A stretch of DNA of 64,000 nucleotides from Dudresnaya verticillata. Lineage: Eukaryota. The stretch covers positions 1,550,001-1,614,000 of the forward strand of contig OZ374561.1 in assembly GCA_977862235.1 (NCBI GenBank), read 5' to 3'. Positions 1 to 64,000 of the stretch are shown here, one piece after another. Positions within the stretch are counted from its first letter, which is position 1. Every line of letters begins with the position of its first letter. Both the position numbers and the translations under genes were made by a program. Below the pieces are notes generated by a model. It worked only from the letters and a program-made list of their open reading frames with translations. It had not been told where the DNA came from and ran no database searches.

Positions 1-2
1 AG

Positions 3-16
3 TTTCCCCCGCCCTT
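3..16 (-). other. Polypurine tract of E1
   Basis: Minus strand reads AAGGGCGGGGGAAA followed by CT at the window edge, the position expected just before the 3' LTR. Confidence 0.6.
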
Positions 17-293
17 GGCGTAGGAACATTTTCCCGTCGAAGATGTGTCGTGACTAACTTCGCCAGTGGCGTGCGTCAAACCCCATCATTGACGTCGCAT
101 CTGCGCACGCGTGTGTACGCTTATCGCCTAGGGCGTTGCTTTAAGGTCCGCCTTCGGCGTCGTTCAGTCTAGCGTCGTTGACGTGTGTTGTGTGTGCTTC
201 CGCCTTTGGCGTAGTTGACTCGACTTTGAAGTCCCAGAACCGTCATTGACGCATCGTGTGAGCTCCGCCAGTGGCGTGTGATTACTCAACTTC

Positions 294-2510
294 TTGGACG
301 TAATGGCACAGTTCAATGGCCTACGAGTGGCTGCGCCTTCGGCGGCGCCGGTGTATCCGTCACCATTCGACTTTGTCGGGAGGACTCCTCGCAACGATGC
401 GCGCTTCTTCTCGCGGGCCCCCTGGTTCGACCAGGAGGCCCTGCGACATGAGGATCTCATCACCCATTACGCTGTGAGCGGGTTTTTGCCAGGGGAGTTG
501 CCCCTGGCCGTCGTGTGGACGAACGAATGGCGCCATCGGTGCGCCATTCCGAGGGGCTGGCTGCGTATTGCCGCCGGCCAGACGCGTGCAGATGCACATG
601 CCCGTTTCGTCGTTGACGTTTATCGGCGGTTTACCCGCTATCCTGGGTCGGTATTGACGCCCACCGTCTTTGAATTTGACGCAGGGCAGTACCGCACAAA
701 TGGCGAGGTTGGGTATGGGGACCGTCTTGGAGCGTTGTCATTAAGCCATGTGGCTGTTTCGGCTGAGCCGCGGGTGCTTCAGGAGGCTAACCTCCTCGGT
801 GTACGCTTGAAAGCGGATTTCCGGTACTTGCATAGGACGGGCACCTTCTATTGGGAGCGCTGCGTCCGTTGGGAGTGCGAAACGCGCCGCCGCAAAGGCG
901 TTTTTGTACCGTATCAAGATACGCAAGTTGATCGCATTGAGCGGGAAAAGTTGCCGCATTGCTTCATTCGCGTCCCGCCGTTGTGGCGGGACTTTGAAGT
1001 CTGCGAGGGCTTTGCGGCTGAATTGCCTCCGTGTGTCACGTATATTGGCTCCGAGTTGCGGACGGACCCGTACTCCCGATGTTGGATCGTGTTTTCCACC
1101 GAGTGGGTTGTCAACGTAACTTACGCATGGATGTGGGAGGTGTATGACACCTTCCGGCTCTATTATGTGCCGCCACGCGTAGTCAGCCTCCTTGGCGGGC
1201 TTGACTTGACCGAAGTGCTGGGCGGTGCCAGGAACTGCCAAGAGTTCTGGGATCTACGCCATGTGGCGGATAAAGTCAACTGGGACGACCCGGCAGCTGT
1301 GCCGCCGGGAAACCGGCGCCGTAAGGCAAACCGTCCGCATTACGCGATGAGTAGGAATCATTCCGCCTGTGGCGATTGGGTATGGTACAACCCTTGGACA
1401 AAACGTCTTATGACGGAGAATATCGCTGAGAGCCACCGTCGTACGGACCGCTTCACGCCAGCGAATCACCCACGTGGATTGCGCAAGAATTGCGACTTTG
1501 CGGGGGATTTCCCACCCCACTTGAGCGCCTTGATGGCGGAGGAGGATGCGTTCCACGCGAACAGCAGGCCGGTTAGCCCGTCTGGGACGGACATCGTTAC
1601 ACCTATGGCGGTTGAGCTTTCTGCGGGAGCGACAGCCCCCGCGACGATTTCGCCAGCGGCGGTAGCACCGTCGGCTGTTGTGCCTGTTGGCTTGCCGTCG
1701 GTTGCGCCGTTGGATCTCTCGGCGCCCTTCAACGACGGTGATGGTGATGCCATCATGGCTGCGCCCGTGGCGAGTCCTGCGCCTGTAGTTACGCCTCAAA
1801 GCGGAGTGTCTAACGTCGCTGACGGTGCGCATCGCCCTTCTGCAGTGCCCGAATGGACTGAGGAGCAGCGCCGCACGGTGCTCGCATTCTTGCGAGCCAC
1901 CGGTGTCGTCACTGACGGGCCGGGCGGGTCCTCCACGACACCCCTCGGGCACTCGCTGTTGGCTGCCCTGCAGCCCAGCGTTGCTGCGGTGCCGGCGTCG
2001 ACCGTCGTTGCGAATGTGCCGTCTAACGACGAAGGTGCGGCGTCTAATGACGGAGTGGCGAAAAAGCCTTTGCCGCCTAAGGCGGGTTCGTCCGCCATTG
2101 CGTCCACTGACGTTGTTAACAAAAGTCCGCCGAAGGCGAGTGCGGTGGCAGCGCCTACGGCGGTTCCGTAGGCTCCAGTGGCCTCTTCGTCGCTGACGGA
2201 TGTTGGTCGTTCAACGCCTTTGGCGGTTAATGCGGTCCCGTCACCGGAGGTGCCGGGGCCGTCGACTTCGCCCAAGGCGGTTGAGGATGCTCCGTCGCCA
2301 AAGGTGATCGAGCTTCCTGGTGTAGCGCCTAAGGCGGATAATGACTCTAACGTTGCGCCTATGGCGGTTGACGAGCAGTCGTCGCCTAAGGCGGATTGTG
2401 AGGCAGGTGCGTCGCCAGCGGCGGATGTCGCGACTTCGACAGCAGTGGTTGTGGCGGGTCCCTTGCGGTCCGTTCCTGCCCCTGCTGCGAGCGCACCGTC
2501 TGTGACGTAA
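294..2510 (+). CDS. Antisense accessory ORF of E1; unknown Trp/Tyr-rich domain plus Ala/Pro/Ser tail; one in-frame TAG at 2169-2171
   Basis: 625-aa ORF continues in frame into 2178..2510; aligns by eye with the antisense ORFs of E2 and E3. Confidence 0.8.
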
Positions 2511-3798
2511 GACGACCTCTACGAAGAGGCGTTAAGAGAATCCGCCAATGGCGTCGGCGATGATGTCCCACTTGGGCCGTCTGCGACGAAAAAGCCGTAG
2601 CGTTGTTGGATCGTTAAGAACGGTTAGCAAACGCGAGAGCGCGTGTGGTGTCGCTTCGCCTGCCCCGTGGTGGGGCGGCGAGCGAGGGATTCATACGTCA
2701 TAGACGGTTAGTGCCGCGTCTCACGACGTAGGTCGTAGTGGAAGGTCATGCGGGCACGGGAGTTACCCTCGCTTGTGAAGCCCGAATAAACTTGACCGTT
2801 GTGAAAACGTAGTTGCTTGTGTGTCCGCTTGATGTATAGCGCTGCGATAGCGAATAATATGTAGTCGACGGGTCGCGTTCGTATAGACGTTGTTGTTGTC
2901 TGTTCGCTGTAGTAGCGTTTGCGTAAAATCTTGGGGCGGTGCCGCCTTGGTGGCGTTTTTCTCCTTTCTTGATGCCGCTACAGTAGCGTAAGCCCTTTTG
3001 GGAGGGTTCATTTTCTCATGCCGACTTAGTCGTTTTGTTCAAATTGTGATTCCGCTTGTTGAGCGACTATGTAGTTGGGGAGCCGTTTGTCGGTAGGCTT
3101 TTCGTTTTTGACGTAGGGCATGTTGGGTTAGCGTCGGGGACGGTTAGCTTGGCGATGTGCCGCGCGTGGGACGCGTTTCTTGCGACTCCTGGGCGTGACT
3201 GCCGCGCCCAGCGGCGGAGTCATTTTTGCGATTAGCGCGTCGTGCACGAAACGTAGCCCAACTCCGTCTTCGACGACTGTTTCTTCTCTCGTGTTTGTGG
3301 GCGACCCCTTTTTCGACTTGAAATACGTCGTTGACGTTCGTGAGCGTCCCCCTCGAGGCGGTTGCGTGCGCCGCCCGTAAGGGTGACGAGTTTCGGACTT
3401 GGCCGTGGGTGGCGCGCTTGGGTGAGGACGTCAGAGACGGTTTGTCGCGTCCGTGCTCGTGGGCGCTCGTAGTGCTGGGGTACACACTTGTCAGGTTCCC
3501 GTTTGTTGGGCGCCGCCGCCTGGCTGGTGCCCGTGTTATTATTTTCGCATTAAAATTTTCCTTTTCGTTGTTGCCCGATTTCGTGTGGTGCGTGCGCCCT
3601 CCACACCTTCTGACTACTGTCAGCCGTTTTGTCCTTACGGACCCCCTCCGAAGAGGGTTGCCTATTCGCGCGTCGCCAACCCAATCGTCCTTGATCCGGT
3701 TGATTACAGCCCCAGTCGTCCATAACGAGTGCACGCCCGCGTCACTCCGTATGAGGATGTGGCGTGTGTTTCGCTTCCAGCGCCCACCCTGACTAGGG

Positions 3799-6700
3799 TT
3801 ATCCGCGTTGCGCGTCGTCGATGTTTGCCGGCAGACGCGTGTGCTTCTGACGGTGATACCGCACGACGTGCGATCGTGGTAGACTGGACACTGGTTCCCA
3901 GGTATTCGCTGAAGCGGGGTATCCAAACCACTTGACGCGGTAGAGGATCTCCCCGTCTTCCACGTGTGCGTGCGACTCAACCCGTTCAATAACGTATTCC
4001 TTCTCGCCTGCAGCGGTCGACATGGGCTCCTGCCGTTCTAACGCCTTGGGCGGTTCACTTCGTTGCGTGATGGGCGTCTGCACCGGTTCAGCAAACCGTA
4101 CTCGACGAGTCGATCGCCTGAGGCGCTGGGTCGGTGCCTCGAGCGCTTGCGTAGCGGTTTGTGGTCCGTCGCTTTTGCGTACTGGTTCCTCGCTTCTAGC
4201 GGCGTCTTTCGCGTTAGCGCGGTCGTCCTCGTCGTCAGTCGATGCGCTCGAAGCGGGACCTACCTTGGTAGCCGGCGAAGCCGAGGTTGCGTGTCCCATT
4301 CGCGTACGGATGCCGGGACCCTCCTCCTCGTCGGAGACGGATTGCGAGACACCGTCGTCGGGGTTAGCAGCAAAGGGCGAGAGCTCTGCTAACCCGCGGC
4401 TTCGTGGCGTTGCACTCATGCGCTCCTGCGAGTCGTTCTTGCTGCGCGGTGTCCCTGTGCCTCCTGCCGGGTCCGCCTGCGGCGTGTCTGGGGTTCCTGC
4501 TCCTTCGTCGGTTGACGTGGGGGCCGGTGGTCCCGATACGTCAGGTGATCCCGGTGGTTGCACGGTTGCGGGGGCGTTGTGCCCTGGTGGGGTTGGCGCC
4601 CATACCACGCGGTCTCGGGATAAGCGTTCACGTTCGCCACGTCCCTTGTCGACGGTGACTGTCCCGTCGTCGACGTGTGTTACTTGATACGGTCCATCCG
4701 CTACAGGTGCGAGCTTGTGCTTGCGCTCTGAGCGATCGGTGCTCCCGCCGCGGGCGAAGTATTCCTTCCGCACGAATGCGAAGTCGCCCACGGCGATGTT
4801 CTCCTTCGATTTCCTCAGACGAGTATCGAAGTTCCGTTTGCAACGCGCCTGCGTTTTCGCGAGCGACGCGTTAGCGGTTCCCATCAATGCGGACAGCCAG
4901 GTTCGCCATTTGGTGTAGTACTGTCCGGCAGTGGGCACGCTGTCAAGCGACGGCTCCGCTTCCAGCGATAGTGGCCGCGGGGGCTTGGATAGCACCAGCT
5001 CGAATGGAGCGAGGTGGGTGGACGAGTGCAGTTGCGTATTGTACGCGAACGTGAGGGCATCGGTGAACAAATCCCAGTCCCTGGGGTGGTCTGCTACATA
5101 GTGACGCAGGGAGGCGAGGATGGTTCGATTGAATCGTTCCACTTGGCCGTTACACTGCGGATGGTATGTAGTGGTGAAGAGATTCTCCACCCCTAAGATG
5201 CGGCAGACGTCCTGGAACAACTTGGCTACAAACTGCGGCCCGTTGTCGGACAGCAGCTTCTTGGGTGGGCCATACACAAACACCCAGTGTCGAACAAACG
5301 CCTTAGCGATCTCCAATGCCGTAATCTTACGTAAGGGAACCGCCCGGACCAGCTTTGAGAAGCGGTCCACGATGACGAGTAGGAACTTATTCCCCCGTTT
5401 AGTGCGTATGAGCTCCCCGAGTATATCGATGGACACAAACTCGAGAGGCTCGGTTGCTGGGAACAGTTTCATCTCCTTCACGTTCTTTCGCATCAGTACC
5501 CGGTTCTTCGCGCAAGTAACGCAATTGCGGACGGTCGCGTAACCGTCCGCATAACCGTCCACCGACATAGACGGCCAATAATACTCGCGTCGAAGCGTAT
5601 GGTACAGCTTCCGCCCTCCGGGATGTCCTGCTAGTTTAGCATGATGCCAGAGGTGGAGCAATCGAACGCGTAACGCGGATGGTACAACGACTTGGGGTCG
5701 GGCCTCGACGGTCCGAACCAATAGTCCCTGTTCGTCCGTTGCAAACGGTAGGTTGTCTCCGTCTTCTAGACGTTTCCGAATCTCGGAACAGTATTGGTCA
5801 CTGCCCTGAGCATGCACCAACTCTTCATGCGTCAATTGACGGAGGAGCACTTCATCCGCCGGTGGCGCGTTGGTAACCAACATCTGATCAAACTCCGCGA
5901 AGTCTTGTTCGGAGAAATCGACCTCGCTCTTGGTGTTTGACGTATAGCGTTCTGCGTAAGCGTGGCCGTCCTCTGACGAGTGATCCTCGTCTTTGACGTA
6001 ACTTCCGTGGTAACACGGGATATCATCGTCGATTGGTTCGACAGTTTCACCGTTCGTCTGTAGACGTGAGAGGGCATCTGCCTGAGTATTCAGGTACCCC
6101 TTTTTATACTTCACGACGAAGTCGAACTCAGAGAGGCGAAGGCGCCATCTCATCAACCGTCCCGAGGGGTCGCTGATTTCCATCAGCCACCTCAACGACG
6201 AATGGTCCGTATGGACTACGAAGGACTCCATCTGAAGGTACGGTCTCAACGTCGTGATCGACCAGATTACTGCTAGGCATTCCTTTTCGGATACCGAGTA
6301 GTTGCGCTCCGGAGCGGTTAACGAGCGTGACCAGAAGCCAAGCGGCTTCCGTTCGCCGTCAGGCTGTGTTTGAAAGAGTGCGCAGCCAACTTGGTACTCG
6401 CTCGCGTCACAATCGACGGAGTACGGTAGCCCTTGTTGTGGCAACGCCAGGATGGGCGGGTGAGTCACCGCTTCGAAAAGCGTACTGAATGCTCGAGCTT
6501 GCTCCTCGGTGAACGGTTGTAACCGGAAGTCTTGCTCCTTCCTTAACAATTTGTTGAGGGGAGCGGCGACATGCGCGTATCGCGATAAAAACCGTCTATA
6601 GACGTTGCATAATCCGAGAAAGCTCCGTAATTCCTTCTGGTCCCGCGGATGCTTGGCTTCGCGTAACGCGGCTGTGACCGTACGGTCTACTTCCAATCGT

Positions 6701-8523
6701 CCCGGACGTATCACATGGCCGAGATAGTTGACGGTCGGGGTGAAGAAGTCACACTTGGTTAACTTCAATGTCACCCCGGCCCGATGCAAGGTTGAAAGGA
6801 TCTCGTCAACATGATGGAAGTGACTGTCGATATCATTCGAGAAGATGATCACATCGCCAAGGTAGACGAGGCATGAACGCCACTTGTAACCAGCAAGCAG
6901 GATATAGAGGGTCCGTTGAAACGTGGCCGGTGCGTTAGTAAGTCCGAAGGGCATACGCTTGTAGCGGAACAATCCGGCATGGCACGTGAATGTCGTCTTA
7001 TCGCGATCTCGCGGGTTGATGGGCACCTGCCAGTAACCACTGTTGCAGTCTAGGGTGGTGAAGACGTTCGCTTCCCCTAGACTGTCAATACATTCGTCGA
7101 TTCGCGGGAGAGGGTACGTATCCCGTACCGTTACTGCGTTCAAGCGACGGTAGTCAACACAGAAGCGGAGTGTACCGTCCTTCTTGGGAGCAAAGACGAC
7201 CGGCGACGCCCATGGCGATTGTGCGGGTTCGATAACCCCCTGACGCAACATGCGATCCACCTCCGCTTGAGCGAGTTGCCTTTGCTTTGGGCCAGCGCGG
7301 TAAGGCGGGGATGAAATCGGCCTGGAGCCGGGGAGCAAGTCAATATAGTGCTCCGTGGTTGCGATTTCTTCTAATGAACCGTCCCACATCGATGAGTACC
7401 TGCGCAGCATCTCCTTCAGACGGCCTTGATGTTCGGCTGAGAGATGACTCAGGTCCAAATCGTCCACTGACGGGGGTTTAGCTAGAATTGCTTCGATCGA
7501 CTTAGCGAATGTATCCGGCTGTGCCGTTACTCCATCATTCGTTTGAAAACGGAAATCTTGATTCGCCTCTTCCTCCGCTGCCTGCTCCTCGGTGATACCT
7601 AGGACATCGGCCAGACTTATGTGACTGGGGAACACTGCTGTGGGATGTGGCAACGCGGTAGCGACGACTTGTCCTTTGACGAGCGCTTGCGGGCGCGGGG
7701 AGAAGTTCGCGACGAGAATCCGGAACACTCTCAGCGGCTCTACTTGAGCGACTCCGTTAGTAACGGCCAAAGCTTGCCGATCATATAACGTTCCAAACGG
7801 TTGGATGGTAATGACCCCTGCTCGCTCGGTCGTTACCGAGATCCACTTTTGCGCCTGCGGCGGGATAATCGTTCGTTCCGCAACGCGTATCTTGGGCGAC
7901 GTTCGTCCTCCGGTCGTGCCGTACTCTTGTTCCGTTGGCAACGGGGGGTACGACGAGGGACGGCGCAGCGGGCGGCGCGTTATAGGGACACGGGTCCCGT
8001 CGTCCAACTCAATCTCGCGACTCCGCGGATAAATCGCTTCGACAAAGCGGTCGCAAAAGTCGCAACCGAGTATAACCGGCGCAGCGAGCCGTTCACAGAC
8101 GATCAACTCCAACTTGACAACCCTTCGTCCGAGACGTACGACTAAGGCGATAGTGCCCCGGGTCTGAATCGCTTTGTTGTTAGCGTCTGATATGACGGGG
8201 AGACTCTTGGATACGATCCGTGATCGCGCTTCTAGCGGAATATCGTCAATACGGATGAAATTCGGACCAGCCCCCGTGTCGAGGACAGTGAGTTTACGTG
8301 CCAAGGTACCTACAGTTATGCCTAGATCGGCGTATACCTTGTAGTTCCTTTTGGCCATTACGAACAACTGTACCCGGGCTTGTGGGGGCTGGTACCTACG
8401 CCAGGGGCGCTTCAAGGACGTCTGTGACGAGTCTACCCGCCCATCGGCGTGTTTGTTAACTAAGTTCGGGTCCTCCTTCCGTGTCAGCACCCGAGGCGGA
8501 AGCCTCTCTGCTTGGTGCGACAC
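3799..8523 (-). CDS. pol: Pol polyprotein of E1 (aspartic protease, RT, RNase H, integrase, chromodomain)
   Basis: LDTGAG protease; RT motifs LRFCVDYRRLN, YWQ, MPFGL, YLGD (YxDD mutated); RNase H DAS..E..TDH; integrase HHCC and D,D,E; C-terminal YVIERV..YRVKWFGY..NTWEP chromodomain. Confidence 0.97.
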   Translation of the reverse strand: MSHQAERLPPRVLTRKEDPNLVNKHADGRVDSSQTSLKRPWRRYQPPQARVQLFVMAKRNYKVYADLGITVGTLARKLTVLDTGAGPNFIRIDDIPLEARSRIVSKSLPVISDANNKAIQTRGTIALVVRLGRRVVKLELIVCERLAAPVILGCDFCDRFVEAIYPRSREIELDDGTRVPITRRPLRRPSSYPPLPTEQEYGTTGGRTSPKIRVAERTIIPPQAQKWISVTTERAGVITIQPFGTLYDRQALAVTNGVAQVEPLRVFRILVANFSPRPQALVKGQVVATALPHPTAVFPSHISLADVLGITEEQAAEEEANQDFRFQTNDGVTAQPDTFAKSIEAILAKPPSVDDLDLSHLSAEHQGRLKEMLRRYSSMWDGSLEEIATTEHYIDLLPGSRPISSPPYRAGPKQRQLAQAEVDRMLRQGVIEPAQSPWASPVVFAPKKDGTLRFCVDYRRLNAVTVRDTYPLPRIDECIDSLGEANVFTTLDCNSGYWQVPINPRDRDKTTFTCHAGLFRYKRMPFGLTNAPATFQRTLYILLAGYKWRSCLVYLGDVIIFSNDIDSHFHHVDEILSTLHRAGVTLKLTKCDFFTPTVNYLGHVIRPGRLEVDRTVTAALREAKHPRDQKELRSFLGLCNVYRRFLSRYAHVAAPLNKLLRKEQDFRLQPFTEEQARAFSTLFEAVTHPPILALPQQGLPYSVDCDASEYQVGCALFQTQPDGERKPLGFWSRSLTAPERNYSVSEKECLAVIWSITTLRPYLQMESFVVHTDHSSLRWLMEISDPSGRLMRWRLRLSEFDFVVKYKKGYLNTQADALSRLQTNGETVEPIDDDIPCYHGSYVKDEDHSSEDGHAYAERYTSNTKSEVDFSEQDFAEFDQMLVTNAPPADEVLLRQLTHEELVHAQGSDQYCSEIRKRLEDGDNLPFATDEQGLLVRTVEARPQVVVPSALRVRLLHLWHHAKLAGHPGGRKLYHTLRREYYWPSMSVDGYADGYATVRNCVTCAKNRVLMRKNVKEMKLFPATEPLEFVSIDILGELIRTKRGNKFLLVIVDRFSKLVRAVPLRKITALEIAKAFVRHWVFVYGPPKKLLSDNGPQFVAKLFQDVCRILGVENLFTTTYHPQCNGQVERFNRTILASLRHYVADHPRDWDLFTDALTFAYNTQLHSSTHLAPFELVLSKPPRPLSLEAEPSLDSVPTAGQYYTKWRTWLSALMGTANASLAKTQARCKRNFDTRLRKSKENIAVGDFAFVRKEYFARGGSTDRSERKHKLAPVADGPYQVTHVDDGTVTVDKGRGERERLSRDRVVWAPTPPGHNAPATVQPPGSPDVSGPPAPTSTDEGAGTPDTPQADPAGGTGTPRSKNDSQERMSATPRSRGLAELSPFAANPDDGVSQSVSDEEEGPGIRTRMGHATSASPATKVGPASSASTDDEDDRANAKDAARSEEPVRKSDGPQTATQALEAPTQRLRRSTRRVRFAEPVQTPITQRSEPPKALERQEPMSTAAGEKEYVIERVESHAHVEDGEILYRVKWFGYPASANTWEPVSSLPRSHVVRYHRQKHTRLPANIDDAQRG

Positions 8524-8549
8524 CCCAGTGTCAGGAGTTGGTACCCTTA

Positions 8550-11107
8550 TTAGTTTTTCGCCTGCGGCGGTTGTAGCGGCACTGCGTAGCGATTGATCAC
8601 CTTCGGATGACGTTCTGCTGCGTGCGGCATAGGTCCGCCTCGTGGCGACGGTGGTCGTGCTGCACGGCGTGCTGCTTCACGCGCAGCGCGTTCCTTGTAC
8701 CGAGTGTACGCGTCGGCGGGTACCCCCGCCCTCTCGGCGTCTGTTAAGCCTTCGTAGTTGGCGATCGCTTTCATATACTCGCTCATGCGGAGGAAGCAGT
8801 CCGGTTCGATGTGGCCACGGGCATAACACTGATGACAGACCAACTGTCTGCGAGCGTCTTGACGGGGCGGACCCCTGTCTTGCCAACCTGGCCTCGCCCG
8901 ATGGACGTGGGGGGCATACTCCGAGTACGGGACGCGTGGCGCGGGCACCACGGAACGCCCAAAGGCGAGCGTAGGATCCATCGCCTCTGTGTCCCCGTCT
9001 TCGACGTAGCTGTCCGTAGGTAACCCTGGCGTTGGCACTGATGCTTGTTCATTGGCCAAGTAGAGATCGCCATCGGCGTGTGTTTCCATATCGTCCGCAT
9101 GACGGGTGACATCACGGAACTCAACGGAGGACTCCGCTATCATAGCGCGTGCGGCAGGCTTCGTGCCCCTCGTCTGTTGACGTAGAACCGTTCGGTTGTC
9201 GCCAATGGCGGGGCGCGATGCGCGAGCGGCTTGTGCCGGGCCAATATATCCCGTCTTACTGACGTCGAACCGGCCCTGCCGTGTCTTGCGCGTTGCGCGT
9301 CGCCTTCGTCCTGGGCGAAGTGGACTAAACGTTCAAAAGATAACTCCGCCCTCGGCGTTTCTTCGCGGAAGCGGGCCACTAAGGACCTGATCGTCGGGTC
9401 TAACCCATCGATGAACAGTGTCATCTTTTCCCATTCGGGATAAACGTTACCGCAACGAATACATGCGCCGGCGAGTCTCATGCCGTAAGTCGTCTCGTCT
9501 TCGCCCTGCTTCTGACTAGTCGACCGCAGGGCGAGGACAGCGTCTCGAATCGCCGAAGGCGTGGCGTATGTGCGGAGTAGATAGTGCACCGCCTCCGGGT
9601 ATGATGATACGCCTCCACGGTGACGAGAGGACGTCGATTTGACGGAGCGGAATTGCGTCGCTGCCATACCTCTTAAGAAGTACGGCAGCGCGATGAACGC
9701 TTGTGCTTCGCTCATCTCTAGCGTGTCCGCCTCATCCGCGAACCGCGTTAAGAATTCGAAGACCATCACGGGGTCGCTGCCGTTGAAGGCGGCGTCCTTC
9801 GTCGTTAACTCGAGTCGCTTGATATGGTCTTTGACCTTCCCGGTTTCGCGTCCAGAGCGCTTCTGTCCCACGTCTTGGAGACGGTATGTGCGGTACGACA
9901 GCAGCTGGTCGAAGAGGGGATTGGAGGGGCTTAGCTCCTTCAGTCCCTTGTATCGCTTTCCGCGGGGTCGCATAGCACTGCCGTGAGCCACGTTGTCGCC
10001 ATCGTCTGACGACGAAGAGTGTGTTGACCCACCGTCACTAGACGTGTCTGAAGAGGATGAGGATGAGTCCCCTCGTCGGCGACGGTTCTTCTTTCGTCCA
10101 TGACGCGACTTGCGGCGTTTCTTGCCTCGTCTCATGCGATCTTTGCGTCGTTGACGGTCTTCTTCGGAACTGTCGTCATCGGACGGCGGACCTTGGCGCC
10201 ATTTGGCGGTTTCCAGTCGCTATAAGCGGGTTGCCAATCGTTGAAAACGTTCGCGTGAACTCAGTTCCGACTGGGAGTGGACCGTTAACGGCGCTTGCTG
10301 CGGGGAATCTACCCCGTAGTTGGGGTTCGTCATCAGACGGCCGAGGTCGGAACGGAGTCCTTGAAGGGCGCCGTCCCGATCTTCTTCCAACGTCTGTAGA
10401 CGGCTGAAAATACCTCCGACATTGTCGTCGAGCATTTCCGCGAATCGGGCGAGTAAGTTATCGTCTTCGACGACGCATACTTCCCGAATCCGCTCGCGAG
10501 GTATCGTGAGATTACCAACGCGGGCGGATGCTGGGGACGCCATTGGCGGTGTGTGCGCGGGGGTTGACGCCTGCGGCGGACCTCCCGCGCTGCGCGGTTG
10601 CGCTAACGGCCTGGCCGGTGAATATCCGGCACTGCCGTGGGGTGAAGGGCAGCAGCCCCTTGGGATTGGTGATTCGTCTACGACGTCGCGCCCCGCAGGG
10701 CGTCCCTGGTCGTCGTTGACGGGTAAGGTTGGTTGGTGAACCGGAACTTCCGGTTGTTCCTCGACGATGTCGGCTTGGGCTCCGTCCTCGATGGGTCGCT
10801 GTTCGGCTTGTACCGTGTCAGCGGAATCCACATGCGAGTGGTAAGTTCGGAGGGCCGATTCGTTGGGCACGGTGGTGCGAATAACGACGGGTACCGGCAG
10901 GGGAGGTACTCCTCCCCTGTTGAGCGATATGTGGGATTGGTCGTGTCCCAGACCGGTCGGGAAGGCCGATGCGATCTCTGGGCTCACGAGGCGCCCAGAA
11001 CTCGTTGTCATCCGCTGTAGCGACCGCTCCGACGCGGGAGCACTCCCCGGCGTCGATGACGGTCTTCTTGAACTGGGGCCTCGCGACGGCGGCGGTCGTG
11101 AGGCCAT
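8550..11107 (-). pseudogene. gag: gag of E1 (in-frame stop at 10220, frameshift near 9150-9200)
   Basis: Capsid-like FNGSDPVMVFEFL..Q..E segment; zinc knuckle CHQCYARGHIEPDC; ORFs 10220..11107 and 9140..10135 share a frame. Confidence 0.9.
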
Positions 11108-11215
11108 GATGCAGTCGTAGAGTTGCTTGAACGTCGTGGACGATTAGCGACGAACGTCTAGAGACGGAAGGTCGGACGTCGCACGACGGAGTAACTCGTT
11201 GAAACGTAGCACACT

Positions 11216-11232
11216 TCTAGGTCGAGAGACCA
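11216..11232 (-). other. Primer binding site of E1
   Basis: TGGTCTCTCGACCTAGA, 2 nt inside the LTR end; near-identical to the PBS of E2-E4. Confidence 0.9.
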
Positions 11233-11234
11233 GT

Positions 11235-12146
11235 TGTAGTGCAAACGTCGATGACGAAACACCGCCGAGCAGTTCGGGGCTCGGTGGGTAGCGACGCCTG
11301 CGGCGATGAATGGCCTCGCCGTGGGCGTCTGGTGGTAGAGCGGTTGACTCGCCTTGGGCGGACTGTAAACGCCCTTGGCGGAAAAGAAGAACAAAAGAAA
11401 ACAGAAAGGGAACACGTCGAGGACGGGTAGAGACGTGGAAGCACGGAGGTAGACGCTTAGCCGTAGGCAGCGGTAGGGTACGCGCGTACTGAACGGGGAA
11501 GTCTGGACCAAGGCCGGCTTGTCGGGGTTTACTGTGTCGTCAGAGACGGATCAACTAAGTATAGAATTACCTAGCGGCGGCGACGCGGATGCACGCGTCA
11601 CGCGGGAACTCGGGACACGTGTTGTCCCGAGGCGCGTCTGACAGATCCGTCCGTCATGCAGCCGCGCTCCTGACAGATCACGCGTAGCTTCCCTGCGCGA
11701 GTCCTTACACCTACACGTGGACTACTTCCTTACAGCCGCGTGCGCCTCATGGCGCGTGCGATCTTGATTCACGCCAATCCCGATCCAGTCCGGATTCGGG
11801 CCAGCGATGCGGATGCGCCAGGCTTACAGGCGCGTGTCTTACACCCCTTAGTCCCGATGTGGGATCCCGATGTGGGATCCCGATCGGATCCGGATTCGGG
11901 CCACGCTTACAGCGAACATTCCCGCCACTGCGCCATGCGCGTACACGTGGCGCCGTACAGTGGCCGGGTTCAGGCGTGCGGTCTGCACGCCCAGCGAGCC
12001 GTTCTGGCCCGAGTGGCCAGCGGCATGCGTCGGTGACGTGTTTGCGCCGCGCGCGGGTTGAGCGCGCCGTTGGCGGTCGTCCGTCGGTAGACGCTGAATA
12101 TCAACCCGCTTGAAAGCGAAAACGGGGGACCCCCCCTGGCACTACA
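11235..12146 (-). repeat. 5' LTR of E1 (912 bp)
   Basis: Perfect terminal inverted octamer TGTAGTGC...GCACTACA; abuts PBS; internal GGATCC-like 6-bp array; homologous to the solo LTR. Confidence 0.9.
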
Positions 12147-12306
12147 AGACCCGCGAAACCAGCAAGGCTGTTTGCATTGGCCCGGTGGGGGCGGACATGT
12201 AGTGGACGTCCCAAACGGGCCGTTGAGGCAGTTGTAACCGCCACCAAAACGCCCGTCTCGCGACGGCCGCGTGGCGACGAAGCCTTATACGCCCATCCGG
12301 CGTCGG
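12147..12306 (-). mobile_element. Fragment of the E2 3' internal region, contiguous with 32729 onward before the solo-LTR insertion
   Basis: Joined to 32729 by the GTCGG target duplication. Confidence 0.65.
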
Positions 12307-12653
12307 TGTAGTGCCAGGGGTGGGCCTGTACTTTTCACTCTGAGCGTGCCGACGGAAAAGAGCCTCCGGCGTCCCAATCGCCGTTGGCGCTCGAACACGT
12401 CATTGACGACTGGCCCTCCGCCGTACGGACGCTGCAACCTCACGCTGGTGAGCATCGGACCCCGGGTACTGTACGCCCGGCGTGCCACAGATCCGGATTG
12501 TACACCGAGATCAACGGGGTATAACGCGCGGGTATGTGAGCCTGGCCGGGATCCGGATCGGATCAGGATCGTACATCGAGATCAATCATCGGGATCCACC
12601 GTAATGTAAGGCGCACGCCTGTAATGGCCCGCGCCTGCAACGCAGGCACCGAT
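12307..12653 (+). repeat. Family-1 solo LTR, 5' part
   Basis: Starts TGTAGTGCCAGGGG like the E1 LTR; preceded by GTCGG (12302-12306). Confidence 0.88.
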
Positions 12654-13552
12654 AACAACAATTTCGCCGGCTACAGAATTTCCAAAACAGAACAGAATTT
12701 TTTGAGGGTCCTTGAATCCCGGCGTTTGATAGCGCGTTGGAAAGGGGGCGCTACCCTGAGAGTAGTGGTGCAAACAGATCGGAGCAAACGCAAATAGTTT
12801 CGGAGTTATGCGCTCCGGCATATGGGCCTCCCCCGGGGTCGAAAGTTCCCGAAAGTTGTGATTTTTCCGAAAAGTTCCCATTAAAAATTCTCCAGAAATT
12901 GATTCTGGCCCGTCCCGCCGCCCGCGCCCCCGCCCCCCGACCGCACACCGCATTCTGGCGACTTCCCGCCGCATTCCGACGCGCTCGGACTTGGCTTCCC
13001 ACCGCATTCCGACGCGCGCTCGGCCACCTCCCCCCGTCCGACAGCCACTCCCACCATCACCCTTCCTGGTGCTGCTACTGGCCCACGCATTCCGCATTCT
13101 GGCGCGTGCACACGCGCTCTGCTTCTGCGTTGCGCGTAATGAGGCGCGCTTCCCCACCCGGGTGGGGCCCCTCCCAGACCCGTAGTGCCGCTCCCCGCCC
13201 CAGTCCTGCCTGTGACCGCACTCTGTCTCACGCTCCCTGCCGTTCACCGACACCTCGCCGTCACCCTTCCCCGCGCTCCTGCGTACCGCGCCCGGCCGCA
13301 TTCTGACACCTCCACATCAAGTTGGCGCATTCGGGCGCATGGTCAGCCCCGCCCAGCAGTCCCCCGACACGACTCCCTCACCCCTACCCCGCTCTCGAGC
13401 GGCACGGTCACCCGCATTCTGACCTGTCCTCACAACTGGGCCCACTACCCGTCCGACCTGGTACACTACCAGGTAGCTAAGCCACTTGCGCACCCGCGGT
13501 TCGGACTCAACTTGTGGCGTAGACTGACGCTACAGGCGTCGATTTCCCTTGC
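12654..13552 (+). repeat. Left TIR (~900 bp) with reiterated CGCATTC motifs
   Basis: 12654..12956 is the reverse complement of 31704..32006; 12951..13552 is the reverse complement of 25327..26035. Confidence 0.93.
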
Positions 13553-13729
13553 GGTTCTGCACAACGGCCTGACCCCATTGCATTCTGTTGTCTGCGCCGC
13601 GTTTATTGCGCCGCAGCTGAGGACCATGCCATACTTCAGTGGGGCACATCCCCGATTGTAGGCCGCCAAATGGACTGAATCGCATTGCTGTGCTCATGGG
13701 AGAAGGCCACCACTTTACTATCTCTAAAG

Positions 13730-14670
13730 TTAGCAATCGCTGCTATCATGCTTGCGCATATACAGCCCTTCACAACTAGACAGTTCATTGTTCAGGCTCC
13801 TCATGATGCACATCCTCACCTCCGGTTTCATTGCGCGGCTGTTGGACATGTATAATTTTGTGCAAAGCAGATGTGTGTAGCGGTCCAGTTGATACGCGTT
13901 CTCTCCGCCCCTGTGCAGCGTTTCGACGATCGCGAAGTCTATAGCATGGGCTGCACCGTGTACGTACTTGCCCCTTCCCACGAGAAGGATTGTCTTCAGC
14001 AACAACCTGTACAACTTTTCCAAAGCTTTCTGATGGTGGGAATGCTCCATCATCGTCTTGTCTGCGTAAAATTGCTGTGATGATTCCCAAGCCATTTGGG
14101 CACGATCCAGGTCATTGTGGTTGTCCAGAATGTCGTCGTCACTGCTAGGGCTTTGGTGCGTCCATTTTCGTGCCTCACGATTAAGATCTTCCTCCATCCG
14201 ACGTTTAACGGCGCTGTATAGCTATTACACATCCAGAATCAAGTAATCCATGGTCTCAATACAGCGGTATTCTGGTCACAGCATATTATGGTGGTGAACG
14301 AACACTTCGTTTCATCTCAGCTCTCTTTCCGAAATGGCCGAGGCCTTTAACTGCGATAGGATCACTGCGTGCCCGGACAATACATGGTCCATCTTTCCAC
14401 GAGCTCACGGGTGTCCATTTCATATGCGTTGGAGATAGCCCTGGGCGCACTCCGGTACGTAGTTGATCAATCACTTACTGCCAATATGCCGCAACGTTGC
14501 CAACAACTGCAGCAGTACGGCACATGTGCCACACTCGCGACAGCCTTCCGTGACAGATTCTGTTTGGTGGACCAAATATAACCCCCGCGTTCATAGTACG
14601 GCACGTGGAAGCACTGGCGTTATTCGAGTAAATGGTGCCTGAAAGACGTCGAATTCATGGACCATGGCGG
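13730..14670 (-). pseudogene. Disrupted ORF of unknown function directly downstream of the MTase
   Basis: Collinear minus-strand ORF pieces (14286..14474, 13730..14197) with protein-like composition; no family recognised. Confidence 0.4.
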
Positions 14671-14759
14671 AAGCAAGACGCAAAGACATGTTCAGAATAC
14701 GGATGCTCGAGAAATGTTCAATTCGGCCTATGACAATAGTACTGTAGTGACTATAATTC

Positions 14760-17747
14760 CTAACCAATCTTCTTCATGTTGTGCAAGTCCCACGAGAACA
14801 ACAAGCCGTTTAGGCCCTTGAGATTGGCAGGAGGGTCCTCTACTCCCTTGAATATATACGGATACGAACTTAGCTCATACTCCGCCATGACCTTCAAACT
14901 GTAGACGACCACAAGATGCTCCCCTGGGTTGGCAGATTCTGACAGATCGTGGCCGTGCAAGCGTTCATTCCAGTTCCCTCCTGGAGTCTTTTCAGGATGC
15001 AACACGGCCTCCCCCACTTCCTTATCATTTGCAAGAAGCGTGACTCTGTCTCCGGCCTTGGGCATTGCACAAGGTTCAGGTGTTTTCCTTCTCCTGCACT
15101 TTTCATTCTGCTCCACACTTCCTACAACTATGTCTTCACTCCTGCCGTGCTTCTCGATACTCTCTTCGGGGTCATCCAATACGTGCTCGGACGGTGTTGT
15201 GAGATGGGACATTTCAGGTCCCTTCTTCGTTACGGAATGGTTTGTTGGTTGAGCAGAATCTGTTTTGACAACACTACCTCTTGCTGCCTCACCGATACCA
15301 TTCAGTTCGTCATGAGCACTTGATTCCAAACGTTTACGACCTGTCTTCATTTTATATGCTTCCGTGGCAAGCCTACGCAAACGTTCAGCCCCCAGCTTGA
15401 ATGTTTCGACCTGTAATTCGATTAGTGTACACCGACGATCTGTTCTGAGAGCTGCAATCCCAGTCGTCATGGTTCCGCTGTGCATATCCAGAACTGACCC
15501 ACCCTCCGGGCAGAATGTTGTCATTATCTCCACAAGTACTTCGGGAGACTTCTCTTCGACCAGAACTGGGGACTTGGTGCCTGGGCGTAGCAACTTGTGT
15601 TTCGGTGTTGGTAGAGAGGACATGCACGCGAATTTCCGCTTTTCTGGGGAGGGGATGCAGTGATACTCGCTCCTAAGGTCGAGCGAGAACCCTCCGCCAT
15701 GCTGACCTAGGGCACGCGCCATGACGGCTATTTCCACACAGTTCTGGGGCATATCGCTCCCCCGATGTTCCTGCATGGTCTTGGGGTCTTTGGAGAATAC
15801 GAATGGGTATGCTGGACACATGAATTGTGCCTTCTTCAGAGCATCGTGGAATACACTGAAGTTCAGGAATGACGTGAAAACAAACAACCACCCCCCTGCT
15901 ACAAGTACGCGCCTCGAGAACTCAACTATCTTCTTAATGTCTTCCTCGCTGAGGTAATTATCGAATGAACTCCCCGACTTAGACTGCGATTTCGGTGTAC
16001 CGTATGGTGGATCTGTGAGGATTAAATCGAATCTTTTGTCACCTTCCTTCATTACGGTACTGTCGTAGCTCTGCCATGTCATCTGAAAGCATGTCAGTTT
16101 CATTTCCGCAAGATAATCTATTGGAACAGAAAGCGATCCGTCCTCCACCGGCACAGGATTAGTACCCATGTTGAGGCGAACAGACTGCTTTGATGACACA
16201 GTTGATATAGTGGGGTCTGTGGGACTCTTTTCCGGTACAGAATGCTCTTTGGCTGCACATGCAGCTGTAGGGTCTGCGTTCTGGACGGGTGCCTGTCCAG
16301 ATTCTGCTGGTTCGCGAACTTCTTCCCTTTTCGAATTGGTTGATGTTACTAAGCACAAAACCTCGTCGTCGTTAGAGATTACGGTAGCGTCCACCTGCGG
16401 TGACAACGTGCAGTCCAAATTCTGTTGACCGTCAGAATCTTTTGCTCCACATGCATTCGAACCCAGGCGGGTCATGACAGCGTCATCACGTCTGCCTTCT
16501 GTCGAATCCATCACAGTTTGCAGATCTTTGTACTTCTGCAACTTCACTGGGGTCTCTTCCGTACAACACTCTCTGTACATCTCAACTATTGTTTTCAACA
16601 GTGTACGGTCATTACCTCGATTCATGATGACCTCGACGTCCAGCTTCGTAGTGTGTAACAGGTTTTCTCTTAATGTACTCATGCCTGACGGCCATTCTGT
16701 CCTCTCCCTCATCGCTTCAAATTTCCGAGTCTCGGAAAGGGCGGCTGAAGCTTTCACGAATTGCTCTTGTGTGTGTCTGGCCGAAACAGGTTTGAAATTG
16801 TGTGTCCTTGACACCTCTCGAAGCCTGTACAGGGTAGCTATTTGAACAGTAATGCCTTTGTCAGAGCTGCCTGCATTCATAAAGGCCTTGGAAGACTTGA
16901 TGGAACTGACGTGAATGAAGCGTCTGTATACTCTGCAATCCAGATTCTGCATCGCAACGTTTGAGTCTATGGCCTTTCCGGAAGCAGTCAACAGTTGCAT
17001 AGTTGCTAGTTCAGGGACCTCCTCCTTCATTATCTTCCCAATTACATCGATAACGCGACGGTCAAGAAGAAGAACGGTTGCCGCTGTCTGTTTGATAGCG
17101 TTTTCCGATAGGTGACTGCATCCATCGTATGCTTCGGCAACTGCCGTCGCAGTCGGAATCTTCCCATTACTGGCTTCGAGACGGTCTGCCTCTTTCCTCA
17201 GACCGCATATCTGATCGTAAAACGTGGTCTCTACAAAAAGGCTGGAGTCGTGCTTTCTGTTCTGATGACGAGCCAGTTGCTTCAGAATCTGGATGTTGTG
17301 CCCCCCTTTAAGCACAGTGGCAGTCAAAGCAAACCCCTTCCATGTCTCCCGGTCTTCATCGATTAGCTCCATAATGGCGATAAGTCGATGCATGCCATCA
17401 ACCACTCCGAACCACTCCGACCGACTGGAGGCCTCTTCTTTCACCTGTTTCTTTGTGTACTCTGTCCCATCCGCATTCCGTTTAGCTCGTAGAAACTCAA
17501 AAATGAAACTCCTGAAGGGACCTGTTAGGCGAGCCAGTACGGGCGCATCAGAACCGGCAATGTACCCGTTGTTGTAGTTAGCGCTCCTCGTCCCACCACC
17601 CCTGAAAATCTTATTGAGCCTCTCAACACCGGATCTCGAGTCCCTTATATCAGTCATCGGAACACAGGACCTGGGGTCTATTCGAATGTTGGTAGACCCC
17701 TCCATGACATCTCCAAATAGTGCCTGTGCCATCTCCTCCTTCCTCAA
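14760..17747 (-). CDS. ParB/Srx-like domain fused to a beta-class N6-adenine/N4-cytosine DNA methyltransferase plus a C-terminal domain shared with the transposase
   Basis: VVDGMHRLIA (ParB-like, ~17385-17400); FDLILTDPPYG motif IV (DPPY at 16002-16013); RVLVAGG; EK.PEVL; SAM-binding motif I GGSVLDMHSGTMTTGIAA (~15470-15500); IEL. The IV-before-I order defines the beta class. Confidence 0.9.
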   Translation of the reverse strand: MRKEEMAQALFGDVMEGSTNIRIDPRSCVPMTDIRDSRSGVERLNKIFRGGGTRSANYNNGYIAGSDAPVLARLTGPFRSFIFEFLRAKRNADGTEYTKKQVKEEASSRSEWFGVVDGMHRLIAIMELIDEDRETWKGFALTATVLKGGHNIQILKQLARHQNRKHDSSLFVETTFYDQICGLRKEADRLEASNGKIPTATAVAEAYDGCSHLSENAIKQTAATVLLLDRRVIDVIGKIMKEEVPELATMQLLTASGKAIDSNVAMQNLDCRVYRRFIHVSSIKSSKAFMNAGSSDKGITVQIATLYRLREVSRTHNFKPVSARHTQEQFVKASAALSETRKFEAMRERTEWPSGMSTLRENLLHTTKLDVEVIMNRGNDRTLLKTIVEMYRECCTEETPVKLQKYKDLQTVMDSTEGRRDDAVMTRLGSNACGAKDSDGQQNLDCTLSPQVDATVISNDDEVLCLVTSTNSKREEVREPAESGQAPVQNADPTAACAAKEHSVPEKSPTDPTISTVSSKQSVRLNMGTNPVPVEDGSLSVPIDYLAEMKLTCFQMTWQSYDSTVMKEGDKRFDLILTDPPYGTPKSQSKSGSSFDNYLSEEDIKKIVEFSRRVLVAGGWLFVFTSFLNFSVFHDALKKAQFMCPAYPFVFSKDPKTMQEHRGSDMPQNCVEIAVMARALGQHGGGFSLDLRSEYHCIPSPEKRKFACMSSLPTPKHKLLRPGTKSPVLVEEKSPEVLVEIMTTFCPEGGSVLDMHSGTMTTGIAALRTDRRCTLIELQVETFKLGAERLRRLATEAYKMKTGRKRLESSAHDELNGIGEAARGSVVKTDSAQPTNHSVTKKGPEMSHLTTPSEHVLDDPEESIEKHGRSEDIVVGSVEQNEKCRRRKTPEPCAMPKAGDRVTLLANDKEVGEAVLHPEKTPGGNWNERLHGHDLSESANPGEHLVVVYSLKVMAEYELSSYPYIFKGVEDPPANLKGLNGLLFSWDLHNMKKIG

Positions 17748-17749
17748 GG

Positions 17750-18710
17750 GCTCACTTGACCCCCTGCTCCGCTTCTTGCGCTTCGAAATGGTGTGCGAGA
17801 GAAAGAGTCACTGTGCACGTGAAAACCGCTCTCCTTGAAAGAGTACGGAAAGGGGTACTGCATGTCCGACGAGTTGTCCAGATTCTGTTCAGAAAACCTT
17901 CCGCAAGAAATTCTTTACGTCCCCGGCTCATGTTTGCACGGTGCAGTTTTCGACTGACACCATACGGGCTTTCGACACACTGGACGGCGGCAGTACGACA
18001 TGGATGTGCCGCAAATTCCGAGATGGCACGGGAGGTCACGTGGATTGTTCACCGGGTGTGGGCAGTCTCCATCAGAACTATCCTTAGCACAGGCCGTACA
18101 GTTGGAATTGGTAGGATGCAGGTTTCAGCGGACCTGCAGGGCGAGATGTAACAAAGTCAATTAGGGCATGCTGCTCGCTGTCCCAGCCGACTTGGCCGGA
18201 CTTTGAAGTTGAGGCCGGCCTGGCCAGGTGCTGATACTGCGAGTAAAATAGCATGCCACACACGGTTTCGGTGAGTACTGGCACACCGTTGCCAGCGGCG
18301 TGCCAGCGGGGGGCGCGGCGGTCAATTTACGAGGAACAGGTTCTCGGGGGTGGGAGGTGTCAACACCTGTGCGTGCAATATCCGTATCAGGGAACAGGTG
18401 GGGCGAGAGCGCCGGGCCAAATAGCTGTTCATTTGATGTGGCAAAATGCGCTCTGAAAAACCTGTATAGATTTTCTGTCCAATGATATTGAATAAGCTTG
18501 TAAAAGGGTCTTTCCATTGGGCCGCCGTCAACACCTTTACAGCTTCTGAATGCGGCCAAGTCACATTGCTATGAGAACAGATATTGCGCTTCACGGCAAC
18601 GGAGGAGCCCAAAGTGCAATATCAGTATCGGGGAACAGGTCCTGAGAGCCAGCAAACTCCACAATCTATCTGGCCTCGGCGCTGCTCCCGCTCCTGCTGC
18701 TGCTCATCTT
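17750..18710 (-). pseudogene. Probable disrupted N-terminal extension or upstream ORF of the MTase gene
   Basis: The MTase frame stays open upstream apart from a TGA near 17808; the peptide LFPDTDIA is encoded twice (~18375-18400 and ~18615-18640). Confidence 0.4.
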
Positions 18711-19314
18711 CCCGTTCCGCACGCACAACAACCTGCACCCGTCGCACCTGTGCCTAGTTCATCCGCAGTCCGCGCTGCGCTTCGTCTGCCGCGCCGCCGA
18801 CACCCTCACGTACCTTGCCGTGGCATCCGCCCGCCTGCAAGTCCCCCTCGACCACTTGCGCCGCTTCGCCGCCGTCCCAATCCCCGCTAACGTCCGCGTC
18901 GACACGCAGCTCCACCCTCGCTTCGCCGTCGAGGTCATCGCGCTGCACCACCCGCTGCACTTAGCCTCCCTCGCGCGCGTGGACCACTGCCAAGCCGCCG
19001 TTCAAGCGCTCAACGCCTTCCTGCACGAGTCCCGCGTAGACTCGCACAACCCACTGCCGCACCCGCCCGCCTCGCTCTTCGACCACGCCCCGGTCGACGC
19101 GCGCCAGCCTGACCATGCGCCCACGCTTGGCCTTGAAACAGGAGGCGAGCAATTTACTCCCATTGATGGCATGAACGAGGGCGAGGCGCTGTATGTCGCC
19201 CATGGGCGCCCTTTTGCCACGTGATTGAAAGAGCAGCATACTTCAAACATCTGCAGCCACCCCATCACTGCTGCCGCAATACAACATCTGCATCCTCGGG
19301 ATGTCTCTTCAGAT

Positions 19315-19566
19315 ACACGGGGTTGAATGTACGGACATGTCGAGATAATCTTCTGACCTTTATCCCGGGCAATGTCGCAAACGAAATGCACGAGCTTTCC
19401 TGCAATTCCTTGGCCACGCATGCGACTCTGGCACATATGTACTGTACATGTCGTAGGCAGTAACCCCATCAACATCTTTCAGAGGATAGCGAAGAACAGC
19501 CAGGTCATCCACCCCTTCAGGGGTGAGCGAAAAACGATTCTCTTCCGGTTCATGTCGAATCGCCAT
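19315..19566 (-). pseudogene. Captured GNAT acetyltransferase (YjdJ/NATD1-like), frameshifted
   Basis: MAIRHEPEENRF..YDMYSTYVPES / MRGQGIAGKLV..ARDKGQKIISTCPYI across two frames; RGQGIA acetyl-CoA motif and C-P-Y signature. Confidence 0.8.
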
Positions 19567-20399
19567 TGCCGCTGCAGGAGTAGCGCTCACCTTCAGGCTG
19601 CAGGCCCTATTCCAAAACCTCTTGCTTGATGATGGGAGCTTTGGGGGCCCTAACGAAGGATATCCTAGCGGAGATAAGGGCGATGGGTGGGAAAAGATCC
19701 TTTCAGCAACGTAGCTGTGCAGAGCAGATGAACGCTGACAAAGACCTTCTGCTGCTGTCGACCGCACTACCCCAGGCTAGGAGGGTACTTGTCGAGAAGA
19801 TGGAGGTCAGTAAAATGGTGAGTTGAAATACCCATGCATCGTGGGAAATGCAAGAGGTTGAGCCGCGGGTAGGCGCAACATACGCTCACCTTAAAATGCG
19901 AGACGAGAAACTGTAGCGGGATTCGCATAGTCTGGTAAAGTGGGGGACCCTCGCCGGCACCGTCGTTGCTCGTGCAACTGGGAAATCGCTTGTTGCTGCT
20001 GTGGACGCAAGTAAGGGTGAGCGTGAATGTTTTTGAGGTCCAGAACGCTCGACGGAGAAACTTCCGGAAGACTGATGTATCGCATCGAAACTCAACGATA
20101 AAAAACAGGACGACCTCGCCATCCGGATTTAATTTGTCGGGGCTATTAGATACACTGTTCATGTTCTGCTGTCCAGGACGGTGCAGGACCATAGTGCCAT
20201 AGCTTTTGTTTTTGCGCTGTGGTGCACGGTTCATGAACAAAACTAGCCCCTGTTTGTGACTTTTGCAGTGATCGTACCGACAGTCAAGGGATGCCACTTA
20301 CTTCGCTATCAATATGTAGCAAGTAATCGCTGTCGACTTGCCCTGTCTCCACACTCTTGATCCTTGTTACGCCTAACGCCAAGCGCAATAAGACGCCAG

Positions 20400-21480
20400 C
20401 GTTTTGCGTGGCACTCATTTCATGTAGCACAAGCCAACACTCCTTCTTCTCCCGGGGCCCAGATTTCGGCATCTGCTTGAGCTCGAGCTCAAGGAGATGC
20501 CGAAATACCAGGATCCTGGTAGTCAAGTTTTCCGTACTGCAATACAAGCCCCTGATGCGGCCTTTGTATTCTCAAGGCAGTTAAACGATATCCCAACAAG
20601 AGCTTCGACTCGGTTACCTTGAAATGCTTACCGCCGACTTCGTAAATCAATGCTGCTGCTGCCCGCAGGCAAGCATGAAATAAGTCTTCTGTATATGTGA
20701 CTAGTCCTGCATTTCGTGAGAGAACGCTGACAATTGTTTCCGACATTTCTCCTGCAACGGAAGCTTCGTTGGGAAGGGTAAGTTTCAGGAGCTTTTGCAC
20801 GTTGTTGACTGCATTCAGAGTTAAGGAATCCTGGGATATTCTCAGCGATTGGACAACCATAGGCAAAAAGGGCTCTACCATTGCTTGTAACTCACGTGAT
20901 TCTGTACCAGAGCCCATTACGACGTCCATGATCTTGCTGATCGTGCTTCCCAACAACAGCATACCAAAACTGATCATTCGGTGCCTATTAGCTACAGTGT
21001 TTCTCAGTTCGTCCTCTTCACCACGCGAATCAGAAATGGCGGTAATGAGCTCCTTCCCCTTCGGCTTTGTGCCTTCGGTTAGAGATTGATGACTGACTGT
21101 GAATGCATCAGCTGAGAGCACAGAACTATTCGTAGAAAGCCCTCGAAGCAGTTTTTGTAAGACGATATCAAGCCGTGGTAAGAGCTTAGATGAAGATGTT
21201 TGCACCATCACTTCTTCGAATGGACATTCGATCAGCCCGGACTTATCACACTCACTGCGCCTGAATGAAATGTTGCGAGTCGGGCGATGCGTTTAACACA
21301 TTCATAAGCTCTCGATGCACGTGCCGAAGCCTCCCTCTGTCTTGAGCTGGAAACATTCGGGTCTTGAAAGTCATTGCCAATAACAGATACACCGCTTTCT
21401 AACTCTTCCATCAAGTTCGTTGTAATGCTAGGAACAAGTTCATCATTTGGATACACAGGCGCGGCAACATTCTCAGCTTC
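20400..21480 (-). pseudogene. Captured internal fragment of a HEAT-repeat protein resembling UTP20 (SSU processome)
   Basis: Blocks RGLSTN, NRHRMISFGMLLL, AMVEPFLPMVVQSL, LLKLTLP and DLFHACLR resemble my recollection of UTP20; frameshifted; no gene start or end. Confidence 0.6.
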
Positions 21481-22231
21481 TCTATTGCCGAATTCTTGAA
21501 CGCCAATGCGTGCCGTCCAGGATGAGCATGCTCACCCACGCACGGCAATCTGCAGACGACTCACACGGTTCGCAGTGCGGACGGCTGAGATGAGCTAGGC
21601 CCGTTCGGCTGATATGCGCCTGCCCATGATGCCCGCGCTCACGCCAGGCTTGGTAATGTGCGTCGTGAACCGGACGTTGTTGTCGAGGAGAGATACGAGC
21701 CCTGTTGTCTGCTTCGCCGATCCCAAAACCATCAGAGAGACTGAAACAACTGGAGCAGCAGCATTGCCATTCGTGCTGTGCGGCAACTTCCTTGGAAGCG
21801 TGTGAAAACGATATCAACTCGTGATGTCGGCGCTCTGCAGCCGCCAGGACACCCCAGGGTGACCGTCAGCTTTATGTGTCCGCCTCCCAGAAGCTGCAGC
21901 TTGTGTGGCTCCGCAGGCATGCGGAGAGTTGTCCTGAAATGTAATTGGCCAAGTGCAGAACCAGAATCTGATCACAAACAGAATCTGGGTTGCAGAATAA
22001 CCCAGATGCACCCCGTGCAGCCACTCGTGCCGCTCCACGGGTGTGAAGCCTCAAGAGCAGGCAACAGGCGGCGCGCCGCGGTATCACAGAGGGTATTTAA
22101 TGCGCACGCGTTTTGCTGCGAAGTGCTGCGCCTCCCCACCAGGTCGGCCAGGTGCCTTAACAGACTGCAAAGTGGGCGCTCTGCTTAGAGCGTGAAGGGA
22201 AGACAGAACGAGTGGCACTCTCACAAGCTGT

Positions 22232-25200
22232 GTGCAGATACCGTCGCGGAAGGACATTTTGAACGACATGGAAATGAGCCCGGCAACTACGGATTGTGCT
22301 GAGCGAGAAAATGAAGCAAAGAAAGGAGGAGGCAGCGCGCGCGACGAAGGGCGTGTTGCTCTTCTGTATGACAGGGAAATGGTCGGCACTGCTATTGTCA
22401 AGAGACCGGGGACAAAAGAGGACGCAGACCAGTCTGGCAGGTATTGTGTCAGCCTGCATGGCCACAAATTGTCTCCCAGTCAGAAAAAAGGGGAGAAGCT
22501 GGTTGTGGTTTACCGAGCACAAATCATCCAACCGTATGAGAAACTTCAGTACAAATACAAGTACAAGAGAACGGACTCAGTTCCGCACACACTTGGGGAG
22601 ATGGGTGGGGGTTTTCATGCATGGGATGTGAACTACATTCAGGAGCTCGGCAATCGAGAAATCGCGCCGTTGTGCCAGAGACGGGTGTACTCTCCACGAC
22701 AGGGCATAGTTCGTCGCAGAATTTACCCAATACTGAGCAATTGCCCCCCGACGTCAACTGCAGAAAACACTGCCGCAGCGGTGGTCCCTACCGCATCGCC
22801 CCAGCAGATGACACCAGTTGACACGACCAGGCTAATATCACCCCTCCAACAACGTGCGGGGCCGCAAGCGGATGCCGCAGCGCGGTCAATTCGAACAACA
22901 CCCCCGCCTGGCAATGCTCCGAGCAGTGAGGAAATGAGTGAACCGCGAGAGCATTTGAGGGAGGCCAGCCATGATGATGCGGACGCCGTACGACACGTGT
23001 CGGAAGGTGATGACAATGCGTATGACCCTTTTCAGAAGGTGCAGGTCAGGACAAAGCGAAAGTATACTTACAGGAAGAGAAAGCAGCAGACCTTCAGTGG
23101 GAGAGGAAGTCTTCAGAAGAGACGTAGGCACCTGTTCAAAGACCTGGAACGCGCAAACACGCAGTCAATGAGATGCTGCATCGGGAACAAGTGCTTCCAA
23201 AGTGTGGAGCAAGTGTACTTAAAGGCGGAGGCGCGCAGAATTGCCGGAATGAACGTAGAAGCAAGGCGAACGTATCTTCGCAATCTGTTGGACACGAGAA
23301 AGATGAAATACTTTTTCAACCACCAGCCTGTCTGTTGCAACTTTCTGGAGCAGGCCTTTGGATTCTCCCGTGACTTACAGACCTCTGTAAAAGGCACGAG
23401 GCAGGCCCGGAAGCTGCAGCTCCCAAACAATGCGAGGCGTGATACCTCATCCCATCAGCAGGATACTATCATTTGCTTCCTTGAACGTCTTGCAGACAGC
23501 ACTGCTGAACCAATGCCCGATAACGGGGAGTTACACCTCCCCTACTTTCAGAAATCAGTTGTGTATGACATATTCAAATTGGACCACACCAGGCTGTACA
23601 GAAACAGGGAAATTCCGTGACAGAGTTACTTTTACTTTGTATGGAAACACAGTTGCTCCCGCATTAAGGTGCGAAAGACACACCGATTTGCAAAGTGCAG
23701 CGAATGCGAACTCATTCGCGAGCGACTTGCTCAGGCAGGGACCTCTGGAGCAGGCACTGAACACCTGCATGAGCGGCGCAACATTCACTTGAAATTAATA
23801 CAGGCAGAGAGACGTGAATATCAGAAAAAATGTGAGAAGGCGATACTATTGCCACAAGAGTATTGCTCCCTCATAGTGGATGGTGCTGATCAGTCCGCAT
23901 TTGGACTTCCCCATTTTGTGTTGTCGTCCAAAGCCAGCATTGGGCATGCCATGAAAGCGAAACGTATTGGGGTGCTTGAAAACAGGGCTGAGAAGCGTCT
24001 GCACTTGTACACAATGACCGGTGAGTTCGAGACCGGCGCGAACCACATTATCGAGGCGTTGCACAGAACGCTTTCGGACAAAATAGTCCAGAGGAGAGCT
24101 ACAAGGGACTTTATTTCTACAAGTAGACAACTGTTCGAGAGAGAACAAAAATACCTTTTTGTTCTCATACCTGGAGAGTCTCGTTGCATGGGGTGTGTTC
24201 CAAGAGGTCTTCGTGTCTTTCCTGCCCGTCGGGCACACTCACACAGATATAGATCAGGCCTTTTCGTGCACGGCACGCCGGCTTAAAGTTCGGGACGCAG
24301 TCACAATGACTGATTTGATGGAAGAGCTTCGGCAGTCGTACAGTCCAGAACCAGTTGTCAGTCGCATGCTTCAAATTACGAATTTCTCAGGCCTGTGTCG
24401 ACAGGAAGGATGCATTGGTAATGTTGAGGCATTCACGACCTATCGCTATTTCAGATTCCACCGTGTGGGTCCAGCTGCGACGGAAGAGGCAGAATCTGTT
24501 GCAGCTTTCGTGACAGGCTGTCAATTGAGAATGACATGCGCGGATGACTGGGTCCCGTTGCAGACAGGAGGAGAGCATAAGGGGTTCATACTATCCCCTC
24601 CTGACCTTGGAAAGACTCCAGCAACAGTGGTCAAATCGCCGCCAGATTTGAAGGAAGTCAACGACAGGTTTCGTTCTGAAGAGACACGTGTGAATGACAC
24701 GGGAAAGAAGAGGGAGCTGCAGGAATTGCGGGACCACGTGTACAGAGATAGGCTGGAAACGTTTCATTGGGATATGGGACGCATATTTGAGACAAGGGGA
24801 AAGTAGAGCGGAAGAGTGGCGCTGGAGTACGTACCGGAAGGGGATGACGGTGAGGAGGAGACTGTGACCCCCTCTTCAGACCTGCAGTACACGAAGAACT
24901 GCTTCGTTGCCGTTGTGAGGGAGAACGCCACCGCACGATGCCCATTTTGGATTGGACAGATTCTAGACGTTGTGCAGGACGCTACGGGAAAGGCTACTGA
25001 GCTGTATATAGGATGGTACGAGGCGTATGACTGTAAGGGTGCTTGGGACGGAAAGTACAAGGCATCCATATACTCAGCGACTAAGCGCTTGGGACGGAAA
25101 GTACAAGGCATCCATATACTCAGCGACTAAGCAGCCATGGACTGGTACTGTCGGCGTCGCGACCGTAATGGTCGAATTCGAAGCTCTTACGAAGAGACGT

Positions 25201-25266
25201 CTACCGCAGCTCGTCCAGAAGAGAATCAGAGAATCGCCGTTGTTAGTTAGGTATGCCGGCTCTTGA
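22232..25266 (+). pseudogene. DDD-type transposase (Sola-like / DUF7869-type), ~1000 aa when repaired
   Basis: KCSEC..H..H zinc motif; IVDGADQ; LFLQVDNCSRENKN; FLPVGHTHTDIDQAFS. Stops at 23618 and 24804; frameshifts near 24085 and 25087. C-terminal FWIGQI..LYIGWY domain. Confidence 0.82.
25041..25132 (+). repeat. Exact 46-bp tandem duplication that frameshifts the transposase C-terminus
   Basis: GCTTGGGACGGAAAGTACAAGGCATCCATATACTCAGCGACTAAGC twice. Confidence 0.95.
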
Positions 25267-25326
25267 TACGAGAAACAGCTACAACCAGTAAATTATACTC
25301 TCAAATTGATGCAGCACACGATAAAT

Positions 25327-26035
25327 GCAAGGCCATTCGACGCCTGTAGCGCCCGTCTACGCCACAAGCTAATTCTGAACCGCGGGTGCGCAAACGGCTT
25401 AGCTACCTGGTAGTGTACCAGGTCGGACGGGTAGTGGGCCCAGTTATGAGGACGGGTCAGAATGCGGGTGTCCGTGCCGCACGGGAGCGGGGTAGGGGTG
25501 AGGGAGGCGTGTCGGGGGACTGCTGGGCGGGTCTGAACATGCGTCAGAATGCGGGCACTTGACGAGGACGTGTCAGAATGCGGCCGGGGGCGGTGCCCAG
25601 GACTGCGGGGAAGGGTGAGGGAGGCGTGTCGGGGGACTGCTGGGAAGGGCTGACCATGCGCCCGAATGCGCCAACTTGATGTGGAGGTGTCAGAATGCGG
25701 CCGGGCGCGGTGCGCAGGAGCGCGGGGAAGGGTGACGGCGAGGTGTCGGTGAACGGCAGGGAGCGTAAGACAGAGTGCGGTCACAGGCAGGACTGGGGCG
25801 GGGAGCGGCACTACGGGTCTGGGAGGGGGTGGGGAAGCGCGCCTCATTACGCACAAGGCAGAAGAAGAGCGCGTGTGCACGCGCCAGAATGCGGAATGCG
25901 TGGGCCAGTAGCAGCACCAGGAAGGGTGATGGTGGGAGTGGCTGTCGGACGGGGGGAGGTGTCCGAGCGCGCGTCGGAATGCGGTGGGAAGCCAAGTCCG
26001 AGCGCGTCGGAATGCGGCGGGAAGTCGCCAGAATG
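25327..26035 (-). repeat. Right TIR, inner part (with an extra internal sub-repeat)
   Basis: Reverse complement of 12951..13552. Confidence 0.92.
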
Positions 26036-26675
26036 TATTTTCCGTGGGCCTTTGCAACTTTTTTTGCAACTCCCCCTGCGCACCACTGGGGCCAATGTCA
26101 CGCTGATTGCAACTCCGTCAGAAAGACTCGAATGACTGGCTCAATTGTCACGCAACCACAGGGCGGAAGGCGTGCCGTGTCGCACAGCTGTGCTACTGTA
26201 CTATACTGTACAGTAGTACTGTGTACTCTCGCGCCGTCCCGGACTGCCATAAATTCGGCTTCTGGCCCGTATATAACCCGTGCTAACATTTCAGACAATT
26301 GAAACAATTGAAAACAATCATACTAATAATGGCGAGCTGATCTGTGCTAGCACGCTTCTTTACAATCACTGCTGTAATAAATGAGTCCATCTCTCTAATG
26401 ACATATTCATATTGTACTGGAAGACTGTTTCGATGGCGCTGTAGAGCTGTGCCTCGCAACCACAGTCATTACTTCGCGCGAAGTCACAGTGGGTGTGACC
26501 GCAACTCAGTTGGACGTCATTCAGATTAAACAAGCAAGGTCTGAGTGCCGGCGACAATTTGCTCTGAGAAATACCCTCGTCCGCCTGCTTCTTCAGCTCT
26601 CTTCCACACTCGTACATTGCTGGATGCGCGCTCGGCGCGACTAGACGCTCATAAGATGCAGACACACAGACGTTA

Positions 26676-27830
26676 GTGTCACAGTCAGAGTCGCCAATCC
26701 ATCTAACATTGTTGCACCAGCAAGGTCAACCTTGCTTGAGGGCAAAGGCATTGTCAAGACCTCCTCGCGCCCCGTTCCTCCCCTCTTTTGCGCCAACAAT
26801 GCTGGCTATCTCTGATGCATCTCAACTGTCCACAGAGCCTCCGAATGAATCGTTTTCGAGAGGTGGGGCATCACCACGCCTAAGTCAATTCTTTTCCTCT
26901 TTTGAAACGGCCCAAACTTTCTCTCAGCTCTGCACGAACAATGGGCGTGGTCAGCGTGCAATCATTGAAACCGCTGCACTGCTCAATCAAGTTTGGGGCT
27001 CCCGTGACCCGAATAACCCGGAACTGTGCTTCGATAATCATGATGGAAGACAGGGGACAGCCATTTACAGACCCCCTCGACGGATGGCTGGGGGTGTCGT
27101 TTTCCCGTGCTCTCTCGTTACCTCTGAAGGACTACCACCGCAGACAGTCACTATTGTAAACCACAATGTTACAATCAGCGCCTCTGCTCGGGTGATAACT
27201 GAAGCTGCTTTAGCAAGTACAAGAAAGTATATGGAAGAAACTCCGAAGGCAGGAAGCCATGAGTCTGGAAGAAACCATAAGAAGCGGCAGCTGACATTCA
27301 AGTCAAACAGAGGGACCAACGTTTCAATGCAGAAGAACCGCAACAAGAAAGGAAGATTTGAAAGGAAGCAACTGGTACTTCAAAATCAGTCTCGTGGGGT
27401 CGCGCCATCCATTCCGCTTCACACACGTGATCTTCGTACATTGCTGAGGCAATGGGTTGTTGGGGATCCCGAAAGGGGTCTACCTATACCGCTTGCAGAT
27501 TTTTCGTTGGCTCAAAGAAACGGGAAGGATGCATCCGGAAAAATTGTTAAGCCCCTGTATAGTAGGAGACGGGTTGTTGCGCTTGCGACACTCTTAGCGC
27601 TACAAGATGCCAAAGAGAATGGGAAGCCATTTGCCCAATCCATTGGCGTCAATCTAATCGAGCTTAAAAGGCCGAACTTGGAGCAAATTAGAATGTCGCA
27701 GTGGGAGGTTTTATGCAAGAAGTATTTACAGAGAGCGTCCAGGAAGCTCTCCGACGCTGAGATTATTTCTTTAGGGAAGAAAATGTACTGTAGTGATGTT
27801 TTAGATTTGCTGCCGGATTGCGGCAGTTAG
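26676..27830 (+). CDS. 384-aa ORF with a possible GCR1_C-like DNA-binding domain
   Basis: RDLRTLLRQWVVGDPERGLPIPLADF...LYSRRRVV resembles the W..G....P..L...YSRR pattern of GCR1_C. Confidence 0.5.
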   Translation: MSQSESPIHLTLLHQQGQPCLRAKALSRPPRAPFLPSFAPTMLAISDASQLSTEPPNESFSRGGASPRLSQFFSSFETAQTFSQLCTNNGRGQRAIIETAALLNQVWGSRDPNNPELCFDNHDGRQGTAIYRPPRRMAGGVVFPCSLVTSEGLPPQTVTIVNHNVTISASARVITEAALASTRKYMEETPKAGSHESGRNHKKRQLTFKSNRGTNVSMQKNRNKKGRFERKQLVLQNQSRGVAPSIPLHTRDLRTLLRQWVVGDPERGLPIPLADFSLAQRNGKDASGKIVKPLYSRRRVVALATLLALQDAKENGKPFAQSIGVNLIELKRPNLEQIRMSQWEVLCKKYLQRASRKLSDAEIISLGKKMYCSDVLDLLPDCGS

Positions 27831-30147
27831 ATAAATGCAGGCCTGCGATAATCTAACTGTCCGGGGGTAAGCAGTTGCAGCCCAGCATAGTAGCCAATAC
27901 AACCTTGTCAATTGTGTCAAGGGAACTATTTAGGTTTCTCTACAAACTTGAAGACTGGACAACAAGACAATGTGTTGGGAGCGGAATATTCACCAATGTC
28001 CTTGCTGTGGGGAAGACCAAATAGACTCGGCTTGTATCGTTGAGGTAGCTTTGAATTTTAGGCTACGATCAGTCGATGAAGCCTAATCACGGTTGGGAAT
28101 TTCACTACTGAGAACCGCAGTACTGTGAGAAGGAAAGGTATAGCACAAATGCAGCATACAACAAATATTATGGCATTCGATGCATTTCTCGTTAGGGCTC
28201 GACAAACGTTTACACGGATGAAAACGGGGCTGCCTTCATTGCCTCACAAAATACACATTGAAGTTATACTCGATCCAGATCACCCACAGCAGCAGGGTAC
28301 ATGCTGATCTCATCTTTTGTGCTTTTTATCCGAATGTTTAGACTATGTTTTAGTTGCGGTCTACGGTCTCTACAGTCTATTAGGCACAGACCTGCCTTCT
28401 GCATGTCATGGTTTAGCGCGAGTGTGAAATAGTAGAAGTACTGTACCGGACATCAGGTTTGATACTAGGAAACTACGCGTTGAGAACAACTATCAACCAT
28501 ACCCGTGAAGAAGAAAAACTATTCACAACGTACACATATGTATGATCTGTGCCTTTGAACAGAACTGTAACAGCGGCCGCTACGTATATCAATATCAAGG
28601 ATAGGTCTTAAACGAGAAACTAATATTGTTCTCCAATTGCTATAACGCAGTACGAATCATTCTGTCCCCGTGTTTCAATAATCACTTCGATGACATTAAT
28701 ACTACACAAAGCATTGTCGGGGGATGGATTACATCGGCCTAATGTGGACTACTCACTATTGGAGAGACATGAACAACTTTCGCGGGCAGTTGTTTAATGT
28801 CCCACAGATTCCCTGCCATAGAATTGGTCGTCGTCGAAGAAAGGCAATGATGTATGCGCTTTCAGGCCCGATTGTTGAGAACACCGATAGAATTGGGTAT
28901 TGACGGAATCATCGACATGGGGATCATCAACATGGGGACATTTACTTCAACGTCTCGTGCTGCTAAACTACTTTCGATGCCTCCCACAATAACTGTGAAC
29001 CCACGTGGGTATTGTACAACAAATCACACTTGCTTCGCAGCCACAGCGACCAAAACCGACAAGATACAATAATAAAGCTTCACACTATGTTGTCCGCATA
29101 CTTACCGACATTGACAGACACGGGCGGTACAAAATTTAGACCTTCACTCTCAACCACCTCACAAACAGTACTTTCGTAGGCTGCAAAGGAAATATTTCTG
29201 TACACTTCTAGTACTGGATGGCATCCTTGGTACGCCTTTCCAATCCCACAGAGGTGTCTTCCAAAGTCTTCGTAGTCTCCACAGGGGCCGCAGTAAGTGC
29301 TATCACTGACCCCTTGGACGTCCCTGTACGAGTAACAGGAACAGCGTTTCTGTATGGAAACCGTGTAGCACTGGAAGGGCCATGTAGATATGGACGTAGT
29401 GAGGAGCGGACGCAGCACGAAATAAAATGACCAGAACTACACTGTGACATCTCGACGGAGTATAAACCGTCTCCGCGGCATGTAGACCTACGTTGACAAA
29501 CCCCTTGTGCACGGCCGAGATAAGGCCCTCGTTCGACAGAGCAAAACCGGTACCTGAAGTAGGGGCAGCATTGAACGCCTCACTGATACCCATGGGTATC
29601 CGTGAGGCGTTGAATTGTGCACAATACGTCCCGTTCAGGGGCCGACGGCGTTGGATACGGCAGATATAACTGGCACACAGATCCCACGGAGACAGCACCT
29701 GACAGCAGAGCACATATACGGGAGCACGAGTGCCACAAATAAGGACAAGTCGAGTAAACATATTGAACTGTTGAGTCGGTAGGCAGCGGAGAGTTGATGA
29801 AGGGGAAGGGTTCATGGGAAGCTCTCTTGACTATGTTTGTACCTGTAATCACAGGTAGATGTGATGCGATGGAGTCGTGGTGCATGGGAATATTTTAGAC
29901 TGCGGTCGAGACGTTAAGGGCTTTAAGTACGGAACGGAAGGAACTATTGATTCGGTGTGAGATAACTGCAGCTTTTCATGGCTGGAATAATAAACTTGAA
30001 GGATGGCAAAGCTAAGAGCGTCGGCATGCAGGATGGAGCAGGACGCATTCTATGCAGAACGCTTTGTCTAATACCATTTTGGCATTGCATGAAACGAGAG
30101 AGAGATGCACTTTAGTTAGCGAGATCTTACTAGCCCCATAAGGGGGC

Positions 30148-31107
30148 TTAGCAAATGTCAGGGTCTAGACAACAGTCAACGAGCTTACGCCGATTAACAG
30201 CCACAGCTGCGCAGTGGAGAACTAAAGAAGTGAGACGAGTGAGGAGGGATAATTTCTCAGCAGTAGGAGATGTCCCCTTCTTCATGGCAAAGAAGGTGGC
30301 CACATGCTGTGCGCCACAATCGAAACCTGAACCCATAGCACCGTAGATGTCCATCATCATAGGATGGAGGTCAATGTTGTTGGTTGCGCACAAGCGGCGA
30401 AAAAGCTGTTTTTCTCCTCTTCGTGGAGATGGATTGCATGGTTCTGAGCAGGATGACCAGAAAGTGTATGAGATGAAACAACTGAGACGTCGAATGCCTG
30501 AGGCTTGGGGGAAAACCCAGGATCATCAACATACACGTCCATACGAAGTTGGTCGCGGCGGTCCTCACCGCTCGACTTGAGAAGTGTTGCAACTGTTGCA
30601 ACTGCGCGTGCACGTGTCTGCGGGCAAAGTACGGCTTTGTTCGGCAGAATAAGAGGTCCGAAACTGTTCAGTCCTACTACTGTAGTGTAGAAAATGTAGC
30701 AAAGCGATTCGAGTTCCATGGCATGCACAATCTATGTATAGAGCTAGAAGCATAGCTATACTACAGACTCTAGGTATTGTCAACGTAGATGTATATCGTT
30801 TGGCTCTGGGATGAGTCTGTGGATAACAGGTAGCTAAAATAAAATATAGGTTCTGGTTTGAACAACTGCAGTAAGGAAGTGGACTCGAAGCTTCGCAACA
30901 GGGCACACAACCACATTCAATTTGTAGACAATGTGACATGCAGTTATGGAAACAGCCATCATAGTGCGAATGGAGGGTCTGAAGTATCTGAACACTACCT
31001 CTCTTGATCGCAGTGCTCAGCCGTTCATGTAGTGCGACCGTGAAGCGCTTCCGTTTGCTCAGTGGCGTTTGAATTAGCACATTTGCATAGCGGTGTCCTG
31101 ATTGCAT
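30148..31107 (-). pseudogene. Degenerate Cys/His + restriction-like endonuclease region of CRE/R2-type non-LTR retroelement style, with no RT detected
   Basis: FTVALHERL..C..H.C; LRMD..AFDVSV..EEEK..C...LHPMMMDIYGAMG..LTSLVLH, spread over several frames. Confidence 0.55.
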
Positions 31108-31703
31108 TCAAGTATTGCATGCACCAGCTGTTAACGACTCAGGTTCGCAAGCACGCTCTTGCTTCCTCCAGGGGCCTTAGATGCTCTTTCGGTGGCACGG
31201 TTTGGATGAGGGGAAGGAACAGACCTGGCTTTTCCGAGCGGGTCGGGTAATCGGACTCAAATCGGTGTGCGCCATATATGGGATTGATACAGTAGATGTT
31301 CCCTTATTTAATTTAGACGCAGTACGGTACTCAGCGTATGTGACGGTCGTGACAGTAGTCACACCGCGCCGTGGAGGGACTGCCAAGATATTGTCTGACA
31401 CAGCTTTCTGGCGTGTAGGGCGCTTTCCGCATCGCAACTATTTCAATGATCTGGGAACTATGGGGAATTGCAACAGTGGGCAGTTTTAAGCGGAAATATT
31501 TGTTGCTATGCAGTTCCCTTCAGTTCTCCGGCAGTTGCGGGACGGTAAATTGACCGCGGAGAAGTTCGTCCCTCCGCGATGTGACTGGCCGCGTAAAGCA
31601 CGCCATCGTCACGTCACCCAATGGTGAGCGTTACGCTACCACGGCGCGTGACGTCACCCAATGTTATGACAACACTTGGCGAGTCCTGAGTTGCAATTCC
31701 CGT

Positions 31704-32006
31704 AGAATGCGGTGTGCGGTCGGGGGGCGGGGGCGCGGGCGGCGGGACGGGGCAGAATCAATTTCTGGAGAATTTTTAATTGGGACTTTTCGGAAAAATC
31801 ACAACTTTCGGGAACTTTCGACCCCGGGGGAGGCCCATATGCCGGAGCGCATAACTCCGAAACTATTTGCGTTTGCTCCGATCTGTTTGCACCACTATTC
31901 TCAGGGTAGCGCCCCCTTTCCAACGCGCTATCGAACGCCGGGATTCAAGGGCCCTCAAAAAATTCTGTTCTGTTTTGGAAATTCTGTAGCCGCCGAAATT
32001 AGTGTT
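31704..32006 (-). repeat. Right TIR, outer part
   Basis: Reverse complement of 12654..12956. Confidence 0.93.
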
Positions 32007-32010
32007 GGAT

Positions 32011-32723
32011 CGGGATCCGAATCCGGATCGCCCGCACCTCTGCACGCACGCGCCTGCAAGTTACCCATTGCCCGCGCGCACGTGGCTACATGACTACACG
32101 GACTTGTCAGACGCAGCGTGGCTTGACACGCGTCCTGTGCCACGCCGCCGCCGCTTGCATCGTAGTAGTATTATATTAGGTAATCCGTCTGAGACGTAGG
32201 AGTAAATCCCGACAAGCCGGTCTTGGTACCTAAAGGCCCCTTTCCGCTAGTGCGTATTTCCCACCGCTGCTGTTAGGCAAAGCGTCAGTATCAACAGTGC
32301 TTCCCCGTTTTCCCGGCAAGTCGTTCCGGATAGCTCAGTGCCCCTCCACCGCTAGTGCGTACCCCCGCACCGCTGCCGTGAGGCTCAAGCGCTAGTATCT
32401 ACCGTGCTTCGCCGTTACCCCGTTCAAGTCGGCTTCGGACTCGAAGGCCCCTTTCCCGCTAGTGCGTACATCTACCGTACGACAGCGCTAAGTCACAAGC
32501 GTCGATCCTACCGTACTTCAACGTATCTACCGTCTTCGTGACGTGTTCTTCTTTTGTTTCGTCGTGTTTTCCTTGCTGTTTCAGCTACCGCCTTGGGCGT
32601 TTACAGTCCGCCCTACGGCGTTGTCCCATCGCTCTACCACCCTCACTCGCCTCCAGGCGCTGCTACCCTCCGGGCCCCGAACTGCCCGGGAGTGCATTAC
32701 GTCCCAGACGTTTTGGCACTTCA
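32011..32723 (+). repeat. Family-1 solo LTR, 3' part
   Basis: Collinear with the E1 LTR; ends GCACTTCA, followed by TSD GTCGG (32724-32728) and no PBS. Confidence 0.88.
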
Positions 32724-33075
32724 GTCGGGTTTCCCGTCTCGACGAGTAACGCCTATCGATTTGTGCGCGAAAGCCTCGACTGGCTGGATATTTCAGCACC
32801 GTGCCGGCCTTGTCGCGGCCAAGCCCCTCCTTTGTCTCGGCTCACCACAGCGAGGTGCCCAACTCTGTCCTTTGCGCCTAATGTGGCTTTCTCGCCGGAA
32901 ACCGTACCGTCTTTCGGCGCTTGGTGCCTTCTTGTGGAAGCGCGTCAGAACTTCAGCCGCGCCGCTACGCTTGGTCCGTGGTTAGTCTTCTCGACCGTCT
33001 AGGACCCTCGCCGAAATCGTTGCGGCTCAAGATCTCAAGGTGCCTCGACGTGGCTCAGTGTCGTAAGAGCTCATC

Positions 33076-35192
33076 ATGAGTGTCAACCAGCAGATGGTCT
33101 TCGGCAGTGCCGGTTCCAGCGCCGGCGTCCTTGGCTTCGAGATGGACGAGGCAGGAGTGCCGATGACGATTAAGAATAGCCGCGATTGGCTAGTGCGGAC
33201 GGACTTATCGCACCTCAACGCTAACGCGGGCGCCGACCGCAGTGAGATTCGCCGACGCGGCGTGCGTCGCGCACAGCACCGTACTTGGCATTCTCACGGT
33301 CGCCACCGTCTCGCGCTGCTGACCGGGCTCAATCGAGAGCTTCCAACGTTGGACTGTCCCTTGTTCTGGGATCTCGCAAATCCGCGTTTTCGACACGAGG
33401 TGTCGTATACTTCCGCCTTGGCGGGGCTCAATAACTTCCGTAGGGAAGAGCTCACCACCATCCATAACGCGGGTTCGTACGATCTGAGTATCGTGTGCCA
33501 TCCGAGGCCCTTGATTCGCCCAGGGAGGGAAAATTACCCAGATACGATGGCGCGAGTAGTCCGTTGGGACGAATCCTCGAACTTCAAATATTCGTTGGAC
33601 AGCCCACAAACGGCTATGCCGACAGATTTGGTGCGTTTCGAACGCCGCCATCGCCATCGAACTGGCTGTTTCGTTCCGGTGCATTGCCAAGAAGGACGTC
33701 TATACGTCCCGAATTCTACCGGATCAAGTATCCTCAGATCCCCGATGATCACGTTGGCTTAGAAGTGTCTTATTCGATGCTCGTGGGCACTCCTGCCATT
33801 CTGGCATATCTCGGTTTGGAGATGATGAGCGTTTCATACGACGAGTCGAAGTTATGGACCATCTTCAGGCACGAGTGGATTGTTTTGGTGACCCAAGTTT
33901 TCATGTATGAAGCCCGTCGGGGCTTTTTATACTTCATAAGCGCACCCTTACGGGCTCGCATTCGCTTCCTCGGCTCCACTGCCTTTACCGCTAACGCGGA
34001 AGACACGGCGGATCTGGATTCCATTCTGTCCTTCGTGGAGCGAGTCCGATGGAGCCGTGTCACCAAGCGTAATCGCTTTCTACCCGAGAACACGGGGCAT
34101 ATTACGCCAGTCTTCGACAGAGGCGACTGGGTGGAATTCGATCCGGACAAGTGGGTCCCCGTCTTACCAGACGTCATGCGGGAGAAGTGCCCGGTCGAGG
34201 GCGAGAAGGTATCCCTAGATGAGGGTGAGCGCCGTACAGGCTACACCGGCGGTTGGGTCAGCGCCAAGTGGCGTGATGAGGGTCCCGCGAACCCGGACGA
34301 AGTGCCATCGTTTGACGACACCGTCGACGGGCATCCGCAAGGTCCGTACGTACCGCTGGTCGCTCACCACTACCGCGCCGATGCGGAAATCCGCGACGTG
34401 TTCAATCGTCGCGGGTTGGCCATCAGGTTGGCAGTGCATTGGAATATCCACAGCCTCACTGTGGCGAGCTTAGCGGACTGGATCGAGGAGGTTTTAGCCG
34501 AATACGAGGCGCATTGGATCGAGACTACGGGTCCCGTGGAGCAAGCCTGCCTTCGGGCGCATCTTCAGGTGTTACCGCCTTTGGGAGGTGTCAAAGCGGA
34601 AGAAGCTGGAAACGCTACAGGGGGTGTTCGCAAGAAGAACCGTGAGGGGATTGGTCACCCACAGCGCCCAGCCGCCGTAGCCCAAGGGGCGATTGGTGCC
34701 AAGTTAGGCCTTGACGCCCGCGAAGCCACTGAGGCTGATGCCAGCAAGATTCCACGCGAGGATCACCTTGAGATGCCCACTCAACCGGCTCGTCAACCCG
34801 AACCTCGGCAGCCCATGACTTCGGCATCGGCGTCGGCGGGGTCTTCTGGAGCGACTCCTACCGCGGCCCCAGAGGGGGCTAGTGAAGCTTCACCGGCTGA
34901 TCGCAGCCAGGCGGGGATTCCGGGTAAGATCTCATCGGGTGTTGACCCTTGGCTTCCGACAATCACGACGCCTTCCGCGTCTGGGAGCGGCCCGGCTCCC
35001 CAGCCTCCGCTTAATCCCTCTGATGCGATGGATGGCGACATTACGCCTGCAGGGGACGTTGCCCAGCCATCAGCGTTGGCTCCGGAGACCTCCGAAGTCA
35101 TTGTCAAGACGGGGCTACTCTTCAAGGAAGAGGATGAGATACAGCCCATGGAGGGCGAGGGTAAGCATGAAGGCTCACCCATGGATATCTAG
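33076..35192 (+). pseudogene. Antisense accessory ORF of E2 (one frameshift near 33705)
   Basis: VRFERRHRHRTGCFVPV and PAILAYLG..WTIFRHEWIV..YEARRGFLYFI align with the E1 ORF. Confidence 0.8.
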
Positions 35193-36167
35193 GGACAGGG
35201 TTTAGGCTGTGATGGCACAGCCAGTGAAGGCTTTGGTGGACACCGAGGTCGCGGCCCTCGTCGTGGCGTGGAGCGCGCATTGTGCGCGAAGTGCGCCGCG
35301 TCACGACGACGCGTGCGCCGTCTGGGCCTAATCCTCCGCTCGAGGAGAATGAGGTCATTGACCTTCTTTCCGATTAGCGCATAGCGCGTTAGCTCCAGGC
35401 TCCATGCCTTAGACTTGCGAGAGGCTGTTCCGCTAAATAAATTCGTCTTGTATGCTTGGCTCCCTTGCCTTTGGAAGGCGTTGCGCGCACCTGCGCATGG
35501 TAGTATTCCCACTCCGGGACTTAGCGGAAGTGTATCGCTTTGGTTCAGTTCCAGAATAGAGGAAGTGAGCCCTTGAGCTCGCGTGCTGTGTGGCACCACG
35601 CGCCGTGGGACAACCTCTCATTGGGTGATCATTCCGCCTCCCTGGCACCACTCGTGGAGTGAGAGGGTGCCAGCAATGCGTTACCATATGCTACAGTGGT
35701 TTTGAAGAACACTATAGCCGAAGCGGTGAGACGCTGCTTTAGAGACTCCCCATTGGAGCCTCATTTCGCCTCCCTGGCTGCGGTGACCTATCAGCGGCAG
35801 TTGTTCCGCTCTACAGTAGCGAGTGGCAGTACTGTAGCGCTTTTTGGCGCGAAGCCAACGCCTCGCAGGCTAGCCGCGCTGTTGAGCGAGGTTACGCGTC
35901 CTTGGTTCCGCCCGAAGCTCCAGGGGTTATTGCCAAGAAGGCTTCCCTCGACGAGGACACCATATCTTAGAGGCTCTTCGCGCCTGCTTCGGCATTACGC
36001 CGTAGCCGTAATGGACGCTCAAAGGGTTGGCCCTATTTCTGTCTGTAATGCCCCGTCGAGGGCGCGAAAGCGTGCACGCATGCGTCATACTCGCGCGCAG
36101 CATCACCGAGGTTGGACTTCGAGGAAGTTGGTCAACTTATAGCGGGGCTCGCCCCGGGCGTAGGCCC

Positions 36168-36420
36168 TCAATCAGGATCTAAATCCTTATGTCCCTCATA
36201 CGAGCAACGTTCGTGGTTCACATCTATCCATGTAGCTATACAGCTCATGTATCCAGAATCTCGATTCTTGAATCATCTATCCATTTCCAGAGTCTTGACT
36301 CTTCCAGATTCATCCATTTCCAGAGTCTTGACCCTCCTATTTCCATTTATACAGTTTGTTGTTAGTCAGTTTAATAGATTAAAGGGGGGAATGGTCATTC
36401 CCATTCCCTATTGTTATACA
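36168..36420. mobile_element. 253-bp AT-rich insertion flanked by TAGGCCC direct repeats
   Basis: TAGGCCC at 36161-36167 and 36421-36427; internal duplication of ATCCATTTCCAGAGTCTTGAC. Confidence 0.6.
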
Positions 36421-36595
36421 TAGGCCCATTGGCCGTTCTTTTTATCGCTACTGCAGAGCGTAGTACTCGTCATCCACGGGGGGTTAACCTCGTTAGGCGC
36501 TTATTCGCAACTGGCGCCTGAGTTTGCAGGGCCAGATCTAGCCTCTTCTCGGCGCATTTGCTCTCCTTGAGCGATGTCCTAGCGTAAGACGCTTA

Positions 36596-39500
36596 TTACG
36601 GGAGAGCAGCCCCTTTGCCTCGATGGTATCTTGCCACCAAGTTATGAGGAAGATGTTCCTTGGGCTCTCAGGTGTCTTCGGATGCTGGGAGCTGAAACCA
36701 CCGAATGCGGTAGAGGCGTCGATCGGCATCATAAGACACAATGCGGTCGTAAACTCGCTCGCGCGGCGGCGCTTTCTTAAAACGAGAAAACTTCCGCGGG
36801 GAAGAGGGGTCGTTCTGAGTAGTCGCCGAAGCGCTTGGCCCGGCGGTTCCAGGATCGCGATCCGAATCGGGAGGGGCCGCAGCCACTGTCTCTTGGGGAC
36901 CTCGCATGTTTGCCCCATTGGTCGGCGGCACCGCGAGAGTCTGATTATCCGGAATATCGGTAACTCCCTGTCTCTCGGTACTATGAGGATCGGTACCCGC
37001 ATTTGCGCCTTCAACTCGTCCGTCCGGCGCCGTAGAGCCTGGTGGCGTGCGGTCCACTACAGAAGGGTCTTGACCCTGCGCGCCGGGTTCTTCATGCGGC
37101 GAGAGGGCCAAGGTGACCCGGTCCAGAGATCTCGTCTCTCTATCTCCTTTGATGTCGAGAACGACAACGTGTGTTACGCGTTCCAGAACCTTATACGGCC
37201 CGAGAGCCTTAGGAAACAGCTTTCCCTCGCGGGCCACACCTGAAGCGTCCTTCACCTTCGTTTCCCTCTTTAGGAAAACCCAAGACCCAGGTCTCACTTT
37301 CTGGTTAGCCGGTCGAATCCGATTATTGAAATTCGTTTCATAGCGCCGTTGCGCTAACTTCATCCGCGGTAAGGCCGTATCCATCAGCTTCTCTAAGCGT
37401 AGAGTCAGCCGCTTCTTAACGTTAGTCGCCGACACGTGGTCGACGTCCACTGTCTCTGCTTGTTCCATTAAGATGGATGTCGGGGGGTTAGATAACACCA
37501 GATCGAAGGGCGCCAGGCCCGTAGCACGATGTACAGTAGTGTTATACGCATACGTTAAAGCGGAGGTAAACTCGTCCCAGTCTTTCTGATCTTCGGCAAT
37601 GAAGTGTCGCAAACCCGCTAGGAGGGTACGATTGAATCGTTCTGTCTGACCGTTCGTCCGCGGATGATAGGTTGACGTAAACATATTCCTAATTCGAAGG
37701 ATGTCGCACACCGCGAGGAAGAACTTGGACGCGAATTGCGAGCCATTGTCCGAAAGGACGTAACGGGGTGGACCGTATATGAAAACCCAATGCTCACAGA
37801 AAGCCTTGGCCACCGTATAGGCTGTGACTGTCTTCAACGGTATCGCTCTTGTGCGTTTGGAGAATCTGTCAGTCATGACTAGAAGGAACTCATTTCCTTT
37901 GCCTGAACGGGGCAGGGGCCCAAGGATGTCGATCCCAATAAATTCTAAGGGCAACGTTGCCGGGAATAACTTCATATGGGAAGTATGTTTTCGAAGCTGG
38001 ACGCGCTCTTGTGTGCACTTGACGCAATTCCTTACGGTTGCGTACACGTCCAGAGCCATTTCGGGCCAATATACCTGTCGTCGAAGGTTGTGATACATCC
38101 TGGTGCCACCAGGGTGGCCGGCCAACTCCGGGTAGTGCGCTAGGTGTAGGACCTTTTCTTTCAGCTATCTAGGTACGAGTACCTGTAGCGCGTGGTCTAC
38201 GTACGACTTGCGCACAAGGAGTCCTCTCCTATCCTCGAGGTAGCAACCGGGCTTACCCGTCTCGAGGTTCCGCCGGACCCAGACGCAGAAGTCCTCTGAT
38301 TTTTGCTCTCGGAGCAGCTCCTCCACTGTTATGAGGGAGAGACCCTTCTGTGGTGATTCCTTGTCGGCCACCTGAGCTATTAGCTGTTCGTCATCCGAAG
38401 GGTCGTCGTCCCGAGGTTCGACTTCCCAAACCTCTAAGGGTCGGGGTGGTGAACCCGTTCGCGGTTTCCGCGTTGGCAACCGTTCGTCGCAGGCGTCCCT
38501 TCGATCTTCTTCGATTAAAAAACAGGGGATCTCGAGGTCCGGTTCCCACTGGGTAAAGCCGTAGGTTGGCAGCCGAGAGGCGGCATCAGCGATCTGATTC
38601 TTCTTTCCTTTTCGTTATTGTACCGTGAAATCATATTCCAACAGGCGTAGCCTCCAGCGGGCCAGTCGCCCTGAAGCATCGGTCATGCTCATCATCCATT
38701 TTAAAGCTTGGTGATCCGTATACAGGTCGAAATGGGACCGCTCCAAATATGGACGAAGCATCTGCGTTGCCCAGACCACTGCTAGGCATTCTTTCTCGCC
38801 TACCGAGTAGTTCTTTTCCGCCTTTGTTAGGCCGCGGCTCCAAAACCCTATGGGATGTCGGGTGCCATCTTCTTCCATCTGCATCAATGCGCACCCGAGT
38901 TGGTAGTCACAAGCGTCCGTGTCGACGGAGAGAGCCTTGCCTTCTTGAGGGAGCCGCAGTATCGGCGGAGCGACTAACGCTTTCTTGAGAAGTTCAAACG
39001 CTTCTCGCTGACGTTCGTCGAACGTTGGCAACTCGAAGCCCTGATCTTTTTGTAGGAGTGAGTTGAGAGGGGCCGCCACACGCGCGAAGTTAGGCACGAC
39101 GCGCCTGTACACATTGCAGATTCCAATAAATGACCGTAACTGGGTCTGAGTCTTCGGCTCCTTAAACCCTTCGACGGCTTGGGTATTCTTGGTTGCCACT
39201 TCTAGCAATCCCGGGCGGATCACGTGCCCTAAGTATTCAACGCTCTTCGTGAAGAAGTTGCACTTCTTTAGTTTCAGCGAAACTCCTGCTTCTTGCAGTA
39301 CTTCGAGAATATCCTTCACGTGTTTGAGGTGTTCGTCGACCGTCGTCGAGAATATAATGATGTCATCCAAATAGACTAAACAGGTTTTCCACCTAAATCC
39401 GGAGAGTAGGATATCAACCGTACGTTGAAAGGTCGCGGGAGCGTTACAGAGTCCGAAGGGCATTCTGCAAAACTGGGAACATCCGGCATGGCAAGTGAAA

Positions 39501-41049
39501 GCCGTTTTGTGCTTGCCATCTTCCTCGACTGGAATTTGCCAATAACCGGAATTGCAATCCAAGGTCGTAAAGTATTGGGCGTTTCCCAGCGAGTCCAGGC
39601 ACTCGTCCATCCGCGGGAGAGGATAACTGTCCTTCATTGTGATAGCGTTGAGCTTGCGGTAATCGACGCAGAAACGTAGGGACCCATCGGGTTTCTTGAC
39701 CAGCACTACGGGGCTTGCGAACTCCGTGCGAGCAGGCTCGATGACTCCTTCTTTAAGCATCTTGTCTACTTCGTCTTGTTCGACTTGTCTATCTTTCGGG
39801 CCCGACCGATAGGGTTGCGAGAATACAGGTTTGCAACCTTCTTGCAGTTCAATTCGGTGCTTCGTCACCTTGATTGTTCCCAGTTGGCCATCCCACATAC
39901 CGGCGAATGGTCGGAGCATTTTTCGTACTCGACGACGGATCGGCTCGGACAGGTGCTCCAGTGCCAAGTCATCGACTGACATGGGAGAGGCAGCAGCGAG
40001 TCCCGCCCTCCCCACATCGGGGAATGTGTCCGGTAGACATGGACACGGAGGTGTCAAGACTGAGGTCAGGATCAGGTTCCTCGATGGAAATAGCGTACAC
40101 CGGCGTCCAGGTGGGCGCCGGGACAGCCTTTCCGAGGCTTTGATTCTTCTGAAGCTGCTGCATGCGCGGCGAGAAGTTCGCAATCTTCACATGGAAGAGC
40201 CGATTCGATTGGAGATAGACTATACCGTTGGTCACGACGACGTGTTGGCGGTCGTATAACCGGGGAAATGATTCAAGGAAGTGCGTGCCTTGGGCCGAAC
40301 AGGTCACGGCGACCCATGTTTCACTGCCCGGTTGTAAGTTAGTGCGTTCAGCAACGCGGATTAGTCGCGCGTTAGGTAGGGGTGGGACATCCATTGGTTC
40401 CGAAAGGGGTCCCTCACGGGGTATGCCACAGCGGCGCCTTAGGATTGGGTGTATCGACCCGTCGCGGAGAACGATGTTCTGTTTCCGGACACGTAAACCC
40501 TCGAAGTGGGTATCGATAAACGTGCATCCAAGGATGGAGTCGACCGCCAATGCCTTGACGACAACGAAAGGTTGTCGAACCGTGTAGGATCCCACTCGCA
40601 CAACCAGTGAGATGGTCCCTAGAGTAGTTAGTTTGTGACTTGACGCAGACGTCAAGTTAACGATCGACCTGTTCGTCTAAATGCGCTTCCTTTCCTCCGG
40701 AGAAGGACTTCCGCCCGGATCAGATTAGGGCCAGCCCCTGTATCCAATACAGATAGTACTCGAGTGAGTTTGTCCATCAGAAGTCCCGACGGACGCAGCA
40801 ACTTTATAGTTGTAGCGTGACAGGGAACAGATTGGGTCCTTACAATACTCGTCATACGTACGCCCACGAGGTAAGCCCATGGGGCGGGTTAAGATGTTCT
40901 TCGGAACGGAAGCAACATTCTCATGTGAAACCGGTCGATCCGTGGAGAAGCTGTCGAAGCTCGTGCTAGTGAAGCTGCGTGCAGCGAATCGATCGGGGGT
41001 TCCGATGTAACCTGAGTGATAGGGTCAACCGAAACCGGTTCCCCCCTCT
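36596..41049 (-). pseudogene. pol: pol of E2 (PR, RT, RH, IN, chromodomain) with stops and frameshifts
   Basis: LDTGAG, YLDD, DAC..TDH, GHPG..CVKC, SDNG..QTERFN, YRIRWF..DT*EP. Confidence 0.95.
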
Positions 41050-43700
41050 CTAGTTTTTCGCCTTGAGCGCGGGCGACCGTGCTAACGGTGGTGGTGGCGG
41101 GAAGGGTCGTGACCCTGGTCTTGGTGACCGCAGCGCTTGCCTTGGCGCGTCGATGGGGTGATTCAGACCCGGATGAAATTGAACTTGCCTATTTCCGCCG
41201 GCGCCCGCGCCCATATTTTGACGCGCGCCGGTCGGTGGCCCAATCGCTTGGCCTGTCGAGGCCGGTCCATTTGCGAAGTAGGGTAAACGCCCAACGGTTG
41301 CCAACCATTCTTTCTTCTCATGCGAGAGCGCTTGGAACTGCCTCCTTTTTAGAGTCTCAAAAGACTGTTCGTCCGTACGCGCCAGGTGAGGGCAATTTGG
41401 CTTTTTATGGCCGACGCCACAACACTCAAAGCAGATATCATTTGGTTGGTCCTCGACCGTCTGATACCCAGAACGCTGCGTCCTTGTTGGCTGAGCCCAG
41501 GCGGGGAGCCTAGCATTGTAGTTTTGGATTACTGCATCCACTTCGCCATAATATGGCTGACCATAGGAGTATTGCCCGGAGGACCAGCTGTCTGATTGGG
41601 TTGCAGTTGATGGTGGCGCTTCTTCATCTATAGCCGCGCCGACGGCATCTTCGTTATCGTCCTCAGAGTCGCTGCTCTTTGAGGATTCCGAGTCAGATTC
41701 TCCCGAGCGCCTCGATTGGCGAATGAGAAGGGACCGACCGGGTTTTTTGTCCGTACCTTCGCGAGGGTTTTCTTATGCAGCGTCGAGGTTGCTTTCTTCG
41801 CTCGGTCACCGCCCACTAGGGCACGATGGGAATCCCCCTGAACGGTGGCGAGCTCGACATAGTCTGCCAAACGGGCGGTCCGTGGATCCAGAGAGGTAGT
41901 GCTTAGCAGCAGCTTCACCGCGGAGAGAAGACCCCTAATAAAGCTTGTTATTAATTCTTGCTCTGTGTAGACCCCAGCGACTCGTCGCGCCTGGTTTTGC
42001 AACCGTCGGGAGAAGGTGAGCTCGTCCTCATTCGGCTCTTGTGCCATAGTGTCCATATCAGAGGTTATCCTCTCGATGTAGACGTCTTTCGCATACGTGC
42101 GAAGAAGGTAATTGAAGGCCTCGACCCACACGGTGAATCCACCATTATCATCTCCTGCAGCGTCGAAGTTCGCTTCAAACATGTCTTTGGCATCTTTTTC
42201 CAGAAATTCTGGGATGACAAGGATAGCTGCTCCTTCACTAATGTGAGCTTGGTCCAGCTGTCGTTTCAGCGTTGCGAGAAATCCGATAATGGATACAGGG
42301 TCGCTTCCGTCGAACCGGCGACTTCTCATCGCGGTTTTCACCCGTTTTATCTTCTTCGTCGTAGTCTCCGTGACTTCCGGTCCCCGGTAGTCATCCAGGT
42401 TCAACAACCTATACCTCCTGTACGAAAGTACGGGTATGAAAGCAGGGTTCCTCGGAATTAATTCCTTTAAACCGGAGCGCCGGGGCCCCTCCCAAGAAGA
42501 CCAGGTGGATCGGGAGAAGGTTCGTGACTGTGGCGCTTCGTCCTCGGACGGACCTGAGGTAGGGTGTGCTTCCGGATGGGGGTTCCCGCCATTTCGATGG
42601 CTCGAATGCCTATCGGGGCGAGACCGAGGTTGACTCGGTCGGTGATTTGGACACCGGGCCATTTCCTCATCGTCTTGAGATTCTTGGCCTGACCCGTGAT
42701 GGGGTAACCTTCTGCGATGGTCTCGCGTGCCTCGAGGCACTGGCGAACGACGCCGCATTATCTCAGGGACGACTTCCCTTTCGCGGTTGAGTCGCCGCAT
42801 TTGGGCTGCTATCATAGCGACTCGACGCTTCTCCGCATCGAGCTCCTGTTGGAGGAGCTCGATGCGTCTGTCCTGTTCAACACAGCGAGTGTTGTCTACG
42901 CCCAACTGGGCGTCTGAAATAGCCAAAGCGGCTTCTTGTCTTGAACGGTCGGCATCCGTTGTAACCTGGTCTAACTCCTGGTGGATCAAGTCTAATTGGT
43001 CCCCCAAGGAATCGACCTGGGCTTGTAGGGTTTCGACCCGTTCTTCGTGTACTCCTCGAGAGGAGGTTTGTCGACATCGAGAATCGATCTCTTCTTGGAC
43101 CTTTGCCAATAATTGATCACCCCGGCGGGCTGTTGAGTCGTCGAAATAAAGCTTCACCCTCGAAAGGGTTTCGTCGGCTTGACTCTCGAGCAACGCTCGG
43201 ACGCTCGTGACGAGAGCATTTTCGATGCCCAATTCGACCATCTGGCCTATCTCACGTTCTGAGAAGCACCGTTGGTCGGTCGAATTGGCCTCCGTTCTCA
43301 TTGGCACCCCTATGTCCGGGGGCAATGATGACGTCGTCACATCTTCTAGGGCCTGTCCGCCCGTGCCGTGCTGGCTAGTCCGACTGATGGGCGGCGGCGG
43401 CATACTAGGGTCAGGACCCTCATTCGCGCCGTAGTTGGCGGCGCTTGCGGAAGCGGTCCTGACCGTATTTTCTTCATTCGGGACCTGTCCCTTCTCTGGA
43501 ACAGGTGGTTCGTCATCTCCTGGAGCGCCCGCCATTCGGGGCGGGCGTTCCACTTCTCCTACTAAAGGATTTTGGGCAAGAGCGGCGGCGGCCGCACGGG
43601 TTCTCGCCCCAATTGTCCTCACGGAGGAAAGACTGCCGGAACGGCTTCCACCACGACTGGTTAAACCCGGTCGGGTTGTATCGCCGTTGGAATTCGGCAT
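41050..43700 (-). pseudogene. gag: gag of E2 (frameshift near 41700)
   Basis: FDGSDPVSIIGFL; zinc knuckle CFECCGVGHKKPNC; N-terminal coiled coil. Confidence 0.9.
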
Positions 43701-44150
43701 GTTGAGGTCGGTCTTGACGACCTAAACGAAGGATATCGGTCCTGTGGCTGCCTGACGGGAATTTTTTCCAAGTGGGCAATCTTCTTCAGAACCGTCGTTC
43801 TCGGGGTTACGGGCGATTCTGACCACGCGGTCTTTCCGCAATGCGCGCCCGCACAGCCCGTACAAGGGACGTTTTTTTGTACAGGTATTACGATAACCTG
43901 TTGAGGTTCTCACGGACGTCAATCCACGACTAGGATATGCTCGTTGAACTGAATAAACCGCCACGGCGGTAGGGGTGCTTGCACTAGATTTGACGTCACT
44001 CCAACGCTTGGTATGAAGCTTAGGGACGACTAGGGTTTCAACGTCAGGTAGTCGAACCTTGAGATCTTGCAGGGAGAAAACTCGATCCTTGAAAATTCCA
44101 AAGTGATGGACTGACGTTGAGGTAATAAAGGGAACCGACCCAGAACCTAT

Positions 44151-44167
44151 TCTACGTCGGGAGACCA
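44151..44167 (-). other. Primer binding site of E2
   Basis: TGGTCTCCCGACGTAGA next to the LTR end ACTACA. Confidence 0.9.
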
Positions 44168-44168
44168 C

Positions 44169-44547
44169 TGTAGTAGTATGGCGCGACGATCCAGTAGCCC
44201 GCTAAACGGCAAGGACAGCTGTCCCGTGCGTGCACACACCCTAGCGAGGGTAGCTCAAATGGGGAGTTGGTAGAGACTTTGAGGGAAAAGGGAAAAAGGC
44301 TAGCGTGCCTGAAAGGAAGGGAAAAAGGGCGGCGCCACCCTAACACTCGTAGAGTACAAAGCCGTACGAGGCTAAAGCTTGTAAAGCACCTGGAAGGGGG
44401 AGTACGGTGAGCCCGTGTAGACCAAAGAAAGGGTACAGACCCGAAACCCACCGTAGGGTTCTATTCAGCAGACCCCTGCTAGTCAGGGGCGCAATAAATA
44501 TGGCGAAGGCCGAAAGCGCCTTCGCCGCTATTCCATTTCTAAGCTAT
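44169..44547 (-). repeat. 3' portion of the E2 5' LTR, cut by E4
   Basis: Ends TACTACA before the PBS; similar to the 3' half of the E4 LTR. Confidence 0.75.
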
Positions 44548-44680
44548 TGTAGTTAGCATTAATAATTACAATGAGGTAGTGAGCGGTCCTACTCCGCCCT
44601 GCGCACGTAAGGTGCTTATGACTCGGGCGCGCTCCTGCGCGTGAGATCGTGATAAATCAGCCAATCACGGCTAGCCATCT

Positions 44681-45444
44681 TGTGGTGCAACGGCAAGGGG
44701 GCCGCCGAAAGGAAGCAACTCGACGGGCCAACTGTACGATCGGCCCAACCAAACGAAGACACTTGGCCAATGAAGTCGCGCCGTCAGCGCGCGGACGGCG
44801 GTGAGCGCGCGAAAGTTTGAAACGTGGCCACCGACTGTACACGTGGCTCACACGTGGCCACCTACGACACCGAAGCGCACCACGTGTCCTGCTGTACATG
44901 TATGATCCGGTTCGCGGCCGGACACAAATGAAAATTGGATTTGGCCGCAAGGTGAATCAAAGGGAAGACAGTGGAAAAATCAAGGGGAAATCTAACTCAT
45001 TTGGCCAACCACTAACGAACAAGTACTTGGTTTAGTCTGGTAAGGGTACAACATTGGCCCGACACCGGAACACAAGTAGATATTATGGCCGACCGGAGTA
45101 ACCTCGGCCACCAGCTGTAGAATAGCTCTAGATTAGCTCTGATGGCCAATTTTGCGCCTACTTAGCTGGCCACACACTACGGCTCAGCCGAAAAAGGTAC
45201 GAAGCCGTCCCGCCAGAGGTTGGGAGTAAAGTTAGCAACTGAACCCCCGACTTGGCCATTTTCTGTCCTCATCACAGATTCTGGCCACGACTTCGTCTGC
45301 GCGCTCCCGCTCTACCACGCTTGCTACCGGCGCGCAGGTCCGTTCTACGTTCTGGCCATTTTTAGGTCAAATCCGACAGGTCTTTGCGGTCTTCTTGGGG
45401 TCTCGTTGGGCTGCCGTACGCGGTGGTGCTCCAGAGATACTACA
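44681..45444 (+). repeat. 5' LTR of E3
   Basis: Direct repeat of 57217..57980. Confidence 0.97.
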
Positions 45445-45445
45445 C

Positions 45446-45462
45446 TGGTCTCCCGACCTAGA
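45446..45462 (+). other. Primer binding site of E3
   Basis: TGGTCTCCCGACCTAGA. Confidence 0.92.
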
Positions 45463-45920
45463 AGAGCAGTTGTGATTTCGGCCCTATTTCTCCGTTAGAA
45501 GACTCGAGTAGCTGGCCGTAGTCGACGACGGCCAGTGTCTTCCTCACTACTGTGGTGGCCAAACCCCGCAAGTTGCAGATTGCGGGTTAGTAACTACCTG
45601 GTTCCGCAATCTGATTGTCAGTTTACTTCAACCCGTTTCTGTGGACACAATCTAGGTCACAGGCCAGATACCCGTCGCTTGGTTCGTTCCCAGGTTGGCT
45701 ACTTTGCACACTCGCTGGTTCGTTCCCAGCACAGGGAGCTTTGCACACGGTAGTGTCCGGCCTTGGTATAGGGACTATTAGCTTGGAATCGTCCGTTCCC
45801 ACCCCTGTGTTTTGCACACAACAGTGTGGTTCCCAGGAAAGCCACTTTGCACACGTCGGCCACGGGTTGGCCACGAATCGCTAGAAGTATCTGGCCAATC
45901 AGTCTCCGACGTACTTCGTC

Positions 45921-48253
45921 ATGTCTTCTTCTTCTTCACCGGCAGGCGGACAACCGCAGTCCTTACAAGGCTCGGCTCCGCCTCCCTCCACGTTGGGCGC
46001 TCCCATAGGCCCACCCCTGCTCCTGGCCTGTATACACCGTTATCGGGGCCAACACCAGCTCCTCCGGTCCCGTTATCGACTGGCCAGTTCATTCCTCCGA
46101 CAGTTGGACGAGCAGGGTCAGCTTCCACGGCAGGTGCCGTCCGTAATGAGGTACCGCCGCGGACAGCCCCACCGGTCTCACCGTGGCGCACGCCACCGGC
46201 GGCCACAGCGCCGCCGATGACTCCGCTGGCCGCTCCTGCCAATCTTCGTCCACCTCCAGTTGATGATGATTCCCAGCCAGAACACGACGTTTGGTTGGGC
46301 CGGCAAGAGTTCTACCAGTATAAGCGACGTACGGCCGAGTGGCAATAAGAGGTGAAGAACCAGTTTGGCGAGATGCAAGTCAAGATGTCCACCACGGCTC
46401 TGATTAGGGAACAGCAGCTTCGCCAGGAGATACACTCCGTCATCCTAGACGGTGCACTTACGGCCATAGCAGAACGTTATGATGAGCGTCTGGAAAAGGT
46501 CGAGAAGGCCGTTTTTTCTTCCGCCGGGAAGGGGAAACTCCCTACTCCTCCTGGCCAGACAAGGTCCGAATCCGCTCGGATAACACCGGCCAATCGACCA
46601 GTCTTGGCACCACAGGTGGGTGAGCCGGTAGCAGCAGTGCAGAAGAAATTGGACAAGTTGCAAGATGAGATTACAGCCTTGTCGCATCCTGACAAGGCTC
46701 GGCCAAATATTCCTGAAGAAGGGGTACCACCGCAAGAGGGCAACACTCAGAACAGTGGTGCCGCCCCCCGGCCTGCTTTGGTTGGACCTTCGGGGCCAGT
46801 TAATGCAGGGGAACCTTCCATGGGATAAACTGGCCAGTTGGATGAAACAGGTCTTCCTGTCGCGATGATGGGGCCGATGGAACCAGGTCGAGAGCCTCTC
46901 AAGACCCTCCAAGAACCCTTCCGGCAGGTGGTGGATTACCGGACCCACCGCCTTTTGGATACCCGGCCAACGATGACTATGGAGGATGCGCGGCGCTTGT
47001 CCCGGATGACTCGCCAAATCCGGAACTTGTTCCCGCAGATGAACCCATTTGATGGCCGACGTCCGATAGAGCTCCTGTCCTTCCTCAAGGAGTTCAAGGA
47101 TGCCTGTGATGGGACAAACGTCCATGAAGGGGCCGCTCTGCGTCTTCTGGCCTTCTTTACGGCCGGTGATGCGAAGAGGTTCTATTCTGGCCGAATGTCC
47201 CGTGGTATAAGGTCAGTACACTCCATCTTTCCGATGAGGGGATTTTCACAAATCAGCTGGCCACACTTAGTCCACGCTCTCATCAAGCGCTACTGCACCG
47301 AAGATGTTCTGGCCGCTGCGTTCGACAAAGTGGCCAGAAGCAAACAGAAAGATACCGAAACAGAAGCGGAATTCGCTGACCGGTTAGGGGACGCGGCGCT
47401 GTCGTGCGCCGATGTCTTCTCGGAGAACACCCTGATCACCCATTATGTGAGGGGTTTACCTTCGACCACTCGTTCGGCCGTAGCTGAGAAACTTATGCAG
47501 ATGCGGCCGGAGGAGATGGACTTCTCGACGGTGCGCCGTATCGCCATCGCCGAGGGGGAGATACACAGAGCCTACTTGGCTTCTGCACGTCCCAAAACAA
47601 GGTCGGCCAGTTCTCGAAGTGCGTTGGTCATCCCTACCCTTGCGGCCGAACCTGCTTGGCAGGCGGAGCCCGAGGATATAGCGGCCAACTATGATGATCC
47701 GTTTGACACCATACCGGTTATGGCCATTACCCCTGGCCAGAATGCTGCTCAGCAAACACCGACGATGACGCCGACCACGCCGTCACCGGCAGGGTCGGTG
47801 TCCGGGGGTAATACCCCGGACCCACTCCGGAAACCTCCGACGTTAACGTCGGATGAGCTGGCCAAAGTCGCTATTATGCTACGCAGTGACAAAACCAGTG
47901 CCCGTTGTTGGGGTTGTCGCGAATGGGGCCATGATTTGTACACTTGCGTGTACTTACCACTGGCTATCAGGAACTTGTTTGCCATACGTAACTTCCGCTT
48001 CCGAGATGAATTCGCTAGATGGCACCCCGAACAGTTTGCTGGCCGAGGTGGTCGAGGTTACCGCCCCGACCAAAGGAATGTATCCTTTGGGGATGGAAGG
48101 GGACGCCCTCCCCCTCAGGGAATACTCCGTCGGCCACAACAATCATCTTCGAACCGTGGGAATCGGCAGTCCACGTTTACGCAAGAACATCCATTGGATG
48201 AGGTGGTGGCCGATGTGGAGTCCGATAATTCTTCGTTGGCATCGGGAAACTAG
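45921..48253 (+). pseudogene. gag: gag of E3 (frameshift and stops in the 5' part)
   Basis: FDGRRPIELLSFL; zinc knuckle CWGCREWGHDLYTC; ends GGGAAACTAG. Confidence 0.88.
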
Positions 48254-51200
48254 CCGGGCCGAGATCTTCGGTCGTGATCCCGTTGCCCGTACACGTCCCA
48301 AAACCGGCTAGTCTCGTTTCAGTTAAGTCGTTTCCTTTTAGTCATCTCCATTTTTCTTCTTTGTTAGACATTGCATGGCGTTTGGCAACGCCAATCCAGG
48401 TTTGGTCAACCCATGATTTGACCTACAACTGCCCATTTTCATCTAACGGTCTGGTGTGGTCACCGCCCTGGAGGTCTGGCCATACTACAACATCATCCAC
48501 CCCCACCACAAACGATGGGGTTTCTTTGCCAACGAGTGGCCGCAAATCATCGAACGACGAACAGAAAGAAGAATCCCAACTGGCCGGTGTTTCATCAAGG
48601 TATGGTCTGCATCCTGGGTGGGGCCAACTATACCCTTTCGGGTTCATTTGGCCTTACAATGACTGCCTTGTTACCCGGGCCAATTGTCTTAGACACGTGC
48701 TCGGGTTGAAACATCATCCGGGTGGATGCGTTGCCTCCCAACTGGAAGGACAACGCACTTGGGTTGACGTCCCCGCCTCTTTTGGGGGACGCCAACCAAC
48801 GGCCGATTCATTTTAGAGGGGCCATTTCCTTAGTCGTGCGCTTAGGCCATCACTCATATCGAGTGCCGTTCCTTATCGCCGACCTTCGCTTCGCCGTACC
48901 CGTCTTGCTGGGTACGGCATTTCTGAACACGCACGTGGATAGCATCCAGTGCCGTGGACAGACCGTGCACTTAGTGCGCGGTGACGTCCTTCCTTTGTTA
49001 CCCGACAGCGCTTCGATGGCTCTGGGGGCAGAGCCAACCGCTGCGAAGGGGCCCCGCCTCCGGGTAATCCCAATCCGGCCAGTACAGAGCGCAAGACACC
49101 GCGACACTACGCGGCCGCTGTACGCTTGACGAAAGGTCTGACCATACGGGCAGGTCAACAGGCCACCGTGTCTGTTCGCAGCGATGGCCGAGGATTATGT
49201 GTGTTGGAGCCCAAACATTCTTTGAGCTTCAGACACCATACGCGGATGGCCAATGGAGTTGCCGAAATTCGGCCGCAGAAACCCCTCCAGGTAATGCTGG
49301 CCAACTGGGGAAGAAAGGATGTCTAACTGCCAAAGGGTACCGTGGTCGGCTATGCTGTCCGCCACCCCATAGCAATCCTGACGCCACACCGACGGAGTTT
49401 GGAGAATATGGCCTGTGTACTTCGGCTTACTCCACTTGTGGATCAGGATAGTAGTCAAGTGTAAGTAGAAGAATCTGGCCAAGAAAGAGGTGAGCCTTCG
49501 GAACCAAAGGTACCCAGACAAGAGGCTCAAGAATGGCGGGATAAGATCAAGCTTAATCATATCCCGGACAAGAAACAACGCGAAAAGATAATGGCCATTC
49601 TAGAGAAACACAGTGCAATGTGGGACGGTTCCCTGGGACAGATCATGGCCACCGAACATCGAATAGATTTGGAAGATGGAACCCGGCCAATAAGAGCGAT
49701 ACCCTACCGACAGGGACCAGCGTTACGCGCAATCGCAGAGGCCGACATTAGGAAGCAGTTGGAGGCCGGGGTTATAGAGCCATCGCACGGAGAATGGGCC
49801 TCGCCAATTGTGATGGTACCGAAAAAGGATGGCACCCTTCGTTTATGCGTCGACTACCGCCGACTCAATGCGAAGACAGTTGGTGACGCGTATCCACTCC
49901 CGCGCATGGACGATTGTATAGACTCCCTTGGGGATGCGGCCGTGTTTTCAACCTTGGACTGCAACTCCGGATATTGGCAAATACCAGTGGCCGAGGAGGA
50001 CAAGGATAAGACGGCCTTCACCTCTCACTTGGGAACATTCAGGTACAATCGAATGCCATTTGGCTTGAAGAACGCACCGGCCACATTTCAGCGTGCGCTT
50101 GACATAGTTCTCTCTGGTGTCCGATGGCAGATCTGCCTCATCTATCTGGACGATGTCATCGTGTTCTCCAAGAATGCGGAAGATCATCTTGGCCACCTAG
50201 ACGAGGTACTAACTTTGTTGAAGGCGGCCGGCATTACGTTGAAGTTGAAGAAGTCTTCCTTCTTTCAGGCCAAAGTCGATTATCTGGGTCACGTAGTGAC
50301 TCCTGGAAAACTGAGTATGGCCATGCAGGGTACCAAGGCAATACAAGAGGCCGACTTTCCAGGATCCCTTACGAACTTCGGTCTTTCTTGGGAGCTTGCA
50401 ATGTCTACCGAAGGTTTGTGGCCAAATACTCCACTATCGCACGGCCACTTACGCGCATGTTGTGCAAGGATGCCGAGCCAGACTTCGAACGGCCAACAGA
50501 GGAACAACGTCATAGCTTCGAGAAACTGAAGGCCGCTCTCGTTTCGCCGCCGATTCTGGCCTTACCAAGATACGGCCGGCCATATGTGATCGAGACTGAT
50601 GCCAGCGCCTACCAGATTGGATGCGTCTTGCTCCAAGAACAAGAGGACGAGACGTACCATCCCGTGGGATATTGGTCTCGTTCTCGGACTTCGGCCGAGA
50701 AGAATTATTCGGCCACGGAGCGCGAGTGTTTGTCTGCGGTGTGGGCCATTACATCATTACGGCCATATGTTGAAGGTACCAAGTTCACGGTCCGTACGGA
50801 CCATGATGCCCTCCGTTGGTTGATGTCGCTCACTGATTCGTCTGGCCGTCTTACAAGATGGAGATTACGTCTGGCCGAGTTCGATTTTGTGATTGAGTAT
50901 AAACCGGGGCGTAAGAACCAAGTTCCCGATTCCCTGTCCCGCTTGGTGGCCCCGCAAGAGAGCGGAGATGCACGGCCAATAGATGATACTGTAACTGTAT
51001 TGGATGGTACCCCCTCTATTCTCACGACCACGCGGGCTCGGAGAAATCGAGAAACTAATATGGCCGGCAGGAGAGAACGAGACGATGGAGTCGACGCTTG
51101 GGAAGAGGAACATTTGATGGCCGATTATACGGACTATGGCCGAGCGGAAGCCTTCAGTCGTGCACAAATGGAAGGGAAGACAGCAGAGGCTCTCCCAACA

Positions 51201-52683
51201 CCAGTTACACAGACTGAAATAATAGAAGGCCAGAAAAGCGATGACTTCTGCCAGACCATTCTCGCCACGCGAGCCGGCCTGGGACGACCCAAGAAACCTC
51301 TCTTCTTCGAAGGGGTCGATGGGGTCCTCTACAGACGTTGTCCAACAGATGGCCAGAAACAAATAGTGCTTCCAGCCTCGTTGCATGGCCGGATTCTTCG
51401 GTTGTGCCATCATGCCGTTCTGGCAGGTCACCCTGGCCAGAATCGAATGTATCAGACTCTTCGACGGACACACTATTGGCCGCACATGGCCGCTGACTGT
51501 CTAGCGACGGTTCGGAACAGTTGGCCATTGCGCCAAAAACCGGATTCGTCGCCTCCGAAATACATCGAAGTTACAGCTGCTCCCGGCCAGTCAACCATTG
51601 GAGACTGTGGCCATGGATCTTCTCGGGCCGCTCCCCAGAACTAAGAAGGGGTTCGAGCACATATTAGTCATTACATGCCGCTTCTCGAAGCTGACTCAGG
51701 TGGTGCCTCTGACGAAGATAACCGCCTATAATGTGGCCACGGCGTTTTGCGTTCACTGGATTTTCAAGTACGGTGCACCAAAGACAGTTCTCACTGACAA
51801 CGGTGGGCAGTTTGCGGCCAAGTTTTTCCAAGCGGTCTGCCGACAATTGTAGGTGGCCAATATCTTCACGACAACATATCATACGCAAACAAATGGCCAG
51901 GTGGAAAGGTACAATCGAACATTGGCCGCAATGTTGAGGAGCTACGTGAATGAACACCAGACTGACTGGGGTGAGTACGCTGCGGCATTGACGTATGCTT
52001 ATAATTGCCATATACATCGCTCTACTGGAACCACGCCGTTTGACTTGGTTCTCAGTCGGCCGCCGAGTCCATTCTCACTTGAAGCTACGTTAAACGGGCC
52101 AAAGCCAACAGGGACTGTGAAAGAAGCGTTCTTACGCCGATTATCAGAGGCCGTGGATAAAGCTTCGGCCAGTTTAACTCGCACACAAGCGCGCTACAAG
52201 AAGGACTTCGACCGCTCGGTGAGAACGGGGAATAAAATGCTGGCCGCTGGAGGGTTTGTCTTCCTAGACAATCCAGAAAAGCAGCCAAAGAAACTAGAGC
52301 ATCATGCCCAGGGGCCATACAAAATTATAAGCAACGATGGCCGTACGTTCTTTATTGACAGAGCTGGCCAACTGGAGCGTGTTAGTTCGGACCGAGTAGT
52401 AGCCGCGCCCAGGCCACAAGGGCAACCGGTGGCTACGGAGACAATGGCTAGCGCCGCGTTGGGAACCCTTCCAGAAGGAGTCGCTGCGTCGGCCGAGGAA
52501 TATGTCATTGACAAACTCACGGACATGCGCGAGGATTCAACTGGCCAGCGGTGGTTTCAGGTCAAGTGGTATGGGTATAATGGCCGAACTTGGGAACCCG
52601 AGGCTCTTCTGCCGGCCACGTTGGTGTCCCGCTTCTTCGCGCGCATGAAGCGCCGAGCTACGCCGGGCCAAAACAGTTCGTGA
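48250..52683 (+). pseudogene. pol: pol of E3 (PR, RT, RH, IN, chromodomain), several disablements
   Basis: LDTCSG, YLDD, DAS..TDH, GHPG, TDNG..QVERYN, YVIDKL..FQVKWYGY..TWEP. Confidence 0.95.
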
Positions 52684-53591
52684 GGTCAACCTCGACATGG
52701 CCAGGGAAGTAAAGCGAGAGGAGTCAGAGTCTGGCCAAAAACTTGCGAAGCCGGAGGTGCGGGGTGGTTGTGGACAGAGGAAGGAGGTGCTGGGTGGCAA
52801 AATACCCCGGCTGGAACCTCGCCACCAAAAACACGACGGCGGTGTTTAGGTTTAACCCAGAATAATGTAAGCTGGCCAATCATGTGTGAGAAAGTCGCGG
52901 CCAGCGAATCTCCCGGTGTACGCCGAAATTCAGTGGATGTAAATGGACGGTAGAAACTACCTCATCTTTTGCGGCCTTTTCCAGGTAACTCTAATTCCCA
53001 CATGTCGTGCTCCCGAGCGGGGGTTTGCGCAGAGTGAGAGAACAGGGGAAACAACGCTAGCCCCTACCGACAGCAAGAAGGAAATTGGCCAAGGGAGAAG
53101 ACATGGCCAGATAAAGTGTTTGAAGCCGATGAGACAGAGAACAATAGCTGGCCGTTACTACTACTTCGGCGCCTTGAAGAAGGCAGCCCCACGCCAAGGC
53201 CCCTTCACCACTCGCACTGGCCATTTTTGTGCTTTGACTTGACCACCAACTCCCTTAACCCGTTTTTCCCGCCGTGCTCATGAGCATTGGCCAGAAGCAA
53301 GACCTACTACCCGGACTCACAGAGGCCATACGGCCCCATTTGGCTAATAACTGGCCATGATAACACACAACATTTTTTTGAAGGTAACCAGTGCACTTTA
53401 ACTCCAGACTGGCCGGACAGACTTAACCCCCAAAAACAAGGGGGCTGTCCCGCCTTAGAAGCACTAACTTGGCCACCAACTTTTGATAACGCAAACACAA
53501 GACACAGAAAAACACAAGACTAACAACAACTCATTGGCCAGCATAAGAGCACAAGACGAGCTGGTCAACTACTAAGACAACACCTTAACAA

Positions 53592-56500
53592 CTAACGGCC
53601 ATAAGGACTTGGCGAGCGAGGAGAACCCGAAGCATAGGGCTCTCTGCTCCTTGACTGCGAAGGCGCACGAGGCGCTGTCGCGGGAACACGAGGGGCCGTC
53701 GCAGGAACGGTTGGCGGCGTCACAAAAGGCGAAGTGGCCGGCAGAGATAAGCTTCCAGGAACCTGGCCGGGCTGAGCAACATTGGCCACAGGAGTCGGCG
53801 GAGCCGACACAATCGGACGAGCTGGCTCTGGTTGATAATCGGCCGGTCGAGATAGTGCACGTGGATGACTGCTGATGTCCCCAGCGTGAGATGGCGTGGG
53901 GGTTGTGGCCGGTGCCACTGAGACCCCAGGATATTGCGGCATACCCGGCGCAGGCGTAAGCAAGGAAGACAGAGGAAACTGAGGCATCTGGCCAAAGACG
54001 GAGGGCGCATAAGCTGCGCGCAAACTGGCCAGCTGATGAAACCCACGATTGCGCTCCATGTCGAGTAAGGCCTGTTGATTATGCGTCTCGTCGCACCAGC
54101 GATCGCGCTGCCTCTTCCACTCAAGACCCTGCTCGTTAGATCTGGCCAGCGTCTCCTTTGTGGCCTGCAACTCGGCCTCGACTTGGTCTTTATGCCTTCT
54201 AACATTGGCCAGCCGCTCTTTGCCCCGCCTGATCACTTCTTCCATTTCATCAACATGACGACGAACGCGGTTGAGTTCATCGGTTTGGCCACGCTTTGTA
54301 TCGCTGAGACGGCCGAGGCTCTGGTCCAGTTGCCGCAAGACGTTGGCCAAAGACATTTGGTTAACATGGCCACGCACAGAAAGTTCGGCCACCACATGCG
54401 GATGAGGATGCAAGATGCTGCCCGCACGATGGAAGCGTCGTTGGCCACTTCAACTCCAAAGCTACTGCCATGCCGAAAGGTCACTTGTTTGTTCCAGTCG
54501 AAACCGCAATACTTCTCATCATGGCCAGCCCTGTGTTGAAACAAATGGTACCGGTGCCGCACGGTGTCGGCTAACTTCTCATACAGCGACACAACATCTG
54601 GCCAATACACATGATTGAACTGATGCTGATGCTCCTGGCTGACGGGGAGGAACGTAAGATCTTTCACCACTTCACCTCGTCGAGCAATGGCCTGAGGAGA
54701 CATCCACCACATTCTCTTCGACGCCTGTGCTTCGTAGCTGAAGAAGATACTGGCCATTATGTGCAACTCTACGACAGCGGTTTCCTGGAAGCACTCAACC
54801 CAGGTGGGGTCGAGCGCATGGCGACGATACTGGCCAACAAAATAATAAGCCAGCGGGCTAAGCAGACAAGCTTCTCCCTTCGATAGCCACTCCCTCCAGA
54901 GAAAAGCGGGAACGCTAGGGAAGTATTCGACAGAGGGCCAAAAACCTTCTTGGCCACGAGTGCTGCCGTGATAGATATAGCTGCCACCCGTGCGATGCGC
55001 CAACCAATCTCCCGGCGCTATGATGCGACGAAGGTCTGTACTGGCCATTTTCGCGTTTCGCACGGTCGTCTGCTCCCAGCGCTCAAGCATCCACGCGTGA
55101 GGGAAGGCGTAATACCATGTGGAAGTATGAGGGTACACATTAGACTTGCCCTTGAACATCAGCCAAGCCCCGTGGACGAACATCACGTCCTGCGCGCACA
55201 ACAAGAAGGCGCGGTCGCACTCAATCTCCAAAAGGGTCCAGTAGAGATGGCCATTGTCATGCGATTCGCGATATTGATGCCACGCCTCGTTGAGAGGGCA
55301 GTTGCTTTCCCGCACGCGAATCATGTCCAGCTTGTCACTATTGGCCACCAACTCGGCATAAGGAATATCCACTCGAGGACACGTTGGCCAGATGGAAGTC
55401 CCGGGCAATCGCTCATCCAAAACTACTCGGGGCCATCATGATCTTCTAGGCCCGGTGGGAGGTCGGAACGGAAAGGTACAGCAGCACGAGTGTGCGAAAC
55501 TGGTTCACAGTCCGGATGCGTTGGAGCAGAGGGGCCAGCACTTGAAATTGGGACACCCTGGCCAGCCTTAGTGATATCTAAGGTCTCTTCGCGCGGAACA
55601 ACTTCCTTTGCGCGGGGATCTTCACTCTGACCAGATGACTTAGGCGGCGCGCCTGCAGATGGCGTGGAAGAAGACTGGCCAGTTTTAAGTTCGTCGGCAT
55701 CAGGAAGCAAGGCCACGAATCGACGACGATCGCCGTCTGACATAAGATTGGCCGGCGGGATTGGCGTAGAAGCATCGACGTCAATAACTTCGTCGCGAGA
55801 TGTCTGGCCAACTTCCTTAGGCGGCAGCCGCTGCTTCTTCGTGGGGGGACCCTGAACAGCGGGCTTGCCGATGTTTAACTTGGCCAGCTCACGCGCATGA
55901 CTAGCGGCCGTCGGCATGAAAGGTGAAGGCGCTGAGCGCAGTCGTGGCGTCGATTTCTTCGAAGCGCTCGGAGTGGCCGAACGTGACGACTTGCGTGGCA
56001 CAGGAATATTGGCCAAAGCTTCTGCAGCCTTCTGCCCCAACTTGTATCCTTTCTTCTGTTCTGGCCCAACCTTCTCAACTCTTCCAGGTAACTCCTGCTT
56101 GCTGGCCAATACTTCTTCTCGAGCGGGCACAAATACCATGGCCGAATCAGCAACCTCGGGTTGAGCCGCAGCTACTTCTTCGGCTGCTGCCGTGGTAGCT
56201 TGAGTAACCAGAGGACGAGAGATGGCAATAACAGCCTTCTCAACAGCACTGGCCAATGGAGGTGGAGTAGGATTAATGGCCGTTGGAACCGAAGTGCTTG
56301 CGACCGGCACCGACTTCTTCGCCTCGAGGCGCTTCACTTCGGCCTGCACCAACCCTTTCTTGGGGGCTTCTGCTACCTTCTGGCCAATTGTTCTCCCCTC
56401 TTTCGCTGACGGGCCAACAACCGGAGATGCCGTCGGCTTACCCTTTTCAAGTTGGCCTGCTGCCGCCGCTACCTCCTCCGACGAGGATGATGGGACGATG

Positions 56501-57039
56501 GTTACGCTGCGCATCACCTTGGCCTTCTGCGCATCGGAAAGTTTCTTCTTTAGACCGGTCATTTGATTCTCCTCAGCTTCGCGCCTCTTTTAGCTGGCCG
56601 CTATCTCCTGCATTAACTTGTCGGTGCCAATGTCGGGCGTAGCTGGCGACATGGCCGGAGTAGCGGAGGCAGCAACACTCTTCTTCTGGCCAGTCTTGAT
56701 GGACTTCTCCGTTGCGGTAGTGGTTGCAGTAACTGGCGGGTCGGAGGGCTTGCCACTTGGGATCTTGGGCGCTGGGGCGGAAGATGCCCTGGACGCCTTC
56801 ATCGCGCGCGGCCTTGAACTCTGGCCAATCTTCTTCGTGGTCGCTTTCGCTCTGGCCACGGCCACTTCTTCATCGCTCGACGGCGGCGTAGATGATGAAC
56901 TGGAAGAAACGGTCGGCCGTACAGTCTTCTTCTTGGCCGATGCGGTGCGGCGCGGACGCGCTTTCGCAGGGCCACCCGCCATCAAGAGCGACTGGCCAGA
57001 TGCGCACGTGGAGACCGAAGCAAGGGTGAACGCGCACAA
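53592..57039 (-). pseudogene. Antisense accessory gene(s) of E3: low-complexity N-terminus, conserved aromatic domain (54233..55420), coiled coil, Pro-rich tail
   Basis: Four abutting minus-strand ORFs; FPSVPAFLWREW..LSPLAYY..WVECF..YEAQ..RMWWMSP aligns with the E1/E2 ORFs. Confidence 0.72.
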
Positions 57040-57205
57040 GTTGGCAAGAAGTGAGGACGTGCGCGCGATGTTTTGGCAAGTGTTGGTAAGGAGAAGTGTG
57101 CTGTGGCAAGATGGTGATGGCCGGGTGCAGGGAGAGGGGTAGCGCGCGGATCACGCGCGCTGATATTGCCAGATGAAACCCTCCCGGCCAGGAGTCCGCG
57201 CTTGC

Positions 57206-57213
57206 GAAGGGGG
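57206..57213 (+). other. Polypurine tract of E3
   Basis: GAAGGGGG, 3 nt before the 3' LTR. Confidence 0.75.
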
Positions 57214-57216
57214 CTC

Positions 57217-57980
57217 TGTGGTGCAACGGCAAGGGGGCCGCCGAAAGGAAGCAACTCGACGGGCCAACTGTACGATCGGCCCAACCAAACGAAGACACTT
57301 GGCCAATGAAGTCGCGCCGTCGGCGCGCGGACGGCGGTGAGCGCGCGCAAGTATGATACGTGGCCACCGACTGTACACGTGGCTCACACGTGGCCACCTA
57401 CGACACCGAAGCGCACCACGTGTCCTGCTGTACATGTATGATCCGGTTCGCGGCCGGACACAAATGAAAATTGGATTTGGCCGCAAGGTGAATCAAAGGG
57501 AAGACAGTGGAAAAATCAAGGGGAAATCTAACTCATTTGGCCAACCACTAACGAACAAGTACTTGGTTTAGTCTGGTAAGGGTACAACATTCGCCCGACA
57601 CCGGAACACAAGTAGATATTATGGCCGACCGGAGTAACCTCGGCCACTAACTGTAGAATAGCTCTAGATTAGCTCTGATGGCCAATTTTGTGCCTACTTA
57701 GCTGGCCACACACTACGGCTAAGCCGAAAAAGGTACGAAGCCGTCCCACCAGAGGTTGGGAGTAAAGTTAGCAACTGAACCCCCGACTTGGCCATTTTCT
57801 GTCCTCATCACAGATTCTGGCCACGACTTCGTCTGCGCGCTCCCGCTCTACCACGCTTGCTACCGGCGCGCAGGTCCGTTCTACGTTCTGGCCATTTTTA
57901 GGTCAAATCCGACAGGTCTTTGTGGTCTTCTTGGGGTCTCGTTGGGCTGCCGTACGCGGTGGTGCCCTAGAGATACTACA
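57217..57980 (+). repeat. 3' LTR of E3
   Basis: Direct repeat of 44681..45444. Confidence 0.97.
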
Positions 57981-58361
57981 CATCTCATTAGCGTCGTGCT
58001 GTTCCCAGCAATGCCATATGGAGTGGCCAGCAATGCACTGGGCCTTATAGTGCGTCCGCACGTCCGGCGCCTTACAGGCGCATGCCGCGCGCAGTATTAC
58101 CCGCGCATTACAGGCGCAAAACACGTGTACGTGCTTATAGCCCCTGGCGGCTCATTGTACCACACCTTGCCGTCTACGACGTATCTCTCTATTCAGCACG
58201 GTACGCCCTTCCTTTTCCCCCTTTTTGCAGGGCTTATAGCCCTCCTAAGTCTCTAGCACCCTATTACCGAGCCAACTACCACGCGAGTGGGATTGGGCTT
58301 TCTAGACAGCTGTCGTGCTGTCGTGTCGTCTGTTTGTGGCTTGAAAGCCATTCTACTACAG

Positions 58362-58378
58362 TGGTCTCCCGACCTAGA
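58362..58378 (+). other. Primer binding site of E4
   Basis: TGGTCTCCCGACCTAGA after ACTACA. Confidence 0.9.
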
Positions 58379-58762
58379 ACACGTTCTCAGGGTCGGACCC
58401 CTTTTTGTACCTTACCCTCGGCGGGTCGCGTCAAGACACTCAAGACAGGACGGTTAGTCCGTTAAGATTTCAAGAATCGAGCATCGAAGGGTAAAACCCT
58501 AGTCATCAAATTGTCGACGGTTTCTACGCTGTATACCAAGCTCCGGAGTTGCGTTAAATCTTGTGAGCAAGCAATCTACAATTAACGGTTTCAAACCGTC
58601 CCCCGAAGTACGCCTCAACGGCGGAATAACGCACGGGTTGAGCATATTTCAACAGGTTTACCGTGCAACCTGTGAAAACACGTGTAACAATACGGTTCGG
58701 AACCGTCAAGGAGAATGGGAGAATTTCCACGCCATACCAACGGTTGAACCGAAACCAAGAAG

Positions 58763-60784
58763 ATGCCAACCTCGAATGGTGACACTACCCGGCCCGAGGT
58801 GACGAGCCGGGGAGCCAGCCGGACTGGCAGTCTTTCATCTATAAGGACTATTGGAGCTCGCACCCGCGCGGTTTCAACCGCCCTTGTAAGAAATCCGGAG
58901 ACGGATGGACCGGGACGCCCGTCACGCATGACGGACGCCCCGGCTGGAGAAAAAGTACCTGGACCAGGTAGGGACCACGCCCCGGAAGGAGAATATAAGG
59001 TTCGAACGGTGGAGGAAGTCCCCACCAACATTGGGGAGATCGAGGGTTCGAACCCGAGAACGATGCCGCCACCTTTGGCTTTAGCCAGTATACAAGCAGA
59101 GGGCGGACGAGCCCTAGAAGAAGAAATATCGGCACCCACGATCTTGGGATTGCCGACAGGAACGAAGTACAATTCGCCAGGGGCGCGCCGCTTCACGGAG
59201 TGTGAAATAGGACGCCTAGTCGAATTAGGAATCGAGAGGTCATTAACGAAGAGCATCGTGGCGCTCCTGGAAAGCCAAGCCGATGATACCTTTTCAAAGG
59301 TGAAGAGATATTTCGATGAGGCGTCGGCGCGCCGTGACGACCGCCTGTTGGCTAAATGTCAACAAGAGATCGAATCTCGATTCCGGCAGGGTCCTCTTTC
59401 AAGAGGATTAGAAGAAGAAAGGGTCGAAACCCTGCAAGCACAAGTTGATTCACTGGGTGACCAGTTGGACAGCCCATGGAAATCTTCACACGCTTACCAA
59501 GGTTACGGACCTTACTAGAGAAGAAGCCGTAATGGCTATTGAAGACGTTCGTAGAAACGTAGACGACACCCGGTGTGTCGAACAAGATAGAGCTATCGAG
59601 CTCTTAAGACAAGAGCTTGAGGCAGAAAAGCGGAAGGTAATATTGCTGGAAGCAAAGATGCGGCAACTCAGTCGCGAGAGGGATTTAATCCCTGAGGTTG
59701 AGAGACAACGCTCCCCCGTGTCCCGTGGTACAAGGGACCGTCGTAGGACGTTTCCGAGACGTGACTCGGATGGGGAGCCTGGGAATGACGACTTGGGTCG
59801 TAGGAGACCTACGCACAACAGATGCGATTGTCGGAAAACGCACGGTTCCACCGTATGTCGAAATGCAACAAGTTCCCGTCAAGACCGGCTTGCAAGCCGT
59901 CATGATGAAGAGCCATCCCCAAATCGGTCAAACCCAGCGCCGATGCAATCGGATGAGGACGAGCCAACGTCTAAAGGTCTCTCAAGATCTTCTGGGAGCC
60001 CCTGGTGAGGACCGCGTCGAGCCGGAATTAAGGAGTTAACTCCGCGAAATCCGGCGTTCATACAGGTCCTATCGTACCGACGATATCGATTGTTGAACAC
60101 GGACTCATATCGAGGACCAGAAGTGACTGAAGCCACGTCGAACAAAATCAAACGAATTAAATCCGTGATGAGGAGTCGAAGATTCGATGGGCGCGACCCA
60201 GTTGCCATAATTGGCTTCTTAGCCACCTTGAGTCGACAGCTTGATCAAGCTCAAGTGAGCGAAGGCTCTGCCATACTGGTCATACTAGAGTTCCTTGAAA
60301 AGGATGCCAAAGGTATGTTCGAAGCGAACTTTGATGCGGCCGGAGACGATAACGGCGGATTCAACGAATGGCCGGAAGCCATAAACTATCTGCTGCTTCC
60401 CTACGCCAAAGATGTGTACATCGAGAAGATTTCTTCAGAAATGGGCACAATGACTCAAGAGTCAGATGAGGATGAGGTAACGTTTTCAAGACGTCTGCAA
60501 AACAAAGCGCGACAGGTTGCCGGCGTTTACTCCGAACAGGACTTGATAACGCGCTTTATACGCGGATTGCTACCAGCGGTCAAACCACTCCTGATCATGT
60601 CTTCATTAGACCCTCGCTCAGCGCGATTGGCGGACTAACTGGAGCTGGCGACAGAGCAAGGGGATTCGTACCGCGCCCTAGCGGGTGGTGGACGTTCTAA
60701 GAAAGCGAGCTCATCGCTACCTCAGAAAACTCTGGCACGGGTGAAGACACACAAATCAGGACGCGCACTCCTCATTCGCCAAAA
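58763..60784 (+). pseudogene. gag: gag of E4, disrupted and truncated
   Basis: MPTSNGDTTRP.. matches E2 MPNSNGDTTRP..; FDGRDPVAIIGFL; homology to E2 stops near 60783. Confidence 0.9.
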
Positions 60785-61040
60785 AACACAGATTTCCGGG
60801 TTTTCAGAATCTGTGTTCCGAATCAGACTGAAAAAAAGGTTCGTAGAATGGCGATTTTGTTATGTTGCTGGACTGGGGAGACGGAGCGGAGAAGAATAGT
60901 GTAATCTGTTTTGCGATATCACGCGCGGTTGCGGAGTTACAGCATGCCGCATATACGGGTAAACGGCCCCGAAACTTTTGTGAAAGTTTCGAAAGTTTCG
61001 GAATTTCCGAGTTCAAATTTACCCAGAAATTGCACTGCCG
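60785..61040 (+). mobile_element. Probable left terminus of a second, related TIR DNA transposon
   Basis: AACACAGATTTCCGGGTTTTCAGAAT resembles the TIR end AACACTAATTTCGGCGGCTACAGAAT; shared CGGAGTTA..GCATAT, GAAAGTT and CCAGAAATTG blocks. Confidence 0.55.
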
Positions 61041-61267
61041 CCTGCTGCCCTCCCCGGCGCGCCTGGCAGCGCACCGACGCTCGTGCTTCAGCACGCTTGG
61101 CCCCGCTCGCCGCATCCCCGGCCCGCCATGAGCTGTGATCAAGGACACAGTGCCGCCCCGCACGACTGGTACTGCCTGACTGCCAGGGTAAATCTGGGGG
61201 AAAACCAGTCGTGCGCGGCGCTCACGCACTCACGTGCTGGTACCAGTACCACCCCTGCCCATGCCCA

Positions 61268-63000
61268 TCATTCCACTCCAAGGTCCACTGCGGCGCGCTC
61301 CTCGCACAGCACCTCCTCCCCGCATGGCATATCGCATCGCGTATCAACCCCAACACGCCCCGCCGCTGCCAACATCCCCACCCCGCCGCGCACCTCGCGC
61401 ACGAACTCTACTGCGCATGGCACATCAAAGTGCGTGAAGTATACGATCGTCGACATGCCCCGCTCCTTCTCAGACGCCGTCGGCTTGGCAGAAATGGACT
61501 CGCTTGGTGGCGGTGCTGTCGTGCTTGTCAACGCCAAGGACGATGCTGTCGGCTGAGCCGGACTAGCTGCACTGTCGGACACGCTTGGTGATGCTACTTA
61601 TGGGGCAGGTGACATTGAGAAATGCTCTGTTGGCTAGGCGGAAATTGCATCGCTCGGTGATGCCGAGTCAGATGCCTCGCTAGAACTTGATATGCTCGTA
61701 GATGGGCTTCGAGATACTCCTGCCGCCCTCGCTGTGGTTGAAGAAGCTGTTGTTAACTGGCCTGCGCTCGAAATGCCTGCAGTCACACCTGACCCGGATA
61801 CCAATGCGCATGGTGATGCCAAAGAGGATTCTGTAGGCAATGCAGAACTTGAAGCGGTCACAATGGCACTTGTCTGCGCTGTTGCTTCTCTCGTTGACGC
61901 GAAGGACGCTGATGTTGGAAGGGGAGCTGAACCTTTCCTGACGCACTTACGGACGCTGCCCGCCTCGCTTGGTGACGCTTTGAAAGACGGTGGGGGCTGC
62001 ACAGAACCTGAAGTGCTCGCAGACACATCTAGTGACGCTGCCACCGCGCTAGCCAATTCCGAGAAGGATTTTGTAGGCAGAACATAACTCGAGCTAGTTT
62101 CTAGTAGCGACGTCCATGGGGTCGGCCGGCGCTTGCTGCGACGCTCGTTAACACCGATTTTGTCAATACTCACTAGCTTGCTCCGGGCTTTATGACATAC
62201 TTGCCAAAGCAGATTCCGAAGCGTTCGGAGTTGTGCACCAAGATGCGGAAGGGGTCTAGAATAGTCTGAAGGCGAGAGTGATGCAAGTGTGCTGACTGAC
62301 GCTACTGCGCTCGGCAAGCTTCATAATTGTGACCCCCTTGGTGCTAGCACCAGCTGGTGAGACGCTTTGCCGGGCTTGCTACCGAAACTGTTGGGGAAGC
62401 CGAAAGCAGCTGATAGAGGTTCTTTGGACTGCACTTGAGCTTGGTGATCCACTTGGAGTCACGCTTTGCGAACCAACTATCGAGATTGTGGGGAATGCAG
62501 AGATCGACTGGGGGGTGCTTGGCTTTACAATAAAAGCTGACGCTAACACTCTCGGGAAAGTGGTGGATTGTACCGGGCTTTGAGATACACTCATTGAAAC
62601 GGCTGAAGTGGACGGTGTACCCAAGTAGGTCTCATTCGGGGACGGTATTTTGCTAGAAGACTCTGGTGGTGAAGCTAACACTAACACACTGCCCAGTGGC
62701 GATATGGTCGGCGATGCGCTCGGTGGCTCACTCGCCGATGTAGATTTCGAGGCGTCGGGAAACTCCGACTCGAGTTGAGTTGAGCTTTTGCTGCGGCATT
62801 ACCGAGGCTCTCACTCCCGGACTTGGAGAGCTTGCCACCTGCGCAGAGCTTTTATGCGCGCTAGCCATCGCAGACACAGATTGAGAAGGGTCAGTCGACC
62901 AGGTGCTACTCGCAGACGGAGTTGCGATAAAGGATTCAGTTATTGTTAGTGCTTACGGCCCCCTGGTAGATGAAATCTCAACTCCGTCATGGTAATGGGC
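61268..63000 (-). pseudogene. Degenerate Ser/Pro/Thr-rich (SPS-repeat) coding-like sequence
   Basis: Several collinear minus-strand ORF pieces rich in SPSASP-like repeats, broken by stops. Confidence 0.35.
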
Positions 63001-64000
63001 TTAGTGAGGCGCGTGGGAATTAGACGAAGAGGGGGTGGCAGTGATCATTTCGGGGATTGCCACATTGGCAGTCCGTCCCGTCGCGGATAGAATCGCGACT
63101 GAAGACAAGCGGGAAGGTCGTTCATTAAAGAGTTCATCAGTCTCAGTAAATTTACTCAACCCCGTTTTCTACTCTATCTATTCACTGCTATCATTTGACA
63201 TTCTCACTACACTATTAACTCCTCTTCATCTTCGCTGCTTAAGGGGTTCGTGCAGCTCCACAGCTCCGCGCACACCGAGCGCACAGCTCTGGCGACAGCC
63301 GTCCTAACCTCCGTCGCTTCCCGCCTCAAGTGGCGGTAGCAGTGCATGAGGAATTCGAATTCCTCCATGTACTCGCGAGCCTCCCTTAAACAGTCCTTCA
63401 CGATGTCGCGCTGGGCGCGCACATCGATGCGAAGTAGTACCACTTGTTCATATGCTTGTCGGATTGAGTTGCTGGTCATGGTAGGTGTTGGCTGTGCAGG
63501 GGGACGCAGGTCGACTTCCATCTTTAATTATGTGGACTGTGGACTGTCGCAAACACAGCCGGTCACCTGGTGGAGTTGGAACAAGTATCTCAGCAGGGGT
63601 TGGGCGCGTCAAGTCAAGAGATAAATGTCGACAGTAATGGAAATCCTTTACTGCTCATCTGCATGGAAACGTCCAAGTCCTGTTATTCGCTGTGAACTTC
63701 ACAAAAGGCAATGTATCATTGAACCAATGCCTCGCTCTGTGCACCTGGTACCATACGTTGCATTTGTTGGACCTCGTCTCGAAGTATTTTGGAATACTCG
63801 TATGTCACGCGGATGTCGTTACAGTTTATTTCTGGGGATGAAGATACCTGTTGCTGGGTAAAAGTTGGACAATGCGGTGCCAGCGGTTTTCTTGCAGCCT
63901 TTAATATCTGGGAAGAGGAAAAGAACCCCTGAGCTCTCAAAGCAAGGAAACGACAGACTACCCAATCGTTACTACCTTTTTTCTTTGTGGTAGTAGTAGT

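Follow-up and report, generated by a model that had tools for sequence, protein, structure and literature searches.

In three Gypsy retrotransposons of a probably red-algal window, by which we mean the whole 64,000-nucleotide stretch of DNA that was analysed, the stretch from pol to the 3' end of the element holds a third gene, antisense to pol. That this antisense gene is real and selected is almost certain. The position it occupies was already known from other LTR retrotransposons, while the protein family it encodes was previously uncharacterised and, judging by a predicted model, has a candidate new fold. We tentatively propose that the protein works in trans in the nucleus, either switching on the element that encodes it or guarding that element against host silencing, a role we regard as possible but short of probable.

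Transposons are nested throughout the window, and no host gene was recognised in it. The Gypsy elements E1, E2 and E3 each encode a protease, reverse transcriptase (RT), RNase H and an integrase with a C-terminal chromodomain; the RTs show pairwise identities of 52–59%, and one type of primer-binding site is common to these three and to a further element, E4. A preliminary description had reported an antisense frame beyond pol, ahead of the 3' end, in each of the three elements, and this was borne out. It had also given the frames as ORFs at 294..2510, 33076..35192 and 54233..55420. All three copies turned out to carry stops or frameshifts, and the E3 gene is far longer, extending over 53592-56982. 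The features of E1, E2 and the solo LTR between them are as follows.

2..17, minus strand: polypurine-tract-like run of E1, from the sequence; the 3' LTR of E1 lies beyond the window's left edge
303..2510, plus strand: E1 antisense accessory gene, with ATG at 303, an in-frame stop at 2169-2171 and the frame end at 2510
333..1502, plus strand: conserved core domain of E1, residues 11-400; AlphaFold2 pLDDT 94.9, 44% helix
3799..8676, minus strand: E1 pol (protease, RT, RNase H, integrase, chromodomain), 1,625 codons open
8550..11143, minus strand: E1 gag, in three pieces
11221..11233, minus strand: E1 primer-binding site, of the type seen in E2, E3 and E4
11235..12146, minus strand: E1 5' LTR, with inverted termini TGTAGTGC...GCACTACA
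12307-12648 plus 32014-32723, plus strand: solo LTR related to the LTR of E1, with target duplication GTCGG, located in the 3' region of E2
33076..35192, plus strand: E2 antisense accessory gene, with a frameshift near 33690; the core runs until about 34200
36596..43721, minus strand: E2 gag-pol, decayed, with a stop within the chromodomain
44156..44680, minus strand: E2 primer-binding site (44156-44168) and the visible portion of the E2 5' LTR

No LTR copy that would represent the 3' LTR of E1 was found within the window. The 3' LTR of E2 is also absent from it, because the solo LTR and probably E1 inserted into the 3' region of E2, a nesting order that we infer. The solo LTR (12307..32723) is interrupted by a 19-kb DNA transposon. 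Two other readings of the locus were ruled out: a single 2.1-kb palindrome as the LTR of E1, and an E2 ORF that belongs, in sense, to the LTR at 32723. That LTR is a solo copy flanked by a target duplication of its own. E4 is a fourth Gypsy fragment (57987-60782, plus strand), whose gag is 78% identical to that of E2. E4 and E2 stand head to head, with E3 inserted between their 5' LTRs, and E1 and its related solo LTR also stand head to head, with 160 bp between them. These two pairs hint at insertion near related LTRs.

The DNA transposon itself (12649-32013) has inverted ends of about 300 bp that are 97% identical, and it is enriched in the words GAATGCGG and AGAATCTG. It carries a 1,015-codon gene for an N4/N6 DNA methyltransferase (14760-17807, minus strand; Pfam N6_N4_Mtase, E=1e-10), as well as a broken, putative transposase at 22196-24286. 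Similar methyltransferase genes are reported from giant algal transposons (PMC12477816). A second long inverted-repeat pair within the transposon (12951-13552 and 25327-26035), containing 117-bp tandem units, is perhaps a nested element.

E3 is a complete element on the plus strand, and its antisense protein consists, in order, of a K/A/P/S-rich N-terminus, the core, a coiled coil and a P-rich tail.

44681..45444, plus strand: E3 5' LTR, with target duplication CATCT and 98.3% identity to its 3' counterpart
45782..52683, plus strand: E3 gag-pol, decayed, with a C-terminal chromodomain
53592..56982, minus strand: E3 antisense gene of about 1,130 codons, from ATG at 56982 to the stop at 53592, with one stop and two frameshifts
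54620..54925, minus strand: stretch of 92-100 residues of the E3 core over which the family profile aligns
57217..57980, plus strand: E3 3' LTR, with a purine tract just before it

The Pfam Chromo domain was found at the integrase C-terminus of E1 (E=2e-8) and of E3 (E=9e-5, where the curated cut-off was not reached). The chromodomain of E2 has a stop inside it, yet it aligns to that of E3 with a score of 56 versus a shuffle maximum of 39. The name 'chromovirus' for E1–E3 derives from the chromodomain only and must be considered a provisional label, because chromodomain-bearing Gypsy lineages outside the chromoviruses exist (PMC12477816).

The antisense proteins of E1 and E2 are homologous, as had been claimed: their alignment score is 145, whereas 1,000 shuffles had a mean of 37.8 and a maximum of 75. 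The proposed alignment of all three proteins stood for this pair only. E3 does not align significantly in pairwise comparison (z=3.0 against E1 and 0.5 against E2), and its similarity emerges only against profiles. The short motifs by which the three had been joined mainly reflect the sequence of E1. VP.LWR.F and LPP.V.Y.G match E1 alone as written; W..F..EW holds for E1 and E2 but not for E3, and R(L/M)(Y/W)(Y/W)..P for E1 and E3 but not for E2. GDWV is indeed common to E1 and E2, and both also match VR(W/F)E..G.FVP, provided that the spacer is set to seven residues. Rather than a short block of motifs, the conserved part is a domain of about 370 residues (about 20-392 in E1), and the tails flanking it are P/A/S-rich by composition, in agreement with the disorder ascribed to them.

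On the strength of profile comparisons, the E3 antisense gene is probably a distant member of the E1/E2 family. A seven-sequence profile built without E3 scored it at 11.1 bits, a value reached by none of 2,000 shuffles (E=0.019 among 1,645 frames). With a 124-sequence profile, whose members were gathered with an E3-containing profile so that the E3 score is slightly circular, E3 had E=0.056 and was the next rank after 12 frames above the inclusion line. By hhalign, P was 4.1e-4, with a probability of 35% over 92 columns. If the match were a chance resemblance of aromatic-rich segments, the E3 gene would be unrelated and the finding would concern two elements. We regard this as rather unlikely, although it would agree with the absence of any BLASTP match to E3 at E<0.01 among 155 family proteins, with an alignment that covers only about 95 of the 370 core residues at that hhalign probability, and with a coiled coil present in E3 and in no E1/E2 family protein. 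Against chance, the three profile tests concern one ORF chosen in advance and give P from 1e-5 to 4e-4; P225, W228, G236, Y247, W261, E267 and R285 (E1 numbering) are in register in E3; and the E3 gene has the same slot and strand as those of E1 and E2.

The antisense gene also occurs beyond the window. An integrase query of metagenome contigs gave 191 pattern matches, from which 36 loci were confirmed, and in five of these (L003, L012, L014, L016 and L022) the core domain lies antisense to and downstream of the integrase. In 13 of the 36 loci, which include all five carriers, the sequence continues for 1.4 kb or more past the integrase match. Since the core can lie up to 3 kb from the integrase, the eight misses among those 13 say little. 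On a FastTree phylogeny of the lineage's integrases, rooted at the midpoint and with several nodes weak, the carriers are distributed across the tree. One of them, L003, is a complete metagenome element, with gag, pol with a chromodomain, purine tract, LTR and primer-binding site, and its antisense frame is unbroken over 782 codons and matches E1 at E=2e-31.

Several other loci hold frames of less certain kinship. L013:3-761 (minus strand) matches the N-terminal part of the core weakly (E=0.003) and lies upstream of gag; it possibly belongs to a neighbour or is a differently placed copy. L010:866-1504, L007:1272-1772 and L008:1416-1904 (all minus strand) are antisense frames downstream of the integrase with no match to the core profile, and the L010 frame ends in a coiled-coil-like stretch followed by a basic tail, resembling the C-terminal part of E3.

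A profile search of 1.84 billion representatives returned at least 320 clusters (50% identity) at E<=1e-3, and 124 at 1e-10. All of the 155 family proteins, known as protein sequences alone, match a profile built without E3. None of the 155 resembles gag or pol, which indicates that the antisense ORF is a separate gene. Names were present on three of 24 family proteins looked up, in each case 'unnamed protein product' of the red alga Agarophyton chilense, which makes a red-algal host of the window probable. Only profiles succeeded in finding relatives. Homolog searches seeded by words gave no match, whether they started from E1 alone or, for longer proteins, from an alignment of three rows, nor did an antisense-protein query against metagenomes or an integrase query against viral contigs. 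No description of the antisense protein family appeared in the literature that was searched, and the gene may already be annotated elsewhere, for example in Repbase, as 'ORF3'.

Selection on the gene could be read from the antisense frames of L012 and L016, which differ at 53/170, 43/169 and 81/168 sites of codon positions one, two and three, respectively (Fisher p=1.3e-5). The excess at third positions indicates purifying selection in that single pair. The earlier idea that the third gene is ancient, under selection and unlike recognised types is thus upheld by 320 clusters with a median identity of 30%, by the third-position excess and by the lack of a match in Pfam, PDB or BFVD.

Pairwise identity has this median of 30% over the roughly 370 residues of the core, and a set of positions is nearly invariant (E1 numbering): P40, W41, W76, D126, R131, E135, Y138, E191, R195, E232, Y247 and W261. 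Position 192 is R in 94% of relatives. The AlphaFold2 model of the core, made from 114 sequences, is mostly helical (44% helix) and has a pLDDT of 94.9 and a pTM of 0.92; a prediction from only three sequences had a pLDDT of 32. The comparison with Pfam and structure libraries that the preliminary description had called for was run, and no known domain or fold matched. The Pfam cut-off was reached by 0 of 68 proteins, and no family appeared in more than two of 88 members at E<=10; a weak match to MBD (1/88) and matches to E3_binding (2/88) were regarded as chance. Transposase_28 (TRP28) in particular was found neither in the 88 members at E<=10 nor in the 68 proteins at E<=0.05. The best hit in a PDB sequence search had E=0.66, and Foldseek gave nothing at E<=0.001 in PDB and BFVD. 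With VIA-align the highest Z to any of 48,161 chains was 2.5, whereas models without a match typically reach 7-8. Neither E1 nor P0006 had a usable match in the ESM Atlas, and six family sequences had none in PHROGs. The predicted core is therefore a candidate for a new fold, of which an absent structural match is no proof.

The net charge of the core has a median of +1 and ranges from -20 to +9 in 54 members. Hydrophobic, membrane-type segments occur in three of the 54, and neither a hydrophobic N-terminus nor a signal peptide in any. With its antisense rather than sense orientation, the protein is, as far as sequence features tell, soluble and not env-like. His, Cys and Lys form no conserved column in the core, and no metal-binding signature was found in the family protein. 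NLS-like motifs are present in eight of 54 members, compared with 3.4+/-1.6 (maximum 9) after shuffling. A, P, S and G abound in the tails. A two-helix motif of about 35 residues recurs in 28 of 59 C-terminal tails (for example P0015, P0050, P0104 and P0111); it is also present in L003 (residues 749-779) and is not significant in E1. This motif, which may resemble HeH/SAP motifs, is possibly an oligomerisation or HeH/SAP-like module.

A second signal lies in the DNA of E3 itself.

44681..57980 (whole E3), no strand: enrichment of TGGCCA / YGGCCR, 87 and 177 sites

The other 50.7 kb of the window contain 13 TGGCCA and 53 YGGCCR sites. In E3 the sites are spread over LTRs, spacers and genes. Its coding regions have 50 TGGCCA sites, in all three frames, versus 13.2+/-3.1 in synonymous shuffles (maximum 22 of 1,000), which rules out an effect of codon usage. 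CpG deamination is no explanation either, because the GGCC core itself is enriched five-fold and RGGCCY is not. The motif inside coding regions is a strong, unexplained sign of selection on the DNA sequence. The top hexamer of E1 gag-pol, GACGGT, has 19 occurrences versus 8.2 there and nine versus 2.5 in the E1 antisense gene (z=4.7 each), and both values are within the null maximum. In E2, L002, L003, L004 and L013 no hexamer loading beyond the null was seen. Motif loading above the null maximum therefore occurred in one of seven elements tested, namely E3, whose protein diverges most.

An anti-silencing or DNA-binding factor, as suggested in the preliminary description, is plausible; it is pointed to only by motif loading in E3 and, weakly, in E1, by precedent, and by weak NLS-like signals. 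In the process we propose, transcription of the antisense gene would start at a promoter within or next to the 3' LTR; in E1, E3 and L003 the start codon is about 200-300 nt from the LTR. The core of about 370 residues would fold, the tails would be disordered, and about half of the members would add the two-helix C-terminal motif. The protein would then recognise the DNA or chromatin of its own element, in the E3 lineage plausibly via YGGCCR sites across the whole element, in the manner of VANC proteins, and as a nuclear factor it would activate that element or protect it against silencing. The gene, its conservation and its lack of env features are observed directly; its transcription and the protein's nuclear localisation and binding we infer from layout and precedent. 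That the protein acts on its own element's DNA or chromatin is possible, at a likelihood somewhat below even. Unlikely, in our estimate, is a stronger form: a sequence-specific anti-silencing or self-activating protein of new fold in red-algal LTR retrotransposons, whose families have been recoded genome-wide, coding regions included, for its site (YGGCCR in E3), in a VANC-like arms race of independent origin.

Against a DNA-binding protein, the modelled core matches no DNA-binding fold among known structures, its charge is near zero, the NLS-like motifs are weak, and motif loading above the null maximum is confined to E3, the most doubtful family member, where the sites are dispersed and largely coding. 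The invariant D, R, E, Y and W residues would also fit a catalytic or ligand pocket equally well. The core may thus instead be a new-fold enzyme or small-ligand domain directed at components of host defence or at nucleic acids, perhaps to add or remove a mark, that recognises no DNA sequence. Such an activity is favoured by a cluster in which D, R, E, Y and W are nearly invariant although members are just 24-39% identical, by the compactness and size of the predicted domain (pTM 0.92) and by the capture of enzymes by other retrotransposons, such as DAM methyltransferases (bioRxiv 10.64898/2026.05.21.726589). However, there is neither similarity to an enzyme fold nor a conserved His, Cys or Lys column, and the paired R and E residues may be mere buried salt bridges. 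We consider this reading fairly unlikely. An equal, low likelihood applies to an accessory of the life cycle similar to retroviral Rev or Vpr, which would bind the element's RNA, the Gag particle or the integration complex and serve packaging, nuclear entry or targeting, the E3 motif then having another cause. An Arg- and aromatic-rich core (10% Arg) suits RNA binding, retention over deep branches suggests a core role in the life cycle, and PMC7264820 proposes such a role for antisense ORFs in general. A separate antisense transcript, however, provides no stoichiometric tie to Gag, and the motif in E3 coding regions is left unexplained.

Finally, the protein could be made for cell-to-cell spread, or for host benefit or manipulation (a movement factor, drive or addiction module), and not for regulation of the element. 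Extra ORFs of some retroelements serve spread, and the high diversity of the family is as expected in host conflict. This is nevertheless very unlikely: the counts of signal peptides and membrane segments given above (0/54 and 3/54), the antisense orientation and the lack of a partner gene in the cassette all stand against it. We retain, tentatively, the nuclear factor directed at its own element.

For decades LTR retrotransposons have been known to carry antisense accessory ORFs, with no function attached so far. A large alignable family, a confident model, invariant residues, the intact L003 element and a candidate motif now make function testable. By its model, the protein also appears to represent an uncharacterised fold within repeat-masked seaweed DNA.

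Several known systems resemble the one described here. The HTLV-1 gene HBZ is antisense, is driven from the 3' LTR side and has a regulatory role, as cited in PMC11963269 and PMC7264820; the analogy is one of layout only, with no sequence or structural likeness found. DAM-LTR and EpiLTR elements (bioRxiv 10.64898/2026.05.21.726589) carry epigenetic enzymes on retrotransposons, one clade being in a red alga. Like ours, they are Gypsy elements that bear a chromodomain and have an additional function, possibly directed at chromatin; their products are recognisable methyltransferases, whereas the family protein here matches no methyltransferase profile or fold. The VANC proteins of Arabidopsis VANDAL elements bind short motifs amassed in their own transposon (PMC5735166). 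The likeness to them lies in an accessory protein encoded by the transposon, with a conserved core and variable regions, and in a short motif of the cognate element in E3. VANDALs are, by contrast, DNA transposons, and the VANC motifs are described in that paper as 8-9 bp long, tandem and non-coding, while the E3 motif is a dispersed 6-bp palindrome that is largely coding. A motif in the cognate element is strong in E3, weak in E1 and absent from the five other elements.

The closest layout is that of the antisense ORFs between pol and the 3' LTR (aORF-3R), which PMC7264820 and PMC11963269 list for maize Grande (gene23), rice RIRE2, Silene Retand (TRP28), PvRetro13 and Botrytis Boty. GENE23 of Grande is nuclear and has its own antisense promoter (PMC7264820), and TRP28 is predicted to bind DNA (PMC11963269). 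The E1/E2 family differs in having no TRP28 or other Pfam domain and in its core of about 370 residues without a fold match; Retand elements are non-chromoviral, whereas the elements here have a chromodomain and a probable red-algal host. Position, antisense orientation, retention across families and a long region from pol to LTR are shared. The position is seen with both LTR and purine tract in E3 and L003, and with the purine tract at the window's edge in E1, and conservation extends over five of 36 related loci and 320 protein clusters, with a third-position excess at p=1.3e-5.

What the first reader, a model, noticed from the sequence alone, without database searches (positions are those of the whole stretch)
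12654..32006. Giant TIR DNA transposon encoding its own ParB-fused DPPY amino-methyltransferase
Seen: ~0.9-kb TIRs enclose a DDD transposase and a divergently oriented 995-aa ORF with a ParB-like DGxHR motif and a beta-class DPPY MTase domain. Known: ParB + beta-class N6/N4 MTase fusions are typical of phages and bacterial mobile elements, and such MTases are sporadic in eukaryotes. Inference: a eukaryotic cut-and-paste transposon with a prokaryote-type m6A/m4C writer that could mark its own DNA (regulating transposition, anti-silencing or self/non-self discrimination). I do not know of a described Sola-like family with this cargo.
Basis: partly seen in the sequence, partly recalled or inferred. 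Interest (0 to 1): 0.92.

Follow-up and report, generated by a model that had tools for sequence, protein, structure and literature searches.

The report
Sola1 transposon carrying ParB-methylase gene
This is a decayed cut-and-paste jumping gene of a eukaryote that carries a bacterial-style DNA methylase gene, which likely marks the element's own DNA; the same design was described in 2025 in a brown alga, so it is a new member of a known kind.

Summary
The element is real, but the design is published. 12654-32006 is an insertion into an LTR-like sequence with ~0.9-kb inverted repeats (96% alike), AAC...GTT ends and a probable 4-bp target duplication. It holds a Sola1-like DDD transposase (two stops, a frameshift, a 46-bp duplication) head-to-head with an open 990-aa gene: ParB/Srx-like fold, then a beta-class N6/N4 methyltransferase fold with DPPY. 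The right repeat is split by a 5.67-kb nested insertion, so the core is at most 13.7 kb. The pairing recurs: 8 of 15 contig lengths of methyltransferase relatives equal those of transposase relatives (0.13 by chance), and five pairs co-diverge. The claim of novelty fails: Ectocarpus Sola1-1_Ec32 (PMC12477816) is a 21.5-kb Sola1 with an opposite-strand ParB-like + N4C/N6A methyltransferase gene, with the same self-marking proposal. Additions not found in my ten searches: a ~100-aa domain shared by the methyltransferase tail and the transposase head; 37 of 57 full-length relatives lack the catalytic motif; CCGCATTC is repeated in the repeats. This copy's methyltransferase looks to be decaying. 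Activity is untested.

The parts
12654..32006 (.). Whole Sola1-like element as it lies here (19,353 bp; 13,679 bp without the nested insertion)
   Evidence: flanks joined are collinear with a paralogous LTR-like sequence (score 276, best of 30 shuffles 46)
12650..12653 (+). Left copy of probable 4-bp target duplication (CGAT; right copy GGAT at 32007-32010, one mismatch; 2-bp and 3-bp readings are also possible)
12654..13552 (+). Left terminal inverted repeat, begins AAC; 6 copies of CCGCATTC (0.04 expected); two 117-bp units
13730..14221 (-). Stop-to-stop ORF of 163 aa downstream of the methyltransferase gene; no family match
14760..17732 (-). Accessory gene, 990 aa, open: ParB/Srx-like domain, helical region, linker, beta-class N6/N4 MTase, shared C-terminal domain
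17238..17732 (-). ParB/Srx-like domain (aa ~1-165, DGMHR), followed by a small helical, HTH-like unit (aa ~170-225)
15342..16103 (-). Amino-methyltransferase domain (aa 544-797): DPPY at 16002-16013 precedes the SAM-binding motif (beta order)
14766..15071 (-). ~100-aa domain of no known family at the methyltransferase C-terminus, homologous to the transposase N-terminus
19002..19602 (-). Frameshifted GNAT acetyltransferase fragment (captured gene piece)
   Evidence: PF14542 E 1.1e-8 on 19002-19478; upstream half by eye
20489..21292 (-). UTP20-like fragment (captured host gene piece)
   Evidence: PF20416 E 1.5e-4, below the curated cut-off
22268..25240 (+). Sola1-like DDD transposase, broken (2 stops, 1 frameshift, 46-bp duplication)
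   Evidence: PF25273 E 2.1e-38; collinear with intact 978-aa homologue P0018; motifs against Sola1 profile
22331..22651 (+). Copy of the shared ~100-aa domain at the transposase N-terminus (35% identical to the MTase copy)
25327..26035 (-). Right terminal inverted repeat, inner part (three 117-bp units)
26036..31703 (.). Nested 5668-bp insertion between 6-bp direct repeats (AGAATG); 391-aa ORF 26655-27830 without family match
31704..32006 (-). Right terminal inverted repeat, outer 303 bp, ends GTT

Best explanation
This is a decayed copy of a Sola1-like cut-and-paste DNA transposon that carries a long-inherited ParB-plus-methyltransferase accessory gene, whose protein would, in working copies, likely bind the element's own ends and methylate them (probably N6-adenine). 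Shown: the insertion, the inverted repeats, the two head-to-head genes, the folds, the breaks in the transposase, the shared ~100-aa domain and the repeated CCGCATTC motif in the repeats. Inferred mechanism: the DDD transposase binds the repeats, excises and inserts with a 4-bp duplication; the accessory protein is brought to the motif arrays in the repeats by its ParB-like/HTH part and the shared domain, and methylates adenine there, which most likely keeps the element transcribed or competent in host chromatin (a VANDAL-like self-protection role). This copy cannot move by itself, and its methyltransferase is probably decaying too. Confidence: element class and recurring cargo about 0.9; active self-marking in working copies about 0.5.
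For: Structure of the insertion. Transposase triad motifs kept in 54, 53 and 54 of 55 homologues and in this copy; second and third motifs follow the published Sola1 profile, not Sola3 (by eye). Ends and duplication agree with Sola1-1_Ec32 (AACCG-CGGTT, 4 bp). MTase fold Z 22.1 to CcrM; DPPY in this copy and in 7 of 8 homologues; this copy sits in a clade of 6 that all keep it (support 99). Co-divergence of 5 pairs: r 0.905, 1 of 120 permutations. CCGCATTC: 14 of 18 window copies lie in the repeats, 6 in the left arm against 0.04 expected. In all 5 pairs at least one of the two proteins has the shared domain.
Against: No activity, target or expression data. 37 of 57 full-length relatives lack [DNS]PP[YFW], in whole clades, so catalysis is not needed family-wide. 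This copy differs at 14 of 107 otherwise invariant sites (relatives 2-8), including Y751H and A758G in the SAM-binding region; its lack of stops is not significant at 2% decay (P about 0.1). Paired transposases are not one clade (4 in a 10-row clade, P0033 apart), and co-divergence of 5 pairs could follow host kinship. DPPY does not fix m6A against m4C (PMC8885841). The motif arrays may serve the transposase alone. The ParB match is weak.
Confidence: 0.55

Rival explanations
1. The accessory protein works mainly as a DNA-binding or scaffolding factor for the element (a ParB-like clamp or reader on the repeats), and methyl transfer is dispensable.
For: 37 of 57 full-length relatives lack the catalytic motif yet keep long open frames; across the family the ParB-region Arg (88 of 89), DG (88 and 96 of 98) and SAM-motif Asp (93 of 97) are better kept than DPPY (26 of 90). 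An earlier scan note reports the same loss beside a Mutator-like transposase (unchecked).
Against: The clade that holds this copy keeps DPPY in 6 of 6, and 20 of 57 keep it overall, which suggests selection for catalysis in part of the family.
Confidence: 0.2
2. The methylase limits or times transposition rather than protecting from silencing: methylated ends block transposase, and hemimethylated ends after replication permit it, as Dam does for IS10/IS50 (recalled).
For: The shared domain on both proteins and the motif arrays in the ends would bring both to the same DNA; closest solved folds include CcrM-type cell-cycle methylases.
Against: No test here; fold likeness shows no function; only this copy among 5 pairs has the shared domain on both proteins.
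Confidence: 0.15
3. The gene is a passive passenger or separate selfish cassette that hops between transposons and gives the Sola1 element nothing.
For: Related accessory genes are reported to move among transposon families in red algae (bioRxiv 2025.02.11.637652); this element also carries clearly captured fragments; many transposase relatives on long contigs have no matched MTase.
Against: Pairs at 40-61% MTase identity with correlated distances and a domain shared with the transposase point to long joint inheritance.
Confidence: 0.1

Closest known systems
Sola1-1_Ec32 of Ectocarpus (PMC12477816, Genome Biol 2025; passages and supplement rows read, figure not seen)
   Same: Sola1 superfamily; giant size (21.5 kb); ParB-like + N4C/N6A methyltransferase gene (1104 aa) on the strand opposite to the transposase; AAC...GTT ends; 4-bp duplication; same proposed self-modifying role; nested insertions and broken transposases said to be common in such giants.
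   Different: Repeats here ~900 bp against 282 bp; ends AACA against AACCG; this copy is broken; the passages read mention no shared MTase/transposase domain. Sequence homology to the Ectocarpus proteins was not tested (no sequence at hand).
Plavaka accessory genes PAG2 and PAG3 of red algae (bioRxiv 10.1101/2025.02.11.637652; section 8 and passages read, supplements closed)
   Same: Giant algal DNA transposons carrying PF01555 methylase and ParB-like domains, with repeat arrays proposed as binding sites.
   Different: There the methylase is fused to SET (PAG2) and ParB to a 2OG oxygenase (PAG3), on an EnSpm/Plavaka transposase. Here ParB and MTase are one protein, no SET was found in this protein or 49 relatives, and the transposase matches PF25273 with no Plavaka match listed.
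Bdelloid N4CMT (PMC8885841; passages read)
   Same: Beta-class PF01555 enzyme in a eukaryote; among fold matches (Z 18.5).
   Different: Host gene with SPPY and a chromodomain that marks transposons; here DPPY, ParB-fused and carried by the transposon.
VANDAL/VANC anti-silencing proteins (as cited in the Bostrychia paper)
   Same: Transposon-encoded protein that binds and changes the epigenetic state of its own element (proposed analogy).
   Different: VANC causes loss of methylation and sits on Mutator-like elements; no homology tested.

Membership tests
Sola1 DNA transposons | DDD RNase H-like catalytic core matching the Sola1 profile | tested here: met
   By eye only: Sola1 profile consensus at positions 82-105 and 113-123 matches DNCxxENKN and FLPxGH; the Sola3 stretch read does not; Sola2's core was not read. 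The profile was not run. Motifs kept in 53-54 of 55 homologues.
Sola1 DNA transposons | Terminal inverted repeats | tested here: met
   861 of 896 columns
Sola1 DNA transposons | 4-bp target-site duplication | tested here: inconclusive
   CGAT/GGAT, one mismatch; 2-bp and 3-bp readings rebuild the same empty site; one copy only
Sola1 DNA transposons | Placement among curated Sola1 transposases in a tree or by direct alignment | not testable with these tools
   No Repbase sequences; no PDB relative at E below 0.13
Sola1 DNA transposons | Multiple dispersed copies in the genome | not testable with these tools
   No genome held
Beta-class N6A/N4C DNA methyltransferases (PF01555) | Catalytic motif IV before SAM-binding motif I, with the permuted fold | tested here: met
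   DPPY aa 574, motif I aa 747-756; above Pfam cut-off; Z 22.1
Beta-class N6A/N4C DNA methyltransferases (PF01555) | Intact SAM-binding motif in this copy | tested here: inconclusive
   His at the aromatic site seen in 2 of 97 family members; Y751H and A758G against 10 close relatives
Beta-class N6A/N4C DNA methyltransferases (PF01555) | Methyl transfer to DNA and identity of the base | not testable with these tools
   needs an assay
ParB/Srx superfamily | ParB-N/sulfiredoxin fold with conserved Arg and DGxHR motif | tested here: inconclusive
   Best matches are ParB, Noc, PadC, Srx, SerK but at Z 5.6-7.2 and E>=6.5e-3; no Pfam ParB match; one atlas cluster PF02195 at 0.91 with 106 of 256 features, rank 15; weak DndB match in one relative, E 5e-4. 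Works-like claim favoured.
ParB/Srx superfamily | CTP binding and clamp loading at a parS-like site | not testable with these tools
   needs an assay
Plavaka PAG2/PAG3 cassette | MTase fused to SET; ParB fused to 2OG oxygenase | tested here: not met
   ParB-like and MTase parts lie in one protein; no SET or 2OG match in it or in 49 of 57 full-length relatives scanned

The most novel reading that the evidence does not exclude
These elements run a bacterial-style self-recognition system in a eukaryotic nucleus: a nucleotide-gated ParB-like clamp loads at the CCGCATTC arrays of the ends and spreads adenine methylation along the element, while an unnamed ~100-aa domain, placed on the methylase tail, the transposase head or both, ties the writer to the transposase or to the same sites; whole clades have since turned into catalytically dead readers.
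Probability: 0.15. Interest if true: 0.75.

Novelty: new member of a known kind. Interest (0 to 1): 0.4.

Why it matters
The published idea that algal transposons methylate themselves with a ParB-fused enzyme rests on single families and is untested. This work shows the family is large (294 representatives at E<=1e-30), recurs with Sola1-like transposases, splits into motif-intact and motif-dead clades, and offers a candidate target motif and intact homologue pairs (such as P0004, or P0002 with P0022) for an assay. That makes an open proposal testable, but the system itself is not new and this copy is dead.

Tried and rejected
No genome held, so no copy count. Sequencing runs: none was listed. 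Context searches found no relative with DNA: metagenome scan gave 1 locus of 93 stretches, an ordinary bacterial methylase in a his operon; viral 0 of 31 and 0 of 7; prokaryote genomes 0 of 111 and 0 of 19. The shared domain matched nothing in Pfam, NCBIfam or the atlas (best 0.79), and only weakly in PHROGs (E 0.07); a likeness to the TNP1/DUF8039 domain of CACTA elements is recalled only. Its tree does not settle whether transposase copies form one clade (p-AU 0.187). The whole-protein fold search was filled by the MTase, so this domain's fold is untested. No Rfam match in 11000-33000. The nested insertion as a Crypton: 6-bp direct repeats fit PMC3212892 but Pfam gave no GCR1_C or recombinase match; left open. 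Rejected: Plavaka/EnSpm identity (PF25273, AAC ends); chance inverted repeat; one-off capture; mismatch spectrum of the repeats as a sign of methylation (5 of 17 transitions at CpG, uninformative). DUF7869 is in no paper of the library.
Full report
Observation. Self-comparison of the window finds an inverted repeat whose left arm is 12654-13552 and whose right arm comes in two pieces, 25327-26035 and 31704-32006. The pieces are separated by a 5668-bp insertion between 6-bp direct repeats; with it left out the arms match at 861 of 896 aligned columns, the right arm having one extra 117-bp unit. The two flanks, put together, align in order across the junction with an LTR-like sequence at 11100-12250 (score 276; left flank alone 143, right alone 197, best of 30 shuffles 46), so the element is a true insertion into a retrotransposon LTR. 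The ends read AAC...GTT and the flanks CGAT and GGAT, a 4-bp duplication with one mismatch; 2-bp and 3-bp readings give the same empty site. Total length 19,353 bp, 13,679 bp without the insertion. No genome is held. The host was not identified; Gypsy-type polyproteins around the element (by eye) and a UTP20-like fragment show a eukaryote, and an alga is an inference from the literature below.

Transposase. 22268 to about 25240 (+) is collinear with an intact 978-aa homologue, P0018 (39% and 55% in the two main segments), and is broken by two stops, a frameshift and a 46-bp duplication. It matches PF25273 (E 2.1e-38), a family named in no paper of the library. Three acidic motifs are kept in 54, 53 and 54 of 55 homologues and in this copy (P0073 of the 56 hits was left out). 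By eye the second and third follow the consensus of the Sola1 profile in the supplement of PMC5751038 (parts 59 and 60 read) and not the Sola3 stretch read (part 73); I did not run the profiles or read the Sola2 core.

Accessory gene. 14760-17732 (-) is open, 990 aa from the first ATG. PF01555 scores above its cut-off; the model (mean pLDDT 59) matches beta-class amino-methyltransferases over aa 544-797 (CcrM Z 22.1, rmsd 3.4, 223 aligned; Foldseek E 7e-11). The N-terminal 408 aa folded alone (pLDDT 73) has ParB, Noc, KorB, PadC, sulfiredoxin and SerK as best matches, consistently but weakly (best E 6.5e-3; Z 7.2, rmsd 3.2, 101 aligned). The word search found 8 full-length relatives among 7992 candidates scored (29-45%); the profile search found 294 representatives at E<=1e-30 and listed 150. 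Of 156 sequences examined, 57 cover both domains; 45 of the 49 of these that I scanned match PF01555 at E<=0.01 and none matches SET.

Does it travel with the transposase? I could not read the DNA of relatives, so I compared the contig lengths printed for protein records. Eight of 15 distinct lengths for methyltransferase records equal a length for a transposase record from the same source; shifting the lengths gives 0.13 on average and at most 2 in 600 offsets; 4 of 8 clusters are matched, one of them by 5 of its 6 members; three of the four unmatched clusters have only contigs under 5 kb (members were read for 20 of 56 transposase clusters). Distances of the five pairs, this one included, correlate (r 0.905, 1 of 120 permutations), though five related pairs are not independent and host kinship could do this.

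Shared domain. The last ~100 aa of the methyltransferase and the first ~100 aa of the transposase are homologous (35%, E 1e-18 for the pair). A profile built only from methyltransferase tails finds it in 6 of 8 methyltransferase clusters and in 4 of 56 transposase representatives besides this copy, and in 18 of 57 full-length family members. In each of the five pairs at least one protein has it, but only here do both, which argues against an obligatory like-with-like contact; truncated or intron-split gene calls could blur this.

State of this copy and of the family. The methyltransferase differs at 14 of 107 sites invariant in ten close relatives (those relatives: 2-8), including two in the SAM-binding region; the broken transposase differs at 9 of 167. 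Absence of stops has P about 0.1 at 2% decay. So an open frame here does not mean a working enzyme. Across the family 20 of 57 keep [DNS]PP[YFW] and 37 do not, clustered on the tree (6 changes against 16.7 in shuffles, 0 of 500 as low); a few of the 37 are near-canonical or poorly aligned, and this copy lies in a clade of six that all keep DPPY. CCGCATTC has 14 of its 18 window copies in the repeats, 6 in the left arm against 0.04 expected; it is a candidate site for either protein.

Mechanism. Shown: anatomy, folds, breaks, motif arrays, shared domain. Inferred: joint inheritance; excision and insertion by the DDD enzyme; binding of the accessory protein to the element's ends and adenine methylation there, most likely protecting the element's expression (0.55 for the whole reading). 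Rivals: binding without catalysis (0.2), methylation that restrains or times transposition (0.15), passenger (0.1). DPPY leans to m6A, but the domain has switched specificity repeatedly (PMC8885841, passages).

Known systems. [quoted passage not shown] 2011, reference line only; the Bostrychia paper). bioRxiv 10.1101/2025.02.11.637652 (passages and section 8; supplements closed, and its Table 6 may bear on novelty) describes giant Plavaka elements with methylase+SET and ParB+2OG genes. PMC6431247 (passages) notes 16-20 kb EnSpm in Chondrus; PMC4455052 (passages) lists Sola1-3; PMC3212892 (passages) gives Crypton end features. Homology to the Ectocarpus proteins was not tested. The shared domain and the motif-dead clades were not seen in the passages read or in the listings of ten searches. 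Earlier scan notes (unchecked) report like cargo on a Sola/DUF7869-like element in an animal and on Mutator- and Academ-like elements; look-ups by place and sequence gave nothing.

Verdict. Real, well supported as a Sola1-like transposon with recurring ParB-methyltransferase cargo; new member of a kind described in 2025; this copy is dead; function untested. Interest 0.4.

Noticed in passing
window 26036-31703: Nested 5668-bp insertion between 6-bp direct repeats, landed in a copy of the repeat motif; weak subterminal inverted motif (TTGCAAC); 391-aa ORF whose end recalls GCR1_C of Cryptons (recalled, no Pfam match); pieces at 30148-30731 (-) recall the 3' end of a non-LTR retrotransposon; hairpin at 29570-29615.
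   Followed up: partly
window 17733-22267: Space between the two genes holds a frameshifted GNAT fragment, a UTP20-like fragment, an unidentified frame at 18646-19224, a 44-bp hairpin at 20463-20506 and a 27-bp direct repeat (18373, 18614): Pack-type capture or a second nested element.
   Followed up: partly
window 13730-14221 (-): 163-aa frame downstream of the methyltransferase gene, same strand, no family match; possibly a third accessory gene.
   Followed up: partly
P0119-P0200: Large clades of full-length ParB-MTase proteins with EPPx or other degenerate catalytic motifs but kept SAM-binding motif: candidate pseudo-methyltransferases.
   Followed up: partly
window 17733-17807 (-): The frame is open 25 codons upstream of the first ATG and holds a basic stretch like a nuclear localisation signal; relatives have a similar N-terminal stretch, so the true start may lie upstream.
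   Followed up: no
window 282-11900, 32007-64000: The rest of the window is a nest of Gypsy-type retroelements (by eye), several with a further ORF of unknown kind (282-2171, 33468-35192, 54233-55435) and a 765-bp 98% direct repeat (44681-45445, 57217-57981).
   Followed up: no

Follow-up and report, generated by a model that had tools for sequence, protein, structure and literature searches.

What, if anything, ties together the transposase and the DNA methyltransferase that are encoded by one giant cut-and-paste transposon? The question is raised by the 64,000-nucleotide stretch of DNA analyzed here (the window), which holds a TIR transposon of about 19 kb with divergent transposase and methyltransferase (MTase) genes (Table 1). 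A domain of about 100 residues, here referred to as X, is common to both window proteins.

Homology between the two copies of X

The original prediction that the C terminus of the MTase and the N terminus of the transposase are homologous over about 100 amino acids was to be judged by pairwise alignment statistics, and the alignment is significant. A full-length BLASTP comparison of the two ORFs gave a single significant segment (36 of 103 positions identical, 35%; E, 4e-15), which pairs residues 901 to 995 of the MTase with residues 41 to 140 of the transposase, and all remaining segments had E values of at least 0.9. The Smith-Waterman score was 147, versus 41.9 ± 5.8 with a maximum of 69 for 500 shuffles. 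The protein segments quoted in the prediction and their coordinates were both found to be correct. At the DNA level, no similarity was detected between the two X-coding stretches (best local match of 25 nt, with a score of 20), which points to an old duplication. Recent copying of X inside the element was ruled out by this absence of DNA similarity and by the lack of mutual closeness of the two copies (see below). No third copy of X was found in the 64,000-nt window.

Table 1. Positions of the element, its genes, and its repeats in the window
Feature	Position	Strand	Remarks
MTase ORF, open, 995 codons	14760..17747	-	ParB-like N-terminal region, beta-class N6/N4 DNA methyltransferase, linker, domain X; PF01555, E 1.2e-10
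DGMHR motif	17385..17399	-	MTase N-terminal region; motif reading
DPPY catalytic motif	16002..16013	-	Upstream of SAM-binding motif 15471-15491
Domain X, C-terminal MTase copy	14763..15053	-	Residues 899-995; predicted SH3-like beta-barrel
Domain X, N-terminal transposase copy	22346..22651	+	Residues 39-140; BLASTP match to MTase copy
DUF7869 transposase pseudogene, about 1000 codons	22232..25266	+	DUF7869 match, E 2.4e-25; four breaks
Transposase ORF carrying X	22232..23620	+	N-terminal part of pseudogene
Transposase break 1, stop	23618-23620	+	Sequence
Transposase break 2, frameshift	near 24075-24095	+	Sequence
Transposase break 3, stop	24804-24806	+	Sequence
Transposase break 4, 46-bp tandem duplication	25041-25132	+	Sequence
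Left TIR (about 0.9 kb)	12649..13564	+	6 CCGCATTC copies; exact terminus uncertain
Right TIR, inner part	25306..26035	-	96% identical to 12951-13564 in ungapped columns; 136/740 columns are gaps
Right TIR, outer part	31704..32013	-	97% identical to 12649-12956
5,668-bp insertion splitting the right TIR	26036..31703	.	AGAATG at both junctions (26030-26035, 31704-31709)
Spacer between the divergent genes	17900..22200	.	Host-like gene fragments
GNAT acetyltransferase fragment, frameshifted	about 19300-19560	-	PF14542, E 1.1e-08
UTP20-like piece	20492-21292	-	E 1.5e-04

The element and its two genes

The TIRs are rich in the repeat CCGCATTC, which occurs 18 times in the window (2.8 expected), with 14 of the 18 copies lying in the TIRs. 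No perfect direct repeat that could represent a target site duplication was found at any candidate terminus of this one element copy. The insertion in the right TIR lies in one of the CCGCATTC/GAATG repeat units, with AGAATG duplicated. It contains a 391-codon open frame (26655-27827) that matches no Pfam family, and short TTGCAACT repeats lie close to each of its ends. The host-like fragments inside the element are reminiscent of Pack-type capture. A 155-codon ORF (13730-14197, minus strand) located 3' of the MTase gene within the element has no convincing Pfam match and is possibly the remnant of another accessory gene. On both sides, the flanks (3799-11560 and 32176 onward) contain retrotransposon-like ORFs, with reverse transcriptase, integrase, and chromodomain motifs recognized by eye; inverted LTR-like matches (11235-11458 versus 32497-32723) flank the element, which may have inserted into an LTR. 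Farther away, a direct repeat of 765 bp (44681-45445 and 57217-57981; 98% identical, 12.5 kb apart) probably represents the two LTRs of a retrotransposon that inserted recently. Long ORFs without introns, neighbors that resemble retrotransposons, and the published parallels (see below) point to a red alga as the likely host.

The MTase gene is open, and the transposase copy is broken. In the MTase, the DPPY motif precedes the SAM-binding motif, which is the beta-class order and, together with the PF01555 match, marks it as a beta-class N6/N4 enzyme; its best PDB relative is DpnA (E, 1.2e-12), with CcrM at an E value of 5.4e-07. We take the DGMHR motif to be ParB/sulfiredoxin-like; Pfam gave no ParB match in this protein and no SET domain match in the window. 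Among the 23 related MTase rows, 6 are fragments without the catalytic region, and DPPY is kept in 9 and altered in 8 of the remaining 17. The relatives with an altered motif (P0014, P0030, P0032, P0049, P0054, P0060, P0067, and P0087) retain X and, where it is covered, the ParB-like region, which suggests a non-catalytic role for these proteins. The linkers of the MTases are unconserved, unlike the residues of X.

The transposase has three conserved motifs that contain Asp. DUF7869, which presumably represents the Sola transposase, was the sole transposase match in the window and in its relatives, and no match to Transposase_21 (PF02992), PF03017, or PF03004 was obtained. The C-terminal region (24807-25266, plus strand) is rich in Trp, is conserved in full-length relatives, and has no Pfam match; it may form a second barrel.

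Distribution of X

A profile built from the two window copies was searched against 1.84 billion representatives at a cutoff of an E value of ≤0.001. This yielded 89 matches, one of which (P0058, consisting of CBM46 repeats) was dropped as false, leaving 88 representatives at 50% clustering. X-bearing proteins were classed by BLAST comparison with X-free class references, which split the 89 matches into 20 MTases, 9 transposases, 3 ParB-like proteins, and 57 without a class (56 and the false P0058); since every X-bearing homolog was retrieved via X itself, these counts give no frequency of X among such elements. The position of X is characteristic of each class. It lies at the C terminus in 20/20 ParB-like/N6-methyltransferases, is found inside the first 27 residues in 9/9 DUF7869 transposases, and lies inside the first 24 residues in all three ParB-like proteins, two of which end in a dioxygenase-like region. 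None of the 89 matches has two copies, and two more full-length MTases (39% identical) likewise terminate in X.

In the proteins P0078 and P0092, motif reading points, besides X, to DGxHR and to an HxD...H pattern in the C-terminal part; Pfam and PDB searches with them returned nothing, and their similarity to the window is confined to X. When the profiles of the MTase class and the ParB class were compared with each other, X alone aligned (98%; E, 1.2e-13). Across the three protein classes, the mean identity of X is about 28 to 38%. The search for further carriers that had been proposed along with the original prediction gave 88 true matches and a third, ParB-like class in addition to the two that were anticipated. 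Judged by sequence, X is a conserved module of the MTase and the transposase in many divergent elements and is also present in this third class.

Scanning metagenomes with the MTase alignment yielded six loci (L001 to L006), none of which has a detectable X, L004 to L006 being too short to judge and the MTase of L001 being cut off. L001 has the head-to-head layout of the window and an open DUF7869 transposase ORF without X. The L002 MTase has a terminus without X, and in the L003 MTase, a PHD-like Cys/His finger (2960-3125, plus strand) occupies the C-terminal slot, with a Pfam PHD E value of only 0.4. As the L001 transposase and the L002 and L003 MTases show, X is an optional, dispensable part of such elements.

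Searches of other resources returned little. Word-index protein searches with X gave 0 matches in one case and 2 already known matches in the other, which is weak evidence; the ESM Atlas gave no usable match for two X domain queries; and scans of viral contigs, prokaryote genomes, and phages, which are insensitive, returned no relatives. PDB sequence searches with X produced only matches with E values of 0.5 to 1. No Pfam family is common to X, with any one family matching at most 2 of 87 members. In pattern, X has what we take to be a loose resemblance to the Tnp1/DUF8039 domain; PF03017 was not among the matches listed (25 of 32 Pfam families, 87 X members). With 88 representatives at 50% clustering and no Pfam match, X qualifies, at the level of sequence, as a new domain family.

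History of the X copies

In mutual similarity, the two X copies of the window rank 24th and 14th of 88, and by this measure, they are not each other's closest relatives. Instead, X copies group by the class of their host protein, with 4 label changes versus 12.5 after shuffling among the 37 class-labelled rows. In an AU test of 37 class-labelled rows, without the class-unassigned matches, none of four topologies was rejected (p, 0.27 to 0.79), neither sister status of the window copies (p-AU, 0.37) nor monophyly of the transposase copies (p-AU, 0.27), and pairwise co-evolution is therefore neither shown nor excluded by this test. The proposal that the two genes co-evolved as one system stands insofar as the module is conserved in both proteins across many elements, but the pairwise co-evolution that it implied is not seen in the similarity ranks or in the clustering by class.

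Nine transposase copies of X form a group of their own (SH-aLRT, 97), and eight of these, the ninth not being measurable, have 11 to 12 residues before the Trp-Asp pair, compared to 5 to 7 elsewhere. The window transposase copy is without these extra residues, as is P0029, and the closest relatives of the window transposase are P0107 and P0108, which are cluster mates of P0029 (46% versus 28 to 35%). Because the window copy and P0029 lack the insert and the window transposase core falls outside the group of six other X-bearing cores, X seems to have been passed down in two separate lines of transposases.

Predicted structure and conserved residues

With an alignment of 87 sequences, AlphaFold2 predicted a mostly beta fold for the MTase copy of X (pLDDT, 94.8; pTM, 0.85); a model made from two sequences only had a pLDDT of 44 and was unusable. 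The MTase copy is the one that was folded, and we infer an equal fold for the transposase copy from their homology. Foldseek found no match at an E value of ≤0.001 in the PDB or among viral models. Its top rows were for the most part SH3-like barrels, with the rows from the viral library being unnamed or uninformative. The best VIA-align match was Spt5 KOW6-7 (Z, 4.9; rmsd, 2.5; 52 residues), none reached a Z of 5 or more, and Tudor, chromo, and PWWP rows (Z, 4.0 to 4.4) were tied with KOW, PsaE, LSm, and CAP-Gly rows. X is predicted to be an SH3-like barrel, a designation of fold class and not of family.

The best-kept residues of X are His37, Leu41, Tyr68-Pro69-Tyr70, Glu/Asp76, Pro79, Trp92, and Asp93, with Trp92 conserved in 98%, Asp93 in 97%, and His37 in 94% across all classes. 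Aromatic and acidic residues together are the usual composition of methyl-lysine pockets. The median net charge is -3 (74 copies with a length of at least 95 residues), with 7/74 at +3 or more, and is -4 in the MTase class (23 copies); the window copies have charges of -4 (MTase) and +4 (transposase). Lys or Arg accounts for at most 58% of any column, the values for columns 34 and 46 being 49% and 58%.

What X might do

X is likely a docking tag common to the enzymes of the element, bringing them to the same place. The net acidic charge and the near-invariant aromatic and acidic residues argue for protein docking and against binding of the TIRs. As to the ligand, we tentatively favor a common basic or methylated peptide on chromatin, a leading candidate that still falls short of probable. 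Through its X, each enzyme would recognize one and the same basic peptide, in all likelihood a histone-tail-like chromatin mark, and the transposase, the MTase, and (in other elements) the ParB-dioxygenase would thereby meet on the same chromatin. Recognition of CCGCATTC would fall to other domains, namely, the ParB-like region and the Cys/His region of the transposase, and the MTase, with its DPPY motif, would put N6-methyladenine on the DNA of the element.

We prefer this chromatin ligand because of the acidic and aromatic signature, the absence of pairwise co-variation, and the presence of reader-like domains at the corresponding place in related MTases, such as the PHD-like finger of L003 (Pfam PHD E value, 0.4). 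Conservation is family-wide in three protein classes at about 28 to 38% mean identity, the model is confident, and its structural rows include KOW, Tudor, chromo, and PWWP domains; the median charge of -3 and the near-invariant His37, Tyr68, Tyr70, Glu/Asp76, Trp92, and Asp93 fit as well. On the other hand, a best Z of 4.9 over 52 residues falls among the values seen for a common arrangement, with KOW, LSm, PsaE, and CAP-Gly rows tied, the conserved aromatics may be mere core, and X is dispensable in the L001 transposase and in the L002 and L003 MTases; furthermore, the X of the window transposase is basic (+4). Published parallels, in the available text of their sources, are the chromodomain of N4CMT (PMC8885841) and the SET domain on red-algal PAG2.

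The original prediction had offered a common TIR-binding or dimerization module. X-X contacts could form homo- or heterodimers and thereby anchor the MTase and the ParB-dioxygenase directly on the transposase at the ends of the element, a possible arrangement but one that we regard as doubtful. Each protein has one X, nearly always terminal and never two, the window copies have opposite charges (-4 and +4), and X is kept in 8 of the 17 MTases with the region covered although DPPY is lost, which fits a scaffold. KorB is a ParB protein that dimerizes through an SH3-like C-terminal domain, and this domain turned up in the structural comparison (1igq; Z, 3.7; 47 residues), but it ranks 43rd and the match is generic. 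Moreover, cognate specificity predicts pairwise co-evolution, which is not seen (ranks of 24/88 and 14/88; 4 changes versus 12.5 shuffled), and most copies of every class are acidic. Delivery of both enzymes to the element ends by binding of X to the CCGCATTC repeats is unlikely. The TIRs do carry 14 CCGCATTC copies, SH3-like barrels are capable of binding nucleic acid (KOW and PWWP rows), the window transposase copy is at +4, and Lys/Arg reaches 49% in column 34 and 58% in column 46; however, the median charge is -4 for 23 MTase copies and -3 overall, the invariant residues are acidic and not basic, each of the two proteins contains other regions that could bind DNA, and L001, with the same layout, has an X-free transposase. 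The TIR-binding role is thus weakened by a median of -3 (74 copies) and by the lack of any column with 60% Lys/Arg.

Lastly, X could have arisen long ago as a by-product when domains were shuffled between adjoining transposon genes, with different roles or none in the three classes. Some related genes are without X, and the 9 other transposase copies stand apart, with 11 to 12 versus 5 to 7 residues before Trp-Asp (8 measured). Still, all classes retain the same residues (Trp92, 98%; Asp93, 97%; His37, 94%), while the DNA of the two window copies can no longer be aligned and the linkers are unconserved, and we consider this account very improbable.

More speculatively and with considerable doubt, X may be an addressing module private to the transposon and placed on the transposase, on a DNA-adenine writer, and on a putative 2OG-dioxygenase eraser, a common tag by which a giant algal transposon would build, on its own copies, a complex that joins mobility and epigenetic functions. 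Accessory genes for ParB, methyltransferase, and dioxygenase proteins of giant algal transposons have been proposed to modify their own elements, with no link to the transposase given in the available text (PMC12477816; bioRxiv 10.1101/2025.02.11.637652). X, small, predicted to be well folded, and present in all three classes, is a concrete candidate for such a link, and the X family should aid the annotation of giant algal elements.

Comparison with known systems

The closest parallel in layout is Sola1-1_Ec32 of Ectocarpus, which, in the parts of the paper available, is a 21.5-kb TIR transposon with a 282-bp TIR, AACCG termini, and a 4-bp TSD and has a gene for a 1104-aa ParB-like and N4/N6 methyltransferase protein on the strand opposite the transposase (PMC12477816). 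The window element is likewise a giant TIR element with a ParB-like and methyltransferase gene opposite the transposase, the ParB label here coming from a motif reading, but it differs in its TIR of about 0.9 kb, in its other ends, and in its lack of a clean TSD. Like Sola elements, it has terminal inverted repeats (about 0.9 kb, 96 to 97% identical). The window element appears to work like Sola1-1_Ec32, with Sola as a candidate superfamily. The available text of PMC12477816 makes no mention of a domain common to both Sola1-1_Ec32 proteins.

In red algae, mobile genes for methylases and ParB-dioxygenases are found on Plavaka, Mutator, and Zisupton elements, and according to the accessible text, PAG1-3 are Plavaka accessory genes that shift between transposon families, with PAG2 being an N6-adenine methylase (PF01555) with SET and PAG3 being ParB with a 2OG-oxygenase (bioRxiv 10.1101/2025.02.11.637652). 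As with these, the window element is a giant algal DNA transposon with a PF01555 N6-adenine methylase gene, and the X carriers P0078 and P0092 have, by motif, a PAG3-like build. Whereas PAG2 joins a methylase to SET, the window MTase joins a ParB-like region, a methylase, and X, and the PAG-bearing transposase is EnSpm/Plavaka, in contrast to the DUF7869 transposase found here. The window is without a SET match and without a PAG3-like gene and hence does not hold the PAG cassette. No common domain is described for the PAG proteins in the accessible text of that preprint (bioRxiv 10.1101/2025.02.11.637652).

Bdelloid N4CMT, as described in the available text, is a beta-class N6_N4_Mtase that methylates transposon DNA and ends in a chromodomain, for which chromatin reading is the expected role (PMC8885841). 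It shares with the window MTase the beta-class N6_N4_Mtase and a C-terminal add-on domain. N4CMT, however, is encoded by a host gene that acts in silencing, its motif is SPPY (4mC), and its chromodomain is a true one, whereas the window MTase is transposon borne and has DPPY and an unnamed barrel in common with the transposase. The ORF2/TnpA helpers of CACTA elements are, in the text available, second element-encoded proteins that support transposition (PMC4158355, PMC5751038). The window MTase is also a second protein encoded by the element, but unlike in the CACTA case, X is present on the transposase itself, and no match to PF03017, PF02992, or PF03004 was found. Membership in CACTA/EnSpm, judged by the Transposase_21 profile and by CACTA...TAGTG ends with a 3-bp TSD, fails on the transposase (DUF7869, no PF02992) and on the termini; TAGTG is present at 32000-32004, but the left end has CAACA at 12656-12660, and the flanks are TAA versus TTG.

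No description of a domain common to these proteins was found in the literature covered, to which most subscription papers and Repbase reports do not belong. Taken together, the layout of the element is one already published for Sola1-1_Ec32 and the red-algal PAG genes, and the domain common to its enzymes appears to be the new part.

Follow-up and report, generated by a model that had tools for sequence, protein, structure and literature searches.

VANDAL elements are Mutator-like DNA transposons of Arabidopsis, and their VANC motifs are described, in the parts of the accounts cited here, as 8-9 nt long, non-palindromic, mainly non-coding and multiplying by tandem repeats (PMC5735166; PMC13547354). 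Spm TnpA and other transposase-derived proteins are, according to the cited portion of a preprint, sequence-specific activators (bioRxiv 10.64898/2026.08.24.746577). In cyanobacteria, HIP1 and the alternate HIPs are presented in the cited sections as genome-wide cell marks tied to methyltransferases (PMC5861425, PMC4390886). Retand and related plant Gypsy elements carry an antisense ORF in the long region between pol and the 3' LTR, possibly with a DNA-binding product (PMC11963269, cited in part). Two questions are touched upon here, namely how retrotransposons discriminate their own copies from parasites or rivals, and what role extra antisense ORFs play, the latter left open in the same account. 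A literature search at the level of titles and abstract openings, with most subscription papers and supplements outside its scope, found no published retrotransposon code of the kind described below, and no dispersed packaging-signal system in retrotransposons emerged from the literature searched.

A decayed retrotransposon dense in YGGCCR

The locus was analysed within a 64-kb window, i.e., the whole stretch of DNA under study. E3 (44681-57980) is a decayed Ty3/Gypsy LTR retrotransposon of the chromovirus type, with paired LTRs ending in TG...CA and a 5-bp target-site duplication. Its parts, and the related elements that share the window, are as follows.

1-12648, minus strand: E1, a related chromovirus that continues past the left end of the window; right boundary approximate
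303-2171, plus strand: antisense ORF of E1
33000-44680, minus strand: E2, a related element with a 4-bp hairpin code; left boundary approximate
33468-35192, plus strand: antisense ORF of E2
44676-44680, plus strand: left target-site duplication, CATCT, identical in sequence to 57981-57985
44681-57980, no strand: the E3 code, 177 dispersed YGGCCR with a mean gap of 76 bp
44681-45444, plus strand: 5' LTR of E3, 764 bp, TG...CA ends, 13 YGGCCR
45446-45461, plus strand: tRNA-type primer-binding site of E3, starting with TGG
45921-48253, plus strand: gag of E3, interrupted by stops, 27 YGGCCR
48254-52683, plus strand: pol of E3 (protease, reverse transcriptase, RNase H, integrase, putative chromodomain; Pfam, tblastn to E1 pol), with stops and frameshifts, 56 YGGCCR
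52684-53591, no strand: non-coding spacer of E3, 13 YGGCCR, 10 of them TGGCCA
53592-56982, minus strand: antisense ORF of E3, at least 3 breaks, 46 YGGCCR in 53592-56976
57217-57980, plus strand: 3' LTR of E3, 13 YGGCCR
57981-57985, plus strand: right target-site duplication, CATCT, same as the left copy
57986-61200, plus strand: E4, a partial, hairpin-rich element; right boundary approximate

The domain order of E3, gag followed by protease-RT-RNase H-integrase, was read from Pfam and from tblastn to E1 pol. Pfam matches in pol include RVT_1, RT_RNaseH, Integrase_H2C2 and a weak Chromo (E 9e-5, 22.8 bits versus a cut-off of 25.1, which the E1 chromodomain exceeds), and tblastn aligns this last region with the E1 chromodomain. 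A CCHC zinc knuckle is visible close to the C-terminus of Gag. Primer-binding sites nearly the same as that of E3 also adjoin the LTRs of E1, E2, and E4. The two E3 LTRs show 13 differences, and no RT relatives of E3 were found in viral contigs.

YGGCCR occurs 177 times in the 13.3 kb of E3 (13 per kb) versus 53 times in the remaining 50.7 kb of the window (about 1 per kb), the corresponding numbers for GGCC being 246 and 187. The sites comprise 87 TGGCCA, where 4.7 would be expected from dinucleotides, 70 TGGCCG/CGGCCA, and 20 CGGCCG. Density lies between 8.3 and 17 per kb in all nine E3 sub-regions, which cover the LTRs, gag, pol, the spacer and the antisense ORF, and falls to 0 and 1 site in the two flanking kilobases. 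The manual counts that first drew attention to the motif are exact (8 GGCC and 6 YGGCCR in 50641-51000, none in 6121-6480, 14 YGGCCR in 52681-53620). No enrichment is seen in the three relatives that E3 has in the window or in a DNA transposon there, nor in any of 80 metagenome loci or any of 16 RT-bearing G001 contigs; a paired-motif scan of G001 returned no TGGCCA-dense contig. As far as the 64-kb window shows, the enrichment is thus not genome-wide. The earlier note had described it as apparently confined to this element, which stands for YGGCCR within the window but not for the phenomenon, as E1, E2, and E4 display different symmetric signatures of their own.

The excess persists when codons are preserved (104 YGGCCR versus about 31). 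With 300 synonymous-codon shuffles each, gag contains 23 sites versus 6.1 (maximum 13), pol 36 versus 11.8 (maximum 19) and the antisense ORF 45 versus 13.9 (maximum 23), and the excess is seen in all three frames. Places at which the protein permits YGGCCR are taken in 104 of 193 cases in E3, versus 22 of 264 in E1, E2 and a neighbouring methylase ORF together. Within RT, five of nine sites fall on amino-acid contexts encodable by at most 20% of the ~160-220 aligned homologs. A codon or amino-acid artefact is ruled out as the source of YGGCCR by the shuffles. A tandem-repeat origin is also ruled out: E3 holds only one 21-bp two-copy tandem repeat, and site flanks are diverse.

Sites are spaced more evenly than chance would give (gap CV 0.74 versus 0.95 +/- 0.07, p 0.0005), with no long-range periodicity apart from the 3-bp codon period. 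At separations of 6-15 bp there are 8 GGCC pairs versus 42 expected, and still 8 versus 22.9 after correction for flank preference; the shortage reaches significance at 9-15 bp alone (6 versus 19.8), the count at 6-8 bp being 2 versus 3.4. The 9-15 bp interval is the one over which two palindromes would fold onto each other in RNA. Permitted coding sites are used in 102 of 161 cases without a near neighbour, versus 8 of 47 with one (p 1.5e-8). One-mismatch neighbours of the GGCC core occur near control rates in E3 and are not depleted; repair-type conversion of such neighbours has left no sign there. Since E3 sites rarely stand within 15 bp of one another, selection is favoured over mutation bias, and the signature was likely built site by site through selection.

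Signatures of co-resident and related families

E1 contains 77 CGYC-N3-GRCG sites versus 5.9 expected. As the two halves are strictly complementary in 76 of them (G-U in 1/77), E1 has a true single-strand hairpin code, a point against a simple double-stranded DNA-binding dimer. A fifth pair is avoided (6 versus 19), the loops on the genomic strand are A-rich and G-poor, and both flanks are A-rich. The best word in E2 is GGNW-N4-WNCC (46 sites), and E4, with ~70% identity to E2 in gag, has a similar one, GG-N-T...A-N-CC. The E1 and E2 codes were missed by ungapped k-mer scans and recovered only by gapped-palindrome scans, so that further families may hide codes escaping these templates. A greedy search missed the E3 word because an order-3 background absorbs YGGCCR.

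Relatives from two other data sets have either perfect 4-bp hairpins or the words CCNCGNGG, GGAC, and CCAG, never that of E3, and outgroup elements have no signature. Under codon shuffles, a hairpin excess is found in most of the clade; two in-clade loci (L004, L009) have no signature and a third (L003) a weak one. In family B, 204 of 302 aligned sites retain CCNCGNGG, versus 23-45% for seven permuted controls, the N positions of this word being free, without covariation; GGAC is conserved no better than GGTC/GACC. Hairpin families show a 1.7-4.6-fold excess of perfect Watson-Crick stems and only 1.0-1.5-fold for G-U, a pattern that fits DNA. The nearest relatives of E3 have 11-36 stems of at least 8 bp (less than 1 expected). 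Compensatory hairpin changes between related copies arise at rates like those in hairpin-free control families.

Co-resident families differ from each other in three data sets (the window, G001, and contigs sharing a record-id prefix), and each enriches its own signature only, as judged by codon shuffles. The perfect 4-bp hairpins of most families are probably the ancestral state; E3 and one other branch have fixed words instead, a switch that is surprising whichever reader applies. The proposal that the motif is a family-specific cis barcode is therefore well supported: it passes the composition, codon and same-window tests, spacing is selection-like, and sister families have mutually exclusive signatures.

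Proposed reading of the code and competing explanations

Because co-resident families differ and each enriches its own signature, an element-encoded reader is preferred to a host one, and we hold with reasonable confidence that YGGCCR is a selected family code read by a factor that the element encodes. The two ends of E3 sites vary independently (97 complementary versus 92 expected), no hairpins surround them in symmetric or shifted registers, and A abounds in the 5' flank as T does in the 3' flank (p 2.7e-4), giving an A-rich 5' flank on either strand. Judged from these sequence features, reading probably takes place on a short duplex, for which double-stranded DNA is the simplest candidate. 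Pointing instead to strand-specific reading, if only as a hint, GGGCCA occurs 16 times and its reverse complement 3 times (p 0.004, several pairs having been compared).

In the mechanism that we propose, a dimeric protein encoded by E3 itself would read YGGCCR, the orphan antisense-ORF protein being the predicted reader, and each family of the chromovirus clade would have its own signature. The reader would coat own-family copies only, at about one site per 75 bp and with an exclusion zone of ~15 bp. Coating would give a private benefit denied to other families, most likely continued expression despite host silencing. This exact version, with YGGCCR selected, a duplex read by an element-encoded dimer, the antisense protein as reader and a private benefit, is put forward tentatively. 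The broader proposal of a clade-wide private self-recognition code, spread over all element parts including coding DNA, with an orphan accessory protein co-evolving as its reader and switches between hairpins and words, falls just short of an even chance.

The antisense ORF is common to the whole clade and orphan. In E3, its product has an extended N-terminal part of low complexity, which includes a single NLS-like KKQR, an orphan domain (54449-55420), a predicted coiled coil and a proline-rich tail, the start codon and coiled coil being inferred. This architecture recurs in P0151 and G001 contigs and is linked to the E1/E2-type family by HHalign (probability 67%, E 5e-5). The closest homologs of the E3 ORF reside on contigs with hairpins, not YGGCCR. 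Antisense proteins are 17-23% identical where RT is 69-71% identical; Gag diverges fast too (38-41% identity, over the aligned part, between E3 and the nearest G001 Gags). Pfam, a PDB sequence search and the ESM Atlas revealed no recognisable DNA-binding domain, the first two gave no match to VANC, and no transposase similarity appeared; in the ESM Atlas, the domain fell in unnamed clusters only, with low recognition. Among 537 candidates, none was a longer homolog of the antisense domain. Two AlphaFold2 models were poor (pLDDT 35 and 42), and Foldseek with the better of these low-pLDDT models found no match. On present sequence evidence, the antisense-ORF protein is the best candidate reader and Gag a real alternative.

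Among the alternatives, reading of the codes on genomic RNA or single-stranded cDNA survives best, although we consider it unlikely. The codes would then be dispersed packaging, export or dimerisation signals for Gag or the antisense protein, sister families using local hairpins and E3 using self-complementary hexamers, any two of which could pair in one RNA copy or across two. The strict covariation and avoided fifth pair of E1, the A-rich loops and flanks on its genomic strand, and the hairpin excess across most of the clade all speak for it, as do the position of the E3 close-pair shortage within the hairpin-forming range and 300-nt folds in which 256 of the 644 bases in E3 cores are paired to a different core. 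RNA viruses, moreover, have known dispersed packaging signals (PMC6281560, cited in part). However, G-U pairs are nearly absent from E1 and barely in excess elsewhere, the free N positions of CCNCGNGG in family B would mismatch in RNA duplexes, and folded RNA places E3 sites neither within stems nor in exposed loops.

Neutral molecular drive is improbable. Template switching by the family RT would perfect short inverted repeats, or mutation would be slower at paired or methylated sites, as has been proposed for HIP1 of cyanobacteria; TGGCCA could then be a CG-decay product of CGGCCG. The Watson-Crick-only stems and the long perfect stems in the nearest relatives of E3 agree with this, the independence of Y and R in E3 matches stepwise CG decay, the window also contains a DPPY methylase ORF, and for HIP1 a model of methylation-dependent repair is available (PMC4390886, in the section cited). 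Mutation bias, however, predicts neither the short-range avoidance in E3 nor the avoided fifth pair in E1, and one-mismatch precursors are not depleted. In addition, E3 shows no general CG loss (CG observed/expected 0.95), 1 of its 13 LTR differences hits a GGCC, about the expectation without protection, and nothing links the methylase to E3, its own element lacking YGGCCR.

A host DNA- or RNA-binding factor, for which E3 would have amassed sites so as to borrow host activation or mimic self, is a shade less probable again. The E3 site does resemble an ordinary homodimer site with graded flanks, and the reader role of element proteins is a prediction, but the three related elements and the DNA transposon of the window lack YGGCCR enrichment, and every family would require a different factor, several of them reading hairpins. 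Recent arrival of E3 from a species with a YGGCCR-rich genome or repeats, the motif being a donor signature, is very improbable: the E3 RT does occupy its own branch, none of the 219 other rows exceeding 75% identity to it, but a donor-wide bias would not yield short-range avoidance, and two further data sets also contain co-resident families that are unlike one another, so that family-level codes exist without transfer.

Under the favoured reading, that of an element-encoded factor, each family provides a predicted target for its own proteins. If the reader is the antisense protein, anti-silencing by sequence would be extended from plant DNA transposons to retroelements, and the fast-evolving readers would make up a new family; with Gag in that role, a retrotransposon would have a dispersed packaging code. 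Should the clade-wide code be true, families would reserve trans-acting help, anti-silencing or packaging, for themselves, amounting to self/non-self discrimination by retroelements, with nucleic-acid readers that form a new, re-programmable family.

Comparison with described systems

The analogy with VANC drawn in the earlier note holds as logic and fails in detail, the VANC motif being, in the cited text, non-palindromic and borne mainly in non-coding tandem repeats by a DNA transposon (PMC5735166). As in VANDAL/VANC, a short motif crowds one family and is scarce in its relatives, motifs differ between families, and the reader is proposed to be an additional protein of the element, with a variable region and a coiled coil. 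Unlike VANDAL, whose motifs share one orientation, the E3 clade consists of LTR retroelements and not Mutator-like DNA transposons, and its palindromes or hairpins are dispersed singly, also in coding DNA (where YGGCCR of E3 is equally dense), without tandem arrays. Element-encoded, sequence-specific activation of cognate copies, as described for Spm TnpA, is predicted for the E3 clade; Spm TnpA belongs to DNA transposons and is transposase-derived, whereas the antisense protein lacks transposase similarity.

As in Retand, the E3 antisense ORF lies between pol and the 3' LTR. Retand is, in the part cited, a non-chromovirus with TRP28 domains and family-specific tandem arrays, whereas E3 has a putative chromodomain and a dispersed code; its antisense ORF has no Pfam match to TRP28 (PF04195) at E up to 1, nor do 14 aligned relatives show one. 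The single-stranded RNA virus packaging signals, as portrayed in the cited account (PMC6281560), are likewise numerous short sequence-structure motifs that span an entire genome and lie partly over coding sequence. In contrast to them, E3 sites form no stem-loops; that geometry is found in E1, E2, and others, where hairpins are Watson-Crick-only and stems rather than loops are conserved (E1, E2).

With HIP1, the E3 code shares a conserved GC-rich palindrome that is about 15-fold or more over-represented within and between ORFs and swapped in some lineages, YGGCCR being strongly over-represented in all frames and in non-coding DNA. The genome-wide distribution of HIP1, and of the DNA uptake sequences, further genome-wide cellular marks compared alongside it, is absent from E3, the other 50.7 kb of the window staying at about 1 per kb. 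Unlike HIP1, as the cited sections depict it, YGGCCR is confined to one mobile family, is far denser, with about one site per 75 bp, and hairpin codes alternate with it.

E3 and its neighbours in the window

Four related LTR retrotransposons, E1 to E4, lie in the window around a DNA transposon; E3, the element under study, is a chromovirus-type Ty3/Gypsy element.

1 to ~12648, - strand: E1, E3-related element
12649-32013: DNA transposon with terminal inverted repeats
14760-17807, - strand: 1015-codon ORF with a DPPY N6/N4 DNA methylase domain and a ParB-like motif
24087-24806: DUF7869 transposase-like ORF within the DNA transposon
~33000-44680, - strand: E2, E3-related element
44681-57980: E3, LTR retrotransposon with LTRs, target-site duplication and coding domains
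from 57986, + strand: E4, E3-related element, partial

The E3 LTRs (764 bp each, 98.3% identical, TG...CA ends) are bounded on both sides by the duplication CATCT. The + strand carries gag, protease, RT, RNase H, integrase and a weak chromodomain, and the region separating pol from the 3' LTR holds a long ORF on the - strand; every gene is interrupted by stops or frameshifts. E3 is inserted between E2 and E4, which are arranged head to head (44167-58362), with primer sites facing outward and ~890 bp apart once E3 is subtracted; another inverted pair of LTR ends (11235-11458 and 32497-32723) resembles this arrangement. All four elements have a nearly identical primer-binding site (45446 and 58362, + strand; 44167 and 11232, - strand), which may resemble the end of a tyrosine tRNA.

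The DNA transposon, whose DUF7869 ORF is probably 'Sola-like', is 19 kb long, with terminal inverted repeats of ~300 bp (96%), a second, internal inverted pair (12951-13431/25564-26035, 93%) and, alongside the latter, a 117-bp tandem unit (25487-25749). The ParB-like motif of its methylase ORF is of the DGxHR type; the nearest Atlas clusters of this ORF are phage and bacterial methylases, and an amino-methylase carried by a eukaryotic transposon is worth separate study. The C-terminal 95 residues (14763-15047, - strand) are 35% identical to 22352-22651 (+ strand), part of the 22196-23620 ORF; the two ORFs thus have a small domain in common.

YGGCCR sites across E3

The earlier note described E3 as saturated with the palindrome YGGCCR, and each of its manual counts proved exact on recount. 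E3 holds 177 sites in 13.3 kb, versus 53 in the remaining 50.7 kb of the window. All sub-regions have 8.3-17 sites per kb, and this density drops steeply at the two ends of the element. Enrichment also survives codon control, since observed counts in gag, pol and the antisense ORF (23, 36 and 45; shuffled 6.1, 11.8 and 13.9) top all 300 rounds of synonymous shuffling, which preserves protein and codon usage, in all three frames. The site consists of an invariant GGCC core with graded ends: TGGCCA occurs 87 times (4.7 expected from dinucleotides, 3.5 from control elements), TGGCCG or CGGCCA 70 times and CGGCCG 20 times (5.8 and 2.8 from control elements), GGCC words with a single correct end are mostly 2-3-fold enriched, and RGGCCY is not enriched in E3.

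The spacing of the sites, which is more regular than random, suggests selection. For GGCC pairs separated by 6-15 bp the count is 8 and the expectation 42, those at 16-45 bp being at the expected number; non-coding DNA, gag-pol and the antisense ORF each show this deficit on their own. Protein-permitted sites are used in 102 of 161 cases without a near neighbour, versus 8 of 47 with one. Once flank preference is allowed for, 8 close pairs stand against 22.9 expected, the significant portion lying at 9-15 bp, a distance that would suit a protein footprint as well as an avoidance of self-folding. Five of nine RT sites sit on amino-acid contexts uncommon among homologs, so that changes in the protein probably brought in some of the sites. 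One-mismatch neighbours of the site are not depleted in E3, and 1 of the 13 LTR differences falls in GGCC, a weak test in which no post-insertion protection is apparent.

The E3 sites read like duplex-type sites. Their two ends vary independently, no stem was found around them, and the flanks 2-8 bp away are A-rich 5' and T-rich 3'; the asymmetry between GGGCCA (16) and TGGCCC (3) is, however, contrary to duplex-type reading. In local RNA folds, cores are exposed no more than other GC tetramers, and core-core pairing is frequent. The gag and protease region (46000-49000) has 23-29 short hairpins per kb, versus 10-20 downstream, with slightly fewer YGGCCR; the extra hairpins are possibly the relic of an older hairpin code.

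Codes of related families

The earlier claim that enrichment is confined to E3 holds for YGGCCR and TGGCCA in the window, and TGGCCA enrichment was absent from 80 metagenome loci and the 16 RT contigs of G001, a bacterial genome bin; it fails in that other families, as a gapped-palindrome scan revealed, bear other codes. E3's nearest relatives with DNA (69-71% RT identity) have 0 TGGCCA sites in RT. Close RT relatives occur as contigs within G001 (2.5 Mb). Long ORFs are intact in most of its 16 RT contigs from eukaryotic retrotransposons, and these contigs are evidently host repeats misplaced in a bacterial bin. E3's nearest relatives in G001 (L082, L117, L118 and L119) contain 11-36 perfect stems of at least 8 bp (expectation <1), with short loops and inside open reading frames.

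The E1 code, CGYC-N3-GRCG, has 77 sites against 5.9 expected, with 11 elsewhere in the window; pol, gag and the antisense ORF hold 13, 13 and 11, versus ~2 in shuffles. In 76 of the 77 sites the variable positions of this code are complementary; the pair immediately outside the stem is avoided (6 versus 19), and sites keep at least 19 bp apart. Together these features indicate a hairpin whose 4-bp stem closes a loop of 3 nt. E2 prefers GGNW-N4-WNCC (28 versus 10 in coding DNA), and E4 bears a similar word. Perfect 4-bp hairpins are ~1.3-2.5-fold enriched in E1, E2, E4, all eleven tested in-clade G001 contigs and several metagenome families, and not in E3 (142 versus 132); stems with one G-U show barely any enrichment. 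Two further comparison sequences, L083 and L084, prefer CTC-N6-GAG (23 versus 3 and 20 versus 3).

One branch without hairpins bears the words CCNCGNGG (62 versus 26, 36 versus 13, 24 versus 11, 43 versus 17), GGAC (164 versus 111, 133 versus 81) and CCAG (139 versus 93, 105 versus 71). Discovered and scored on identical sequences, the strong family words far exceed the best outgroup matches, GGAC and CCAG less clearly. Between copies, CCNCGNGG is kept in 204 of 302 cases, versus 23-45% for controls. In the corresponding comparison for hairpins, control families lacking them gave similar rates, and GGAC was kept no better than GGTC/GACC. Codon shuffles on 38 sequence sets, hand-chosen to represent the tree, gave a near-diagonal comparison of signatures with families. 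Neither hairpins nor words were found in six outgroup elements or in the window's DNA transposon; exceptions within the clade are L004 and L009, which have no signature, and L003, which has little. Hairpin families are widely scattered on a quick RT tree (220 rows), suggesting that hairpin codes are probably ancestral and that word codes arose at least twice.

Possible readers and known systems

As the signatures of co-resident elements are family-specific, mutually exclusive and evenly spread, their simplest explanation is quite probably that each family encodes a reader specific to its own signature, the benefit being restricted to copies that bear it. The candidate is the antisense protein. 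The folded part of the E3 antisense ORF has a single match among 1.8 billion representatives (P0151, E 3e-6), itself with one further relative, and no Pfam or PDB match; three homologs are present in G001. Complete homologs are built alike, with a disordered region, the orphan domain, a coiled-coil-like stretch and a charged tail, and a weak link exists to the E1/E2 antisense family, which is widespread across the clade. The ORF outpaces RT in divergence (17-23% versus 69-71% identity), and Gag is likewise fast-diverging (38-41%). That ORF and code are linked is no more than suggested, because the length of the outgroup contigs may not suffice to reveal absence of the ORF.

We tentatively favour recognition of the signature as duplex DNA by the antisense protein, since E3 and family B, the relatives with CCNCGNGG, resemble homodimer sites and hairpins avoid G-U; marked copies would then likely be shielded from silencing. 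A close rival, although itself unlikely, is that the codes serve packaging or dimerisation at the RNA level, as the E1 code is a true single-strand hairpin. Weaker than both the DNA and RNA readings are molecular drive as the writer of the signatures, which is improbable, reading by a host factor, slightly more so, and a donor signature, very improbable indeed.

In the literature searched (listings and abstract openings, few subscription journals, no supplements), no account of codes of this type in retrotransposons was found, and there is a real chance that they amount to self-recognition of a new kind among retroelements. The spread of E3 sites resembles that of dispersed viral packaging signals (PMC6281560), and the pattern resembles that of the cyanobacterial palindrome HIP1, although dense YGGCCR, unlike the genome-wide HIP1, is limited to E3 within the window (PMC5861425, PMC4390886). 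The gene layout is like that of Retand, a plant Gypsy lineage with an antisense ORF, but E3 is without TRP28 (PMC11963269). The logic of the codes in this clade is similar to that of VANDAL transposons and their anti-silencing protein VANC, from which E3 differs in the class of element, in where its motifs lie and in their not having arisen from tandem repeats (PMC5735166).
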